A stretch of 64,000 bases of DNA from Gemmatimonadota bacterium (GTDB lineage: Bacteria; Gemmatimonadota; Gemmatimonadetes; Gemmatimonadales; GWC2-71-9): assembly GCA_039584325.1 (NCBI GenBank), contig JBDGYA010000032.1, positions 671 to 64,670 on the forward strand. Reading direction: 5' to 3'. The number at the start of each line of letters is the position of its first letter. Within the stretch, counting starts at the first letter, position 1. The notes under the pieces were generated by a model that saw only the letters and a list, made by a program, of their open reading frames with translations, had not been told where the DNA came from and ran no database searches. Shown one piece after another: positions 1-64,000 of the stretch. Position numbers and translations under genes: made by a program.

Positions 1-1791
<1,791 letters not shown>

Positions 1792-1793
1792 GA

Positions 1794-2744
1794 TCAGTCC
1801 TCGAAGTGCAGGTAACCGCGCGGCGGTGGCACGGGTCGTTCACCGTCGAACACCCGCACACCCGACCCGGCCTCCACCAGCCCCACGCGGGTGAGCGCGA
1901 TGCCGAACCGCTCGCGGAACGCCGCCGCGCCGCTCTCGTCGAACGCCGCGGGCAGTGCGCACAACAGCTCGTACTCTTCGCCCCCGACGAGCGCATCGTC
2001 GCGGCCGTCCGCACCAGCGTGGATCGGGACCCGTTCCGCCTCGATGCGGCAGGCCACCGCCGACGCCGCGGCCAGGTGCCCCGCGTCGGGGAGCAGTCCG
2101 TCGCTCAGGTCGATCAGTGCCGCAGCGCCGGCCTCCTGCAGCCACCGGGCCTCTACGACGCGGGGCACCGGCCGCGCGAACCGCGTGCGAGCCTCGCTCG
2201 AAGGGTTACGACCGTCGAGCCACGCGCGCACCGCCGTCGCGGGTGCACCGAGGGCACCGGTCACCCACAGCCCGTCGCCCGGGGCCGCACCGGAGCGGAA
2301 CAACGGACGCTCCGCCACCCCGAACACCACCGCGTCCACCACCAGGCGCTCGCTGCGCACGATGTCGCCGCCGCGGACCGTGGCACCCACCGAATCGCAC
2401 GCGGACGCCATGCCGTCCATGAGTGCGGCGAGGTGGTCACCGCGCCACTCGGGGGGCGCCCCGAGACTGGCGAGGAGCCCCTCGGGCTCTGCGGCGACGG
2501 CCGCGAGATCCGAGAGGGCGGCGGCGGCGATCCGCCAGCCCAGCTCCTCCGGCGCGAGCCAGTGGGCGTGGAAGTGCACGCCCTCGACGGCCATGTCCGT
2601 GGAGAGCGCGAGCTGTCGGCCGTGGACGGCGACGAAGCTGCAGTCGTCGCCCGAGGGTGCCGCCCGGTCACCGAGGCGCCGCCAGATAGCCCGGATCCGA
2701 TCGAACTCCCCTCCCTCGCCGAGTGCGGTGTGCACGTCACTCAT
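1794..2744 (-). CDS. thiL: Thiamine-monophosphate kinase
   Basis: GEFDRI, GDDC, STDMAVEGVHF, LSDLAA, GGD, IDLSDGL and GGEEYEL motifs. Start placed at ATG 2744, which overlaps the upstream stop (ATGA). Confidence 0.93.
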   Translation of the reverse strand: MSDVHTALGEGGEFDRIRAIWRRLGDRAAPSGDDCSFVAVHGRQLALSTDMAVEGVHFHAHWLAPEELGWRIAAAALSDLAAVAAEPEGLLASLGAPPEWRGDHLAALMDGMASACDSVGATVRGGDIVRSERLVVDAVVFGVAERPLFRSGAAPGDGLWVTGALGAPATAVRAWLDGRNPSSEARTRFARPVPRVVEARWLQEAGAAALIDLSDGLLPDAGHLAAASAVACRIEAERVPIHAGADGRDDALVGGEEYELLCALPAAFDESGAAAFRERFGIALTRVGLVEAGSGVRVFDGERPVPPPRGYLHFED

Positions 2745-4324
2745 CGGGGCAACACCCGCGTCTCGAAGCGCACCACCCCACGATCGGTGGCGATCCACAG
2801 AAACCGCTCGTCGACCGCCACATCCCACGGCTCGCCCGGCAGGTCGTCACGGCGCAGGGCCAGCGGGAACGTGCCCCGACCGGGCTGGAACCGGACGACG
2901 CCGCTCGTACCGGCGATCCAGACCCCCTCGGCATCCGACGCCAGGGCGATGATCCGCCCGACCTCCCCACCAAGGGAGCGCTCCACCGTCCACACGCCGC
3001 CGGCATCCCGCCAGCCGACGCGATCCCGCGTTGCGGCCACCAACATCCCGTCGCTCTCGGCGAGGGCGATCACGGCGTCGCGCAGCCACGGATCGTCCAC
3101 CACGGCTCCCGGCACCAGGATCTCGTCAGCACCGGGTGCCACGAACGCCAGTCCGCGCACGCCGCCGAGCCACACCGTGTCGGCGAGTGCCAGCACCGCG
3201 TAGATCGGCTCGCGCACCCGGGCATCCACGAGCATGCCGTCCCCCGCGTCGTCCACGAACAGGAGACCGCGCTCCGTGCCGGCCCAGATGCCGGCGGGGT
3301 TGCGGGCAACCGTGAACACGCCCACGGCGTCACCCACCAGCTCCGGCGCGAGCCGCGCCGCACGCCCGTCCGGGCCGATGCGCCAGGCACCGCGCTCGGT
3401 GGCTGCCAGCACGGCCTCGCCGTCGGCGGCCAGGTCGAGCACGCGCCGGAACCGATAGCCGGTGGCCGCCGGACCCTCCTCGTACCGGAAGCGCTGGAGA
3501 TCCCGACTCATGAGCGTGAGTCCCCAGCGACGTCCCCGGCCGCTGGCACCCACGACGACCACATCGTCCACGACGACCAGCGATGCGGCGTTCCGGTCGA
3601 GCAGGCCGAAGGCGAGGCGCTCGAACGCCCGCGTGACGGGGTCCACGAACAGCACGCCCATGCCGTCGGTGCCGAGGAACAGCTCCTCGGTGAGCTGCAA
3701 CTCGGCCGCCGCCGTGTAGCGATAGTCGCGCAGTCGCTCGTCGGTCAGCGCGAGCGGCGAGCGCGCCACGAGCCCCGGATCGCGGTGCATGACCGCCTCC
3801 AGGCTGGTCGACCGGATCTGTTGCTCGGGCGGAGGTAGACTCGCGACATCCATGAGGATCCCGCTGCCGCGCTGCACCATATACCAGCGGTAAGGGCTGC
3901 GCGCGTACAGTCCGACGAACGTGTCGTCCCGATCGAACATGATGTCGACGACGCCGCCCGGCACCGCAACCGACTCCACCAGCTCGAGTCGCGGGTCGTA
4001 GTGCAGCAGGCCCGACTGCGTTCCCAGCCATACGGAGCGATCCATCGGATCGACGATGGCGGGGCTGCCGATGGGCGGTGCGAAGCCCGGTGGGAGCGGG
4101 AGCGGCAGCTCCCAACGGTCGAGCCGCGTGTCGTACACGCCGATGCCGTCGGGAGTGAAGACGTAGAGCAGATCGCGCCCGCCCGCGAGTGCCAGCACGA
4201 CGCTGTAGTCACCCACCACGACGCGCTCCTCGGGACGCCAGCGGGACGAGGGATGCTGGGCGGCTGCGTTGCCGGCCCCGAGTACCGCGGCGGCCGCAAG
4301 GAGGATCCCGGCGGCGCGGGGCAT
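2741..4324 (-). CDS. Secreted hypothetical protein, probable beta-propeller
   Basis: Signal peptide MPRAAGILLAAAAVLGAGNAAA|Q. Repeated blade-like motifs (VWLGTQSGL, IWAGTERGL, VWIAGTSGV, LWIATDRGV). Start coupled to the nnr stop. Confidence 0.7.
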   Translation of the reverse strand: MPRAAGILLAAAAVLGAGNAAAQHPSSRWRPEERVVVGDYSVVLALAGGRDLLYVFTPDGIGVYDTRLDRWELPLPLPPGFAPPIGSPAIVDPMDRSVWLGTQSGLLHYDPRLELVESVAVPGGVVDIMFDRDDTFVGLYARSPYRWYMVQRGSGILMDVASLPPPEQQIRSTSLEAVMHRDPGLVARSPLALTDERLRDYRYTAAAELQLTEELFLGTDGMGVLFVDPVTRAFERLAFGLLDRNAASLVVVDDVVVVGASGRGRRWGLTLMSRDLQRFRYEEGPAATGYRFRRVLDLAADGEAVLAATERGAWRIGPDGRAARLAPELVGDAVGVFTVARNPAGIWAGTERGLLFVDDAGDGMLVDARVREPIYAVLALADTVWLGGVRGLAFVAPGADEILVPGAVVDDPWLRDAVIALAESDGMLVAATRDRVGWRDAGGVWTVERSLGGEVGRIIALASDAEGVWIAGTSGVVRFQPGRGTFPLALRRDDLPGEPWDVAVDERFLWIATDRGVVRFETRVLPR

Positions 4325-5859
4325 CAGACGAGTGCGGGCGCGGGGAACTCGTACAACACGGGCGGCTCGACGGTGGGCGGTGCGGCGAGCCGGTGCCACA
4401 GTTCCGGAACCGCCGCAAGCACGTCGGCGGGCCGGGTGGCCCGCACGGTGAGCTGCTCGGAGGCCAACTCCGCCGCACGGCCGAGCGTGTAGGACCCGAG
4501 TCCCGCGGCGTCGTGGGGCGCGAGCCCGCGTGCGAGGAAGCTCGCAATGAAGCCGCACAGCAGATCGCCGCTGCCACCGGTAGCCAGTGCGGGGTTGCCC
4601 GTGGCCACGACCCGGAGCGCCTCCGTGGGAGTGGCGATCACCGTAGGCACGCCCTTGAGCAGCACGGTCGCCGAAGACGCCAGGGCATCGGGCGCCCCGG
4701 CCGCGGCACCGAAGCGGTCCTGGTCGAGCAGCCCGGCCAGCTCGGGGATCGCCGCTCGGAACTCGCCCGGGTGGGGGGTGAACACGCGCGGCGCGGCGCC
4801 GGCACCAAGGGCTTCCTTGCCGGTGTGCAGCGCGTCGGCATCGATGACCGCGGGGCACGCGAGCCGGTCGAGCACCGCCTCGACGAAGGCGGTGCGCTCC
4901 TCCCCCCGACCGAGCCCCGGTCCGAGCACGACCGCGTCGGCCCAGCCGAGCGCTTCCTCGAGGGCCGGCTCCAGCGTGGGGCCCAAGGTGCTCGTCACCG
5001 TCAGCGCGTCGGGCAGCGTGGCCTGCGCGGCCTGTACCGTGGGGGCCTGCGCGGCCAGCTTGACGAGACCCGCTCCCACCGCGAAGGCCGCCGATGCGGC
5101 GTGCAGCGCCGCGCCGGCCATGCCCTCCGCACCACCCACCACCACGATCCGGCCCCGGTCACCCTTGTGCATGTCGGCCGCGAACGGGGGCAGCAGCCGG
5201 CGGGCGTCGTCGTGGGTGAACAGCGCCGGCCAGTCGGGGTGCGGCGGTGGGAATCCGATGTCGGCGACGACGATGGTGCCGCACCAGTCGCGTTGGAGCA
5301 GGTGCCCACGGCGCGCGCCGCCGAAGGTGACGGTCAGCGTCGCCCGCACGGGGCCGTGCGCTTCGCCGGTGGTGAGATCGAGACCGGTCGGGCCGTCCAC
5401 CGCCACCACCGGACCGTCGTGCCGGGCCACCTTCGCCGCCAGCGCCCCGATGTCACCGCGGGGCGCACCGGATGCACCCGTGCCCAGCAGCGCATCGACC
5501 ACGATACCGGCGCGCGGCCAGTCGTCGTCGGCCGCGATCGTCTCGACCCCGTCGGCGAGGGCCAGGGTGCGGTTGGCGGCGCAGTCGGGCGATCGATCGT
5601 GATTCAGCTCGGCCACGCGCACGCGCACGCCCAGCGCATGCAACGCCCGTGCGGCGACCCATCCGTCCCCACCGTTGTTGCCGTGCCCGGCCACCACGAG
5701 CACGCCCTCATGCAGCGCGTCGGCATGAGTGCGCGCCAGAACGGCGGCGACCGCCCGGCCCGCCGCTTCCATGAGCACGCGACTCGGCACGCCGTGCTCC
5801 TCTCGGGCACGCGCGTCCCACTCGGCGGCCTGCGTAGCGTTCAGAACGGGTAGGAACAT
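4324..5859 (-). CDS. nnr: Bifunctional NAD(P)HX epimerase / ADP-dependent NAD(P)HX dehydratase (YjeF)
   Basis: LMEAAG, GHGNNGGDG, VDALLGTG, HKGDRG, GPGLG, DADAL, TPHPGEF and ATGGSGD motifs. Confidence 0.95.
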   Translation of the reverse strand: MFLPVLNATQAAEWDARAREEHGVPSRVLMEAAGRAVAAVLARTHADALHEGVLVVAGHGNNGGDGWVAARALHALGVRVRVAELNHDRSPDCAANRTLALADGVETIAADDDWPRAGIVVDALLGTGASGAPRGDIGALAAKVARHDGPVVAVDGPTGLDLTTGEAHGPVRATLTVTFGGARRGHLLQRDWCGTIVVADIGFPPPHPDWPALFTHDDARRLLPPFAADMHKGDRGRIVVVGGAEGMAGAALHAASAAFAVGAGLVKLAAQAPTVQAAQATLPDALTVTSTLGPTLEPALEEALGWADAVVLGPGLGRGEERTAFVEAVLDRLACPAVIDADALHTGKEALGAGAAPRVFTPHPGEFRAAIPELAGLLDQDRFGAAAGAPDALASSATVLLKGVPTVIATPTEALRVVATGNPALATGGSGDLLCGFIASFLARGLAPHDAAGLGSYTLGRAAELASEQLTVRATRPADVLAAVPELWHRLAAPPTVEPPVLYEFPAPALV

Positions 5860-5871
5860 GGTTCCGGACGG

Positions 5872-5947
5872 CTCAGGCCTCGGCGACCGGAGGGTCGATG
5901 GTCGCGCGGCGGTCGGGGATCGACGCGCCGGGCGGCGAGTGCCTGAG
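5872..5947. other. 76-nt imperfect inverted repeat (rod-like hairpin) in the intergenic region upstream of nnr
   Basis: Nested pairs CTCAGGC/GCCTGAG, CTCG/CGAG, CCGG/CCGG and GTCGAT/ATCGAC. Confidence 0.45.
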
Positions 5948-5979
5948 GTGGGCGATGGCGGCGAGTCGGGGCGCGTCGG

Positions 5980-6174
5980 CTACTTGAAGCTCTGGCCGAT
6001 GACGCGGCCGAAGGAAATCTCACCGTTGTCGATCCGCAGGTTGAAGCCGCACTCCGGACTCGTGCACGCCCAAGCCTTGTACTGGATCGGCGCACCGTCG
6101 CGCCCGTAATCCGAAAGCGGAATCAACACCCCCTTCTCGCATTTGAGGCACGCGGGGAACTGTCTCTCCTCCAT
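5980..6174 (-). CDS. Small hypothetical protein, probable zinc ribbon (64 aa)
   Basis: CLKC...CTSPEC; strong GGAGG RBS upstream of the ATG. Confidence 0.8.
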   Translation of the reverse strand: MEERQFPACLKCEKGVLIPLSDYGRDGAPIQYKAWACTSPECGFNLRIDNGEISFGRVIGQSFK

Positions 6175-6217
6175 GCGACTCCTCCCTCCCCAATTCGCCG
6201 ACCTCGGCGGTTCTCAG

Positions 6218-6233
6218 CACACACACACACACA
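6218..6233. repeat. (CA)8 dinucleotide microsatellite
   Basis: cacacacacacacaca, read directly between two CDSs. Confidence 0.9.
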
Positions 6234-6257
6234 GTACCCGCGCCGCGCGGGCTGCGT

Positions 6258-6662
6258 TCACCGTCCTCCACCCGTATCCGCGCGCACGATCCCCGCCCAG
6301 GGGTACTCCCCCTCGAAGGCCTGCGCGAAATCGAACACATCCTCGAAATGTTCCACCCGATCGGTCGGGTGCTGCGTCAGGAGCCCCACGTCGATGAGGA
6401 CGAACACGATCCGACCGAAGTCCTCCGTCGACTCGACGCCCCAATGCGACAGCACCGTTCGGGCCGTGAGCCCGAACTGCTCCAGCGCGAACTCCCGGCA
6501 CGCGTGGGCCAGCTCTCCTCCGGAGATGTGCCCGCGCACCTTGCGTCGCCGCTGGCAGAACTCGAGCGCCGCCAGCACGAACAGGTACGCCCGCTCGTGG
6601 TAGCGACCGTCCCGCTCCCGGATCCGGTCGACGATCTCGCCTGCTAGCTGTAGCTCGTGCAC
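6258..6662 (-). CDS. Minf_1886-family hypothetical protein
   Basis: DGRYHERAYLFVLAAL...HISGGEL...QFGLTARTVL.HWGV.ST.DFGRIVF.LI pattern, recalled as typical of this family. Confidence 0.75.
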   Translation of the reverse strand: MHELQLAGEIVDRIRERDGRYHERAYLFVLAALEFCQRRRKVRGHISGGELAHACREFALEQFGLTARTVLSHWGVESTEDFGRIVFVLIDVGLLTQHPTDRVEHFEDVFDFAQAFEGEYPWAGIVRADTGGGR

Positions 6663-6702
6663 ACCGAATAGTTGGTGACCGAACTCCCCTGAGGCAAGGG
6701 GA

Positions 6703-7974
6703 TCAGGTCACTCCCGCCGGGACGCCGTACAGTGGGAACCCCTGCGCGAGCTCGAGCACCTCCCGGTGCACCCGCTCGATCGTCGCGTCCGTGGGATCCT
6801 GCAGCACGTCGTCGATCCATGCGGCGACATGCCGCATCTCCTCCGCACCCATGCCCCGCGTGGTGAGGGCCGACGTCCCGATCCGGATGCCGCTCGTCAC
6901 GAACGGCGAGCGCGGGTCGCCGGGCACGGTGTTCTTGTTCACGTGCAGGCCGGCACGCCCGAGCGCCTCCTCGGCCTCCTTGCCGGTGCACTCCCGATCC
7001 CGCAGATCCACCAGCAGGAGATGGGTGTCGGTCCCACCCGAGACCAGGCGATACCCCCGCTCGACCAGCACCTCGCCCAGGGTCCGGGCGTTGGCCACGA
7101 CCTGGGCCGCGTAGGTCCGGAACTCGGGCGTCAGGGCCTCGGCGAACGCGACGGCCTTTGCGGCAATCACGTGCTCCAATGGCCCGCCCTGCGTGCCGGG
7201 AAACACCTGCTTGTCGACGGCCTTGCCCAGCGCTTCGCGGCAGAGCGTGAACCCGCCGCGCGGGCCGCGCAGTGTCTTGTGCGTGGTGCTGGTGACGACG
7301 TCCGCGTGCGGGACAGGGGACGGACAGACGCCGGCGGCCACGAGGCCCGCGAAATGCGCCATGTCCACCATGAACGTCGCCTCGACCTCGCGGGCGATGT
7401 CCGCGAAGCCGGCGAAGTCGATGTGGCGCGGATAGGCGCTGCCGCCCGCAATGATGAGCTGGGGTCGCTCCTCCCGTGCCAGCGCTCGCACGCCGTCGAG
7501 ATCGAAGAGCCCCGTCGCCTCGTCCACGCCGTACTGCACTGCGCGGAAGAGACGCCCACTGGCGTTCACCTTCGCCCCGTGGGTGAGGTGCCCGCCGTGC
7601 GGCAGCATCAGGCCCATCAGCGTGTCGCCCGGCTCCATCACCGCCAGGTACGCGGCCATGTTGGCCTGGGCCCCGCTGTGCGGCTGGACGTTCGCATGTT
7701 CGGCCCCGAACAGCTCGAGCGCCCGGTCGATCGCGAGCTGCTCGATTTCATCCACGACTTCACAGCCGCCGTAGTAGCGCCGGCGGGGATACCCCTCGGC
7801 GTATTTGTTCGTGAGCACGGACCCCATGGCCTCGAGCACCGCTCGCGAGACGAAGTTCTCGCTGGCAATCAGCTCGAGCCCGGTCTCCTGCCGAGCCGTC
7901 TCTTGCTGGATCAACTCGTAGACGGTCGGATCGGCCGCCTTGAGCGCCCGCATCCGTGTTGCGTGGTCAGCCAT
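6703..7974 (-). CDS. glyA: Serine hydroxymethyltransferase
   Basis: [28 protein letters not shown] and [12 protein letters not shown] motifs. Confidence 0.98.
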
Positions 7975-7994
7975 GCGAACCCCGCTTCGAAAGG

Positions 7995-9047
7995 TCAGGC
8001 CTTGGCGGCCATGGCCTCGGTGATCCTCTGATCCGCCAGCCGGTCAGCCGCTCGGTACGTCGGTATCCCCTGCTCGCTTGCCAGCTGCAGGACGCGGAGA
8101 ATCGTGTCGTAGATCTCGCCCGCTTTCGTATGCGAGCGTTCGAGCGACCACCCCTCAACTTCCGCGTTCACGTTGATCAGGCCCCCGGCATTGATCGCGT
8201 AATCGGGCGCGTAAATGACGCCGCGCTCGTGGAGGATGTCCCCATGCCGCTCCTCCTCGAGCTGGTTGTTCGCCGCACCGGCGACGATGTCGACCTTGAG
8301 GGCGGGGATCGTGTCGTCGTTGATCACCGCTCCCAGCGCACACGGCGCGAAGATGTCGGCATTGGCCCCGTAGATGTCGCGCGGCGCGACCGCGACCGCA
8401 CCGAACTCCTCCATCACCGCCTTGAGCTTGTCATTGTCGATGTCGCTGACGATCAGCTTCGCGCCTTCCTCGTGCAGGTGCTTGCACAGATAGTATCCCA
8501 CATGGCCCGTGCCCTGCACCGTCACGGTCTTCCCGGACAGGTCATCGCTGCCGTACGCGACCTGGGCACAGGCCTTCATACCGCGGTACACGCCCAGGGC
8601 CGTGACCGGAGAGGGGTCGCCGGAGCGGCCGGCCAGGCCGACCACATGCGGTGTCTCCTCTCGGATGAACTCCATGTCGGCAGTGCTGGTGCCGACGTCC
8701 TCCGCGGTGATGTAGCGCCCCCCGAGGGACTGGACGTGGCGCCCGTGCGCGCGGAAGATCGGCGCCCGCTCCTTGTGGTTCGGGTCGCCGACGATGACGC
8801 TCTTGCCGCCGCCGAGATTCAGGCCGGCGAGGGCCGCCTTGTAGGTCATGCCGCGGGACAGCCGCAGCACGTCGATCAGGGTCTCGAGATCGTTCTCGTA
8901 GCTCCACATGCGCGTCCCGCCCAGCGCGGGTCCGAGCATGGTGCTGTGGATCGCAATGATGCCCTTGTAGCCGGCATCGCGATCGTACCAGATGCTCACC
9001 TGCTCGTGGCGGTGCTCGCCGATCAGTTCAAACAAGCCGTCGTCCAA
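7995..9047 (-). CDS. ldh: Leucine dehydrogenase (Glu/Leu/Phe/Val dehydrogenase family)
   Basis: [38 protein letters not shown] and GAANNQL motifs. Start uncertain: TTG 9047 or 9035 fits better than ATG 9125, which lies inside the upstream gene. Confidence 0.88.
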
Positions 9048-9066
9048 GGATTTGGTGATTTCCGCT

Positions 9067-10236
9067 CTACCTGGGGTAGAGCCCCCGTGCAATGACGATT
9101 CGCTGGACTTCGCTCGTGCCTTCATAGATTTCCGTCACCTTTGCGTCGCGAAACAGCCGTTCAACAGGATAGTCGCGCATGTAGCCATAGCCTCCGTAGA
9201 TCTGTACCGCCTGGTTCGTCACCCACATGGCGCTCTCGGTGGCAAACAACTTGGCCATGCTCGCGCGCTCGGTTACCGATCGCTCCGCCTCCACCGCTCG
9301 GGCCGTTTCGAACAGCAGGGCCCGTGCCGCCGAGAGGCGGGTCGTCATATCCGCCAGCTTGAAGCTGATCGCCTGGAAGTCCTTGAGCGGCTTCCCGAAC
9401 TGCTGGCGCTCCTCAGCGTAGCGGATGGCGTGCTCCAGCGCTCCACGGCCGACACCGATCGCCTGAGCGGCGACGCCCATGCGGCCGTTGTCCAGGGCCC
9501 GGAGCGCATAGAGATACCCCTCGCCCTCCTTCCCAAGCAAGTATTCGTCCGACAACCGCACGTCGCGCAGCATCACCGTGGTGGTGCGCGACGATCGCAG
9601 GCCCATCTTGTCCTCCGGCTTGCCCGGCTCCACCCCCTCGGCATCCGCCGGCACCAGAAAGACGGAAATCCCCCGGCGGCCACGACGGTCGTCGGGGGTG
9701 TCGGTGCGGACCACGGTGACCACGAGCTGTGCCGTGTCCCCATTGGTCACCCACGCCTTCTCGCCGCTCAGCACCCACGTGTCACCGTCGCGCCGGGCCT
9801 GGGCGCGGATGCTCGCCGCATCGGAACCCGAGTCGGCCTCCGAGAGCGAGAACGCGGCGAGCACCTCCCCGCTCGCCATCGGCGGAAGCCAGCGCCGACG
9901 CTGCTCCTCCGAGGCGCAGGCGAGCAGCATCGAGACCGGCAGGGAGTTGTGGACCGAGAGCGCGATCGACGTACCGGCATCGGCCGCCGCCAGCTCCTCG
10001 AGCACGGTGAGGTACGTGAACGTATCCAGCCCGAGGCCCCCGTACTCCTCCGGAATGCGCAGCCCATAGAATCCCAGCTCGGCGAGCTTCCCCATCACGT
10101 CGGCGGGATAGTGCTTCTCCCGGTCCCACTCCGGGGCGTAGGGCGCAATCTCCTGCCGGGCGAACTCACGAGCGAGGCCGACGATCTCGCGGCACTCCTC
10201 GCTCGCGTCCAGCAGCAGCGGTTCAACGATAGTCAT
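9067..10236 (-). CDS. Acyl-CoA dehydrogenase
   Basis: IPEEYGG, FSLSEADSGSD, KAWVTN, KMGLRSS, QIYGGYGY and IYEGTSEVQR motifs; start MTIVEP at 10236. Confidence 0.93.
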   Translation of the reverse strand: MTIVEPLLLDASEECREIVGLAREFARQEIAPYAPEWDREKHYPADVMGKLAELGFYGLRIPEEYGGLGLDTFTYLTVLEELAAADAGTSIALSVHNSLPVSMLLACASEEQRRRWLPPMASGEVLAAFSLSEADSGSDAASIRAQARRDGDTWVLSGEKAWVTNGDTAQLVVTVVRTDTPDDRRGRRGISVFLVPADAEGVEPGKPEDKMGLRSSRTTTVMLRDVRLSDEYLLGKEGEGYLYALRALDNGRMGVAAQAIGVGRGALEHAIRYAEERQQFGKPLKDFQAISFKLADMTTRLSAARALLFETARAVEAERSVTERASMAKLFATESAMWVTNQAVQIYGGYGYMRDYPVERLFRDAKVTEIYEGTSEVQRIVIARGLYPR

Positions 10237-11068
10237 GGAACCCCTGGCCGCTCTTCCGGCCCAGCCGGCCGGAGGCGACCATCTTCCGGAGCAGCGGGCA
10301 TGGCCGGTACTTCGGATCACCCAGGCCCTCGTGCATCACCTCCAGAATGAACAGGCACACGTCGAGCCCGATCAGGTCGGCCAGCGCCAGCGGCCCCATC
10401 GGATGGTTCATGCCCAGCTTCATGACGGTGTCCACGTCCTCCGGGGTGGCGACCCCTTCCATCACGCAGTACACCGCCTCGTTGATCATCGGCATCAGGA
10501 TCCGGTTGGCCACGAAGCCCGGGTAGTCGTTCACCTCGACCGGCGTCTTGCCGAGCCCCGACGCCGTCTCCATGACTGTGGCCGTCGTCTCGCCGCTGGT
10601 GCCGAGTCCGCGAATGATCTCGACCAGCTGCATCATCGGGACCGGGTTCATGAAGTGCATCCCGATCACCTTGTCGGGCCGCTCGGTGTGGGCCGCGATC
10701 TCGGTGATGGAGATCGACGAGGTATTCGTGGCGAGGATCGCCCCCGCCGGGGCGATGCGATCGAGCTGCCGGAAGACGTCGAACTTGAGGTCAGCCTGCT
10801 CGCTCGCCGCCTCGATGACCAGCTCCGCCGAGGACGCACCGTCCAGTGAGGTGGCGGTCGTGATCCGATCGAGCGCCGCCTGCTTGTCGTCCTCCGAGAG
10901 TTTCCCCTTCTTGATCTGGCGATCCATGTTCTTGCCGATGGTCGCCAGTGCTTTCTCCAGTTGCTGCTCGACGACGTCGATCAGCGTGACATTCCACCCG
11001 TTGCCAGCGAAGACGTGCGCAATCCCGTTGCCCATCGTCCCTGCCCCGATCACTGCTACGTTCTTCAT
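10223..11068 (-). CDS. hbd: 3-hydroxybutyryl-CoA dehydrogenase
   Basis: VIGAGTMGNGI, ATNTSSISIT, GMHFMNP, PGFVANR and HPMGPL motifs. Confidence 0.95.
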   Translation of the reverse strand: MKNVAVIGAGTMGNGIAHVFAGNGWNVTLIDVVEQQLEKALATIGKNMDRQIKKGKLSEDDKQAALDRITTATSLDGASSAELVIEAASEQADLKFDVFRQLDRIAPAGAILATNTSSISITEIAAHTERPDKVIGMHFMNPVPMMQLVEIIRGLGTSGETTATVMETASGLGKTPVEVNDYPGFVANRILMPMINEAVYCVMEGVATPEDVDTVMKLGMNHPMGPLALADLIGLDVCLFILEVMHEGLGDPKYRPCPLLRKMVASGRLGRKSGQGFHDYR

Positions 11069-11907
11069 GTCGGCTCTCCCTTCCCGACCGCGGCCGCCCG
11101 TCGGCCGAGCCAGATCAACGCGAGCGCCATGGCCCCCGAAGCCGCGAGCCCTCCCTCGGGCCCGAACGCACCTCCGGTCAGCCACGGCGTCCGTCCGGTG
11201 TAGAACTCCAACGCGGGCACATCGAAGGTGAGACCACTCACCGGAGCGTCTGCCCCCAGAGCCAGCCCGCCGTTCCACCCCCAGTGCACGCCCCACGCCA
11301 GCGGCAGGCCGCCGGGCGTGAAGAACGCCGCACTCAACACCAGCGACGCGAGGACGATGTTTGCCAGTCCCAGCGTCGACACATCCGGGTTGGCGAGATG
11401 CACCGCCGCGAACGCGAACGCGAGCAGCACACTCGCACCCACCCGGCCGAGTGGCTCCGCCAGCCGTGCCAGCGGAAAGCCACGAAACAGCAACTCCTCA
11501 GCCAGCGCCGCTACGGCCAGGCCGAGCGCGAGCGCGGCCGCTGCCCCGACGTAGGCACCCACCGGCTCACCCGTGAGGAGCAGCCGCGCTCCTCCGCCCA
11601 CCACTGCCAGTGCCAGGGCGAGTGCCGCCATCGCGAGGCCGATCCCGAACCCGCCGACGAGCGCCGCCGCCGCGGGGCGAGCCGACGGCCACCGCACTTG
11701 GCGCATCGACGACCAGCCGCGCGCGACGAACGCGCCATTCACGAGCAGCGCCGCCACGAGAACCGGCAGCGTTGCCGCCGCGACACCGAGGCGGCCGTCG
11801 TTCCAGGCATTGGGCTGCACCGCCCCGATGCCGATGGCGATCACCGCTATCAGCCCGTAGTAGGCCAGGACGGCGCCGACCGCCGAAACGACGACGCGCG
11901 CTCTCAA
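11065..11907 (-). CDS. CPBP (CAAX/Abi) family intramembrane metalloprotease
   Basis: EELLFRG, FAAVH and HWGWN motifs; multiple TM helices. Confidence 0.88.
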   Translation of the reverse strand: MRARVVVSAVGAVLAYYGLIAVIAIGIGAVQPNAWNDGRLGVAAATLPVLVAALLVNGAFVARGWSSMRQVRWPSARPAAAALVGGFGIGLAMAALALALAVVGGGARLLLTGEPVGAYVGAAAALALGLAVAALAEELLFRGFPLARLAEPLGRVGASVLLAFAFAAVHLANPDVSTLGLANIVLASLVLSAAFFTPGGLPLAWGVHWGWNGGLALGADAPVSGLTFDVPALEFYTGRTPWLTGGAFGPEGGLAASGAMALALIWLGRRAAAVGKGEPT

Positions 11908-12473
11908 ACGAGAGCGCGCGTCGTCTTTGCGAAGCGCCGGATAATCAGTCCGGCGAACAACAGCTTGACCACATCCAGTAGCAGGAACGGCACCGATCCC
12001 AGAGCAACGGCCGTCCGGACATCACCACTCAGAATCGCGAGTTGGGCAATGCCGCCCGCATGGATCACCGCCAGCCCACCGATGAGCCCAAGCGCGATAG
12101 CTCCCCAGGAGCGACCACGTCCCGCGAGGACGCCGACGACCGCAGCCGCCAGCGGATACGCCAGCAGGTATCCCCCCGTGGGGCCGAACAGCCGCGCGAG
12201 CCCGGGCACGCCGGTCGGGGCGAACACCGGCAATCCGGCCGCGCCGATGGCGAGGTACAGGCCCATGCTCAGCGCACCGAGACGAGGACCGAGCAGCCCG
12301 CCGACGATCAGCACCGCCGGGACCTGCAGGGTGACAGGCACCGGCGTACCGGGCAACGGCACGGCGAACTGGGCGCTCACGGCGACCAGCGCCGCGCCGA
12401 GCGCGACCGCGAGGGCACGGCGCGCGACGGCGCCTGGGGTCATGACGAGCCGGGCAGTCTTGATCTGCTCCAT
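11904..12473 (-). CDS. bioY: Biotin transporter BioY
   Basis: PVPVTLQ, GLPVFA and GPTGGYL motifs. Confidence 0.92.
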   Translation of the reverse strand: MEQIKTARLVMTPGAVARRALAVALGAALVAVSAQFAVPLPGTPVPVTLQVPAVLIVGGLLGPRLGALSMGLYLAIGAAGLPVFAPTGVPGLARLFGPTGGYLLAYPLAAAVVGVLAGRGRSWGAIALGLIGGLAVIHAGGIAQLAILSGDVRTAVALGSVPFLLLDVVKLLFAGLIIRRFAKTTRALV

Positions 12474-13664
12474 CTACGCACGCTCCACGCTGAGGGCGAC
12501 GGCATTGCCGCCACCGAGGCACAGGGTTGCCAACCCCGTCGACGCATCCCGGTCCTGCATACCGTACAGCAGCGTCGTGAGGATTCTCGCGCCGCTCGCG
12601 CCGATGGGATGTCCGAGGGCAACCGCCCCGCCGTGCACGTTCACCCGGTCCCAGTCCCAGCCCAGCCCCCGCCCATCGGCGAGCGCCTGCACGGCAAATG
12701 CCTCGTTGGCTTCGATCAGATCGTACGAGTCGATCTTCGTTCCGGTCTTGGACATGAGCTGCTCCACCGCCCTGATGGGAGCGAAGAAGAGCTCCTTCGG
12801 CGGACCGCCCGCGCTGGTGTAGCCGGTAATGCGTGCGACGATCGTCAGTCCATTGGCCTCGGCAAACGCCTCGGACGTCACCACGATCGCGCTGCCACCG
12901 TCGTTCAGGCCCGGTGCGTTGCCGGCCGTCACGCTCCCGTCCTTCTGGAACGCCGGCCTCAGCTTGCCCAGCGCCTCGACCGACGTGTCCTTGCGCGGAC
13001 CCTCGTCCGTGTCAACGATCGTGACCTTGCCCTTGCGACCGGGTACCTCCACGGGCACGATCTCTTCGGTGAACTTGCCGCCGTCGATTGCCGCCACGGC
13101 CTTTTGATGGCTGTCGAACGCGAACTGGTCCTGCTCCTCACGCGTGATGCCGGCCTTGTCGGCCGTGTACTCCGCGTAGGAGCCCATCACGTTGTCACCG
13201 AACGAGCACCACAGGCCGTCGAACTGCAGTCCGTCCACGATCTTGTGGTCGCCGTACTTCACGCCCGTGCGCAGCCCGTACAGGTAGTGCGGGGCATTCG
13301 ACATAGACTCCATCCCGCCGGCCACCATGCAGTGCGCATCGCCCGCCTTGATCGCCTGGGCGCCGAGCATCACGGCCTTCAGACCGGAACCGCACACTTT
13401 GTTCACCGTCAACGCCGGCGTGTCGTCGGGAATCCCACCATGGATGGCGGCCTGGCGCGCCGGCGCCTGGCCCGCGCCGCCTTGGACGACCATTCCCATG
13501 ATGACTTCCTCGACGGCCCCGCCGTCGATTCCGGATCGCTTTACCGCCTCTTGTACCGCGATGGCGCCGAGCCGCGTAGCTGGCAGCGGCGACAGGCCAC
13601 CGAGAAACCTCCCGACGGGGGTCCTGGCGGCGCTGATGATGACAGGGGTCGTATCCTTACTCAC
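12474..13664 (-). CDS. atoB: Acetyl-CoA C-acetyltransferase (thiolase)
   Basis: NKVCGSG, GGMESMS, NEAFA, GHPIGASG and LCLGGG motifs; GTG start at 13664 after GAGGAG. Confidence 0.93.
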   Translation of the reverse strand: MSKDTTPVIISAARTPVGRFLGGLSPLPATRLGAIAVQEAVKRSGIDGGAVEEVIMGMVVQGGAGQAPARQAAIHGGIPDDTPALTVNKVCGSGLKAVMLGAQAIKAGDAHCMVAGGMESMSNAPHYLYGLRTGVKYGDHKIVDGLQFDGLWCSFGDNVMGSYAEYTADKAGITREEQDQFAFDSHQKAVAAIDGGKFTEEIVPVEVPGRKGKVTIVDTDEGPRKDTSVEALGKLRPAFQKDGSVTAGNAPGLNDGGSAIVVTSEAFAEANGLTIVARITGYTSAGGPPKELFFAPIRAVEQLMSKTGTKIDSYDLIEANEAFAVQALADGRGLGWDWDRVNVHGGAVALGHPIGASGARILTTLLYGMQDRDASTGLATLCLGGGNAVALSVERA

Positions 13665-13732
13665 GGTTGGCTCCTCCCCTCGTTCCCCTCGCTCCCGAGG
13701 AATGTCAGACCTCCGGCCCTGCATTCCGACTC

Positions 13733-13761
13733 AAGTTAACGGTCTGGTAGGGGGGGCTCAA
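13733..13761 (-). promoter_or_regulatory. Putative sigma70 promoter of the thiolase operon
   Basis: TTGAGC-N17-TAACTT on the minus strand. Confidence 0.5.
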
Positions 13762-13764
13762 GAA

Positions 13765-13806
13765 CGATCGCGGGGGCGGCGGCGCGTTGGCCGCCCCCGA
13801 CGATCG
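13765..13806 (-). terminator. Putative intrinsic terminator after thrS
   Basis: CGATCG-CGGGGGCGGC ... GCCGCCCCCG-A-CGATCG stem, followed by TTCTT on the minus strand. Confidence 0.55.
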
Positions 13807-13822
13807 GGGTGATGCGTGGCCG

Positions 13823-15769
13823 CTACGCCAGCTCCAGCGCGCGGGTCTGGATGAGGTCGGTCACCCGCTGCTCGAAGGTCTCGACCGCCACGACGTCCTG
13901 CTTCTTGCCGGCACCGCGCACGCGAACGGCCACGGTACCGTTCTCCACTTCGCGCTTCCCGACGACGGCCATGAACGGCACCTTCGCCATCTCCGCGTCC
14001 CGGATCCGGTAGTTGAGCGTCTCGCTGCGGTCGTCGACGTGCACGCGGATCCCGCTGGCCCGATACCGATCGGCGATCTCCCACGCCGCGGCGGCCTGCT
14101 CGTCGGTGATGGGGACCACCCGGACTTGCTCCGGCGCGATCCACACCGGAAAGGCGCCGGTGAAGTGCTCGATCAGGCACCCGACGAACCGCTCGATGGT
14201 GCCGAGGATGGCTCGGTGGATCATGACGGGCTGATGCGGGCGATTGTCGGCGCCCGTATACTCGAGCTGGAAGCGCTCCGGCAGCTGGTAGTCGAGCTGG
14301 ATGGTCGTGCCCTGCCACTCGCGCCCGATCGCGTCGCGCAGCTTGATGTCGATCTTCGGACCGTAGAACGCACCGCCGCCCTCATCGACGCCGAACGTGA
14401 CCTTGCGCCTCTCGAGCGCCCGTCTGAGCGCCCGCTCCGCGTGCTCCCACTGCGCGTCGTCGCCGATCTTCTTCTCGGGCCGGGTCGCGAGGTCGATGCG
14501 ATACTCGAAGCCGAACGTCCGGGACAACACCAGGTCGGTGAGATCGAGCATGCGGTAGATCTCGTCCTCGATCTGGTCTTCCCGGCAGAAGACGTGCGCG
14601 TCGTCCATGGTGAGGCCCCGGACCCGCAGCAGGCCGTGCAGCGTACCCGACAGCTCGTTGCGGTACACGCTCGCGATCTCGGCCAGCCGGACCGGCAGGT
14701 CGCGGTACGACCGCTGGCGGGCCGCATAGATCAGCGTGTGCATCGGGCAGTTCATCGGCTTCACGCGGTAGCGCACATCCTCCGCGTCACCGGTGGCCGG
14801 CGCCATGGGCGGGAATTGCTGCTCGCCGTACATCGGCAGGTGGCCCGAGCGCACGAAGAGGTCTTCCCGGGTGATATGCGGCGTGTAGACGAACTCGTAG
14901 CCCTGCTTGAGCAGCTCGTCCTCGATGAAGCGGCGCAGCTCGAACTGCAGCGTCGCCCCCTTGGGATGCCACAGAATCATGCCGGGGCCGACGTCCTCCT
15001 GGACGGAGAACAGGTCCAGCTGCTTCCCCAGCGTGCGGTGATCCCGGCGCTCAGCCTCCTCGAGCCGGCGGAGGTAGTCCTCCAGCTCCTGCTTCGAGAA
15101 CCACGCCGTCCCGTAGATGCGCTGGAGCATCTGGCGCCGCGAATCGCCGCGCCAGTACGCACCGGCCGCGTGCAACAGCTTGAAGTGCCTGATCCGTCCC
15201 GTGCTCGGCAGGTGCGGGCCGCGGCACAGGTCGACGAACGGGCCGTCGGAATACACTGAGATGACCTCGTCGTCGCCGAACTCCTCGAGACGCTCGAGCT
15301 TGAGCGGGTCGTCCGTGAAGCGCGTCCGTCCCTCCTCCTGCGCGACCTCTTCCCGCACGAACGGGTAGTCCGCCGCGGTCACTTCATGCATCTTCTCTTC
15401 GATCGCGGCGAGGTCGTCGGGGGTGAAGGGACGCGGCACCTCGAAGTCGTAGTAGAACCCGTCCTCAATCGGCGGCCCGAACCCGATGTTCGCCTCGGGG
15501 AATAGCGCCCGCACCGCGGTCGCGAGCACGTGGGCCGTCGAGTGGCGCAGCACGTCGAGGGCCTCGGGGTCGCGGTCGGTGAGCAACTGGAAGGCGGCGT
15601 CGCCCGCCAGCGGCCGGTCGAGATCCCGGATCTCCCCGTCCACACGCGCCGCGACGGCGGCGCGGGCCAGACGCGGACCGATGGATTCGGCCACCGCACG
15701 CGGGGTCGTCCCGGCGGGCTCCGAGCGGACGGAGCCGTCGGGAAGCGTGAGCTGTATCTGGTCAGGCAT
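13823..15769 (-). CDS. thrS: Threonine--tRNA ligase
   Basis: TGS domain; RHSTAH, DLCRGPH, GAYWRGD, RDHR, KPMNCP and GAFYGPKID motifs. Confidence 0.98.
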   Translation of the reverse strand: MPDQIQLTLPDGSVRSEPAGTTPRAVAESIGPRLARAAVAARVDGEIRDLDRPLAGDAAFQLLTDRDPEALDVLRHSTAHVLATAVRALFPEANIGFGPPIEDGFYYDFEVPRPFTPDDLAAIEEKMHEVTAADYPFVREEVAQEEGRTRFTDDPLKLERLEEFGDDEVISVYSDGPFVDLCRGPHLPSTGRIRHFKLLHAAGAYWRGDSRRQMLQRIYGTAWFSKQELEDYLRRLEEAERRDHRTLGKQLDLFSVQEDVGPGMILWHPKGATLQFELRRFIEDELLKQGYEFVYTPHITREDLFVRSGHLPMYGEQQFPPMAPATGDAEDVRYRVKPMNCPMHTLIYAARQRSYRDLPVRLAEIASVYRNELSGTLHGLLRVRGLTMDDAHVFCREDQIEDEIYRMLDLTDLVLSRTFGFEYRIDLATRPEKKIGDDAQWEHAERALRRALERRKVTFGVDEGGGAFYGPKIDIKLRDAIGREWQGTTIQLDYQLPERFQLEYTGADNRPHQPVMIHRAILGTIERFVGCLIEHFTGAFPVWIAPEQVRVVPITDEQAAAAWEIADRYRASGIRVHVDDRSETLNYRIRDAEMAKVPFMAVVGKREVENGTVAVRVRGAGKKQDVVAVETFEQRVTDLIQTRALELA

Positions 15770-15850
15770 GCGCGACAGTTGGGTGGGCGAGCCGCAAATT
15801 GTGGTAGATTCTGCGTACGTGTCCGTATACCAGAGAATTCCATTCAATCT

Positions 15851-15856
15851 TATAAT
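15851..15856 (+). promoter_or_regulatory. Consensus -10 box (TATAAT), probable leaderless promoter
   Basis: TATAAT lies 6 nt before ATG 15863 in an AT-rich divergent intergenic region; no SD. Confidence 0.5.
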
Positions 15857-15862
15857 TGTACT

Positions 15863-16330
15863 ATGGACAGAGTACGGGTGCTACGGGGCGGGCGCTTCGT
15901 CGACGCAGATCGGGAGGACCACGACGTGCTGGGTGTCGTGGTCTCGGCCGTCGCCGGCGTGGCGCTCGGGCTGCTCGCGGGTCTCGCCACCAGCCAGTTC
16001 TTCTCGGAGGTGAGCCCCCGCCACGTCAGCGGCGCCGTGAAGCGGATCGGACGGCGCTCGTCGTCGCGTGACGCCAAGCCCTCGGACACCCTCGAGCGAG
16101 CGGTGAACGGGGCGCTCGACGAGAACCCCAAGACGCGGCAACTCAATGTCCGGGCCCATGCGCTCTCCGACGGCATCGTCGAGCTGGTCGGCACCGCCCC
16201 CGACCGCGACGCCCGCGCGGTCGCCGGCATCGTGGCCCGCGGCGCCCTCGACGACGCGGTCATCGTGAACCGCATCCTCGTCGAAGGCGAGGACGTCCCT
16301 CGGCGCCCGTCCGCCCCACGGGCAGGGTGA
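15863..16330 (+). CDS. Membrane-anchored BON domain protein
   Basis: Hydrophobic helix VLGVVVSAVAGVALGLLAG, then BON-like LERAVNGAL...LNVRAHA..DGIVELVG...IVNRILV. Confidence 0.75.
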   Translation: MDRVRVLRGGRFVDADREDHDVLGVVVSAVAGVALGLLAGLATSQFFSEVSPRHVSGAVKRIGRRSSSRDAKPSDTLERAVNGALDENPKTRQLNVRAHALSDGIVELVGTAPDRDARAVAGIVARGALDDAVIVNRILVEGEDVPRRPSAPRAG

Positions 16331-16394
16331 CCGTCCTGCGAGCGCCAGGCGTCGCCGCCCCGCTCGAGACCGCTTCGCCGCCGACACCGCCCCT

Positions 16395-19085
16395 ATGACC
16401 AAGACGACGGAACTCGCGCCGAAATACGATCCCGCTGCCATCGAGCACGGGATCTACGGCCGCTGGGTCGATGGCGACATCTTCGCGGCCGACGTCGCGT
16501 CCGAGCGCGATCCGTACGTGATCGTCATCCCCCCACCCAACGTCACGTCGGTCCTACACATGGGGCACGGCCTGAACAACACGATCCAGGACGTGCTGAT
16601 CCGGTACGAGCGGATGCGCGGTCGGGAGGCCCTGTGGCTGCCCGGCACCGACCATGCCGGCATCGCGACGCAGAACGTGGTCGAGCGCAAGCTGGCCGCC
16701 GAAGGCAAACGACGGCAGGATCTCGGGCGGCAGGCATTCGTGGAGCGCGTCTGGGAGCACGTCCGGGAGACCGGCGGGACGATCCTCGACCAGCTCAAGG
16801 CCATCGGGTGCTCGTGTGACTGGAGCCGCACCCGGTTCACGCTGGACGACGGGTACAGCACCGCCGTGCGCCGCGTGTTCGTGCAGCTGTACGAGGACGG
16901 ACTGATCTACCGCGGCCACCGCGTGATCCACTGGTGCCCCCGCTGCCTGACATCACTGTCTGACGAGGAGGCGGAGTTCCGGGAACGGGATGATCACTTG
17001 TACTACATCCGGTATCCCTGGGCGGATGCGGGCGGCGGAACGGCGGACGGCGTCGTCGTCGCGACCACCCGGCCCGAAACGATGTTCGGTGACGTGTGCC
17101 TGGTCAGCCATCCCGAGGATGAGCGGTTCACCGACCTCACGGGCCGCATCGTGGCCATCCCGCTCTCCGGGGTCGCGATCCCGATCGAGCACAGCACGGC
17201 GGTCGAGCGCGATTTCGGTACGGGCATGCTGAAGGTGACACCCGCGCACGACCCGAACGACTTCGACATCGCCGCGGCGCTACAAACGGAATACGACACG
17301 CCCGACACGATGACGCCGGACGCCCGCATGGCGGACGTACCGCGTGTTCCGGAAGCGCTGCGCGGGATGGACCGCGGGGACGCCCGCATGCGCATCGTCG
17401 AGCTGCTGGAAGCCGAGGGTCTCTTGGTGAAGGTCGAGCCGTACCGCCATGCGGTGCGCCACTGCTATCGCTGCCACACCATCGTCGAGCCGCGTCTCTC
17501 GGATCAGTGGTTCGTGCGCATGCGTCCCTTGGCGCAGCCTGCACTCGAGGCGTACCGCAACGGATCCCTCACGTTCGTGCCGGACCGATGGGGCAAGGTG
17601 TACGAGAACTGGCTGGTGGAGATCCGCGACTGGAACATTTCGCGGCAGTTGTGGTGGGGTCACCGCATTCCCGCGTGGTACTGCGACGAGGACGGCTGCG
17701 ACCACATCACGGTGGCAGAGGAAACGCCCCAGTCGTGCGGCGCGTGCGGCGGTGCGGTGCGCCAGGACGAGGACGTGCTGGACACGTGGTTCTCGTCGTG
17801 GCTGTGGCCGTTCGCGACGATGGGCTGGCCCGAGCACACGCCTGACCTCGAGCGGTTCTATCCCGGGCACACGCTGGTGACGGGGCCGGACATCATCTTC
17901 TTCTGGGTCGCGCGAATGGTGATGGCCGGCTACCACTTCATCGCCGACCGGCCGTTCGAGACGGTGTACATGAACGGCATCGTCCGCGATCCGCAGTACC
18001 GCGCATTCTCGAAGTCGCTGGGCAACGGCATCGACCCGCTGGACGTGGTGGAGCTGTATGGAGCGGACGCGCTGCGATTCACTATCGTCGCCGGTGCCGC
18101 CGCCGGCACGGACGTGATCATGGATCGCACTGATCTCGACGCGACGTTCGCCGCGGGGCGCAACTTCGCGAACAAGCTGTGGAACGTCGGCCGGCTGATC
18201 CTATCGAACTTGTCCGAGGCGCCGGTCCCCGTCGAATCGCTCGACCGGTCCGGCCTCGAGCTCGCGGATCGGTGGATCCTGGCCCGCTGTCAGCGCGTGA
18301 TTCGCGAGGCGACGACCGCGCTGGACCGCATGCGGCTCAACGACGCCGCGAACCTCGTGTACCACTTCTTGTGGGACGAGCTGGCGGACTGGTATCTCGA
18401 GCAGGTCAAGCCGAGGCTGTATGGCAACATGCCCGGCGGCGACGCGGCCCGGAGTATCCTGGTACACGTGTTCGGCACCGCCCTGCAGCTCCTGCATCCG
18501 GTGATGCCGTTCATTACCGAGGAGTTGTGGGGACACCTGCCGTTGGAGCATGGCCGGCTCCTGGCCGGCACCCGGTGGCCCGTGCCCGACCCGTCGTTCG
18601 ACGACGAGGCGGCCGAGGCCGAATTCGGTCTGGTGCAGGGCGTGGTGAGCGCAGTGCGGACGATCCGCGCGGAGTACCACGTGCCGCCCTCGGCGACGCT
18701 CACGGCGGTGGTGGCGCCGGCGGGCGACACGGCGGCGCGGGCGCTCGCGGCCGAGCGGGACACGATCCACCGATTGGCGAAGCTGGACGCGCTCGAGACG
18801 GAGCGAGAGGCCGAGGGGATCGGCGGACATGCGGTGCTGACAGATGGAACGGCCGTGTTCGTGCCGCTGGGCGACGCGATCGATGTTGCCCGGGAATGCG
18901 CCCGGCTCCGGGAGGAGCTGGTGCGGATCGAGGGCCAGCTCGCCGGGGTGCGCGGCAAGCTCGCGAACGACAACTTCGTGACCCGCGCGCCGGCCGACGT
19001 GGTCGAGCGGGAGCGGGAGAAGGAACGGTCATGGGGCGAGCAGCAGGAGACGCTGGCCGCCAAGCTGCGCGCCTTGGGCTGCTGA
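16395..19085 (+). CDS. valS: Valine--tRNA ligase
   Basis: PPPNVT..LHMGH, DHAGIATQ, DWNISRQLWWGH, DVLDTWFSS and FSKS (KMSKS-like) motifs; C-terminal coiled coil. Confidence 0.98.
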   Translation: MTKTTELAPKYDPAAIEHGIYGRWVDGDIFAADVASERDPYVIVIPPPNVTSVLHMGHGLNNTIQDVLIRYERMRGREALWLPGTDHAGIATQNVVERKLAAEGKRRQDLGRQAFVERVWEHVRETGGTILDQLKAIGCSCDWSRTRFTLDDGYSTAVRRVFVQLYEDGLIYRGHRVIHWCPRCLTSLSDEEAEFRERDDHLYYIRYPWADAGGGTADGVVVATTRPETMFGDVCLVSHPEDERFTDLTGRIVAIPLSGVAIPIEHSTAVERDFGTGMLKVTPAHDPNDFDIAAALQTEYDTPDTMTPDARMADVPRVPEALRGMDRGDARMRIVELLEAEGLLVKVEPYRHAVRHCYRCHTIVEPRLSDQWFVRMRPLAQPALEAYRNGSLTFVPDRWGKVYENWLVEIRDWNISRQLWWGHRIPAWYCDEDGCDHITVAEETPQSCGACGGAVRQDEDVLDTWFSSWLWPFATMGWPEHTPDLERFYPGHTLVTGPDIIFFWVARMVMAGYHFIADRPFETVYMNGIVRDPQYRAFSKSLGNGIDPLDVVELYGADALRFTIVAGAAAGTDVIMDRTDLDATFAAGRNFANKLWNVGRLILSNLSEAPVPVESLDRSGLELADRWILARCQRVIREATTALDRMRLNDAANLVYHFLWDELADWYLEQVKPRLYGNMPGGDAARSILVHVFGTALQLLHPVMPFITEELWGHLPLEHGRLLAGTRWPVPDPSFDDEAAEAEFGLVQGVVSAVRTIRAEYHVPPSATLTAVVAPAGDTAARALAAERDTIHRLAKLDALETEREAEGIGGHAVLTDGTAVFVPLGDAIDVARECARLREELVRIEGQLAGVRGKLANDNFVTRAPADVVEREREKERSWGEQQETLAAKLRALGC

Positions 19086-20260
19086 TCGGCCTGGCCGCCT
19101 GCGCGGTCATCGAGCAGCCGCCTGGCGGCCCGCCCGACTTCGCTCCACCGTTCGTCGCGTCGGTGCGTCCCGACTCCGGTGCCGTCGTGCCCGAGTTCGA
19201 CGAAGCCGTGCGCATCCAGTTCGATGAAGTGATCAGCGAGCAGTCGGGTGGCGGACTCGACAAGCTGGTCGCGTTTTCGCCCCGGTCGGAGCGCCTCAAG
19301 GTCTCCTGGAAGCGCGACGCCATTGAAGTGGAGCCGGACGAGGGCTGGCGCGAGGGCGTGGTCTACCACGTCGTGCTCCTGCCCGGGATCCAGGACCTGC
19401 GGCAGAACCGGATGGAGGAGGGCACGACGATCGTGTTCACGACCGGTGCCGAGATTCCGGACTCCCGGATCTCCGGCACGGTGCTGAATTGGGAGGAGGG
19501 GCGCGTGGGGCAGAACGCGCTCGTCGAGGCCATCCTGCTGCCCGACTCCCTCGTGTACACGACCAGGGCTGACTCGTCGGCCGAGTTCGAGCTGACGCAC
19601 GTCCCCCGCGGCGAGTACCTGCTGGTCGCCACCATCGACGGCAACAACAACCGGGTGCGTGACGCCCGGGAGGCGTTCGACTCCGTCTCCGTCACCCTCG
19701 ACTCACTCGCGTCACAGGTGTTCTGGACCTTCGTGAAGGACACCACCGGACCACAGCTCCGCGACGTGGCCCAGGCCGACAGCAGCACGATCCGGCTGGA
19801 CTTCAACCAGAAGCTGGCCCTCGACGCACCGCAGCAGGCCGCCGTCTCGGTGTGGGAGCTGCCGGACACCGTGCTCGTCCCGATAGACACCGTGTGGGAC
19901 GCCGCCACGTACGACTCCGTCCGGACCGTGGAGCAGGCCGCCCGGGATTCGGCCGCGGCGGACTCGGCGGCCGCCGTCGCAGACACGGCCCAGGCAGCGG
20001 AACCCGCCGAGATCGCCCCGCCGCGCCCAGCCGAGCCGCCGCCTGAAGCGGGAGTGGCGCGGGAAGAGCAGGCCGAGCCGTCCCGCGCAGCCGTGCTGCT
20101 GGAGGAGCGCCCCGCGTTGTCGTCGACGTGGTACATCAGAATGCCGACACCGCTCGGCCCCGGGAGGTACCTCATCGGTGTCACGGCGGCGAACCTCTCG
20201 GATGCCATCGCAGAATCCCAGCGACTGCTGATCGTCGAAGCACCGGCAGACTCCACATGA
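19031..20260 (+). CDS. Ig-like domain lipoprotein
   Basis: Lipobox LIGLAAC, then PPGGPPD..PP.V and IQFDE pattern of bacterial Ig-like (Big_5-type) lipoproteins. Start uncertain because it overlaps the valS end. Confidence 0.72.
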   Translation: MGRAAGDAGRQAARLGLLIGLAACAVIEQPPGGPPDFAPPFVASVRPDSGAVVPEFDEAVRIQFDEVISEQSGGGLDKLVAFSPRSERLKVSWKRDAIEVEPDEGWREGVVYHVVLLPGIQDLRQNRMEEGTTIVFTTGAEIPDSRISGTVLNWEEGRVGQNALVEAILLPDSLVYTTRADSSAEFELTHVPRGEYLLVATIDGNNNRVRDAREAFDSVSVTLDSLASQVFWTFVKDTTGPQLRDVAQADSSTIRLDFNQKLALDAPQQAAVSVWELPDTVLVPIDTVWDAATYDSVRTVEQAARDSAAADSAAAVADTAQAAEPAEIAPPRPAEPPPEAGVAREEQAEPSRAAVLLEERPALSSTWYIRMPTPLGPGRYLIGVTAANLSDAIAESQRLLIVEAPADST

Positions 20261-21594
20261 CCGATCCGCGCCGCCGCCTGCCGTCGGTCAACGCGCTGCT
20301 CGACGCGGCGCGCGAGGCCGGGCTCGATGCGCCGCACGGGGTCATCCTCGCGGCCGTGCGCACCACGCTCGAGCGCGCCCGCGCCTCGGGGTCCGGAGCA
20401 CCGGTGGGGGGCTGGAGCGAGGCCATCCGACGGGAACTCCACCTGCTGACGCAGCCCTCCCTACGCCGCGTCGTGAACGGCACGGGCGTCGTGCTGCACA
20501 CCAACCTGGGGCGGGCGCCGCTCGCCCAGGAGGCTCGGGTGGCCGTCGAGCAGGCCCTCGGGTACAGCACGCTGGAACTCGATCTCGAGGAGGGCCGCCG
20601 CGGCTCGCGTCAACACCACGTGCGTGAGCTGCTGACCGAACTCACGGGTGCCGAGGACGCGCTGGTCGTGAACAACGCCGCCTCCGCCTTGCTGCTCACG
20701 CTGAACGGCCTGGCCGCCGGGGGTGAAACGATCGTGTCCCGCGGTGAGCTGGTCGAGATCGGCGGGTCGTTCCGCATCCCCGAGATCCTCGCGCGGAGCG
20801 GCACCGTGCTCGTCGAGGTGGGCACGACCAATCGCACGCGGCTCCGTGACTACGAGCTGGCCATCTCCCCGCGCACGCGCGCGCTGCTCAAGGTCCACCG
20901 GTCCAACTTCCAGGTGTCCGGGTTCACGGAGGAACCCGGGCTCGATCGGCTCGTGGAGTTCGGCCACGCGCGAGACATTCCGACGGTGCACGACGCGGGG
21001 AGTGGCTTGCTCGTCTCGCTCGAGGCGTTTGGGCTGAGCGGCGAGCCCCTCGTGCGCGACAGCGCCGCCACAGGGGCAATCGTCGTGTTCTCGGCGGACA
21101 AGTTGCTGGGCGGCCCTCAGGCCGGACTGATCGTCGGGCCGCGTGGGATCGTCCGCGCGCTCGCCGACAACCCGTTGGCCCGCGCCTTCCGACCGGACAA
21201 GACCGCCTTCGCCGCGCTGGAGGCGACGCTGCAGCTCTATCGCGACCCGGATGAGGCGTTCCGTCGCGTCCCGGTGCTCGCCATGCTCACCGCATCGGCT
21301 GACGAACTGCGGCGACGAGCGCGGCGGCTGGCCCGACGCCTGCGCGGCGCCCGTCTCGCGCAGGGATCCTCCGCGGTCGGCGGCGGGGCGTTCCCGGAGA
21401 GCGACCTGCCGACCACGCTGGTCACGCTCGAGGTGCCCTCCTGCGAGGCATTCGTGGAGCGGCTGCGCCGGCACGATCCGCCGATCCTCGCCCGGACCAT
21501 CGACGATCGCGTGGCGTTCGACGTGCGCACGCTGTCCGATGACGAGCTGAGCATCGTCGCCGACGCGGCGGAGCAGGCCGGATGGAAGGCCTGA
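20257..21594 (+). CDS. selA: L-seryl-tRNA(Sec) selenium transferase
   Basis: RRLPSV, VNGTGVVLHTNLGRAPL, VSRGELVEIGGSFRIP, EVGTTNRT and FSADKLLGGPQAG motifs. Confidence 0.96.
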   Translation: MTDPRRRLPSVNALLDAAREAGLDAPHGVILAAVRTTLERARASGSGAPVGGWSEAIRRELHLLTQPSLRRVVNGTGVVLHTNLGRAPLAQEARVAVEQALGYSTLELDLEEGRRGSRQHHVRELLTELTGAEDALVVNNAASALLLTLNGLAAGGETIVSRGELVEIGGSFRIPEILARSGTVLVEVGTTNRTRLRDYELAISPRTRALLKVHRSNFQVSGFTEEPGLDRLVEFGHARDIPTVHDAGSGLLVSLEAFGLSGEPLVRDSAATGAIVVFSADKLLGGPQAGLIVGPRGIVRALADNPLARAFRPDKTAFAALEATLQLYRDPDEAFRRVPVLAMLTASADELRRRARRLARRLRGARLAQGSSAVGGGAFPESDLPTTLVTLEVPSCEAFVERLRRHDPPILARTIDDRVAFDVRTLSDDELSIVADAAEQAGWKA

Positions 21595-21727
21595 GGGCGG
21601 AGGGTCGTCACCCGGTGTATGTTCCATTTGGATGGGGTTCCGGACATCGCGTGCGCGCCACGATCGAGCGGTCGCGCCCGGACCCGCCAACCCGCCTGTG
21701 TGGCGGGCGACGTTGACGGAGATCGCC

Positions 21728-22390
21728 ATGCGTGTTGCCGTTCTCGCCTCCGGTGGCGGCACCAACCTCCAGGCCCTGCTCGATACCTGTACCGGCTCCG
21801 CACCGGCACGGGTCGCAGTCGTGATCAGCAACAACGCCGAGGCCGGCGCCCTCGAGCGGGCGCGCCGGGCGGGGGTGCCCACGGTGGTGCTCGTCGATCA
21901 CCGCAACGCGAGCGAGCTGCTGGGTGCGCTCGCCGCATACCAGGCGGAACTCGTGGTGCTGGCCGGGTACCTCAAGCTCGTGCCGCCGGAGGTGGTCGAC
22001 GCGTACCGCGATCGGATGATCAACATCCACCCGGCCCTGCTCCCGTCGTTCGGCGGCGCGGGCATGTATGGCCGCAGGGTGCACGAGGCCGTGCTGGCGT
22101 CCGGGGCGACGCTGTCCGGGCCCACGGTGCACATCGTGACCGCAGAATACGATCGGGGTCCGATCGTCGCCCAGTGGCCCATTCCGGTGCACGCGGACGA
22201 TACTCCCAAGACGCTCGCCGCGCGCGTCCTGGCCGTCGAGCACCAACTCTTGCCGGCGGTGGTTCTCGCGGCAGCGGCAGCGGGAGGGGTCGTGCGCCTG
22301 TTGGCGGACGGCGAAGGGTACCTGATGGAACGTGAACCGGCACGCATCGGCAGCGCGCTCGTGCCGGCCGGAACGACTCGGTCTGATTGA
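21728..22390 (+). CDS. purN: Phosphoribosylglycinamide formyltransferase
   Basis: VLASGGGTNLQA, LAGYL, INIHPALLP and GPTVH.V..EYD.GP motifs. Confidence 0.96.
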   Translation: MRVAVLASGGGTNLQALLDTCTGSAPARVAVVISNNAEAGALERARRAGVPTVVLVDHRNASELLGALAAYQAELVVLAGYLKLVPPEVVDAYRDRMINIHPALLPSFGGAGMYGRRVHEAVLASGATLSGPTVHIVTAEYDRGPIVAQWPIPVHADDTPKTLAARVLAVEHQLLPAVVLAAAAAGGVVRLLADGEGYLMEREPARIGSALVPAGTTRSD

Positions 22391-22400
22391 GGAGGAAGGG

Positions 22401-23930
22401 ATGCCGCGTGCGCTGATCTCGGTTTCGGACAAGCGGGGTGTCGCCCAGTTCGCCAAGGGACTTGCTGCGCTCGGATGGGAGATCGTCTCCACGGGCGGGA
22501 CCGCCCACGTCATCACCCAGGCCGGCGTGAGCGTGACCCCCGTCGACGCCGTGACCGGATTCCCGGAGATCATGGACGGGCGGGTGAAAACCCTGCATCC
22601 GGCGGTGCACGCCAGCCTCCTGGCGCGACGTGACTATCCGGAGCACATGCAGGAGCTGGAATCGCGGGGGTTCGTGCCGATCGACCTAGTGGCGGTCAAC
22701 CTCTATCCGTTCCAGGAGACCGTGGGCCGACCCAACATCAAGCTCGAAGACGCCATCGAGCAGATCGACATCGGGGGGCCGTCGATGTTGCGCTCGGCCG
22801 CCAAGAACCACAGCCACGTCCTCGTTGTCGTCGAGCCCAACGACTACGAACGCGTCCTCAGCGCGCTGTCGGAGAACGCGGTGACCGACGAGTTGCGGCT
22901 CGAGTTGGCGACGAGGGTGTTCTCGCATACGGCGTCGTATGACGCGGCGATCGCGCAATACTTCGGCAAGGGCGAGGACGCGTTCCCATCGACGGTGGGG
23001 CTCGCGCTCGAGCGGGTGCAGATCCTGCGCTATGGCGAGAATCCGTTCCAGCGGGCCGCGCTGTACACGGCGGGCGAGGGGCGCGGATTCGACGAGCTGC
23101 GTCAGCTCCACGGCAAGGAGCTCTCCTTCAACAATCTGCTGGATGTGGAGGCAGCCACCGCCGCGGTCGTGCCGTGGCCCGACCGGCCCGTATGCGCCAT
23201 CATCAAGCACACGACGCCGTGCGGCATCGCGCTCGGCACCAGCGCGGAGGAGGCCTACCAGCGCGCGCTGGCGACGGACTCGAAGTCCGCGTTCGGCTCG
23301 GTCATCGCATTCAACACCCTGGTGGACGTCCGCGTCGCGGAGGCGATGCGGGACCTGTTCGTCGAAGTCGTCGTCGCGCCAAGATTCCACGACGCCGCAA
23401 TCGAGGTCTTTCAGAAGAAGAAGAATCTCCGGGTCGTCGAGTTGCCCCTGCCCGACGGACGCCCGGCGCTCGACTTCAAGCGGGTCCGCGGCGGTTTTCT
23501 GGTGCAGGATCGGTTCGCGGTCGCCACGGACGAGTCGGAGTGGAGCGTGGTGACCTCTCGCGAGCCAACGAGCGCCGAGTGGCGCGACCTGCGGTTTAGC
23601 TGGTCGGCGGTGGCGTCGGTCAAGTCCAATGCGATCCTGCTCGCTCGTGAGGAGGCCGCGATCGGGATCGGAGCCGGACAGATGAGCCGGGTGGATGCAG
23701 CATTCCTCGCCGTGCACAAAGCCCGCGACATGGGCCACGATCCCACCGGCAGCGTCATGGCGTCCGACGCGTTCTTCCCGTTCGCCGACGGCGTCGAGCA
23801 GGCGGCCGCTGCGGGCGTCACGGCGATCATCCAGCCTGGCGGCTCGATCCGCGACGACGACGTGCGGGCCGCCGCGGATGCCCACGACATCGCGATGGTG
23901 ATGACGGGACGCCGCCAGTTCCGTCACTGA
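22401..23930 (+). CDS. purH: Bifunctional AICAR formyltransferase / IMP cyclohydrolase
   Basis: RALISVSDK, GRVKTLHP, IDIGGP, RYGENP, GAGQMSRVD, ASDAFFPF and RQFRH motifs; GGAGG RBS. Confidence 0.98.
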   Translation: MPRALISVSDKRGVAQFAKGLAALGWEIVSTGGTAHVITQAGVSVTPVDAVTGFPEIMDGRVKTLHPAVHASLLARRDYPEHMQELESRGFVPIDLVAVNLYPFQETVGRPNIKLEDAIEQIDIGGPSMLRSAAKNHSHVLVVVEPNDYERVLSALSENAVTDELRLELATRVFSHTASYDAAIAQYFGKGEDAFPSTVGLALERVQILRYGENPFQRAALYTAGEGRGFDELRQLHGKELSFNNLLDVEAATAAVVPWPDRPVCAIIKHTTPCGIALGTSAEEAYQRALATDSKSAFGSVIAFNTLVDVRVAEAMRDLFVEVVVAPRFHDAAIEVFQKKKNLRVVELPLPDGRPALDFKRVRGGFLVQDRFAVATDESEWSVVTSREPTSAEWRDLRFSWSAVASVKSNAILLAREEAAIGIGAGQMSRVDAAFLAVHKARDMGHDPTGSVMASDAFFPFADGVEQAAAAGVTAIIQPGGSIRDDDVRAAADAHDIAMVMTGRRQFRH

Positions 23931-23937
23931 GCCCTTC

Positions 23938-23987
23938 GGGTGCCGGGTACCGGGGAGCTGCATTATGGTTCCCGGTACCCGACACCC
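23938..23987. terminator. 19-bp inverted repeat after purH (terminator or RNA-stability hairpin)
   Basis: GGGTGCCGGGTACCGGGGA-N12-TTCCCGGTACCCGACACCC with one mismatch and one G-U pair; no strong U-tract. Confidence 0.5.
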
Positions 23988-24024
23988 CGGTTCCGATGCC
24001 TCACATTTGCCACCCGACACCCGG

Positions 24025-26259
24025 ATGACCCCAACCTCCTCCGACACGGCGGTCGCGCGCCGGCCCGGCGAACGCCCGCCCTACGGCCTGGCGGCCGTCG
24101 TGTTCCTCGCCGTCCTCGGTGTCTACCTCGTCACGATCGCGCCGACCACGCAGTTCTGGGACACGTCCGAGTACATCGCCGCCGCCAAGGTATTGGGCAT
24201 CCCGCATCCGCCGGGGAATCCATTGTTCGTCCTGCTCGCGCATGTCTGGGGCCTGCTCCCGATCGTCGAGCACTACGCGCTCCGCATCAACCTCTTTGCG
24301 GCGCTCACGTCGGCGCTCGCATCGGGGTTCCTCTTCCTGGTCGCCGACCGGTTCCTGCGGACCATCGTCACGGAAGTACGGTGGGCCCGCCTCGGGGCGG
24401 CCCTGGGCGGCGTGCTCGTCGGTGCCACCTCGTTCACGGTCTGGCATCAGTCAGTGGTGAACGAGAAGGTCTACACGCTGAGCCTGCTGTCGATCGCGCT
24501 CGTGCTCTGGCTCGTGGTGCACTGGGGCGACGAGCCCGCGGGGCAACGGCGGGACCACTGGCTCATCCTCATCGTCTATCTGCTGGCCCTCAGCTCGACG
24601 AACCACCTGATGGGCGTGCTCGCCGCGCCGGCGCTCGTGGTCTACGTGCTGTTCACCGAGCCGGGGGCGGTGCTGCGATGGCGGCTGTGGGTAGTTTCGC
24701 TACTGGTGGCCGCTGTCGGGCTCAGCGTGTCGCTGGTCCTCCCGATCCGGGCCGGGTTCTTCCCGCCGATCAACGAAGGCGAGCCGGTGTGCGCGTCGAT
24801 CATCGGCGTGGTGGAGAGTGTCTACACGATGGGACGCGCGGGCTGTGAGCCGCTGTCCGACGTCCTCGGCCGTGAGCAGTACCAGAAAGGCCCTCTGTTC
24901 CCCCGCCAGGCGGACATCCTGTGGCAGTACGGCACCTGGTTGCAGTATTTCACGTGGCAGTTCGCGCACGACTGGAGCCAACCGATTCGCAACGCACTGG
25001 CGTTCGTCTTCGGCCTGCTCGGGCTCGCTGGCGCGGTACGGCACTGGCAGAGGGACCGGCGGGGCGCCGTCGCGATGATGGCCCTGATGCTCACCGTGGT
25101 CGTGGCGCTCGTGTTCTACCTCGACTTCAAGTACGGCTACTCCTGGCCGTCACGGCAGGCCGCCCCCGACGTGCTGCGCGAGGTGCGCGAGCGGGACTAC
25201 TTCTTCATCGCGTCATTCCAGCTGTGGGGCATATGGGTCGCCCTCGGGTTCGGGACGGTGATGCACGCAATTGCGAGCGCACTGCGCGACCGCATGCCGA
25301 CCGACCGACGGTGGGCGGTAGCGGCCCTCATCCTGGTGCTGGCGCTCGTCCCGCTCGTGGGCAACCGGCTCACGGCGTCGCGCTCCGGGGAAACCCTCGC
25401 GCGCGAATCGGCGCGGGACCTCCTGCAGTCGGTACCGCCCTATAGCATCCTCATCACCGCCGGGGACAACGACACGTTCCCCCTGTGGTACATGCAGGAA
25501 GTCGAGAATGTGCGGCGTGACGTGCTGCTGGCCAACATCTCCCTGATGAACACCGAGTGGCACATCAAGCAGCTCAAGCGGCGTGGGATCATTCCGTTTG
25601 ACACGGCACGTGCGGATCCGATTTACCGTGACACGACGTGGACGCCGCCGACCAACGAAGCCATCGCGCTCAGTTACGATGCCATCGAAGCGCTGCCGCC
25701 GTTCCAGCAGCTGGACGAACGGATGGTGTTCCGCGCGCAGGATCTGCGGGTGGTGCTCCCGCCGCGCGTGCTCGGTCGAGCGGACATCGTCGGACTGCAC
25801 CTGATCCAGCAGAATCTCGGTAAGCGGCCGGTCTATTTCTCGCGGACCACCGGCTCCTACGCCGACCAGTTTGGACTCACACCCTATCTGCTCGGTGAGG
25901 GACTCGTGCGCCGGGTGATGCCAGATTCCATCGTCGCGGACAGCACCACGATGCGCATGGGCGCGCTCGGCTGGGTCGACCTCACTCGGACCGACACACT
26001 CCTCTTCGAGGTGTACAATCCCGAGTCCGCTGCGCGCGCCCGACCGCGCGGGTGGATCGATCCGCCGTCAGAGGGGATTCTGTGGCTCTACGCCCTGGTG
26101 TACGCCAATCACGCCCAGTACCTCGCGTCGCTCGCCGCGGACTCGGCGGCGGCCGCAGCGGATCCCACCCTGCTGACGCGGCTCGAGCTGGCGGCGGACC
26201 TCGCCGAACGCGCCTTCGCTCAGACCCAGCAGTACCGGACCGGCGTCTTCGGCTTCTAG
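24025..26259 (+). CDS. DUF2723 membrane protein (TMEM260-like GT-C fold; putative protein O-mannosyl/glycosyltransferase)
   Basis: FWDTSEYI...HPPGNP, EKVYTL, REVRERDYFF and GDNDTFPLWY motifs; about 10 TM helices. Confidence 0.85.
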   Translation: MTPTSSDTAVARRPGERPPYGLAAVVFLAVLGVYLVTIAPTTQFWDTSEYIAAAKVLGIPHPPGNPLFVLLAHVWGLLPIVEHYALRINLFAALTSALASGFLFLVADRFLRTIVTEVRWARLGAALGGVLVGATSFTVWHQSVVNEKVYTLSLLSIALVLWLVVHWGDEPAGQRRDHWLILIVYLLALSSTNHLMGVLAAPALVVYVLFTEPGAVLRWRLWVVSLLVAAVGLSVSLVLPIRAGFFPPINEGEPVCASIIGVVESVYTMGRAGCEPLSDVLGREQYQKGPLFPRQADILWQYGTWLQYFTWQFAHDWSQPIRNALAFVFGLLGLAGAVRHWQRDRRGAVAMMALMLTVVVALVFYLDFKYGYSWPSRQAAPDVLREVRERDYFFIASFQLWGIWVALGFGTVMHAIASALRDRMPTDRRWAVAALILVLALVPLVGNRLTASRSGETLARESARDLLQSVPPYSILITAGDNDTFPLWYMQEVENVRRDVLLANISLMNTEWHIKQLKRRGIIPFDTARADPIYRDTTWTPPTNEAIALSYDAIEALPPFQQLDERMVFRAQDLRVVLPPRVLGRADIVGLHLIQQNLGKRPVYFSRTTGSYADQFGLTPYLLGEGLVRRVMPDSIVADSTTMRMGALGWVDLTRTDTLLFEVYNPESAARARPRGWIDPPSEGILWLYALVYANHAQYLASLAADSAAAAADPTLLTRLELAADLAERAFAQTQQYRTGVFGF

Positions 26260-28307
26260 AAGCCGACGGTCAGGCCCGCCAGGAGTTGGCGGCCCGGTGC
26301 GGGCTCGAAGTAGCGCCCTCCCCGCGCGTTGACGACCACGGACGAGACGTATCGCTCGTCGAGTCCGTTCAATAGGGCGATGAACGGTGACAGGGACACG
26401 CGTCCCGTGCCACCTTCCCAGCCTGCCCGGACGTTCCCGATCGCATACGAGGGCGCATACGCGGTGTTGGCATCGTCCACAGGCACCGCGGACACCACCT
26501 CACCCTCGATGGTGAGCCACACAGCCCGCCCGGGCCACAGCGTCATCGTACCGAAGACCTGGTGGCGCGGCGCCCCCGGCACGCGGTTGCCACTCACGTC
26601 ACCCTCAGGCTTCACGAACTCCCGATACGTGAAGTCGCCGAACGTGTAGGCGGCCTGGACCGATGCCCACGCCGCGAGCGCGAGGCTCCCGGCGACCTCC
26701 ACCCCGCGGTGCCTGATGCGACCGGCATTACGGAAGAATCTCCGGCCGGCCTCGGCGGGGTCCTCGAACGGGACCAGCGCATCGCGCACGTCCGCATGAA
26801 ATCCCACCACCTCGTATTCCACCGGTCCCACACGCCCTCGAACACCCACCTCGAGTTGCAGCATACGTTGCGGCTCGAGCTCGGGGTTCAGGCCCCCACT
26901 TCCATCCGGGCGGTTGACCAGCTCCGTCGTGGTCGGCGTCTCGAAGCCCGTTCCGGCGTTGGCGAACGGCGCGAGCCACGGCGCGACGTGCGCCAATGCG
27001 CCCACCGACCACGTGATCGCGTCCATCACCCGCGAGCCCGTATCGTCGCCGTCTGTCGTGAGGCGATCGTCAACCGCGAAGGAGGAGCGGTCGTAGCGCG
27101 CCCCCGCCCGCAGCGCGAGTCCCGATCCCGGTTCCGCAATGACCTGCAGGAACGGACCGACGCCGGACACCCGCTCGCTCTGGTCGCGGGTGATGGTGGT
27201 GCCGTCGAGCGTGCGGTTCTCGCGATCGTCCCGCTGCCACTCGGCATCGAGGCCGGCCGTCACGCGCGCGACGTGAGCGAGGCCCGGGAGCGGCACCGCC
27301 ACCGTGCCGCGCAGACCGTAGGCCCAGCGCTCGAGCCCGATGGTGCCGAACGTGAGGGTGTTGTCCAGACTGCGTCGTATTCCGAATACCGCGAGGTCAG
27401 CGAGACCTCCGGCTCCGAAACCGTGCCGCAGGGCCAGTCCACCTTGCGCCTGCCATACCGCCTTGTCCGCGCCCGCCGCGACGTTGGCAGGGGCGGCCAA
27501 GGTCGGATCACGCCGCCACTCCTCGTCGGTGAGCGCACCCGGGTTGAGCGCCTCGGGCATGGTGGCGTACCAGCCGACGGCCGTCAGATCCGTGCGGGCA
27601 CCGAGGGGCGTGCGCAGGCGCGCTCGTGCGCGGCCGATGCGGGCCGCGCTGTGCTCGCGAAAGCCCGACACGTCGGTCCACGACCCGGACAGGTCGGCCC
27701 CACCACTGCCCACCGGGATCCCAGCCTCCACCGCGCCCTTCCAGAAACCATCCCCCAAGCCGGTGGCGCGCACCGCGGCGCCGGGAGCATCGACGACGGG
27801 TGGCCCGGACACGAGGTTGATGACTCCGCCGGAGGCGTTGCCATAGAGGCTCGAGCCGATACCGCGCCACACCTCGACGCGGGAGAGATCGCCGGGCTCC
27901 AGATTGGTCAGTTGGGTCTGCCCGTCCGCCGTGCTCAGCGGGATGCCGTCGAGCAGCACCTTGATACCCCGCACACCGAATGCCGAGCGCGCGCCGAAGC
28001 CCCGAATGGCAATGCGCTGATCGAGGGAGTAGTTGTACCGGTTGGAGACACGGACGCCGGGAGCGGACCGCAGCACGTCATCGAGACCGTCCGTCGTGCG
28101 ACCGCGAACGAGCGCGGCGGCTCCTTGAACGACGACGTGCGCATGCGGCAGGCGCGCGGAGGCCGTCCCTCCTCGGTCCACCGACACGATGAGGGTGTCG
28201 AGCACGGGCGGTCGTAGCGTGTCCTGCGCCAGGGGCACCGCGAGCACCGGCCGCGCCACGGCGAGGCAGGCCACGAGACCGACACCGCAGCCGACCGTCC
28301 GGATCAT
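26256..28307 (-). CDS. TonB-dependent receptor, YncD/PqqU-like
   Basis: Plug RYNYSLDQRIAIRGFGARSAFGVRGIKVLLDGIP..ADGQ and SLYGNASGGVI; FETPT; C-terminal YFEPAPGR...GF. Confidence 0.85.
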   Translation of the reverse strand: MIRTVGCGVGLVACLAVARPVLAVPLAQDTLRPPVLDTLIVSVDRGGTASARLPHAHVVVQGAAALVRGRTTDGLDDVLRSAPGVRVSNRYNYSLDQRIAIRGFGARSAFGVRGIKVLLDGIPLSTADGQTQLTNLEPGDLSRVEVWRGIGSSLYGNASGGVINLVSGPPVVDAPGAAVRATGLGDGFWKGAVEAGIPVGSGGADLSGSWTDVSGFREHSAARIGRARARLRTPLGARTDLTAVGWYATMPEALNPGALTDEEWRRDPTLAAPANVAAGADKAVWQAQGGLALRHGFGAGGLADLAVFGIRRSLDNTLTFGTIGLERWAYGLRGTVAVPLPGLAHVARVTAGLDAEWQRDDRENRTLDGTTITRDQSERVSGVGPFLQVIAEPGSGLALRAGARYDRSSFAVDDRLTTDGDDTGSRVMDAITWSVGALAHVAPWLAPFANAGTGFETPTTTELVNRPDGSGGLNPELEPQRMLQLEVGVRGRVGPVEYEVVGFHADVRDALVPFEDPAEAGRRFFRNAGRIRHRGVEVAGSLALAAWASVQAAYTFGDFTYREFVKPEGDVSGNRVPGAPRHQVFGTMTLWPGRAVWLTIEGEVVSAVPVDDANTAYAPSYAIGNVRAGWEGGTGRVSLSPFIALLNGLDERYVSSVVVNARGGRYFEPAPGRQLLAGLTVGF

Positions 28308-28338
28308 CCTCTCCCCCGTCGATGCCCGCGAATCCGCG

Positions 28339-29280
28339 TCAGCCTCGATCCGGAAGCGCCCCGCCGGCCGCAAGGTACGCGCGGAGCGCGGCAAGGTTGT
28401 CGAGGTGCACGGCTCCCTCCTGCTCCAGTGCCTTCGCTAGCCGTCCGACGCCGCGCCCACCCACGAGGAGCGTGGTGTCAGGCGGGAGCGCGCCGCGCAG
28501 CCGTCGGAGCTCCCCGCCAAGCTGCGCGGCCGCGTCAGGTGATACAACCGAGAGAGCAACCAGCCGCGGCCGGTGGCTGCTCGCCGCTCGGGCGAGGTCC
28601 TCGGCGGGGAGGTCGGCTCCGACGTAGAGCACGCGCCACCCCATCGTGGCCGCGATCACCGCCGCCATGAGCGCGCCGAATTCGTGCCGCTCCCCCGCCG
28701 GAGTGGCGCACAGGATTAGCGGACGGTCGGGATCGGAGCTCGAGGTACGCAGCAGGTCCCCCACAACCTGCCGGATCACCCCTGACACCAGATGCTCGTG
28801 CGCAATCGATAGCTCACCTGCCGCCCAGCGCTCGCCGATCTCGGTGAGGACAGGAGCCGCCACCGCCTCCAGCATGCGCTCGGCACCGAGCAGACCCACG
28901 GCCCGAGCGAGCAGGTGCTCCAGCCGGGACGCATCCATGTCCTCGGCCGCGTCCAGCGCTTCGTCGATCAGATCCGCAGCGCCGTCCGTCGATCGAGGCT
29001 CGGCTTCGGGGACCCGCGCTTCCTCCGCCTCATCGTCCCGGATGAGCCGCGTCAACTCATCGGTCGAGTGACCACTGATCTGACCAATACTACGCCCCGA
29101 GCTGGTTGCCCGCCGGAGCAGCCGCAGTCGCTCGATGTCCTCGTCCGAGTAGAGCCGGCGTCCCGTCGGGGACCGCGCCGGCTCGACGACTCCGTATCGC
29201 CGCTCCCACGCCCTGAGCACATCGGCCGACAGGCCGGTGCGTCGAACGACGACCTGAATTGGATGCTGTTTCTGCACCAC
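28339..29280 (-). CDS. carH: MerR-family B12-binding light-responsive repressor (CarH/LitR)
   Basis: MerR HTH (LRAWERRYG..P.R..GRRLYS), W-x9-EH (WAAGELSIAHEH) and cobalamin-binding ExHxxG (ERHEFG). Confidence 0.88.
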   Translation of the reverse strand: MVQKQHPIQVVVRRTGLSADVLRAWERRYGVVEPARSPTGRRLYSDEDIERLRLLRRATSSGRSIGQISGHSTDELTRLIRDDEAEEARVPEAEPRSTDGAADLIDEALDAAEDMDASRLEHLLARAVGLLGAERMLEAVAAPVLTEIGERWAAGELSIAHEHLVSGVIRQVVGDLLRTSSSDPDRPLILCATPAGERHEFGALMAAVIAATMGWRVLYVGADLPAEDLARAASSHRPRLVALSVVSPDAAAQLGGELRRLRGALPPDTTLLVGGRGVGRLAKALEQEGAVHLDNLAALRAYLAAGGALPDRG

Positions 29281-29381
29281 TCCGAGTCTCCTCTCCTGCT
29301 AGAGCCACTTCGATGCAACCGGACTGTCGACAACTTGTCGTGGCGCTGCTCCTCAGTCAAGCACTTATCTAGCAATGATTT

Positions 29382-29451
29382 GAGACGATATATGGACATA
29401 CACTTGACAAGGCGGAGATTCTCGTTTAGCTTCTTGGACACGAATTGGACA
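29382..29451 (+). promoter_or_regulatory. Sigma70 promoter overlapped by a CarH-type operator (11-bp-spaced TnnACA direct repeats)
   Basis: TTGACA (29404) - N17 - TAGCTT (29427). TGGACA 29393 / TTGACA 29404 and TGGACA 29435 / TGGACA 29446 are each spaced 11 bp apart. Confidence 0.75.
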
Positions 29452-29510
29452 GCGGGCTGGCCGCTGAGAACGCAATAGATACATTTTCCCTTCTTGAGGA
29501 GTTGAATTCG

Positions 29511-29893
29511 ATGAAAGTCATTCCCACCCTTTCGCTCGCGGCAATCGCACTTTCGTTTGCCGTCCCGGCGTCCGCGCAGTATGCGGCGAAGGACGGCAGT
29601 CCGAAGGCCGACAAGACCATCGTCGAGACCGCGATCGCGGCTGGATCCTTTAAGACTCTGGTCACCGCCGTTAAGGCAGCCGGTTTGGTTGAAACGCTGT
29701 CCGGCGACGGTCCGTTCACGGTTTTCGCCCCGACCGACGAGGCATTCGCGAAGCTTCCCGCGGGCACGCTCGAGTCCCTGCTGGCTGATAAGGACAAGCT
29801 CACCGCCGTGTCGACGATGCGAAGGTGATCAAGGCTGACGTCATGGCGTCCAACGGTGTGATCCACGTGATCGACACCGTGCTGATTCCCTAA
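29511..29893 (+). pseudogene. Fasciclin (FAS1) domain protein with an internal deletion and frameshift
   Basis: Signal peptide plus [10 protein letters not shown] (H1) in one frame. [27 protein letters not shown] (H2) is in another frame from about 29810. The central YH segment is absent. Confidence 0.85.
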
Positions 29894-29912
29894 GCTTCCT
29901 GCTACCCTCCCC

Positions 29913-29949
29913 CGCGGGCTGTGGGGCTTCGGCCCCCGGCCCGCGTTTT
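29913..29949 (+). terminator. Rho-independent terminator
   Basis: CGCGGGCTGTGGGGC-TTCG-GCCCCCGGCCCGCG followed by TTTT. Confidence 0.85.
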
Positions 29950-30078
29950 CTATGTGGGATACTCCCCTTTCCATGCGTTCGGCTGCCCGTCAAGCCGTTG
30001 CCTCTTGACGACTTCCCACGTCGGACCGCAATGTGGATAGCACTGCCCGGTGTCCGGGCAGCACCGGGCCGACAGCCG

Positions 30079-32916
30079 ATGCCAACTTTCTTCGAGCGGC
30101 TCCGAGACGACCTGCGTCCGGAGGGGTACGAGATCGAGCGGGAGATCGCGAGCGGGGGGATGGGCACCGTCTTTCTCGCTCGCGAAGTTGCGCTCGACCG
30201 TCAGGTCGCCATCAAGATCATCCGGCCCGAGATGGCCACCGCCAAGGCCGGCGAACGCTTCCTGGCCGAGGCGCGCATTCTCGCCGACATTCGGCACTCC
30301 CACATCGTCAAAGTGTTCCGCGCGGGACAGACGAAGAACGGCATACCGTATTACGCGATGGAGTACCTGGGCGACGGGGAGACGCTCGCGGAGCGCATGC
30401 GCCGAGAACCACTGAGCCGTGCGGAGATCGTCAAGATCGGACGCGATCTGCTCGACGCCCTGGAGACCGTGCATCGTCGAGGCGTCATCCATCGGGACAT
30501 CAAGCCGCAGAACATCTTCCTCGTCGAGGGCGACGCCACACTCGTCGATTTCGGCATCGCCACTCCGTCGGGTCCGCAGACGGTCTCGCGCGAGGGAGCG
30601 GAGGTGGTGCCCGGCACGCCTTCATACATGCCGCCCGAGCACCGCTACGGGTGGGACGTCGGGCCGCAGACCGATATCTACGCGGTGGGCATGGTGCTGT
30701 ACGAGGCGCTCACCGGACGCCGGTGGAAGTGGTTCCTGCCCGACGACGTCCCCAGCTGGTCGGGCATACCCTTGCTGCTCAGGCGTCCGTTGCGCCGCGC
30801 GCTCGCCTTTGAGGTCGACGATCGGTGGGAGGATGCGTCGGCGTTCCGCCGCCCCTGGTGGCGCTCGCGCGTGCGCAAGTACCAGATGCGCACGCTGTTG
30901 CTCACGGTTGGGGCCCTGGTGGCAGGCTTGATCGCCGTGCTGATCGTGCGAGGACCACCCCGGCCTCCTGTGGATATGGCCATCGTCCCGTTCGACGTCG
31001 CGCCAGGGACCCCCGATTCGCTCGGATGGGAAGTGGCCCTGCTCACCGAACGCACTGTGGGGGCGCAGCTCGACGCGACCGCGGCGGTGCCGACGACCGC
31101 GCTCGTTCGCTCGCGGGATGTAGCCGCCGGCACGCCGGCCGAGATGCTGGAGCACCTGCACGCGGGGTCGTTGATACGGGGTACGGTGACCGAGGGAGGT
31201 CAGGGGCTGCGCGCCTCCGTCGAAGTGATGAATGCGCGCGGTGAAACGAGCTTCGAGGAGACCGCCCCCGACCGCCGTGGCCTGGCCTGCAAGCTCGCGC
31301 CGATGATCCTGCGGAGTCTCGGACTGGCCTATGAGGACTACCAGTGCCTGTTCCAAAACACGGCGGCGGAGGCAGTCGACTCCGTGCTCCGGGGCGAGGC
31401 GGCCTTTCGACGCCAGGCCTGGCATCGGGCTGACACGCTCTACAGCGCCGCCCTGGAAGCAGACTCCTCCCTCGCGTGGGCGCTGTACAGACGGGCTCAC
31501 GCCCGTCGATGGCTCCGGGTGAAGTTCAAGGCCGATCTCGAAGCATTGCAGGAGCGCCGCAGTGCACTGCTCGAAGTCGACCGCATGCTGCTCGATGCCT
31601 GGCTGATGCCCTTCGGCACGGAGCGGCTCGCACAGTACGCGGAGATCGTCGACCGCTTCCCGCTGGACCCGTACCCGTGGCTCGTGTTCGGCGACGATCT
31701 GCGGGCGCGCGGAGCGTTGCTGGGCCTGCCACGCGACAGTGCCTTGCAGGTGCTGCGGCAGGCCGTCAGTCGCGACTCGACGATGGGGCCCGCTCTGCTC
31801 GACCTGACACTCGCCGGGATCGAGTCCGGCGATTCGGTCGTGGCGCGCGAGTGGCTTGGTCGGCTCGCTGGAGTCACCGTGCCCGAGGCGTCGATCCCGA
31901 TGCAGTACGTCCATACGGCGTTCGTGTTCCGGTTCGGTTCGGAGCGAGAGCGATTGGCCGCGATGTCCGAGCTCATGACCGGAGTTGGCGGCGATCCGAC
32001 CGCCCTTCCGACGTTCCTGCAAAACGTCCGGTGGGCCCTCTCACTCGACCTCGCTGAGGGACAGCTCATCATCGCGGACCTCGTGCGTCAGACGCCGCCG
32101 GACCTGCCTCCGGAGGTGCAGGCACATCTGCTGACGGCGCGGGGCGTGGCGCTCGTCGGTCTGGGCCGCTGGGCTGAGGCGGTCGAGACCTTCGACGCCG
32201 TCGACGCGGTGATCGGGACCCCAGCCTCCGCAGTGCTCACGGCGCAGTGGCGCACGGTCCCCCATGCGATCGGACTCGATGCAGTACCGGCTGCGTCCGT
32301 TGCCGAAGGGCGGCGCAGGCTCGAGGCGCTCGCCGACGACTCGCTGGTGGGGCCCCGCGCCGCGTGGAGCCTGGCGGTGAGCTACTACGCCGAGGGCGAC
32401 GTGGCGGCCGCGCAGCGGTGGGTGCAGCACACGCGGCTGAGCGATTCCGAGCACGCCAGACTGTTCCAGTTTCTCCAGGCGCTCCAGCGCGAGGCCATCG
32501 GCGACGTGGCCGGTGCTCTCGCCATGACCGACACGATGATCCCGAGCGATCTGGTTCTGGCCGATATTCCGGTCCACCTTCCCGTGTTCGATCCCTTCCT
32601 CCGCGCCGTCACCTACCTCGCCCGCGGCCGGTGGGAGCGTACCCTCTACGGGGACACGATACCGGTGGCGTGGCGCTGGCATGAGAACTCCGATTTCCGC
32701 GGTCAGTTCGAGGCCCTGCCGCAGGCGGCGGAGATCGACTGGGCGCTGCGACCCTACGCCCATCTCCTGACGGCGCGCGCCCGCCTCGCGCGGGGCCCGA
32801 GCGAGCCCGCCTGTCGGGACCTCGAGCGGATCGCCCACGTCTGGCAAGGTGCCGACGCGGTGTTCCAGCCGCTGCTGGAGGAGACTCGGACCCTGCTCTC
32901 GGAGCGCTGCCATTGA
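30079..32916 (+). CDS. Membrane Ser/Thr (Hanks-type) protein kinase with a large C-terminal TolB-N/TPR-like extracytoplasmic region
   Basis: GGMGTVF, VAIK, HRDIKPQN, DFG, GTPSYMPPE and DIYAVG motifs; TM helix LLLTVGALVAGLIAVLIV; helical repeats downstream. Confidence 0.9.
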   Translation: MPTFFERLRDDLRPEGYEIEREIASGGMGTVFLAREVALDRQVAIKIIRPEMATAKAGERFLAEARILADIRHSHIVKVFRAGQTKNGIPYYAMEYLGDGETLAERMRREPLSRAEIVKIGRDLLDALETVHRRGVIHRDIKPQNIFLVEGDATLVDFGIATPSGPQTVSREGAEVVPGTPSYMPPEHRYGWDVGPQTDIYAVGMVLYEALTGRRWKWFLPDDVPSWSGIPLLLRRPLRRALAFEVDDRWEDASAFRRPWWRSRVRKYQMRTLLLTVGALVAGLIAVLIVRGPPRPPVDMAIVPFDVAPGTPDSLGWEVALLTERTVGAQLDATAAVPTTALVRSRDVAAGTPAEMLEHLHAGSLIRGTVTEGGQGLRASVEVMNARGETSFEETAPDRRGLACKLAPMILRSLGLAYEDYQCLFQNTAAEAVDSVLRGEAAFRRQAWHRADTLYSAALEADSSLAWALYRRAHARRWLRVKFKADLEALQERRSALLEVDRMLLDAWLMPFGTERLAQYAEIVDRFPLDPYPWLVFGDDLRARGALLGLPRDSALQVLRQAVSRDSTMGPALLDLTLAGIESGDSVVAREWLGRLAGVTVPEASIPMQYVHTAFVFRFGSERERLAAMSELMTGVGGDPTALPTFLQNVRWALSLDLAEGQLIIADLVRQTPPDLPPEVQAHLLTARGVALVGLGRWAEAVETFDAVDAVIGTPASAVLTAQWRTVPHAIGLDAVPAASVAEGRRRLEALADDSLVGPRAAWSLAVSYYAEGDVAAAQRWVQHTRLSDSEHARLFQFLQALQREAIGDVAGALAMTDTMIPSDLVLADIPVHLPVFDPFLRAVTYLARGRWERTLYGDTIPVAWRWHENSDFRGQFEALPQAAEIDWALRPYAHLLTARARLARGPSEPACRDLERIAHVWQGADAVFQPLLEETRTLLSERCH

Positions 32917-34802
32917 TTACGTGCCGCGTGTTGGGCCCGCCGGACATCCTGGTCGACGGAGCACCGGGGCCCGCGGAGCTGCAGTGGCGCAAGAACCTCG
33001 CATTGCTGGTGTATCTCGCGCGATCCCCGCGGCGCACGCGCACCCGGGAGCACCTCATGGGTCTGTTGTGGGCGGACAAGCCGGACACCGCCGCCCGGCA
33101 CTCGCTGCGGGAGGCCATCCGCATCCTCCGCAAGGCACTGGGTGAGGAGGGGCTGCGCACCGAGCACGATAGCGTCACGCTCGGCGACGGGGTCGTGCGC
33201 CTCGACGCCGAGGAATTCGCGCAGCACGAGCAGAAGGGAGACTGGGAAGCCGCCGCGGCCGTAGTCGGCGGGGAGTTCCTGGAAGGCTTCGGGGTGCCGG
33301 GCGCGTCCGGCTTCGAGGACTGGCTCATCGCCGAACGCGAGGAGTGGCGCAGGCGCACGGTGAGCGTGCTGACGGAGCGGGCGGATCGGCAACTCGACGC
33401 CGGACGGCTCGGTCCGGCCGCGCAGACGGCGCTGCGCGCCTTGGGACTCGACGCCGGATCCGACGCACCGGCCCGCGTGGCCATGCGCGCCCTGGCCCTC
33501 GCGGGTGACCGCGCGGGCGCGCTGGCGTGCTACGAGCGACTGAGGCACCGACTGGCCGAGCTTGGTGGCACGCCGGAGGCCGAGACCGAAGCCCTGGCGA
33601 AGCGCGTGCAGCTCGAGCGGACGTGGCGGCTGTCCGACGAGGTGCCGATCGACGCCGCGCTGGGGGCGGAGCTGCGCCGCGCACCGCTGGTGGGTCGTGA
33701 GCGGCACTTGAAGGCACTCATGGACGTGTTCGAGACGAGCGCGCGCGAGCGGCAGGCGGCGGTGTGCGTGATCCACGCCGTACCGGGACTCGGCAAGTCG
33801 CGGCTCGCCGAGGAGTTGCTCATTCGCGCGCGACTCGCGGGGGCGGCCGTGTCCGCGGTTCGCGCAGTCGAGGGTGACCTGGACGTCCCGGGCAGTGGCA
33901 TGCTGGGCCTCGCCCGTGGCGGGTTGCTCAACGCCTCCGGGCTCGCGGCCGCCGCACCGTCCGCCCTTGCCTCCTTCGCGCACGAGCTGCCCGACTGGGC
34001 AGAGCGGTTCGGCACGCAGGCGGAGCCCGGACCGCTGCGCACGGCGTTCGTGGAGGTCGTGCGGGCGCTGTGTGAGGAGCAACCCGTCGTCCTGCTGGCC
34101 GACGATGCCCACTGGCTCGACACGGATAGCATGCGCGGGCTGGTGCAGACTGTGCGCGACTTGCAGACATCCCCTTGCCTCGTGGTGTTCGCGACGCAGG
34201 AGGAGCCGTCCCGTACCGAGCTCGATGACGTCCGCGCGCGGCTGGGGCGCGACCTCACCGGCACCGCCGTCCATCTCGCCCCGCTCGATCAGGAGGCCAT
34301 TCGGGAGCTGGTGGCGTGGGCCGTGCCGGACTACGCGGACGACGAGGCCGACCGGCTCGCGCGCCGCATCGCCATCGACTCGGCCGGTCTCCCTCTGCTT
34401 GCGGTAGAGTTGCTCCACGCCGTGGCACTCGGGCTCGACGTCGGGAAGATCACGGGCGCATGGCCTGAGCCGTACAAGACGCTGGATCAGACGCTGCCGA
34501 GCGACCTCCCGGACACCATCGTGGCGGCGATTCGCGTCGGGTTCCGGCGACTCAGCAGCGATGCCCAGGCACTGCTCGCGGCTGCGGCAGTGCTCGGTGG
34601 CCGACAGCCGGCGGCGATGCTCGGCCGCGCCACCGACCTGAGCGGCGACCGCCTTGATGCTGCGCTCGACGAATTGGAATGGCAGCGCTGGCTGGCCGCC
34701 GACGCCCGCGGCTACGCCTGCGTCGCACGCATTGCCCGGGAGGTCATCGACCGCGACATGATCACGGAGGGTCAACGGCAACGGATTCAGCACGCCGTGT
34801 AG
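32913..34802 (+). CDS. SARP-family regulator: wHTH + BTAD + STAND-type AAA ATPase, with no C-terminal sensor repeats
   Basis: RVLGP...LALLVYLA...LLW, GEFLEG..FEDWL, LVGRE, AVPGLGKS (Walker A) and LLADDAHWLD (Walker B). TTG start overlaps the kinase stop. Confidence 0.85.
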   Translation: MITCRVLGPPDILVDGAPGPAELQWRKNLALLVYLARSPRRTRTREHLMGLLWADKPDTAARHSLREAIRILRKALGEEGLRTEHDSVTLGDGVVRLDAEEFAQHEQKGDWEAAAAVVGGEFLEGFGVPGASGFEDWLIAEREEWRRRTVSVLTERADRQLDAGRLGPAAQTALRALGLDAGSDAPARVAMRALALAGDRAGALACYERLRHRLAELGGTPEAETEALAKRVQLERTWRLSDEVPIDAALGAELRRAPLVGRERHLKALMDVFETSARERQAAVCVIHAVPGLGKSRLAEELLIRARLAGAAVSAVRAVEGDLDVPGSGMLGLARGGLLNASGLAAAAPSALASFAHELPDWAERFGTQAEPGPLRTAFVEVVRALCEEQPVVLLADDAHWLDTDSMRGLVQTVRDLQTSPCLVVFATQEEPSRTELDDVRARLGRDLTGTAVHLAPLDQEAIRELVAWAVPDYADDEADRLARRIAIDSAGLPLLAVELLHAVALGLDVGKITGAWPEPYKTLDQTLPSDLPDTIVAAIRVGFRRLSSDAQALLAAAAVLGGRQPAAMLGRATDLSGDRLDAALDELEWQRWLAADARGYACVARIAREVIDRDMITEGQRQRIQHAV

Positions 34803-34837
34803 ACGTTCCGGCAGGAGCGTCAGTCGGGGGGCACGCT

Positions 34838-37450
34838 ATGTCCACGATCCATCGTTCCGGGCTCCACGTGAGCCGTTGGTGGTACGTCGTTCCCATGCTC
34901 CTGCTCGCGGCGGTCCCGGCCACCGCGCAGCAACCGACCCTGGCGGGAACGGTCGTCGATTCGCTCACCGGCCGGGCGCTCGACGGCGTGCGCATCGAGT
35001 TACGCCGAGACACTGCCGTGACCGCGAGTGGCGTGACCGATGCCGGCGGCGCCTTCTCGCTCGCGGCTCCGGCGGGAGCCTATCGCCTCGTCGTGGCCCG
35101 CCTCGACTACCGCCCGCGCATCGTCGATCCGTTCCAGTTGCCGGCGGATGGCACAACCCTCACAATCGCGCTGACGCCCCAGGCCATCGTGTTCAACCCG
35201 ATCGTCGTGACGGCCTCGCGGGCGGAGGAGAAGGCGCTCGACGCCCCGGCATCCGTGAGCGTCATCAACCACCAGGACGTGGAGGCACGTCCCGCGCTCA
35301 CGCCGGTCGACCACGCGTACGCAACGACCGGCATGCAGGTCGCCACCACCGGCCTCACCCAGCACGAGATGGTGGCGCGGGGATTCGGCAATGCCGCCTC
35401 GGGCGCCCTCCTCCTGCTGAGTGACAACCGCTACGCGCAGGTGCCGTCGCTCAGGATCAACGTCTACAACTTCATCCCCGTCACCGACGAGGACATCGAT
35501 CGCGTCGAGGTCGTGCGCGGTCCGGGGTCCGCCCTGTACGGGCCCAATTCGGCGGACGGCGTGTTCCATATCATCTCTCGGTCACCGTTCGACTATCCGG
35601 GTACCGCCCTGACAGTGAGCGGGGGGCAGCGGGAGCTGCTGCACGCGCAGTTGCGTCACGCGAGCGCGTTCGGCGAGCGATTCGCCCTCAAGCTGTCCGG
35701 TCAGTACATGCGCGGACGCGACTGGCCCTACGATGACCCGGCGGAGATCCTCCCGCGTGACAGCATCGTAGAGCGCGTGAGCGGCGACGTTCGATTGGAT
35801 TGGCGGCCCGGCACCGAGGCCTCGGTCACCGCCTCCGTCGGGGTCAACCAGGCACTCTCCAGCCTCGAGTTGACACCACTCGGCGCCGCACAGGCACGGG
35901 ATTGGCGCTCGTCCTACGCGCAGGTCAGGGTCCGGCTCGGCCGCTTCTTCGGTCAGGCGTTCGTCAACCTGAGCGACGCCGGGGGAACCCAACTGCTCCG
36001 CAGCGGCGACAGCATCGTGGACCGGTCGCAGCTGTGGGTAGCACAACTACAGCACGGCGTGCTCCTCGGATCGCGCGTGAACCTGACCTACGGGATCGAT
36101 CTTCAGCGGACGGCCCCGCGCACGGACGGCACGGTCAACGGCCGCAACGAGGACGACGACAACATCGACGAGGCCGGCGCCTACGTGCAGGCGGAAGCAG
36201 AGCTGTCGCGCGCCGTGCGCCTCGTGGTGGCATTCCGGGGAGACTATCACAGCCGGCTCGATGACCCGATCCTGTCACCCCGGGCCGCCCTCGTCCTGCA
36301 GCCGGCCAGCGACCAGTCCGTCCGCCTCACGTACAACAGAGCGTTCAGTACGCCGACCACCAACCAGCTGTTCCTGGACATCGTAGGCGGTACGCTGCCG
36401 ACCCCCGTTCCGACGATCATCAGGCTGGTGGGCGTGCCGAAGACGGGCTTCACGTTCCGGCGCGACTGCGACGGCGACCTCTGCATGCGCTCGCCGTACA
36501 CGCCGGCCGACCTGGGCGGTGGCGAGGCGTACCTCCCGCTCGACGTCACTCTGCTCTGGCCCGCGGTGGTGCAGCTTGCCGCGAGCCAGGGCGTCGACAT
36601 CTCGCCGATTCCCCCACCCACCGCGAGCGACGTCGGCACGGTGCTGCGGAAGCTCAATCTCGGCACAGGTGGCTTTGACCCGGTGACGGGAGCGAGTGAT
36701 CTGCCGCCGCTCAAGCCACCGATCCACAACTCGATCGAGCTGGGCTACCGCGGCGTGCTGTGGGACCGGCTGTCCGTTGGGTTCGACGTCTATCGCGGGT
36801 GGAGAACCGATTTCGTGGGAGCCGAACGGGTGGAGACGCCGAGTGCCTTCTTCGACGAGGCCGATCTCCGCTCCTATTTCATCGCCGTCGGTGTGCAAGC
36901 CGACACGGCCGCACAGCTTGCCGGTCTCATCGCCGCGGTCCCGGCCGCGACCGTGACGCCGCAGGAAGCACGCGATCCGTGGGACATCCTGGTCACCTAC
37001 CGGAACTTCGGGAACGTCGGGTACTGGGGCAGCGACATCGAAGTCGGGGCAGTCGTGACGCCGTGGCTCGCACTGCGGGGCACCTACTCCTGGGTGAGCA
37101 AGAACCAGTTCGAGGCAGTGGACGCGGCCGGCCGGCCCGATACGGTACCTCTCAATGCCTCGGCGAACCGGGCGGCCTTCAGCGTCGTCGCGCGGCACGA
37201 CGGCGTCGGTCTCAACGCCGAGGTGCGCGGGCGGTGGGTCGACGGCTTTCCGGTCAGCTCGGGCGTGTACGTGGGGACCGTCGACGCGTACGCGGTGCTC
37301 GATGCGCTCGCTGGCTACCGCCTGCCCTTCGCTCGCCAGGTGACGGTGACGGTAAGCGCTCTCAACCTGCTCGACAACGACCACATCGAGTTCGTGGGGG
37401 CACCGCCGATCGGGCTGCTGGTGATGGGGAGTGTCAGAGCGGAGTTTTAG
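34838..37450 (+). CDS. TonB-dependent receptor with an N-terminal carboxypeptidase-regulatory-like domain
   Basis: Signal peptide; IVVTASR, DAPASVSV, IDRVEVVRGPGSALYG and NLLDN motifs; terminal F. Confidence 0.9.
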   Translation: MSTIHRSGLHVSRWWYVVPMLLLAAVPATAQQPTLAGTVVDSLTGRALDGVRIELRRDTAVTASGVTDAGGAFSLAAPAGAYRLVVARLDYRPRIVDPFQLPADGTTLTIALTPQAIVFNPIVVTASRAEEKALDAPASVSVINHQDVEARPALTPVDHAYATTGMQVATTGLTQHEMVARGFGNAASGALLLLSDNRYAQVPSLRINVYNFIPVTDEDIDRVEVVRGPGSALYGPNSADGVFHIISRSPFDYPGTALTVSGGQRELLHAQLRHASAFGERFALKLSGQYMRGRDWPYDDPAEILPRDSIVERVSGDVRLDWRPGTEASVTASVGVNQALSSLELTPLGAAQARDWRSSYAQVRVRLGRFFGQAFVNLSDAGGTQLLRSGDSIVDRSQLWVAQLQHGVLLGSRVNLTYGIDLQRTAPRTDGTVNGRNEDDDNIDEAGAYVQAEAELSRAVRLVVAFRGDYHSRLDDPILSPRAALVLQPASDQSVRLTYNRAFSTPTTNQLFLDIVGGTLPTPVPTIIRLVGVPKTGFTFRRDCDGDLCMRSPYTPADLGGGEAYLPLDVTLLWPAVVQLAASQGVDISPIPPPTASDVGTVLRKLNLGTGGFDPVTGASDLPPLKPPIHNSIELGYRGVLWDRLSVGFDVYRGWRTDFVGAERVETPSAFFDEADLRSYFIAVGVQADTAAQLAGLIAAVPAATVTPQEARDPWDILVTYRNFGNVGYWGSDIEVGAVVTPWLALRGTYSWVSKNQFEAVDAAGRPDTVPLNASANRAAFSVVARHDGVGLNAEVRGRWVDGFPVSSGVYVGTVDAYAVLDALAGYRLPFARQVTVTVSALNLLDNDHIEFVGAPPIGLLVMGSVRAEF

Positions 37451-37501
37451 GACGCGCGGTGCGCAGTGCGCGGGTCGCAGCGCACGCGTGGCAGCTGAGA
37501 A

Positions 37502-37849
37502 TCAGACCTCCTCGTAGGCCGCGAAGTCGATGGTGTCGGGATCGCGGTCGAGGAATCGCGCGAGGACGTTGTCTTCCCACTCCCGCCAGGCGTCGGAGTA
37601 GGCCTCCGTGGGCGTCGCATCACCGGGCGCACCCCACAGTGCCTCCCACGCCTCACGGCTCTCGTAGATCCAGATCGCGGCGTACGCATGCCCGCGCGTG
37701 CCGCGCAGGGTGCGCAGGAATTGCACGTCGCGCAGCCCCGGCAGGTCGAACAGCCCGCGTAGCCGCGCCGCCCTCAGGGCGCGCTCGAACTCTTCCGGAT
37801 CCACATCGGGGCGCAGCACGTACTCGTGGACCGACACGACCGGCGGCAT
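37502..37849 (-). CDS. Hypothetical protein, possible dimeric alpha-beta barrel (ABM/NIPSNAP-like)
   Basis: 115-aa ORF 4 nt after glnS; HEYVLRP...PGL...AAIWIYESREAW pattern. Confidence 0.6.
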   Translation of the reverse strand: MPPVVSVHEYVLRPDVDPEEFERALRAARLRGLFDLPGLRDVQFLRTLRGTRGHAYAAIWIYESREAWEALWGAPGDATPTEAYSDAWREWEDNVLARFLDRDPDTIDFAAYEEV

Positions 37850-37853
37850 CAGC

Positions 37854-39575
37854 TTAGCCCTTCCTCTGCACCTTGGCCCAAGTATCCCGCAGCGTCACGG
37901 TCCGGTTGAACACCAGGTGACCCGGCTTCGCGTCCACGACGTCGCTCACGAAGTACCCCTGGCGCTCGAACTGGTAGCGTGAGCCCGGCGGGTCATCGGC
38001 CACGCTCGGCTCGATGCGGCTGTCGGTAAGCGTTACCAGAGAACCGGGGTTTAGGTTCGCCGTGAAGTCCTGCCCCTCCTCGACATCATCCGGATCGGGG
38101 GCGGTGAACAGGCGGTCGTACAGCCTCACCTCACAGGTCAGCGCGTGCTCTGCCGAGACCCAGTGAATAGTGCCTTTCACCTTGCGGCCGTCCGGCGCAT
38201 CCCCACCGCGCGTCGCCGGATCGTACGTGCAGAGCAACTCCACGACCTCACCGGCATCGTTCTTCACCACCTCGGTACAGGTGATGAAGTAGCCGTAGCG
38301 CAGCCGTACCTCGCGTCCCGGGGCCAGCCGGAAGAATCTCTTCGGCGGGTCCTCCATGAAATCGTCCCGCTCGATGTAGAGCGTGCGCGAGAACGGGACC
38401 TTGCGCGAACCTTGCTTCGGGATGTCGTGCGGCCAATGCGGCGCGTCCAGCTCCTCGACCTGCCCGTCTGGATAGTTCGTGAGCGTCACTTTGAGTGGCC
38501 GCAGCACGCACAGCACCCGGGGCGCCCGGCTGTTGAGATCGTCGCGCACGCAGTACTCGAGCTTCTCGATATCCACCCGGCTGTCGGTCTTCGCCACGCC
38601 CACGAGGTCGCAGAACTTACGGATCGCCTCGGGGGTCACCCCGCGCCGCCTGAGCCCGGCGATCGTGGGCACGCGTGGATCGTCCCAGCCGCTCACGTGT
38701 CCCTGGTCTACCAGCTGGATCAGCTTCCGCTTGGAGAGAATCGTATAGTCGAGGTTCAACCGCGCGAACTCGGTCTGCTCGGTGCGCGGTCTCGGAATCT
38801 CCGCGGCGTCGAGCACCCACTCGTACAGCTCGTTGTTGTCCTTGAACTCGAGCGTGCACAGGGAATGGGTGATGTCCTCAACGGCATCCGAGAGGCAGTG
38901 CGTGAAGTCGTAGAGCGGGTAGACACACCACGCATCCCCGCGCCGGTAGTGCGACGCGTGGCGGATGCGGTAGAGAATTGGGTCGCGCATAAGCATGTTG
39001 GGATGCGCCATGTCGATCTTGCCCCGTAGCACGTGCGCACCGTTCGGGAACTCGCCCTGCTTCATCCGCTCGAATAGATCGAGATTCTCCTCCACACCGC
39101 GTTCGCGGTACCGGCTCGGCGTGCCCGGCTCCGTCACCGTGCCGCGTCCGGCGCGGATCTCCTCTTCTGTCGATGAGTCGACATAGGCCTTCCCCGCCCG
39201 GATGAGTCGAACCGCGTAGTCGTGCAGCCGTTCGAAATAGTCCGAGGCGAAGTACAAGTGCTCACCCCAGTCGAAGCCGAGCCAGCGCACGTCCTCCCGG
39301 AAGGCCTCGACGTACTTCATGTCCTCGGTCTCGGGATTGGTGTCGTCGAAGCGGAGGTGGCAGACCCCGCCGTGTTCCTTGGCCAGGCCGAAGTTCAGGC
39401 AGCACGACTTGGCGTGACCGATGTGCATGTAGCCGTTGGGCTCCGGCGGGAAGCGGGTTTCGACCCGACCGCCGTACTTGCCGCTGTCCTGGTCGCGGTC
39501 GACCATGGCGCGGATGAAGTCACGGCCCCGGGGCCGGGCGCCGTCTGGAGTCGCCTGCAGGTTGGACGTACCCAC
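37854..39575 (-). CDS. glnS: Glutamine--tRNA ligase
   Basis: [43 protein letters not shown] and QFERQGYF motifs; GTG start at 39575 after GGAG. Confidence 0.96.
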
Positions 39576-39707
39576 TACCGTGCTCCGTGCATGATCTGGG
39601 GTGGCGTGCCGCGCCCACCTCTGTTGGCTGGGGCGCATGGTGCGACTGAATAGTAGCAGGCGGGGCCGGGGCGTGAGGCGGCCTCCTGCTGCGTCGCGGA
39701 GGCGGCA

Positions 39708-39830
39708 TTCCAGTCGCTCCGGATCGAGGACGGCAAGGTCGCCGAGCTCCGGGTGGCGTGGGACAACCTGGCCATGTTTGCTCGGCACGGTCTCGTTGCC
39801 CCGCCTGCGCTTCGAACGACAGCGGGGGCC
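39708..39830 (+). pseudogene. C-terminal remnant of a SnoaL-like ester cyclase gene
   Basis: The frame reads [27 protein letters not shown], similar to the ester cyclase C-terminus. In-frame TAG at 39654 and no N-terminal part. Confidence 0.5.
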
Positions 39831-39869
39831 GACCAGGCCCCCGCCGTGCTCCTCGTGACGCTCTCTCGA

Positions 39870-42800
39870 CTACGGCTGTCGCACCCGAACGGGGAACGGC
39901 GGCCGCTGGGGCGTGGGCTGCGGGTTCGCTTCCAGTTGCCGCAGGATTTCCTCGATCCCACGCTCCAGTTGCGGGTCGCGGCCGGCGATCACGTCCGCCG
40001 GCCACTGCTCGACTTCGATGTCGGGTGGAACGCCGACATTCTCGACCACGAAGCCGCCGTCCTCGACCCAAATGCCAACGTTGGGCGCGGTGATGCCACC
40101 CCCGTCGAGCAGCACCGGGAACCCCAGGATACCGACCAAGCCTCCCCAGGTCCGCTTCCCGATGAGCGTACCCAGCCCGAACTTGCGGAACATCCAGGGG
40201 AATAGGTCGCCGCCCGAGCCCGCCGTCTCGTCGATGAGCACGACTTTGGGCCCGTGGATCGCGGTCGGCATCTTGAGGTCCTCGCCGTAGCGCATCGCCC
40301 AGTGCGCAGTGTATGGCCGCCGCATGACGTCGATGTAGTAGTCCGCAGCCTGCCCGCCGCCGTTGAACCGCTCGTCGACGATCAGCGCCTCCTTGTCCGC
40401 CTGCGGGAAGAAGTAGCGCTTGAAGTAGGTGTGGCCCAGCGTCGTGGTGTTGGGCACGTAGACGTAGGCCACGCGGCCGTCGGTAGCCTCGTGCACCTTG
40501 CGGATGTTGCCCTCGACCCAGTCCCGGTTCCGCAGCGCGAACTCGCTCCGCACCGGCACAACGGTCACGGTCCGGGAGTTCGATCCACTCCGATCGGGCC
40601 CGACCGTGATCTCGACCGCCTTGCCGGCCGTGGTCTCGAAGCGGCTGTAGAGGTTTTCCGGATACCGCAGGTCAACGCCGTTCACGGCCAGCAGGTACTC
40701 ACCGGCAGCCAGGTCCACGCCCGGCTCCGTGAGTGGAGCGCGCAGCTCAGGATTCCAGTTGAGGCCGCCGTACACCTTCGCGACCCGATACCGATCGCCG
40801 TCCACCTCGTAATCAGCACCGAGCAGTCCACCCGGAATGGGCTGCGGCCGGTTCAGGAAGTCGCCGCCGCCCACGCCGTGGTGCCCGACAGCCAACTCGG
40901 AGTGCATCCACTGCAAGAGACGGTTCAAGTCCGACCGGGTGGCGAGGTGCGGCAGGAAGGGTTCGTACTTCTCCCGCATCGCCGGCCAATCGGCACCGTG
41001 CATATCGGGGTCGTAGAAGTAGTCCCGGTTGATCCGCCAGGCTTCATGGAAGATCTGCGTCCACTCCTGCCGGGGGTCGATCTTCACCTGCAGGTCGCCG
41101 GTCGAGAGCCGCCCTTTGGACGGGTCGATCTTGCCGCCGGCATCGGCGATGTGCCACGCCGAGCCGCTCCGCACCAACACCTTCTTGCCGTCGGCAGACA
41201 CCGCGAACGCGTCGGCGTCGTCGAGGAGCGTTTCCTCTTTTCGCTCCCCGAGATCGTACTTGCGGAGACTCGCGTCGCTACCGCCGGCAAAGGGGCTCCA
41301 GCTGTCGCCCCGCAGGTAGTAGAGCGTGCCCTCAGGGCCCGGCTGCAGGTTGGTGAAATACCCGTTGCCCACGGGGATCGTCACCACGCGCTGACTGATG
41401 CCGTCGAGATCGATGCGGACACTCTCGTCGTCCTCCTCCTCCTCCTCCCCCTCACTCCCCTCACTTTCGCCCTCCTCCGACTCGGCAGCGACCTCTTCGT
41501 CGCTCTCCTTCTTGAGCGGTGACTCGACCCCGGCGGCAAGCACCGCGAGGTAGAGCGTGCCCGAGACCTCCATGTCGTTGTTCGACATGGCGAACCAGTC
41601 ACGGAGCGGGCCCGCGTCGGTGGATGCGAAGAAGTAGAGGTACTTGCCGCTCGCATCGAAGACGGGCTCGTTCACGTCACCCAACCCTTCGGTGATCGCG
41701 TGCGAACGCTCGTCCTCCACCGAGTAGATGTAGACCTGTCGAAACCCGGTGCCGGTCCCGAGCGTGTAGGCGAGCCACCGCGAGTCGGGCGACCATGCCC
41801 CGCGGATCAGTTTGAACGGGCCGTACAGCGGCTCGCTGGCGACGGTGGTGCTCTGGCCGGACGCGACGTCCAGTACGTAGAGGCTCCATGCGTTGTCCGT
41901 GTAGGCGATCTTCGCGCCATCCGGAGACCAGACGGGATCCTCATAGAATCCATGGCCCTCGACCGGAATCTGCCGTACCTCGCCCTTGCCGTCGGCTGGA
42001 GCAATGTGCAGTCGGTACTCGCCACCGGCGTCGGAGAAATACGCAATCGTCTTCCCGTCCGGTGACCAGGCCGGCGAGCGCTCGTGCGAGTCGGAGCTGT
42101 GGGTGAGCTGTCGGTGGTCGCCCTTCTCGGCCGGCGCGGTGACGATCTCGCCTCGGAACTCGAAGACCGCCCGCGCCCCTGACGGCGAGATGTGGGCGTT
42201 GCGGATGAAGCGGTCGCCGGTGGCGTACCGCGGTCGCGTTTCGAGGAGATCTGCGGCCACCCCGATGGTGAGTCGTGCGGTCGTGCCGGCCGCAGGCGAC
42301 AGGACGTGGAGGTATCCCGCCTGCTCGAAGGCGATGTCCGTCCCGTCCGTCGACGCGTTGATGATCGGGAAGTCGCCGAAGTCGGTGTGCTGCTCCACGC
42401 GGCCGGTCGCGGGATCGAACGAGAAGAGGTTGAACTCGCCCGCCCGGTCGGAGCGGAAGAAGACGGTGCCGCCAACCCACATCGGATCCGTGTCATTGCT
42501 CCCATCGTCGGGCTTGGGGATCTCGACCACGGAGTGATCGTTCACGTCGTAGACCCAGATGCGCGTCTGGGTCCCGCCGCGGTAATTCTTCCACTGGTTG
42601 AACGGCTCGTACAGCGGCGTATAGGCAATATGCTGCCCGTCGGGCGCATAGCTCGCCTTGAACGCGTTTGGGATCGGCAGTTGCGTGGGGTGCCCGCCCT
42701 CCACGGAGATCGTGTAGAGCTGAGCGTACCGGTTGGAGAACGAGTTGCGCTGGGAATAGAACAGCACCGCGGTGCCATCCGGAGTGAAGTCCTGGACGAC

Positions 42801-43136
42801 GTCCGGCGCCGGGTGCCAGGTGAGGCGCTGCGGAGCTCCACCGGCCGCCGGCACGAGGAAGACGTCGGTGTTGCCATCGTACTGCCCACTGAACGCAATC
42901 CACCGACCATCCGGCGAGAACCGGGGATTGGTCTCGGTCCCCGGGTGGGTGGTGAGGCGCCGTGCATCGGAGCCGTCGCGATTGGTGATCCAGAGATCGC
43001 CGGCATAGGTGAACGCCACGTGCGAGGCGCTCACCGCTGGCTGACTGAGCATTCGGGTGTCACGAATGTCCTGCGCGAGCGTGGGCGCGGAAACGAATGC
43101 CAGAAGGCCGGTCACGAGTGCAAGCCGCTTCAACAT
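39870..43136 (-). CDS. Tricorn-like protease (S41 family), secreted
   Basis: Signal peptide, PD40 propeller repeats, NYRGG and a PDZ region; DERFNGGG, AGSGGD, GKRTWGG and VENVGVPPD motifs. Confidence 0.94.
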   Translation of the reverse strand: MLKRLALVTGLLAFVSAPTLAQDIRDTRMLSQPAVSASHVAFTYAGDLWITNRDGSDARRLTTHPGTETNPRFSPDGRWIAFSGQYDGNTDVFLVPAAGGAPQRLTWHPAPDVVQDFTPDGTAVLFYSQRNSFSNRYAQLYTISVEGGHPTQLPIPNAFKASYAPDGQHIAYTPLYEPFNQWKNYRGGTQTRIWVYDVNDHSVVEIPKPDDGSNDTDPMWVGGTVFFRSDRAGEFNLFSFDPATGRVEQHTDFGDFPIINASTDGTDIAFEQAGYLHVLSPAAGTTARLTIGVAADLLETRPRYATGDRFIRNAHISPSGARAVFEFRGEIVTAPAEKGDHRQLTHSSDSHERSPAWSPDGKTIAYFSDAGGEYRLHIAPADGKGEVRQIPVEGHGFYEDPVWSPDGAKIAYTDNAWSLYVLDVASGQSTTVASEPLYGPFKLIRGAWSPDSRWLAYTLGTGTGFRQVYIYSVEDERSHAITEGLGDVNEPVFDASGKYLYFFASTDAGPLRDWFAMSNNDMEVSGTLYLAVLAAGVESPLKKESDEEVAAESEEGESEGSEGEEEEEDDESVRIDLDGISQRVVTIPVGNGYFTNLQPGPEGTLYYLRGDSWSPFAGGSDASLRKYDLGERKEETLLDDADAFAVSADGKKVLVRSGSAWHIADAGGKIDPSKGRLSTGDLQVKIDPRQEWTQIFHEAWRINRDYFYDPDMHGADWPAMREKYEPFLPHLATRSDLNRLLQWMHSELAVGHHGVGGGDFLNRPQPIPGGLLGADYEVDGDRYRVAKVYGGLNWNPELRAPLTEPGVDLAAGEYLLAVNGVDLRYPENLYSRFETTAGKAVEITVGPDRSGSNSRTVTVVPVRSEFALRNRDWVEGNIRKVHEATDGRVAYVYVPNTTTLGHTYFKRYFFPQADKEALIVDERFNGGGQAADYYIDVMRRPYTAHWAMRYGEDLKMPTAIHGPKVVLIDETAGSGGDLFPWMFRKFGLGTLIGKRTWGGLVGILGFPVLLDGGGITAPNVGIWVEDGGFVVENVGVPPDIEVEQWPADVIAGRDPQLERGIEEILRQLEANPQPTPQRPPFPVRVRQP

Positions 43137-43378
43137 GAGAATCCCCCTGCCCTGGAATGCCGAGGACGTGTCACTGGTTGGGTGTTGGCTAAGTTTGCGC
43201 GTACGCCGGAGACTTCGCCAGGAACCGCCAAGCGCCATCCCGACCGGGACCGTCGGTTGACGCCAGCGGTGGCTCGCGTGCGGTCTGCGCGCCTGTCGCG
43301 CGGCCTTTGCGAACGGCGTCCGTACCGATACTGTACGGCTGACGCAGTGCCACAGCCTTCAACCAACCCTGACGCGCC

Positions 43379-44194
43379 GTGCCCTCGACTACTGCTCACT
43401 CTTCCTGTCGCGCCACCGTCCGGATCTGCGGCCTGTTGCTCGCATCGAGTAGCCTGGCCTGTCAGACCGGCAGCGGTCCGCGGGCCTACGACGTGATCCG
43501 CCGCCTGCCGCACGACACAGGCGCGTTCACCCAGGGTCTGGTGTATTCGGACGGCCGGCTGTTCGAGAGCACGGGCCGGCTGGGACGCTCGCAGGTCCGC
43601 GAGGTCGCGCTGGAGACGGGCCGCGTGCTCGCGGCGACCTCGCTGGCGCCGGACCGATTCGGCGAAGGCCTGGCACTGCTCGACGGGCGCCTGTACCAGC
43701 TCACCTGGAAGACCGAGGTTGCCTACATCTACGACGCGGAGACGCTGGCGCCCCTCGATTCGTTCCGGTACGACGGCGAAGGGTGGGGCCTCGCCACCGA
43801 CGGAACGTCACTCATCATGAGCAACGGCACGGCGACCCTGCGGTTCCGCGATCCCGCGACCTTCGAGGTGGTCCGCGAGCTCACGGTGCGGGATGGCAGC
43901 TCCCCGTTGACGATGGTCAACGAGCTCGAGTACGTCCGGGGTGAGCTGTTCGCCAATGTCTATCCCAGTGACTGGCTTGTACGGATCGACCCCGCCAGCG
44001 GCGAGGTCCGGGAGTGGATCGACCTGTCGGATCTCCTGCCCTCCAGCGACCGAACGCGCGACACCGACGTGCTGAACGGTATCGCGTTCGACGAGAGTAC
44101 CGGGCACCTCTTCGTCACGGGCAAGCTCTGGCCGGCGCTGTTCGAGATCCGCCTGCATTCCCCGGCATCCGACGACATCGCCGGGACGCCGTAG
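43379..44194 (+). CDS. Glutaminyl-peptide cyclotransferase (beta-propeller type), probable lipoprotein
   Basis: PHD..AFTQGL, ESTG, FGEG, QLTW, EGWG, NELEY, VLNGIA and TGKLWP motifs; lipobox-like SSLAC. Start uncertain. Confidence 0.92.
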   Translation: MPSTTAHSSCRATVRICGLLLASSSLACQTGSGPRAYDVIRRLPHDTGAFTQGLVYSDGRLFESTGRLGRSQVREVALETGRVLAATSLAPDRFGEGLALLDGRLYQLTWKTEVAYIYDAETLAPLDSFRYDGEGWGLATDGTSLIMSNGTATLRFRDPATFEVVRELTVRDGSSPLTMVNELEYVRGELFANVYPSDWLVRIDPASGEVREWIDLSDLLPSSDRTRDTDVLNGIAFDESTGHLFVTGKLWPALFEIRLHSPASDDIAGTP

Positions 44195-44486
44195 GCCCCG
44201 CACGCGGCGGTCGACCTGCTCCGCTAGCCCCACCGTTCCGCCACCCCCTTCCGTGGCTGCGCTCCGCGGTTCATATTGCCGTTTTCCGGGCCCTTGAACT
44301 CACCCCCGGGACTCGTTGACCGGACCGACGGCCCCCGCCCTCTCTGACCGACGGTGCGACAGCGCGGCAGGACAGATGCGAGACCGCTGGATGCAGATGT
44401 ACCACGGAACTCGGCGCAGCATTCGCGACCCGGCCGCACCACCAGGCTGTGCCACCATCCCCCCGCCCTCTACCACAGGAGTGCCC

Positions 44487-47400
44487 ATGCGGAACCTCCT
44501 TCGTAGGATCTTGCCGATCGCGTTCGCCGCGGGCGTGCTCACTCTCGCAACTGGACCGCTGCATGCGCAGGGCGTCACGAATGCGGCCATCAGTGGGTCC
44601 GTATCCGACGTGCAGGGTGCCGCGCTGCCCAACGCCGAGATCGTGGCGGTACACCAGCCCAGCGGCACGCGCTACCAGGCCGTCGCACGCTCAGGCGGTG
44701 CCTACAACATCCCCAACATGCGGGTCGGCGGGCCGTACACGGTGACCGTCCGCCTGCTTGGCTACACGGTGCAGGAAGAGACCAACATCTTTCTGAGTCT
44801 TGGCCAGAATCTCCGGCTGGACTTTGAGATGCCCGAACAGGCAGTACAGCTCACGGCCCTGGTGGTAACGGCGGAAGAGGACGAGATCTTGAATGCCGAC
44901 CGGACCGGAGCCGCGACATTCATCGATGCCCAGCAGGTCGCGCTGCTGCCGTCCATCAAGCGCAGCACCCGCGATCTGATCCGGACCGACCCGCGGAACG
45001 ACGGGAACTACGCGTTCGCGGGTCGAAACTGGTTGTTCAACAACATCTCCCTGGACGGGTCCTACTTCAACAACTCGTTCGGATTGGATGACCCAGCTCC
45101 GGGTGGGCAGAGCAGTGCGGAGCCCGTCCCCTTCGACGCCGTCGCGCAGGTGCAGGTGTCCGTGGCACCGTTTGACGTCCGCCAGAGCGGGTTTACCGGG
45201 GCAAACGTCAACACGGTGACGAAGAGCGGCACGAACCAGTTCCGGGGCTCCGCCTACACCTTCTTCCGCAACCAGAGCCTGCAGGGCAACTCGGTGAGCG
45301 GCGAGCGCGTCACTGCAAACCCGGACCTGTCGTTCATCCAGAGCGGCCTGAGTTTCAGCGGCCCGCTGATTCAGAATAAGCTCTTCTTCTTTGTCAACGG
45401 CGAGATCGAGCGGACGGACAATCCCGGCACGGATTTCGTTGCAGCGACTCCGGCGAACCCCTCCGGCCTCGGCATTTCCCGGGTAGACTCCACCACGATG
45501 GAGGCGATCCGGCAGCGCATGATCAGCGAGTACGACTTCGATCCCGGTGCCTTCCAAGGGTTTGTGCACGAAACCGACAATGACAAGCTGCTGGCCAAGC
45601 TGGACTGGAACATCAGCGACAACCATACGTTCTGGATCCGCTACAACTACCTGAACGCGGCTCGCGATCTTCCCCCCCACCCGTTCGTGCTGAGCTTCAA
45701 CAACAGCGGGCGGGGTCCCAACTCGAGCAGCTTGCCGTTTGGGGGCTCGGGCTACGCCATCAACAACCGGATCCACTCGGTGGCGCTGGAGCTGAACAGC
45801 CGGTCGACGTCGTTCGCCAACCGGTTTTTTGCCAGCTACAACCGGTTCCGGGATTTCCGCTTGCCCTTTGCTGCATCCGGCGGCGGAGACGACGGGCTAT
45901 TCCCGACGGTCGAGATCGGGGAGAACGGCGTCACCTACACCACCGTCGGTCAGGAACCGTTCTCCGTCCACAACATCCTCGACAGTGACGTCTGGCAGTT
46001 CACCAACAACTTCACCTACTTCGCCGGCAAGCATGCGGTGACGGTCGGCGCCAACTTCGAGTACTTCGCGTTCTTCAACTCGTTCAACATCTTCCGGCAT
46101 GGCGTGTTCTTCCTCGGGTACAACCCCACGGGCTTCGGCGGCACGACGTTCTCGTCACTCCAGGAGTTCTTCGACGCCACCGACCCGAACAACCCGGATC
46201 AGGTCGACTTCAGTTCCTTCGTGACGCCCTCGTCCTCTCCCTACAAGGGCGAGTTGATCGATATCGGCCAGATCGGCCTGTACGTCCAGGACGAGTTTTC
46301 CGTGACGGACCGCCTGAATCTCACGGCGGGCATCAGGGTCGACTTCCCGATCTACTTCACGAACCCTGTCGACAACCCGTTCTCGCGATCGCAGATCGCG
46401 CTCGACCAGAACGGTCAGCCCGAGACGGTCGACCAGTCGTCCCTGCCCGGTGCGAAGCCCCTGTTCTCACCCCGCCTCGGGTTCAACTGGGATGTCACGG
46501 GCACGCGTAGCACGCAGGTACGCGGCGGGACCGGGATCTTCACCGGCCGCGTCCCATTCGTCTGGGCCGGCAACGTGATCTCCAATCCAGGCGCCAATCC
46601 CAACCTGTGGGCACCGTTCACCAACGAGGACGTGGAGCAGATCCCGACGAGGAAGGGATCGATCCTGCAGCAGTCATTCGACCTCAATGGGATGATCTCG
46701 GACTTCAAGTGGCCGCAGATCTGGACCACGGACATCGCGATCGACCAGCAGCTGCCGGGGGGGTTTTTGGGGACGATCGAGTTCCTGTACGGGAAGGACC
46801 TCCACGCGATCTTCATGCGGAACGCGGACCTGGTACCACCGGAGCGGACGCTCCCCGATGGCAGACCGTTCTACGGCGGGTTCGGCAACAACGAGCTCAA
46901 TCCGGACGGCGGTGCCGGCATCTACGTCATCGACAACACGTCCGAGGGATACAACTACAATATCACCGCCCAGCTGCGCAAGCTGTTCGCCTTCGGGCTG
47001 AATATGCAGCTCTCGTACAGCTTCACCGAAGCCAAGAACAACCTGAAGTCGACCGAGATCGCAAGCGTGCTGTGGCAGAACCAGCCGGTCCAGGGCGATC
47101 CCAACAACCCGCTGCTCGCCCGTTCGGAGTTCGGGCAGCGCCACCGGATCGTGGGCAGTGCCACCTATGCCAAGGACTGGTCGCCAAGCCTGCGCACCCA
47201 GATCGGCGTGTTTCTCGAGATCGGCCAGGGCAATCGGTTCTCCGGCGCCGGTGGCAACCGCTACTCGTTCATTTATGCCGGCGACGTCAATGGCGATGGG
47301 CAGGGCGGCAATGACCTGATCTACATCCCGGCCAGCCAGAGCGAGATCATCCTCGACGACATCGAGGATGGAAGCGGGAACGTGGTGAAGACGGCCGACC

Positions 47401-47792
47401 AACAGTGGAACGAGCTGAATGCGTTCATCGAGCAGGACAAGTACCTCAGCGCCAACCGTGGGAGGATCGCGGAGCGGTTCGGTGCCCTGAACCCGACGTA
47501 CCACACGCTCGACCTGCGCCTGCTGCAGGATTTCGCGTTCTACGCCGGGGGAGCGCGCCAGACGTTCCAGCTGAGCATCGACGTGCTCAACTTCACGAAC
47601 CTGCTCAGCTCGAGTTGGGGCGTGCGCAAGGTCGCGAGCCCCGCGGCCACGTCGCCGCTGACGCTGACGCAGTTTGACGCTAGCGGCGCACCACATTTCA
47701 ACTTTACGGGTCCGGCAGAGACCTACGTCGACGATCCGGGCCTGCTGTCCCGCTGGCAGATCCAGTTGGGCCTGCGGTACATGTTCAACTAG
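44487..47792 (+). CDS. TonB-dependent receptor (Oar-like, N-terminal carboxypeptidase-regulatory-like domain)
   Basis: Signal peptide; RVGGPY, NISLDG..FNNSFGL, PFDVRQSGFTG..VNTVTKSGTN and SPRLGFNWD motifs; terminal QLGLRYMFN. Confidence 0.92.
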   Translation: MRNLLRRILPIAFAAGVLTLATGPLHAQGVTNAAISGSVSDVQGAALPNAEIVAVHQPSGTRYQAVARSGGAYNIPNMRVGGPYTVTVRLLGYTVQEETNIFLSLGQNLRLDFEMPEQAVQLTALVVTAEEDEILNADRTGAATFIDAQQVALLPSIKRSTRDLIRTDPRNDGNYAFAGRNWLFNNISLDGSYFNNSFGLDDPAPGGQSSAEPVPFDAVAQVQVSVAPFDVRQSGFTGANVNTVTKSGTNQFRGSAYTFFRNQSLQGNSVSGERVTANPDLSFIQSGLSFSGPLIQNKLFFFVNGEIERTDNPGTDFVAATPANPSGLGISRVDSTTMEAIRQRMISEYDFDPGAFQGFVHETDNDKLLAKLDWNISDNHTFWIRYNYLNAARDLPPHPFVLSFNNSGRGPNSSSLPFGGSGYAINNRIHSVALELNSRSTSFANRFFASYNRFRDFRLPFAASGGGDDGLFPTVEIGENGVTYTTVGQEPFSVHNILDSDVWQFTNNFTYFAGKHAVTVGANFEYFAFFNSFNIFRHGVFFLGYNPTGFGGTTFSSLQEFFDATDPNNPDQVDFSSFVTPSSSPYKGELIDIGQIGLYVQDEFSVTDRLNLTAGIRVDFPIYFTNPVDNPFSRSQIALDQNGQPETVDQSSLPGAKPLFSPRLGFNWDVTGTRSTQVRGGTGIFTGRVPFVWAGNVISNPGANPNLWAPFTNEDVEQIPTRKGSILQQSFDLNGMISDFKWPQIWTTDIAIDQQLPGGFLGTIEFLYGKDLHAIFMRNADLVPPERTLPDGRPFYGGFGNNELNPDGGAGIYVIDNTSEGYNYNITAQLRKLFAFGLNMQLSYSFTEAKNNLKSTEIASVLWQNQPVQGDPNNPLLARSEFGQRHRIVGSATYAKDWSPSLRTQIGVFLEIGQGNRFSGAGGNRYSFIYAGDVNGDGQGGNDLIYIPASQSEIILDDIEDGSGNVVKTADQQWNELNAFIEQDKYLSANRGRIAERFGALNPTYHTLDLRLLQDFAFYAGGARQTFQLSIDVLNFTNLLSSSWGVRKVASPAATSPLTLTQFDASGAPHFNFTGPAETYVDDPGLLSRWQIQLGLRYMFN

Positions 47793-47810
47793 CTCAACCC
47801 AACGCCACGA

Positions 47811-47838
47811 GGGCCGAGGAGCAGTCGCTCCTCGGCCC
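47811..47838 (+). terminator. Perfect 12-bp hairpin after the TonB receptor gene
   Basis: GGGCCGAGGAGC-AGTC-GCTCCTCGGCCC; weak U-tract. Confidence 0.6.
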
Positions 47839-47924
47839 AGTTCGTTGTGGCGCGGCCGGCTGGTTCTCGCCGCAATGCGTCGCCTACAATGCGCCGTCTC
47901 CACGACTCCGATCGTGACAAGGCC

Positions 47925-48665
47925 ATGGCTGCACAGCCCTTAACCGCAATCATCTGGGATTTCGACGGTACCCTGGTCGACACTCGCCGGCGGAACTACA
48001 GCGTGGTTCGGCGGCTCATGGCAGACGTCACCGGGGCACCTGCCGACCGGATCCCCGCCCTGCAATCCCTCGAGCACTACGACCGAGTCAATCGGCGGTA
48101 CGTGAACTGGCGTGACTTGTACCGGCGCGAGTTCGGCTTCTCCGAAGGCGAGACGGATCGCGTTGGCCTGCTGTGGAGTGACTACCAGCTGAGTGACGAC
48201 ACGCCGGCCGAGCCGTTCGACGGCATCCTCCAGGTCCTCGGCGCGCTCGGGGAGATCCCGCACGGGATCGTCTCCCAGAACGCCCGCGGGCAGATCGAGC
48301 GGGCGCTCAACCAGGCGGCGATCACCCAATACTTTGGGTTTGTCATTGGGTATGACGGGGTGCCGTTAGACCGCCAGAAACCGGCACCTGACGGCCTGCT
48401 CGTGTGTATCGAGGAACTCACGGGCATGCAACAAGGGCGTGTGCTCTATATCGGCGACCATGAGACCGACGTTCGGTGCGCGCACAATGCGCACCGCGCG
48501 CTGGAGAACCACAACGTGCCAATTGCCGTGGAGAGCGTGGCGGCGTCCTTCGTGGATCCGGATGAGCCCCTTCACTGGACCGCACAGCCCGACCACATCG
48601 CCCGCACACCGCACGACCTGATCGCCATCGCTCTGACCGCCGGCAAGGGGAACGACGCAGGCTAG
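47925..48665 (+). CDS. HAD-family hydrolase
   Basis: WDFDGTLVDT, GIVS, QKPAPD and YIGDHETD motifs. Confidence 0.9.
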   Translation: MAAQPLTAIIWDFDGTLVDTRRRNYSVVRRLMADVTGAPADRIPALQSLEHYDRVNRRYVNWRDLYRREFGFSEGETDRVGLLWSDYQLSDDTPAEPFDGILQVLGALGEIPHGIVSQNARGQIERALNQAAITQYFGFVIGYDGVPLDRQKPAPDGLLVCIEELTGMQQGRVLYIGDHETDVRCAHNAHRALENHNVPIAVESVAASFVDPDEPLHWTAQPDHIARTPHDLIAIALTAGKGNDAG

Positions 48666-48740
48666 TGCTCGATGCGCGCGCCTCGGCTCGACGGCACGCC
48701 GTTCCCGCCTCATGAATCGCGTTCGCCCAAATTCGGGGGC

Positions 48741-48770
48741 TTGTCAGCACAGCGGCCGAGACCGTATCCT
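48741..48770 (+). promoter_or_regulatory. Putative sigma70 promoter giving a leaderless xdh transcript
   Basis: TTGTCA-N18-TATCCT, with ATG 5 nt downstream and no SD. Confidence 0.5.
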
Positions 48771-48775
48771 CGGCT

Positions 48776-50902
48776 ATGGCCGTGCCCCTTTCGTCCCCTT
48801 CCGGTCCGGAAAGCGTCGGTCGGTCGGTCCCGCGCCGTGACGGTCGAGCAAAGGTCACGGGATGCGCCCGTTACACGGACGATCTCGTCATCCCGGGCGC
48901 ATGGTACGGCAGGACTGTGCGCTCGACGGTGCCACGCGGACGACTGGCACGCCTCACGCAGGACCCCGCCTTCGACTGGAGCCAGGTTGTCGTCGTCACC
49001 GCGGAGGACATCCCCGGAGACAACGTCGTCCAGCTGATCAGAGACGACCAACCGGTCCTCGTCGAACGCGACATCCGCCACCGGGAGGAGCCCATTGCGC
49101 TGCTCGCCGCCGCAGACCGCGAAACCCTCGAGGCGGCAGTCGCCCATGTGTCCATCGAGTACGAGCGCCATCCGCCCGTGCTCGATCTCGCTGACGCGAC
49201 CGGCGAGCACGCCCGACTCTCGATCGACAAGGGAGACGTCGACACCGCCCTGGCCGCGGCAGACATCGTCGTGGAGCGCACCTTCCGCGTCGGTCATCAG
49301 GAGCAACTCTACATCGAACCGCAGGGTGCCATCGCGGTGCCGCGCGACGACGGCGGCGTCACAATTCACGGTTCGTTGCAGTGCCCCTACTACGTGCACC
49401 GAGCGGTGGTGCGCGCGCTCGCTCTGTCGGAGGCGCAGGTAGTCGTGATTCCCGCCGAGGTCGGCGGCGCGTTCGGGGGCAAGGAAGAGTATCCGTCGCT
49501 CGTCGCAATTCATGCGGCCCTCCTGGCAATCAAGGCGCAGCGTCCGGTCCGGCTGATCTACGATCGGCATGAGGACATCGCCGCGACGACGAAACGCCAT
49601 CCCGGAATCATCCGTCACCGCACCGGCGTCCGGCGGGACGGCACCCTGCTCGCGCAGGACATCGAGTTCACGCTCGATGGCGGCGCCTACTGTACGCTGA
49701 GCCCCGTGGTGTTGTCGCGCGGTGCGATTCACGCCGCCGGACCGTACGCCTGCCCCAACGTGCGAATCACCGGCCGGGCGCTCGCCACGAACACGCCACC
49801 CAACGGCGCGTTCCGTGGCTTCGGCGCGCCCCAGTCCCAGTTCGCTTCCGAGTTGATGGTGGAGCACGTCGCCGAGGCCCTCGGCCTCTCCAGCGTGGAT
49901 CTCCGCAGGAAGTGGATGCTGCAGGTGGGTGACACGACGGCGACGGGCCAGCGGCTCACCGAGAGTGTCGGCACCGGACTGGTCCTTGACGCCGCGCTCG
50001 CCAATACCCCACCCGGTACCGACCCGACGAGCCCATCACTCCGGCACGGGCGAGGCATGGCCCTCGTCTACCACGGCTCCGGCTTCACCGGAAGTGGAGA
50101 GAACGACCTGTCCAGCCGGGTCGCCCTCGAGTGTACTTCCGAGGGCACGTTCCGCGTCCTGACCGCGCAAACGGAAATCGGCCAGGGCACGAATACGATT
50201 CTCGCGCAGATTGCGGCGGACGAACTCGGCGTATCATGGGAAGACGTCACCGTCGTCGTACCCGACACGTCAGTCGTGCCGAACAGCGGGCCGACTGTGG
50301 CATCGCGCACGGTGATGATCGTCGGCGGCCTCGTGGCGCAGGCGGCGGCGGAGCTGCGGACCCGTCTCGCAACCGAACGCCCCCCGCTCCGCGCGGAGAA
50401 GGTGTACCGGCAACCGAGCTGGATCCACTGGGACGACGCCAGCTACCGCGGCGACGCCTACCCGGCGTACGCGTTCGCCTGCGTCGTGGCCGACGTCGCG
50501 GTCGACATGGATACGGGCGAGGCCCGCATCACCAATCTGATCGCGGCACTCGACCCCGGATACGCCATCCACCCCACGATGGCGGAGGGGCAGGTGGAAG
50601 GCGGCGTGTTGCAGGGTATCGGGTGGGCCACGTTGGAAGAGGTCAAGATGGACGACGGCGCATACCTGAACGACCGCCTCGCGACGTACATCATCCCAAC
50701 CGCACTCGACGCCCCACCCATCACCACCGTGCTCGTGGACAACCCGTACTCCGGTGGGCCCTTCGGCGCCAAGGGCATCGGCGAGATCCCGATGGACTGC
50801 CCCGCCCCGGCCATTGTCGCCGCCATCCACGACGCCACCGGCGTGTGGCTCGACGAGTTGCCGGCGACCCCGGAGAAGATCCTCGAGGCCCTCGGCGCAT
50901 GA
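48776..50902 (+). CDS. Xanthine dehydrogenase-family molybdopterin-binding subunit
   Basis: KVTG.A.Y.DD, YIEPQG, GGAFGGK, AFRGFG.PQ, EIGQG, GQVEGG and GAKGIGE motifs. Confidence 0.93.
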   Translation: MAVPLSSPSGPESVGRSVPRRDGRAKVTGCARYTDDLVIPGAWYGRTVRSTVPRGRLARLTQDPAFDWSQVVVVTAEDIPGDNVVQLIRDDQPVLVERDIRHREEPIALLAAADRETLEAAVAHVSIEYERHPPVLDLADATGEHARLSIDKGDVDTALAAADIVVERTFRVGHQEQLYIEPQGAIAVPRDDGGVTIHGSLQCPYYVHRAVVRALALSEAQVVVIPAEVGGAFGGKEEYPSLVAIHAALLAIKAQRPVRLIYDRHEDIAATTKRHPGIIRHRTGVRRDGTLLAQDIEFTLDGGAYCTLSPVVLSRGAIHAAGPYACPNVRITGRALATNTPPNGAFRGFGAPQSQFASELMVEHVAEALGLSSVDLRRKWMLQVGDTTATGQRLTESVGTGLVLDAALANTPPGTDPTSPSLRHGRGMALVYHGSGFTGSGENDLSSRVALECTSEGTFRVLTAQTEIGQGTNTILAQIAADELGVSWEDVTVVVPDTSVVPNSGPTVASRTVMIVGGLVAQAAAELRTRLATERPPLRAEKVYRQPSWIHWDDASYRGDAYPAYAFACVVADVAVDMDTGEARITNLIAALDPGYAIHPTMAEGQVEGGVLQGIGWATLEEVKMDDGAYLNDRLATYIIPTALDAPPITTVLVDNPYSGGPFGAKGIGEIPMDCPAPAIVAAIHDATGVWLDELPATPEKILEALGA

Positions 50903-51357
50903 TCACCTTCACGGTCAACGGCAACGCTGTCACGGTCGACGCGTCCGGCGCCCGCCGGCTACTCGACGTGCTGCGCGAAGATCTGGGCATGACCGGTACG
51001 AAGGAGGGATGTGGCGAAGGCGAGTGCGGGGCCTGCTCGGTCCTGATCGACAGCGCGGTCGTGAACGCCTGTCTGGTCGCGGTCGGTCAGGTCGAAGGAG
51101 CCGAGGTGCTGACGGTGGAGGGACTCGAGCGCGACGGCGAGCTCGCACCACTCCAACGGGCATTCATCGATCACGGCGCAGCCCAGTGCGGCATCTGCAC
51201 GCCGGGCATGCTCCTGGCGGCACACGCCCTGCTCGCACGGACACCCAACCCGACTGCCCACGACGTCCGCATCGCGATTGCCGGCAACCTGTGCCGGTGC
51301 ACCGGCTACACCAAGATCATCGAGGCGATCCTCGCGTGCCGTATCCGCGCTACCTGA
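50899..51357 (+). CDS. Xanthine dehydrogenase-family 2[2Fe-2S] subunit
   Basis: GTKEGCGEGECGAC, QCGICTPG and NLCRCTGY motifs. Confidence 0.95.
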   Translation: MITFTVNGNAVTVDASGARRLLDVLREDLGMTGTKEGCGEGECGACSVLIDSAVVNACLVAVGQVEGAEVLTVEGLERDGELAPLQRAFIDHGAAQCGICTPGMLLAAHALLARTPNPTAHDVRIAIAGNLCRCTGYTKIIEAILACRIRAT

Positions 51358-52121
51358 AACCCAGCTCGATCGGCGAGGCGCGCGCGCTCCTGGCACAGAC
51401 GCCCAACTGTCACGTCCTCGCCGGCGGCACCGACCTCATGGTGCAGCTCCACACTGGCCAGGTGCGTCCCAATGCGCTGCTCGACGTGTGGGGCCTCGAG
51501 GAACTCAAGGGCATCACCGGTCCGGACGGCACGCTCGAGATCGGGGCGGCCGAGCCATACTCGGCCATCATCCATTCACCTCTCGTCGCGCGCGACCTTC
51601 CGGTGCTGGCTGACGCCGCGCGCACGATCGGCACAACACAGATTCAGAACCGGGGCACAATCGGGGGGAACCTCGCGACCGCATCGCCGGCCGGCGATAC
51701 GATCCCCATCCTGCTCGCCGCCGACGCGATCGTCATCACCGACCGCCGCGCGATTCCGATCGGAGGTTTCTACACGGGCTATCGCACGACGGTCCTGCAG
51801 TCGGACGAGCTGATCGTCCGCATCCGCTTCCCTCTGGACGGCCGACGCATCGCGTTCCGCAAGATCGGTACTCGGCAGGCACAAGCGATCTCGAAGGTCG
51901 TGCTCGCGGTGTGCCGTGAACCGGCGCGCATCGCGATCGGATCGGTAGCGGAGATTCCGTTGCGGGCCACGACGGCAGAGGGCGCCCTGGCGCAGGGAGA
52001 CGTGGCCGGCGCGGTGGAGGCCGTGGCCGGCGACATTCGACCGATCGACGATGTGCGGTCGACAGCGGCGTACCGGCGAGCCGTGACCAGAAACGTGCTG
52101 CGGCGACTGTTGACCGACTAG
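51336..52121 (+). CDS. Xanthine dehydrogenase-family FAD-binding subunit
   Basis: LAGGTDL, QIQNRGTIGGN..ASPAGD and PIDDVRSTAAYR motifs; GTG start overlaps the Fe-S gene. Confidence 0.92.
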   Translation: MPYPRYLKPSSIGEARALLAQTPNCHVLAGGTDLMVQLHTGQVRPNALLDVWGLEELKGITGPDGTLEIGAAEPYSAIIHSPLVARDLPVLADAARTIGTTQIQNRGTIGGNLATASPAGDTIPILLAADAIVITDRRAIPIGGFYTGYRTTVLQSDELIVRIRFPLDGRRIAFRKIGTRQAQAISKVVLAVCREPARIAIGSVAEIPLRATTAEGALAQGDVAGAVEAVAGDIRPIDDVRSTAAYRRAVTRNVLRRLLTD

Positions 52122-53368
52122 ACCGCTCCGCCCGCCCGCTCCAGTGATTCCACGACCGCCGCAAGACTCGGCGCGATGGGGTCAGGTGGCGGCACCGCCC
52201 GTGCGGCTGCCGCTACATCCTTGAGCCCCGTGCCGGTCACGAGCAGCACGACCCGCTCATCTCGCTCGACCACCCCGGCAGCCAAGGCGGCTTCCAGGCC
52301 GGCCAGCGCCGCGGCCCCGGCCGGTTCCGCAAACACGCCGGTCCGTCGCGCCAGTGCCGGGATCGCCGCGAGGATCGCATCGTCGGTGACCGTCACCCCA
52401 TCACCACCCGATGCCCGGATCTCGCGCAGGCAGCACCGCGCGTTGCGCGGCACCTGCACGACCAGACTGTCGGCGACGCTCTTGGCGCCGTGAACCGCCC
52501 AAACGTCCTCCGCGTCCGTCCGCAACGCGTGCACCATCGCTGCCGAGCCTTCCGGCTGTACGGCGACCAGGCGTGGCACGCGAGTCAGGAGACCGGCCCG
52601 CATGAGATCGGTGAACCCCTTCGCGACACCGGAGAGAATCACACCGTCCCCCGTCGGTACGAGGATCACGTCCGGCACTTCCGGCGCCAGGTCCGCCGCT
52701 ATCTCCAGTCCTGCCGTCTTCTTGCCTTCGATGGTGAACGGATTGATGCCGGTGTTCCGGTTGTACCAACCGAACGCACGGCACGCATCGACGCAGAGTT
52801 CGAATGCGTCGTCGTAACTGCCGTCCACACGGAAGACCGTCGCACCGTAGCTCAACATCTGGATCAACTTGGCCTGTGGCGCCGCAGCAGGCACGAACAC
52901 CACGGCACGCTTCGCGGCCGCAGCGGCGACGGCCGCGAGTGCCGTCGCCGCGTTACCGGTCGACGCCGTCGCTATCGTTTGCAGTCCGTAGTCCCGCGCC
53001 TTTGCCGTCACGAGGTACGACGCCCGATCCTTGGTCGAGCCACTCGGGTTTCGCGTGTCGTCCTTGATCCAGAGCCGGGGCATGTCGAGATGCGCACGAA
53101 GCGCGGGAGCGTCCAGCAAAGGTGTCGCGCCCACCGGGAAAGGTGGACAGGATGCCGGCGTCGAGATCGGAAGCCAATCGGCGTTGAAGCGCTGCCCGGG
53201 ATCTTCCGCCGGCCACACCTGCGGCAGCGATTCCACCACAACCTCCAGTACGCCACGTAGGCTTCCGCCGGGCTCCTGGTGCTCCGCACACACGGAGCAC
53301 ACCAGGCGCGTCGGATCTTCGGCGTACGTCGTACCGCACTCGCCGCATCGGAGGTGAAAAGAGGCCAT
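52118..53368 (-). CDS. Threonine synthase-like PLP enzyme (fold type II)
   Basis: N-terminal CxxC..CxxC; NPSGSTKDR (PLP Lys), ASTGNA, EGKKT, EPAGAA and TGTGLK motifs. Confidence 0.85.
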   Translation of the reverse strand: MASFHLRCGECGTTYAEDPTRLVCSVCAEHQEPGGSLRGVLEVVVESLPQVWPAEDPGQRFNADWLPISTPASCPPFPVGATPLLDAPALRAHLDMPRLWIKDDTRNPSGSTKDRASYLVTAKARDYGLQTIATASTGNAATALAAVAAAAAKRAVVFVPAAAPQAKLIQMLSYGATVFRVDGSYDDAFELCVDACRAFGWYNRNTGINPFTIEGKKTAGLEIAADLAPEVPDVILVPTGDGVILSGVAKGFTDLMRAGLLTRVPRLVAVQPEGSAAMVHALRTDAEDVWAVHGAKSVADSLVVQVPRNARCCLREIRASGGDGVTVTDDAILAAIPALARRTGVFAEPAGAAALAGLEAALAAGVVERDERVVLLVTGTGLKDVAAAARAVPPPDPIAPSLAAVVESLERAGGAV

Positions 53369-53408
53369 TCGGAGTCCCTTCGCGCGGCATCGCGACAGCG
53401 AACCGTCG

Positions 53409-54383
53409 TTACATCGTGAGCGCCATCAACGCCTTCTGCACGTGAAGCCGATTCTCGGCCTCGTCATACACCACCGACTGCGGCCCGTCGATGACCTCGT
53501 CGGTGACTTCGCAACCACGGTCTGCCGGCAGGGGGTGCATGTAAATCATGTGCGTCTTGCCGAGCGCCATGTGTTTCGTGTCGCAGCGCCACTCGGGATA
53601 TTGCTCGATCAGCCCGAGTCCGTCCTGGGCCTCCTGCGTCGTGACGAGCGGGCCCCAGGATTTGGGCACCACGGCGTCAGCATCACGGAACGCGTTTTCG
53701 AAATCGTGACTGATCTCGAATCGCGAGCCCGCGGCCTCCGCGTTCGCCCGGGCCTGCGCCTCGATCTCCGGCATGAGCGCGAACTCGGGCGGGTAGGCCA
53801 GCGTGACGTCGATGCCCATCCGGGGCATCAGCAGGATCAGGCTCTGTGGCACGGACAGCGGCCGTACGTAGTTCGGCGCGGACGTCCACGCGACGCCGAG
53901 CTTCAGCCCCTTGGTGGAGCCGAAACGCTCACGAATCGTCAGGTAGTCGGCCAGGATCTGGCACGGGTGGTAGACGTCGCATTGCATGTTCAGGACGGGG
54001 ACGTCTGCATGGCGCGCGACCTCGGCAAGGTAGGCGTTCCCTTCCCCGTATGCGCAGTGCCGGATCGCGATCCCCTCCCCGTACCGTGAGAGTACGTTGG
54101 CGGTGTCCCGCGCGTTCTCACCGTGGCTGATCTGCATCTTATCGGGGGAGAGATAGATCGCGTGCCCCCCGAGTTGCGTCATGCCCGTCTCGAAGGAGTT
54201 CCTCGTCCGGGTAGACGCGTCGAAGAAGATCATGTACAGCGTCTTCGTCGCGAGCAGCGGTGTCGGGCGTCCCTCGCGTTTGGCCACCTTCAGCTCCGCG
54301 GCCAAGGAGAAGAGCGCCTCGAGCTCGTCCGCCGTCCAATCCTGCGTCGTGATGAGATCGCGACCCTTGAGATCGGTACGCAT
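53409..54383 (-). CDS. Carbamoyltransferase of the OTCase/ATCase family, YgeW-like (knotted type)
   Basis: STRTR, HPCQ and HPLP motifs; the W...PNYVRPLSVPQ loop and PKSW resemble YgeW more than ArgF. Confidence 0.8.
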   Translation of the reverse strand: MRTDLKGRDLITTQDWTADELEALFSLAAELKVAKREGRPTPLLATKTLYMIFFDASTRTRNSFETGMTQLGGHAIYLSPDKMQISHGENARDTANVLSRYGEGIAIRHCAYGEGNAYLAEVARHADVPVLNMQCDVYHPCQILADYLTIRERFGSTKGLKLGVAWTSAPNYVRPLSVPQSLILLMPRMGIDVTLAYPPEFALMPEIEAQARANAEAAGSRFEISHDFENAFRDADAVVPKSWGPLVTTQEAQDGLGLIEQYPEWRCDTKHMALGKTHMIYMHPLPADRGCEVTDEVIDGPQSVVYDEAENRLHVQKALMALTM

Positions 54384-54399
54384 GGCTCGTTCCGGATGG

Positions 54400-55620
54400 C
54401 TACGGAGCGGCGGCGAGCTGCTTCCGACGCTCGACCAGGAAGCGCGGGATAGCCGCGTACACGGCGACAGCACGGACCAGGTCTTCGACCGCCACCCACT
54501 CCTTAGTCGTGTGGGCCAGCTCCTCGAGGCCCGGGGCAAACCCGACGGTTGGAATGCCGTGCCTCCCCATGCTGGCCACGCCGTTCGTGGAAAACCCCCA
54601 CCGCGAGATCTTCGGCGATCGGCCGAGCACGTGCCGCACGGCATCGGCGACGCCCTGGACCAAGCCGTGCTCTTCAGGGAGCACCCACGCGGGATAGACC
54701 TCTTCCTGGCGCACTCTGGTCCCGCGCCAGCTGGTTGCCTCATACTCGAGGACCTCGACTGTCGCATCGCCCAGGTGCGGTAGGGCCCGTAGCTCACGGA
54801 GCACGCTGTCGACGGTCTCGCCGGACGTTGTGCGTCGGTCGATGACGATACGCGCACTATCCGGGACGGCGTTGAGTGAGGGCGTCGTGCACTCAATCGA
54901 GGAAACCACGATCGAGCCCTTGCCGAGAAACGCATCCGCAGGGAGCTGCCCGTTGAGCCGCTCGATGTCGCTGATGATTGGCGCCATCTTGTAGACCGCG
55001 TTGACACCGTGCTCGGCGTGGGCGGCATGGGCCGACACACCCCTGGTCGTGATCGCCAGTTCGACCCGTCCCCGCTGTCCCCGATAGACGTTGAGGTCCG
55101 TGGGTTCGCCCAACACGACGACGTCGGGCCTCAGCCCCTCGTTCTCGATCAGGTGTAGGAGGCAGTATCCATCGCAGACCTCCTCCATGATGCTCGCCGT
55201 GAGATACAGGGTCACCCCGTCGAGCAGCCCATGTTCCTTCATGATCCTCGCGGCATACGCCATGCACACCACAGCGGGCAGCTCGTCGACCGCACCGCGC
55301 CCGAACACCTTGCCGTCTTCGAGCCTGCCCGCAAACGGGTCGTAGCTCCACGCCGCGGTGTCGCCGACACCGACGCAGTCGATGTGTCCATCCATCAGCA
55401 CGGTGAGCGGCCCCGTACCCACCGCACCGACGACGCTGCCGAGCCCGTCAAAGCGCACCTCGTCGAAGCCGAGCGCTTCGTACTCGCGGTGTACCCGCTC
55501 GCAGCGTAGGCCCTCGTGCAGGCTCTCGGCGGGTATGGCGATGAGGTCGCGCAGAAAGGTGACGAGCTGTGCCTCGTATCTGCGGGCCTCGGCCAGAAGA
55601 TCGATCTGGAGAGAAGTCAT
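54400..55620 (-). CDS. ygeY: YgeY-family M20 hydrolase
   Basis: FLRDLIAIP.ES, MDGHID.VG.GD, GRGAVD, EEVCDG, YRGQRGR, WGFSTNG and GFAPG.E..AH motifs. Confidence 0.88.
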   Translation of the reverse strand: MTSLQIDLLAEARRYEAQLVTFLRDLIAIPAESLHEGLRCERVHREYEALGFDEVRFDGLGSVVGAVGTGPLTVLMDGHIDCVGVGDTAAWSYDPFAGRLEDGKVFGRGAVDELPAVVCMAYAARIMKEHGLLDGVTLYLTASIMEEVCDGYCLLHLIENEGLRPDVVVLGEPTDLNVYRGQRGRVELAITTRGVSAHAAHAEHGVNAVYKMAPIISDIERLNGQLPADAFLGKGSIVVSSIECTTPSLNAVPDSARIVIDRRTTSGETVDSVLRELRALPHLGDATVEVLEYEATSWRGTRVRQEEVYPAWVLPEEHGLVQGVADAVRHVLGRSPKISRWGFSTNGVASMGRHGIPTVGFAPGLEELAHTTKEWVAVEDLVRAVAVYAAIPRFLVERRKQLAAAP

Positions 55621-55647
55621 CGACTCAGCCGCACGCTCACTCCGGCG

Positions 55648-57129
55648 TCACGACGCGCGTTCCGCACCGTCACGTTGCAGGGCGCCCAACACGCCGGTTT
55701 CGTCATTGAATGCCGCAATCCACTCGTCCCACAGCGGGAGCTGCTCGGGCAATTCCTCCCAGAACAGCGGACTCCATAGCGCGTCCAGCTCCTGTACCGT
55801 CTTACCCTGCTGCTCGACCCAGGTGAAGTACTTCAGATTGTGAATCGCCTTCCGGTCCACATACCGCAGTTCCTTCACATGATCCGTCGTCGCCCCGAGC
55901 AGGAACCGCTCGACATGCACTACCGCGGCTGTCGAGCTGTACGCCCCGTCCCGCTGTGCCGCTTCCGCGAGACGGGTGCGATAGAGATTCACGGAGTCGG
56001 TGAACGACGTGAGCACGACATCGTGTGCGTCGAACTCGAAGTACTTCGCCGTCTTGATCGCCGCCAGCACGTTGCACACGCTCGAGAGCCCCAGTAGCGG
56101 GAGCCCGGCAACCACCGCCTCCGGGATCCCCCGCTCCACCAGTGCCGCGTGGCCGTCCGGTTCGTTGAACAGCCGGAACAGTCGCATCACGGCCTCGTCG
56201 TCAATCGCGGTGACGAGATCGGTATTCCGCACATTGTGGATCCACGGCACATGCTTGTCGCCGATACCCTCGATCCGGTGCGCACCGTATCCGTTCTGCA
56301 GCAGCGTCGGGCACTGGAGGGCTTCTGCAACCGTGATACACACCGACGGATCCCTGCGCTTGAGGTAGTCACCCACCGCCAGCGTTCCGGCCGAACCGGA
56401 AGCGGCTACCCAGGCGGCAACGCGGTCGTCAGGACCCGCGGTCTGCGCGAACGCTTCCGCCGCCGCCGGGCCGGTCACACCATAATGCCAGAGATAATTG
56501 CCGAACTCCTCGAATTGGTTGAAGATCACGCACTCGGGCCGCGTGCGCCGGATATCCCAGCACACGTCGTAGATCTCCTTGACGTTGCTCTCCGACCCCG
56601 GCGTGCGGATGATCTCGGCGCCGATCCGCTCCAGCCACTCGAACCGCTCCTGACTCATCTCTTCCGGCAAGATCGCCACAGCGTGGCAGCCGAGGAGGGC
56701 ACTGTCGAACGCGCCGCCACGGCAGTAGTTGCCGGTGGACGGCCAGACGGCGCGATGTTCGGTCGGATCGAAGCCACCCGTCACGAGCGGTGGCGCAAGA
56801 CACCCGAACGCCGCACCGACCTTGTGCGCACCCGTGGGGAAGTAGTCGCCGATCAGCCCGACGATCGTCGCCGGCACCCCCGTGAGTGCGGGTGGAAGCA
56901 CGACCGCATTCACCGGTCCGAACCCACCCCTTACAGGATCGTTGTGCCAGGTGATCCGGAAGAGATTGAGCGGGTGCACGGCCTGCATATCGATCGCGGG
57001 TAGCGCCTCGACGACCGCAGGGTCGATGACGGACGGATCGCGCAGCTCGGCAAAGGTCGGGATCAGCACCCGCCGCTCTCGGCAGGTGTCGATGGCGTGC
57101 CGGCGCGCAGCGTCGCTCGATCCGCTCAT
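55648..57129 (-). CDS. Uncharacterised PLP-dependent enzyme (fold type II, cysteine synthase-like beta family)
   Basis: FPTGAHKVG (PLP Lys), WPSTGNYCRGG, FNQF, GSAGT and HRIEGIGDKH motifs. Confidence 0.82.
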   Translation of the reverse strand: MSGSSDAARRHAIDTCRERRVLIPTFAELRDPSVIDPAVVEALPAIDMQAVHPLNLFRITWHNDPVRGGFGPVNAVVLPPALTGVPATIVGLIGDYFPTGAHKVGAAFGCLAPPLVTGGFDPTEHRAVWPSTGNYCRGGAFDSALLGCHAVAILPEEMSQERFEWLERIGAEIIRTPGSESNVKEIYDVCWDIRRTRPECVIFNQFEEFGNYLWHYGVTGPAAAEAFAQTAGPDDRVAAWVAASGSAGTLAVGDYLKRRDPSVCITVAEALQCPTLLQNGYGAHRIEGIGDKHVPWIHNVRNTDLVTAIDDEAVMRLFRLFNEPDGHAALVERGIPEAVVAGLPLLGLSSVCNVLAAIKTAKYFEFDAHDVVLTSFTDSVNLYRTRLAEAAQRDGAYSSTAAVVHVERFLLGATTDHVKELRYVDRKAIHNLKYFTWVEQQGKTVQELDALWSPLFWEELPEQLPLWDEWIAAFNDETGVLGALQRDGAERAS

Positions 57130-57169
57130 GTCCGCCACCCCCAGTGTAGGACGACCCGCTCCGAGGACT

Positions 57170-58546
57170 TCAGGGTCCGAGAAAGCTAGTGCCCCACCGA
57201 AGGGTGTGAAAGCGCTCCCACACCTTCGGCGCAATGCGCCGTGCGCGACCGGCGAGGTTCTCAATGTCCATCGTGCGGTGCCGGAAATCCTCCAACAGCA
57301 CGCGTCCTCGCGCGACGGTGTGCCGCACTGGCGCTTCGCTCACACCATACACGAGATGCGCAAAGGCGTTGTCGGCGTCGAGGGGCGTGGGCGCCGGCAC
57401 ATCGACCACGATCAAATCGGCCGGCGCGTCCGGGGTGATCTCACCGAGCTGCGGCTCGTCGAAGAAACGCCGTGCAGCGAGGGCGCTGTTGGGAACGAGC
57501 TGTGGCACGGTGTGGAACCCGCGCGTCGGATCCTGCCGCACCCCACGCTGCATCAGAAACGCGAATCGCAGCGCCCGTAGCATCGATCCGGACATGCCGT
57601 CCGTCCCCAGCCCCACGGCACATCCATGCCCCGCCGCACGCGCGACATCGAGTGTCCCCACGCCGTTGTTGGCGTTCGATTCGGGGTTGTGGATCAGGAC
57701 GGCGCCGTGCGCCGCCACGGTTGCATACTCCGTGTCGTCCAGATGGACGCCGTGCGCCAGCAGACTGCGCGCGTCGAGAAGGCCGTGCGCCTGAAGTCGC
57801 TCGATCGGGCCCGCACCGAAATGCTCGCGAGAGAACCGCCCGTCCATGGGATCTTCGGCGACATGGATGTGACATCCCATGTTCGGCGTCCGACGCTGTG
57901 CCACCTTTGCCAGTGTCTCCTCGCGCACCGTGAAGCTCGCGTGCAGGCCAAACACGCCCCGAACGCGAGGGTGATCCACCCGGTCGGCGGTGAACTGCAG
58001 ATTTTCCTCGATGCCAGCATCCCTGCCGGCCGGGCCGTTGCGATCCGTCACCTCATAGCAGAGGACCGCGGAGAGGCCACTCGCTTCCACCGCACCCGCA
58101 ATCGTCTCGAGACTGCCACTGATCGCTTCCGGTGATGCATGATGATCGAAGACGGTCGTGCATCCGGCTCGAATACAGTCCGCGAGTGCCAACTCGGCCG
58201 ATACGCGAATGGCCTCCATGTCGAGTGCCCGGTCGAGCCGCCACCACAGACGATCGAGCACCTCAGCGAAGTTGGCCATCGGAGCTCCTGGATCAAGCCC
58301 TCGGGCCAGCGCCGCGTAGAAGTGGTGGTGCAGATTGACTAGGCCGGGCATGATGAGGCCGCCGTGTGCGTCGAGCACTCGCGCCAGGGGAAACTGCGCG
58401 GTGACGTCCCGCGTCGGACCCACGGCGACGATCCGTTCACCCGCCCACGCAACCGCTCCGTCAACGATCACGTTTGGCCGGAACCCGTCCGCGCCGATCG
58501 CGCCTCCGAGTACCGTCCCGTTCCGCAGGATCACCGCATCCGTCAT
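57170..58546 (-). CDS. ssnA: SsnA-family amidohydrolase
   Basis: PGLVNLHHHFY..LARG, WWRLDRAL, DHHASP, CYEVTDR, GLHASFT, HIHVAE, HNPESN.NN and GTDG motifs. Confidence 0.9.
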   Translation of the reverse strand: MTDAVILRNGTVLGGAIGADGFRPNVIVDGAVAWAGERIVAVGPTRDVTAQFPLARVLDAHGGLIMPGLVNLHHHFYAALARGLDPGAPMANFAEVLDRLWWRLDRALDMEAIRVSAELALADCIRAGCTTVFDHHASPEAISGSLETIAGAVEASGLSAVLCYEVTDRNGPAGRDAGIEENLQFTADRVDHPRVRGVFGLHASFTVREETLAKVAQRRTPNMGCHIHVAEDPMDGRFSREHFGAGPIERLQAHGLLDARSLLAHGVHLDDTEYATVAAHGAVLIHNPESNANNGVGTLDVARAAGHGCAVGLGTDGMSGSMLRALRFAFLMQRGVRQDPTRGFHTVPQLVPNSALAARRFFDEPQLGEITPDAPADLIVVDVPAPTPLDADNAFAHLVYGVSEAPVRHTVARGRVLLEDFRHRTMDIENLAGRARRIAPKVWERFHTLRWGTSFLGP

Positions 58547-60666
58547 GACTCGCCTGCCGCGTTGACACTATTGGGTCGGCTCGCGTTGAAGATGCCTTGC
58601 CACACCGTCCGCATGCGCCAGAGCAGTGCGGTGTCGAACCCGGTGTCCGGCACGGTCAGCCCACCCTTCACCACCGCGATCGCGGGCCACGTGCAGTGCA
58701 TCTCGAGCCCGTCGCCCCTGATCGTGGCTTGCGATCCATCCTTCGGCAGCGCCAGCCGCACGGTCCGGCCGTCGAGCCGGGCATGCAGCACGCCACCGTC
58801 CCGGCAGAAGCCGTCGAGCCAGTGACACCGCTCGAAGTCGCCGAGTGTCCCGAACACCCGTTCCTTGACCTCGAACGGAGCACCGTGCTCGGGGCAGTAC
58901 ACCTCACAATTTGAGCATTCGTTGCAGGCACCCTCGAAGACCGCCAACTGGTGCGCCTCTCGCACGACGAATCCGCCGCCCCGCTCCCACACGACACGCT
59001 CGCCCTCCGCACGCGCCAGCTCCGTGACGACGTCCACCGGTTCCACGTCATAGGCGAAGATGGCGTCGTTGGGGCACGCCGCAATGCAGAGATCACAGTT
59101 GATGCAGTCGTACAGAGCCAGCGTGCTCTCGATACGCCGGGGTGCCTTCGCGTTCGCCGAGGCACGATAGCGCGGCTGATCCCGCAGGGCCGCGACGATC
59201 GCACGGCCGTTGAGACGCCCGGCCTGCCACGTTGCCCTGCGCACCAGAGCGTCGGGATCGAATCCTCCCGCCCGGCCGAGCGCTCGCAGCACGTCCGGCA
59301 GCTCGTCTGGCCTCTCGCGGGCGCAAACGTCGAGTCGATCCTGCTCGCGCTCCCAGATGGCAGTACCGCCATCCGCAAACGCCAGCGCCGCCTGCACGGC
59401 ATCCACCCCGTGCCCCCCGAAGGCAAGGACGTACGCTTCCCGACTGGTGACACCGAGGCGCTCCATGTCCCGCGCCAGTGAGCGGACATACGGCGGCAGC
59501 CTCCCGAACCCGCCCTGCCGCAGGAGGTCGGTGCACGTGGTGACGGGCACCATGCCGCAGGCGACGGCGTTCGCGAAGTTCTTTGCGTCGATGCCGGCGG
59601 AGAAGGACACCGGAAACTCGAACCCGAGGTCCTCTCGCAGGTGCTGCATCAGCGTCATCGAGATCACGTGCAATGGTGGCCCCGAGAGGTACATGTACGG
59701 ATCGGTCTGAGTCGGAAAGACGTCGGGCGCGTTCCGCACGACGAGGGTGTTGGTGAATTTCGCTCCCAACGTCTTGCCGCACGCGTCGGCAACGTCCCGC
59801 AGGCGCCGCAAGATCTCCAGGCACGCGTCATAGCGCAGGTCCTGCTCGAACGCGTCCCGCTCGAGAGCGAACTGGTGGTACCCCAGCTCCTCGTGGAGCA
59901 GGTGCCGGACGCGATCGAACCCCAGCAGCGTCGGGTTCAGCTTGATGATCGTGTGCAGCCCCCGGTGTTCCAGTAGGTAGCGGCCGATCGCTTCGATCTG
60001 CTCGGCCGGGCAGCCGTGGAACGTCGAGAGGGTTACGGAGTCGGCAAGCGGCGTTCGCGGCTGTAGCTCTCGGTACTCCGCCAAATCGCCGACGAGCTCG
60101 CGTCGCAAGTCCTCGTACAGCGGCCCGGGATCGCGCAGCGTATCGAGGAATCCAGTGATCTTGGCCGATCGTATGCCCTCGAGGTCGTAGCCAACGCTGA
60201 TGTCGAACACAGTGTCGAACTGGACCGGATCGACATCCTCCATCACGCCAAACACACCCGTCGCCTTGAGGATCTCGATGAGGAACGCGGCCTTCGCGTA
60301 CTCCCTCGCGGATTCCTCGACCAGCAGCTCCTGCGACCACTCCACATTGAGGCCGACGTTGGGTACGTGAATGCAGGGACGCGGAATGGTGAGCCGATCA
60401 TTGACCTGCACGGTCTTGAGCTCGACGATGCGGCCGCCCGCGAGCCACGCCAGCACGATGTTCTGTGCCAGCTGGGTGTGCGGGCCGGCTGCCGGCCCCA
60501 CCGGCGTGGCGGCGCGACGGCCTCCGTGCACCGCTCCGAGGTCCAGGCGGTTGTCGGGAACGAACCACTTCCGGACGGGGAGATCGAAGATCGCCTGGTT
60601 CGCGCCGACTTCCCGCCGCATGCGTCGCACCAGGCTGGCGAACGGAATAGGAATCAGCTCGGCGAT
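58543..60666 (-). CDS. ygfK: YgfK-like oxidoreductase (N-terminal barrel + C-terminal 2x[4Fe-4S]; central NAD(P)H/FAD module absent)
   Basis: GPAAGPHTQLAQN, ELKTVQ, RPCI, NVEWS, TLSTFHGCP, KLNPTLLG and MYLSG motifs; CINCDLC...CP and CNECSNC...CP. Start is either ATC 60666 (with SD) or GTG 60702. Confidence 0.82.
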   Translation of the reverse strand: MAELIPIPFASLVRRMRREVGANQAIFDLPVRKWFVPDNRLDLGAVHGGRRAATPVGPAAGPHTQLAQNIVLAWLAGGRIVELKTVQVNDRLTIPRPCIHVPNVGLNVEWSQELLVEESAREYAKAAFLIEILKATGVFGVMEDVDPVQFDTVFDISVGYDLEGIRSAKITGFLDTLRDPGPLYEDLRRELVGDLAEYRELQPRTPLADSVTLSTFHGCPAEQIEAIGRYLLEHRGLHTIIKLNPTLLGFDRVRHLLHEELGYHQFALERDAFEQDLRYDACLEILRRLRDVADACGKTLGAKFTNTLVVRNAPDVFPTQTDPYMYLSGPPLHVISMTLMQHLREDLGFEFPVSFSAGIDAKNFANAVACGMVPVTTCTDLLRQGGFGRLPPYVRSLARDMERLGVTSREAYVLAFGGHGVDAVQAALAFADGGTAIWEREQDRLDVCARERPDELPDVLRALGRAGGFDPDALVRRATWQAGRLNGRAIVAALRDQPRYRASANAKAPRRIESTLALYDCINCDLCIAACPNDAIFAYDVEPVDVVTELARAEGERVVWERGGGFVVREAHQLAVFEGACNECSNCEVYCPEHGAPFEVKERVFGTLGDFERCHWLDGFCRDGGVLHARLDGRTVRLALPKDGSQATIRGDGLEMHCTWPAIAVVKGGLTVPDTGFDTALLWRMRTVWQGIFNASRPNSVNAAGES

Positions 60667-60703
60667 GGCCCTGCCTCCACAATCGTCCGGAACGCCCGGC
60701 ACA

Positions 60704-63358
60704 TCAGGCAGACCGTCGGCTCTTGGGAAGCGACGAGGCGGCCGCCGCAGCGTCGCTCATGGGTAGGCTGAAGCGGCGCACGCCGTCATACGCGTGCAAT
60801 GCAGCCGCAACGGCACCGGCGGTAGGCACCAGCCCAATCTCGCCGACACCCTTCGCCCCGTACCCGCCGATCTCGTCGGGCACCTCGACGAGGATGACGT
60901 CGATCTGCGGCGTGTCCTTAGCCCGCAGAATGCCGAGGTCGCGGAGCAGGAGGGAATCGGGAACACCGTCCGTGCAAGGGAGCTCCTCCGACAGCGCATA
61001 CCCCAGCCCCATGTGTACCGACCCCTCGATCTGCCCGGCGCACAGCAGCGGATTGATGGCGCGACCCACGTCGTGCGCCGCGACCACCCGCTCGATCCGG
61101 CCGTCCTCACCCACGATCACGACCTGCGTCGCGTAGCCGAAGGTAAGATGCGTCTTCGGATCGTCGGTGTCGGCACCCGGCTTTGTCGTGAAATCGCATA
61201 CGTACTCGCCGTGGTACTCCCGACCGACGAGATCCGCGAGCGGTGCCGTTTTGAGGTCTGCCGCGAGCTTGCGGGCGGCGATCTGCGCGGCCGCCGTGCC
61301 GAGCGCCGTCGCGCGCGACGCCGTCGTCATGCCGCAGAGGACGTCGTCGTGACTGACGGTGCGCACCCGCATGCGTTCGGGATCGATGCCGCTCTCTTCA
61401 CTCACGGTTTGCCGCAGCACCGTAAACAGACCCTGCCCCATTTCGGTGTAGCCGGTTCGAATGTCCAGGGAACCGCCGTCCACAATACGGATCGCGACGC
61501 GACCCGAGTCGTCCTGGCCGTTCCCGATGCCGGTGTTCTTGATCCCGCACGCGATGCCGGCGCGGGTCGCGCTCTTGTAGACGTCCTTCACAGCCTCCAG
61601 GGTCTGCCGGATCCCACAGCTCTCCGTCATGCGCTGGCCCGTGGCGAACCGATCTCCCGGACCCAGGATGTTCCGCTCCCGGATGTCGTAGCCGTCCACG
61701 CCAACGCGCTGCGCCAGCACGTCCATCATGCCCTCGATCGCGAATGCGGCCTGGTTCGCGCCAAAGCCGCGCATCGCACCGCACGGGGGGTTATTCGTGT
61801 ACACGGTGCGCGCCTCGACGTCCACGGTGGGCACGCGATACGGCCCGCAGGAATGACCGGCAGCTCGCTCGAGGACCTTCATCCCCACCGAGGCGTACGC
61901 ACCGGTATCGCCGATGATGCGCGCCCGCACGGCGGTCAGCCGCCCGTCGGCGTCGGCCCCGACGGTGTAGTGCAGCGTAATCGGATGGCGCTTGGGGTGC
62001 AGGCGGATCGACTGCTCACGCGTCAGCACGGTCCGCACCGGACAGCCGAGCACGTGGGCGGCCAGGGCCGTATGCCCCTGGACCGAAAGATCTTCCTTGC
62101 CGCCGAACGCACCACCGTTGGTGACCAACTCCACTTCGATCCGCTCAAGTGCGAGGTTCAGGATGCTCGCAACTTGCTGCCGGTCGTCGTGCACGCCTTG
62201 CCCCTGCGAGTACACCTTCAGCCCCCCGTCTTGGGGCACCGCGAGGCAGGCCTCAGGCTCGAGGAAGGCGTGTTCGACCCGCTGGGTCGTGAAGGTCTGC
62301 TCGATGACATGGGTGGACCCCGCCAGCGCTGCGTCGACGTCTCCCCGGTGAAATGCGCACACGTCGAGCAGGTTGCCAGACTCGTGGACCTGCGGGGCAT
62401 TCGGTTCGAGTCCCCGTTCCGGATCGGTCACCGCTGCCATCACGTCGTACTCCACGCGCACCGCTGCCGCGGCCTGCCGCGCGTGGAACTGGGTGTCCGC
62501 CACGACGAGGGCGAGCACATCGCCGACGCAGCGGGTCGTCTCCCCGACGGCGACGAAGACCGGCCAGTCAGGTACGATGAGTCCGACGAAGCGCTGGCCG
62601 GGTACGTCCTCTGCGGTCAACACGCGCCGCACGCCGAGCAAACCGCTGGCAGCCCGAGTGTCGATCCCAAGGACACGGGCCCGTGGATGCGCGCTCAATA
62701 CGACTGCCGCGTGCAACATCCCATCCACACGCATGTCGCCGATGTACGGCTTGGAGCCCATCGCGTGGTCCGCTCCCCGAAACCGCGCGCTCGAGCTGCC
62801 AATGCCGGTCACGGTACCCTCGGTCGTACGGCAGAGGCCGAACCGCTCACCGAAGAAGTCGTCGTGCGTCGGGTTTGTCGGGACCTCCGCTCCGGTGCGC
62901 CACGCGCGGGCCGCCGTCTGGACCGCATCGACGATACGGCCGTAGCCGGTACAGCGGCACAAATGGCCGTTGAGTGCCTTCCGCACCGCAACAGGGTCGG
63001 CGGCTCTCTCACTGTCGAGCAGTGCGGCGGCGCGCGCGACGATCCCCGGAATGCAGAACCCGCACTGGATACCACCCTCGGCAACGAAAGCCTGCGCGAG
63101 CGCGCGCCGCTTTGCTTCGGGCAGGCCCTCGAGGGTGATGACCTCCTGCCCCTCCATCTGCTCCGGCTTCTTGAGGCAGGCGAGGACCGGCCGCCCGTTC
63201 ATCAGGATCGTGCAGCACCCGCAGTATCCCTGCGGCGCGCACCCATCCTTGGGCGTTACCACGCCGCACGACTCGCGAAGCACTTCGAGGAAGTGCATAC
63301 CCTCCTCGAAGGGCGCGGTGGTGTCCACGCCGTTGAGTGCGAAGGAAACGCTACGCAT
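60704..63358 (-). CDS. xdh: Selenium-dependent xanthine dehydrogenase-type protein (fused 2Fe-2S + Mo subunit)
   Basis: KDGCAPQGYCGCC, QCGFCIPG, HLCRCTGY, HAFLEPE, GGAFGGKED, AMRGFG, TTASR, THLTFGYATQ and GAKGVGEIG motifs; start MRSVSF at 63358. Confidence 0.88.
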   Translation of the reverse strand: MRSVSFALNGVDTTAPFEEGMHFLEVLRESCGVVTPKDGCAPQGYCGCCTILMNGRPVLACLKKPEQMEGQEVITLEGLPEAKRRALAQAFVAEGGIQCGFCIPGIVARAAALLDSERAADPVAVRKALNGHLCRCTGYGRIVDAVQTAARAWRTGAEVPTNPTHDDFFGERFGLCRTTEGTVTGIGSSSARFRGADHAMGSKPYIGDMRVDGMLHAAVVLSAHPRARVLGIDTRAASGLLGVRRVLTAEDVPGQRFVGLIVPDWPVFVAVGETTRCVGDVLALVVADTQFHARQAAAAVRVEYDVMAAVTDPERGLEPNAPQVHESGNLLDVCAFHRGDVDAALAGSTHVIEQTFTTQRVEHAFLEPEACLAVPQDGGLKVYSQGQGVHDDRQQVASILNLALERIEVELVTNGGAFGGKEDLSVQGHTALAAHVLGCPVRTVLTREQSIRLHPKRHPITLHYTVGADADGRLTAVRARIIGDTGAYASVGMKVLERAAGHSCGPYRVPTVDVEARTVYTNNPPCGAMRGFGANQAAFAIEGMMDVLAQRVGVDGYDIRERNILGPGDRFATGQRMTESCGIRQTLEAVKDVYKSATRAGIACGIKNTGIGNGQDDSGRVAIRIVDGGSLDIRTGYTEMGQGLFTVLRQTVSEESGIDPERMRVRTVSHDDVLCGMTTASRATALGTAAAQIAARKLAADLKTAPLADLVGREYHGEYVCDFTTKPGADTDDPKTHLTFGYATQVVIVGEDGRIERVVAAHDVGRAINPLLCAGQIEGSVHMGLGYALSEELPCTDGVPDSLLLRDLGILRAKDTPQIDVILVEVPDEIGGYGAKGVGEIGLVPTAGAVAAALHAYDGVRRFSLPMSDAAAAASSLPKSRRSA

Positions 63359-63903
63359 TATAGATGCGCCCGCCCCGGCGCCGGTAATCCTCGAGCACCT
63401 CGGCCGCCTGATGCTGCAGCACACCGCGCATGACCTCGACCATTCGAGACTCGAGATACCGATAGGACTCCTCGAACACCGGACCTTCGTCGAACCCCAG
63501 TCGGACCGCGTTGTCACGGTGGGCTCCGCAGATGACACGCGTGACCCCGGACCAGAGAATGGCCCCGAGACACATGGCGCAGGGATCGCAGGAGGTAGCC
63601 AGCTCGTGTGCGGGAAGCCCCTCGGCAGCCAGCGAGTACTTGCCGACATGCACCTCCGCCATCATGAGTGCCACCATCTCCGCGTGGAGCGCGGAGTTCT
63701 GATGCGCCACGACAAGATTCATGCCGACGGATACCAGACGTCCCGACTCGCGCTCGAACACGGCTGCGCCGAACGGACCACCCGTTCCGTGCTCCACGTT
63801 CTGTCGCGCCAAGTCGATCGCCACGCGCATGCGATCCTCCCCAGTCGACGAAGGGCGCGACCCAGCTCGGGTAGTGGACGTGCGCTTCAGGAAGCTCTCT
63901 CAT
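63351..63903 (-). CDS. Guanine deaminase-like nucleoside deaminase (CDA fold), frameshifted near 63840
   Basis: GGPF.AAVF, HAE, SCDPCAMC, GFDEGP and IYNA motifs resemble Nitrosomonas NE0047-type guanine deaminase. The N-terminal MRELPEAHVHYPSWVAPFVDW is in a different frame from EDRMRVA. Confidence 0.8.
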
Positions 63904-63951
63904 CCGCGTCTCGGGTTAGAGCGACGGTTGCCAGGCTGGTGCACCCTTCCA

Positions 63952-63979
63952 ACTCTGCCGGAACGGGCGCACTTGTCAA
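63952..63979 (-). promoter_or_regulatory. Putative promoter of the purine-catabolism operon
   Basis: TTGACA (63979-63974) followed after 16 nt by CAGAGT; the -10 match is weak. Confidence 0.35.
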
Positions 63980-64000
63980 TTCGCTCGGGCTCCACCCATA

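Follow-up and report, generated by a model that had tools for sequence, protein, structure and literature searches.

A conserved, overlapping gene pair for a membrane Ser/Thr kinase and a TPR-less SARP regulator in Gemmatimonadales, joined in a subclade by a TonB-dependent receptor

The stretch of DNA under study (hereafter the window) comprises 64,000 nt of a Gemmatimonadota bacterium (GTDB lineage Gemmatimonadales; GWC2-71-9; assembly GCA_039584325.1, contig JBDGYA010000032.1). Between positions 30079 and 37450 it carries three co-oriented genes on the plus strand, which encode a Ser/Thr kinase, a SARP regulator and a TonB-dependent receptor (Table 1). An earlier reading of this DNA, made from the sequence only, had described a regulator start that overlaps the kinase stop and a short gap before the receptor, and the ORF coordinates bear this out: the TTG of the regulator lies over the TGA of the kinase (...CAT TGA / TTG ATT...), and 35 nt separate the end of the regulator (34802) from the ATG of the receptor. 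Around the trio lie genes for a fasciclin-like protein, a CarH-like regulator, a second TonB receptor, GlnRS and a tricorn-like protease, and the neighbours scanned yielded neither an ECF sigma nor an anti-sigma factor. An Rfam scan of the whole window gave no match; the CarH-like gene has no cobalamin riboswitch close by. A minus-strand ORF of 182 aa (29426-29974) was rejected as a gene, being antisense to the plus-strand fasciclin-like gene, and a hairpin followed by a TTTT run was noted by eye 3' of the latter.

Table 1. Features of the kinase-regulator-receptor locus, in window coordinates.
Feature	Position	Strand	Basis or remark
Promoter-like element	30005..30034	+	TTGACG 30005-30010, 18-nt spacer, CAATGT 30029-30034
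Kinase gene, 945 aa	30079..32916	+	Hanks-type Ser/Thr kinase, type-I membrane topology; ORF, Pfam, topology
Kinase catalytic domain, residues 17-214	30127..30720	+	Pfam Pkinase, 3.6e-39
Kinase TM helix, about residues 271-291	30889..30951	+	Only hydropathy window of at least 1.6 in the protein
Predicted periplasmic sensor region, residues 292-945 (654 aa)	30952..32913	+	Small alpha/beta domain, then TPR-like solenoid
C912 and C944 codons, candidate disulfide pair	32812-32814, 32908-32910	+	Invariant in 35/35 aligned orthologues
Stop/start overlap, TTGA	32913..32916	+	Regulator TTG start over kinase TGA stop
Regulator gene, 629 aa	32913..34802	+	Medium-size SARP, wHTH-BTAD-NB-ARC, TTG start
Regulator wHTH, residues 27-80	32991-33152	+	Pfam Trans_reg_C, 1.4e-6
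Regulator BTAD, residues 105-232	33225-33608	+	Pfam BTAD, 6.7e-12
Regulator NB-ARC-type NTPase, residues 258-425	33684-34187	+	Pfam AAA_16, 1e-17; Walker A 33786-33800
Regulator C-terminal end, helical and winged-helix-like	34290-34796	+	Structure model
Receptor gene, 870 aa	34838..37450	+	TonB-dependent receptor; Pfam, signal peptide; linked to the pair in a subclade only
Receptor signal peptide	34838-34933	+	
Receptor N-terminal extension CarboxypepD_reg, residues 34-112	34937-35173	+	Pfam
Receptor plug, residues 134-242	35237-35563	+	Pfam Plug
Receptor beta-barrel	35888-37369	+	Pfam

Upstream of the kinase, the TTGACG block and a TAnnGT-like hexamer line up in 6 of 7 upstream regions in an alignment read by eye, the aligned regions lying 5' of the kinase in the window and in loci L041 and L050, and 5' of the regulator in loci L069, L074 and L085, which have no adjoining kinase. 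A strict sigma-70 scan placed no site at this promoter-like element, and a promoter and terminator scan returned neither a promoter nor a plus-strand terminator upstream of the kinase. As no SARP-type direct repeats were found in positions 29890-30085, upstream of the operon, no target promoter was identified.

The kinase, whose orthologues align from residue 1, has all the motifs expected of a Hanks-type enzyme, namely the catalytic lysine (VAIK43), HRD138, DFG157 and an APE-like PPE185. Its TM segment is preceded by an Arg/Lys-rich flank (RSRVRKYQMR), and an AlphaFold2 model of residues 321-945, which starts inside the first periplasmic subdomain and leaves out residues 292-320, has a pLDDT of 90.8 and a pTM of 0.90 and shows about 26 helices after a small alpha/beta domain. 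With this model Foldseek matched TPR solenoids and superhelices, among them the anti-sigma factor DdvA (8rw5). The first subdomain may resemble TolB-N/FlgO-like domains, FlgO matches being weak and seen in paralogues of the kinase (E 0.003-0.005). The intact motifs, the single TM helix and the helical C-terminal region had thus been read correctly. The periplasmic portion has four cysteines (404, 423, 912 and 944), of which the C-terminal two are invariant among the 35 aligned orthologues and those at 404 and 423 are not. Given that one TM helix follows the cytoplasmic kinase domain and that the C-terminal cysteine pair is invariant, the repeat region is most likely periplasmic, as had been proposed. 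The protein is not an AfsK equivalog, since the NCBIfam AfsK model NF053615 scores 72 bits on it against a cut-off of 1300.

The regulator combines wHTH and BTAD domains with an NB-ARC module in a protein of about 600 aa lacking TPR repeats, and in this it corresponds to the medium SARPs, a class of proteins of about 600 aa with a SARP and an NB-ARC part that is described in the accessible part of PMC10972967. Walker A and Walker B are conserved, and a Ser/Thr residue closes Walker A. Pfam detected no TPR in it and no FHA family at E<=0.01; the structure model stops after the helical and winged-helix-like region, where the protein ends at residue 629. A phmmer search against PDB sequences gave no match and a structural search was therefore used, in which the best Foldseek match was the SARP domain of AfsR (8hvr, 8k60; TM about 0.66-0.68, 25-26% identity), along with EmbR (2ff4, 2fez) and the NB-ARC structures of Apaf-1 and plant NLRs. 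To judge from its orthologues, all of which are about 630 aa long, the regulator is a genuine TPR-less protein and not a truncation, and the lengths of the best 120 homologue clusters (566-657 aa) say the same.

We have compared 67 loci that hold a regulator orthologue (49-73% identity), all from related Gemmatimonadales and thus not independent samples. In 44/67 loci the end of an orthologous kinase lies within 120 nt 5' of the regulator, on the same strand. Counting upstream ORFs of at least 250 codons, a 4-nt overlap with the regulator start is found in 42/64 loci, 38 of which have the orthologous kinase. The kinase that occupies this slot in two loci, L089 and L101, is a paralogue (Pkinase, a weak FlgO-like match, TPR), with the same overlap. 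Outside the genus, the kinase adjoins the regulator in 6/6 relatives in which the periplasmic query matched at E<=1e-30, a query too divergent to decide presence or absence at that threshold, as 0/8 genomes of one family (f3) matched despite having syntenic orthologues. The pair is kept across at least two families, and the genes around it vary: a fasciclin/CarH-like pair, histidine ammonia-lyase, a cupredoxin, an MR/MLE enzyme, a response regulator with HD-GYP, DUF4956 plus Omp85, hydrolases or NosD-like proteins. As these flanks differ between lineages, the pair has persisted through many rearrangements. There are also loci that lack it: six in which the sequence reaches 2.9 kb or more 5' of the regulator have no upstream kinase (L052, L060, L069, L074, L085 and L099), and in four genus-mates (G001, G002, G003 and G008) the regulator has no adjoining kinase, the closest homologue (46-48% identity) lying on another contig, which indicates that adjacency is dispensable. 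The conserved unit is a tightly coupled kinase-regulator pair present across many Gemmatimonadales genomes, and the linkage that had been noticed between these two genes is that of a conserved, translationally coupled pair.

The receptor has a different distribution. Its orthologue lies 3' of the regulator in 13/67 loci, directly in 6 and after a second kinase in 7, and the exact kinase-regulator-receptor order occurs in 3/67. The earlier reading had named a lack of conservation of the trio as a refutation, and on this count the three-gene unit fails: the receptor is a local addition in a subgroup and not a conserved third signalling part, and receptor-to-kinase signalling cannot be the conserved function of the pair. 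The accompanying analogy to FecA-FecR-FecI lacks its hallmark, as Pfam finds CarboxypepD_reg, plug and barrel in the receptor and no STN signalling domain, and the scanned neighbours include no ECF sigma/anti-sigma pair. A co-fold of the periplasmic part of the kinase with receptor residues 33-150 (score 0.00, mark 0.32) speaks neither for nor against binding.

The evidence from synteny has to be set against the kinase complement of this organism, whose 4.56-Mb genome yields about 90 matches to kinase domains, so that a kinase neighbour is fairly likely for any gene and a single adjacency is weak evidence. It is the conserved synteny that makes the arrangement more than chance: a fortuitous neighbourhood with no functional unit is hardly credible for an orthologous kinase that holds the same position and orientation in 44/67 loci, amid varied flanks and in at least two families. 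The genome further contains 11 SARP-domain matches, and in 4 of these a kinase domain is either fused to the match or lies beside it. Two of its own proteins (C66 and C158) join wHTH-BTAD, a kinase, a TM helix and a sensor in one polypeptide, the sensor being PD40 repeats in C66 and TPR in C158, and a metagenome protein (P0179) has BTAD, Pkinase, AAA_16 and SBP_bac_5 in one chain. Two other chains that read as kinase and regulator in one (P0124, 1581 aa, and P0125, 1459 aa) were not used as fusions; P0125 has no clear second TM helix and its regulator part comes after the periplasmic domain, which makes a frameshift or gene-calling error likely.

Taken together, these results suggest that a receptor kinase acts on a SARP regulator by phosphorylation, in a two-gene cassette analogous to AfsK-AfsR and PknH-EmbR outside Actinobacteria, a reading to which we assign a probability of roughly 0.62. 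Both parts look functional from the catalytic motifs of the kinase and the conserved Walker motifs of the regulator, and it is the genomic coupling and the domain fusions that point to phosphotransfer between them. The kinase, which would have its catalytic domain in the cytoplasm and, beyond the one TM helix, a solenoid of about 650 aa in the periplasm, would probably sense a periplasmic or envelope cue as its ligand and then most likely phosphorylate the translationally coupled regulator. Since the regulator itself carries no sensor repeats, its nucleotide switch or its oligomerisation would probably take its input from phosphorylation, which would hence govern promoter binding by the SARP domain; the inward direction of the signal and a regulon under SARP control belong to this proposal. 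In the genus of the window the TonB receptor is probably a co-transcribed, lineage-specific passenger or an output.

Two other explanations deserve weighing. The genes may be co-expressed for the same response without being kinase and substrate, the kinase acting on other proteins and the regulator being switched by its nucleotide or by another kinase. This we consider unlikely, although it would sit well with the four genus-mates that retain both genes apart, with some 90 kinases per genome that could cross-talk with the regulator, and with the finding, in the available text of PMC10972967 and PMC9239209, that AfsR and EmbR are phosphorylated in vitro by several kinases. The 4-nt overlap and the paralogous kinase found in the same slot argue instead for a stoichiometric pair, and so do SARP and kinase domains fused in single polypeptides. 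Less probable still is the sequence-only proposal of a single trans-envelope module made up of all three gene products, with the kinase solenoid sensing either whether the receptor is occupied or the ligand that is imported. Within the subclade defined by regulators of at least 59% identity to that of the window, the receptor orthologue is always downstream, on the same strand and at operon-like spacing; the 35-nt spacer has no room for a separate promoter, so that the genes are probably co-transcribed, and in one relative (L038) a different kinase 3' of the regulator carries a TonB_C domain (1.8e-9). Nevertheless, the remaining 54 loci have unrelated genes and no orthologous receptor downstream of the regulator, and in the four genus-mates regulator and receptor persist together with the kinase elsewhere in the genome. 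Moreover, the receptor has a CarboxypepD_reg extension in place of an STN domain, and TPR solenoids are common on the many kinases and membrane-bound BTAD regulators of this genome and hence not specific to the locus. Restricted to the receptor-bearing subclade (13/67 loci, including the genus of the window), the idea that the receptor delivers a ligand to the kinase solenoid, or reports its own state through the CarboxypepD_reg extension, is a long shot as well. If true, it would constitute a trans-envelope path that leads from the receptor through the Ser/Thr kinase to an NLR-like transcription factor and needs neither an STN domain nor a sigma/anti-sigma pair.

Returning to the two-gene cassette, the fused SARP-kinase membrane proteins of this genome suggest that such circuits form a wider family. 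The pair would offer a cleaner system in which to study the control that phosphorylation has over the NB-ARC switch of a transcription factor, and a way to approach the very large set of kinases in Gemmatimonadales.

In the accessible literature, including a preprint on a bacterial kinase atlas, no description of this kinase-regulator pairing was found. The earlier reading, which knew of no described system with this architecture, is nevertheless to be qualified here, as the medium SARPs (PMC10972967) and PknH-EmbR (PMC9239209), to the extent that these sources are accessible, provide precedents. Among the former, CdaR, CpkO and FdmR1 are cluster-situated activators of antibiotic genes in Streptomyces, for which the accessible text mentions no dedicated kinase partner; the present regulator belongs to Gemmatimonadales and stands beside a kinase. 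FecA-FecR-FecI shares with the locus a TonB-dependent receptor gene beside regulatory genes and differs from it in the STN domain, in the ECF sigma/anti-sigma pair, seen in none of the scanned neighbours here, and in a linkage that is not conserved in our loci.

AfsK-AfsR is likewise a Hanks kinase acting on a SARP (wHTH plus BTAD) with NB-ARC/STAND, and phosphotransfer would be the corresponding step here. According to the sections available from PMC10936776, AfsK phosphorylates AfsR at S22, T337, S391, T506 and S953, T337 being the last residue of Walker A, and a Ser/Thr ends Walker A in the present regulator too. The same sections conclude that this phosphorylation affects transcription activation little, for which reason activation by phosphorylation is not safely transferred. 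AfsR is, however, a large SARP with a TPR domain that our regulator lacks, afsK lies two genes apart from afsR (PMC10936776, same sections) whereas a 4-nt overlap joins the genes here, and the kinase of this different phylum is a transmembrane receptor with a predicted periplasmic solenoid. PknH-EmbR, in the available portion of PMC9239209, is closer in that a membrane Ser/Thr kinase with an extracytoplasmic domain phosphorylates a SARP regulator encoded in its operon. Yet EmbR docks through a C-terminal FHA domain, in contrast to the NB-ARC NTPase of the FHA-less regulator described here, and the gene order is reversed, embR being upstream of pknH. Ser/Thr kinase-to-SARP signalling is thus known from Actinobacteria with many-to-one wiring and a debated effect; in this Gram-negative phylum the same logic would appear as a dedicated 1:1 cassette of overlapping genes, which couples a receptor kinase to a sensorless regulator.

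The three genes that fill 30079-37450 lie in one orientation; the TTG start of the regulator overlaps the TGA stop of the kinase gene in the shared sequence TTGA, and the receptor gene begins 35 nt after the regulator. This arrangement and the domain make-up, as described in the sequence-only reading, are confirmed by the open reading frames, Pfam and the structural models. In the kinase, residues 17-214 match Pkinase in Pfam (3.6e-39) with the catalytic motifs VAIK43, HRD138, DFG157 and PPE185, and the sole strongly hydrophobic segment is found around residues 271-291, with RSRVRKYQMR just before it. As the kinase domain has to lie in the cytoplasm, the 654 residues following this transmembrane segment should be periplasmic. 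The AlphaFold2 model of residues 321-945, built with 35 orthologues (pLDDT 90.8, pTM 0.90), consists of a small α/β domain and then about 26 helices, and Foldseek retrieves for it only generic TPR superhelices, among them the periplasmic part of the transmembrane anti-sigma factor DdvA (8rw5). This part of the kinase contains four cysteines, and the invariance of C912 and C944 (35/35 orthologues) is consistent with disulfide bonding in a domain that is exported.

Features of the operon and of its upstream neighbourhood
Feature	Position	Strand	Basis
Hanks-type Ser/Thr kinase gene, 945 aa	30079-32916	+, same strand as next two genes	ORF + Pfam
Medium SARP regulator gene, 629 aa	32913-34802	+	ORF + Pfam
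TonB-dependent receptor gene, 870 aa	34838-37450	+	ORF + Pfam
Fasciclin-domain secreted protein gene	29445-29893	+	
CarH-like regulator (MerR HTH + B12-binding domains)	28339-29280	-	
Second TonB-dependent receptor	26256-28394	-	

The regulator comprises Trans_reg_C (27-80), BTAD (105-232) and AAA_16 (258-425) domains in Pfam, its Walker A and Walker B motifs being kept among homologues. In its model (pLDDT 84.8) the last part is a helical and winged-helix-like region, and the top structural matches are the AfsR SARP domain (8hvr, 8k60; TM 0.66-0.68), EmbR, and NB-ARC modules from Apaf-1 and from plant NLRs. The protein indeed has no TPR, as had been noted, and we have rejected the view that it is a truncation, as the closest homologues are of similar length: the best 120 clusters of 2135 homologues (E<=1e-10; 54-100% identity) range from 566 to 657 aa, mostly 620-647, and orthologues in relatives from two families span query residues 1 to about 627. 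The longer relatives (1100-1440 aa) share only ~30% identity and are paralogues with TPR, PD40 or other sensor domains.

Synteny was analysed in 20 loci from related genomes, whose tallies took in one genome flagged unpublished (G021) on which no claim depends, and in 67 public Gemmatimonadota loci with 5-kb flanks, the two sets partly overlapping. Among the latter, an orthologous kinase stops at most 120 nt 5' of the regulator on the same strand in 44/67, most matches being full length, although these loci are mutually related and their counts lack independence, which weighs against the kinase-regulator model. In 42 of the 64 loci containing the regulator 5' end, the regulator start overlaps by 4 nt the TGA of a preceding ORF that is 250 codons or longer. 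The orthologous kinase fills this place in 38 of them and a paralogous kinase, with Pkinase, TPR and a weak FlgO-like match, in two (L089, L101); in the other two (L087, L098) it is taken by an unassigned ORF of ~260-300 codons between kinase and regulator. Four further loci have a 1-nt overlap. Because regulator codon 2 is Ile, ATGA is also found at the regulator start of kinase-less loci, and the overlap carries meaning only if it is a kinase ORF that terminates at this point. The upstream kinase is absent in six loci whose sequence extends 2.9 kb or more upstream (L052, L060, L069, L074, L085, L099), and several others among the 67 are cut by contig ends. The pair is flanked by a fasciclin-like gene and a CarH-like regulator in the window's genus, by histidine ammonia-lyase in family f3, and by a cupredoxin or MR/MLE enzyme in other lineages, while the downstream genes vary (response regulator with HD-GYP, DUF4956 and Omp85, alpha/beta-hydrolases, NosD-like beta-helix proteins, others). 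As the flanking genes differ by lineage, the two-gene kinase-regulator pair is therefore the conserved unit.

Links between kinase and SARP domains are also found elsewhere in the window's own genome (4.56 Mb), which has about 90 Ser/Thr kinase-domain matches, approximately one per 50 kb and most in 500-1100-aa ORFs, and 11 SARP-domain matches. In four of these 11 the SARP domain is physically linked with a kinase domain: the window locus, an adjacency on contig C71 (SARP match at 5-607, then kinase at 774-2027) and two fusions. These are a 1152-aa protein on contig C66 (L108:1546-5004, -), with wHTH, BTAD, Pkinase, TM helix and PD40 repeats, and a 997-aa protein on contig C158 (L109:2367-5360, +), with BTAD, Pkinase, TM helix and TPR; both resemble transcription factors tethered to the membrane that carry their own kinase and, in the periplasm, a sensor made of a PD40 propeller or TPR. 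A metagenome protein (P0179, 1541 aa) carries BTAD, Pkinase, AAA_16 and SBP_bac_5 (family-5 solute-binding) in one polypeptide, and together with the fusions and adjacencies provides independent support for the kinase-SARP link. Two database proteins (P0124, P0125) were left out of the count of fusions as apparent read-throughs of kinase and regulator, probably frameshift artefacts.

A different reading takes kinase, regulator and receptor as one trans-envelope module, with conservation of the three genes as its own test; against it, the exact trio occurs in only 3/67 loci. The receptor comprises a signal peptide, a CarboxypepD_reg extension, plug and barrel, and the suggested FecA-like signalling is not borne out, as the defining STN domain was not found in it by domain profile search. 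Co-folding of the kinase solenoid with the receptor N-terminal extension scored 0.00 versus a mark of 0.32, which weighs on neither side. For the receptor-linked subclade we consider a three-gene module improbable but conceivable. A receptor orthologue lies directly 3' of the regulator in 6/67 loci (L041, L047, L050, L069, L074, L085) and behind a second kinase of ~1000 aa, which in some copies begins with a zinc ribbon, in 7/67 (L042, L044, L045, L046, L049, L051, L052); in every receptor-linked locus the regulator is at least 59% identical to that of the window. In four genus-mates (G001, G002, G003, G008) the fasciclin, regulator and receptor genes stand together without an intervening kinase, and the closest kinase homologue that they carry (full length, 46-48% identity) is on another contig. 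In alignments read by eye, TTGACG, a ~18-nt spacer and a TAnnGT-like hexamer precede the kinase in the window, L041 and L050, and also the regulator in kinase-less loci, which suggests that one promoter serves the operon with or without the kinase; a strict promoter scan of the operon's upstream region found none. The receptor is thus an addition to the kinase-regulator pair that is specific to a subclade and probably co-transcribed.

Several variants of the locus were also recorded. In a sister clade the order is kinase, regulator, kinase, receptor, with the inserted membrane kinase at ~6900-10010 (L042, L044, L045, L046, L049, L051); a ~1000-aa inserted kinase is also listed at L024:1439-4552. 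The 727-aa kinase found 3' of the regulator orthologue at L038:2007-4190 (-) carries TonB_C at its C-terminus (1.8e-9), and is a lead for the three-gene reading. Kinase and regulator are separated by an ORF of 206-263 aa that matches nothing in Pfam, in a subgroup having an HD-GYP response regulator downstream (L087:2381-3172, L092:4377-4997, L095:4221-4997), and a second kinase and second short SARP-NTPase gene, mutually divergent, lie beside the first pair at L053:2197-6881 and L055:6811-10637. In the window, the fasciclin gene just 5' of the kinase is broken: its ORF ends at 29828, having covered profile positions 2-57 of 123, and 28 C-terminal residues run on in another frame to 29893, with ~33 residues missing between the parts. 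The gene is whole in sister genomes (175-192 aa), and the break may be an assembly error; a minus-strand 182-aa ORF (29426-29974) was rejected as its antisense shadow. Further upstream, the CarH-like regulator adjoins the second receptor (together 26256-29280), a pairing kept in sister genomes, and no cobalamin riboswitch was found near the CarH-like gene.

Beyond the gene anatomy and the genomic coupling of kinase and regulator, which are directly observed, we infer the signalling steps from AfsK-AfsR and PknH-EmbR. A periplasmic cue would act on the kinase solenoid and activate the kinase, which would phosphorylate the regulator; this phosphotransfer, proposed by analogy, would alter the NB-ARC switch or the oligomeric state, and the SARP domain of the altered regulator would then engage target promoters. 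Against this model stand the loss of adjacency in some genomes, the many paralogous kinases that could act on the regulator, and the fact that SARP boxes were not found upstream of the operon.

According to PMC10936776, AfsK phosphorylates AfsR at S22, T337 (the last Walker A residue), S391, T506 and S953, which increases ATPase activity and oligomerisation and affects transcription activation little. pknH and embR share one operon, and PknH phosphorylates EmbR via the EmbR FHA domain (PMC9239209). The regulator has the architecture of the published medium SARP class, i.e. a SARP domain and NB-ARC in about 600 aa, as in CdaR, CpkO and FdmR1 (PMC10972967). No published description of the kinase-regulator pairing was found in literature listings, and the terms BTAD, SARP and Gemmatimon are absent from the passages covered of a kinase-atlas preprint. 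Kinase-to-SARP signalling and medium SARPs are already known, and the novelty lies in the phylum, in a receptor-type kinase whose solenoid is periplasmic, in the tight 1:1 cassette of overlapping genes and in the modular nature of the genes downstream.
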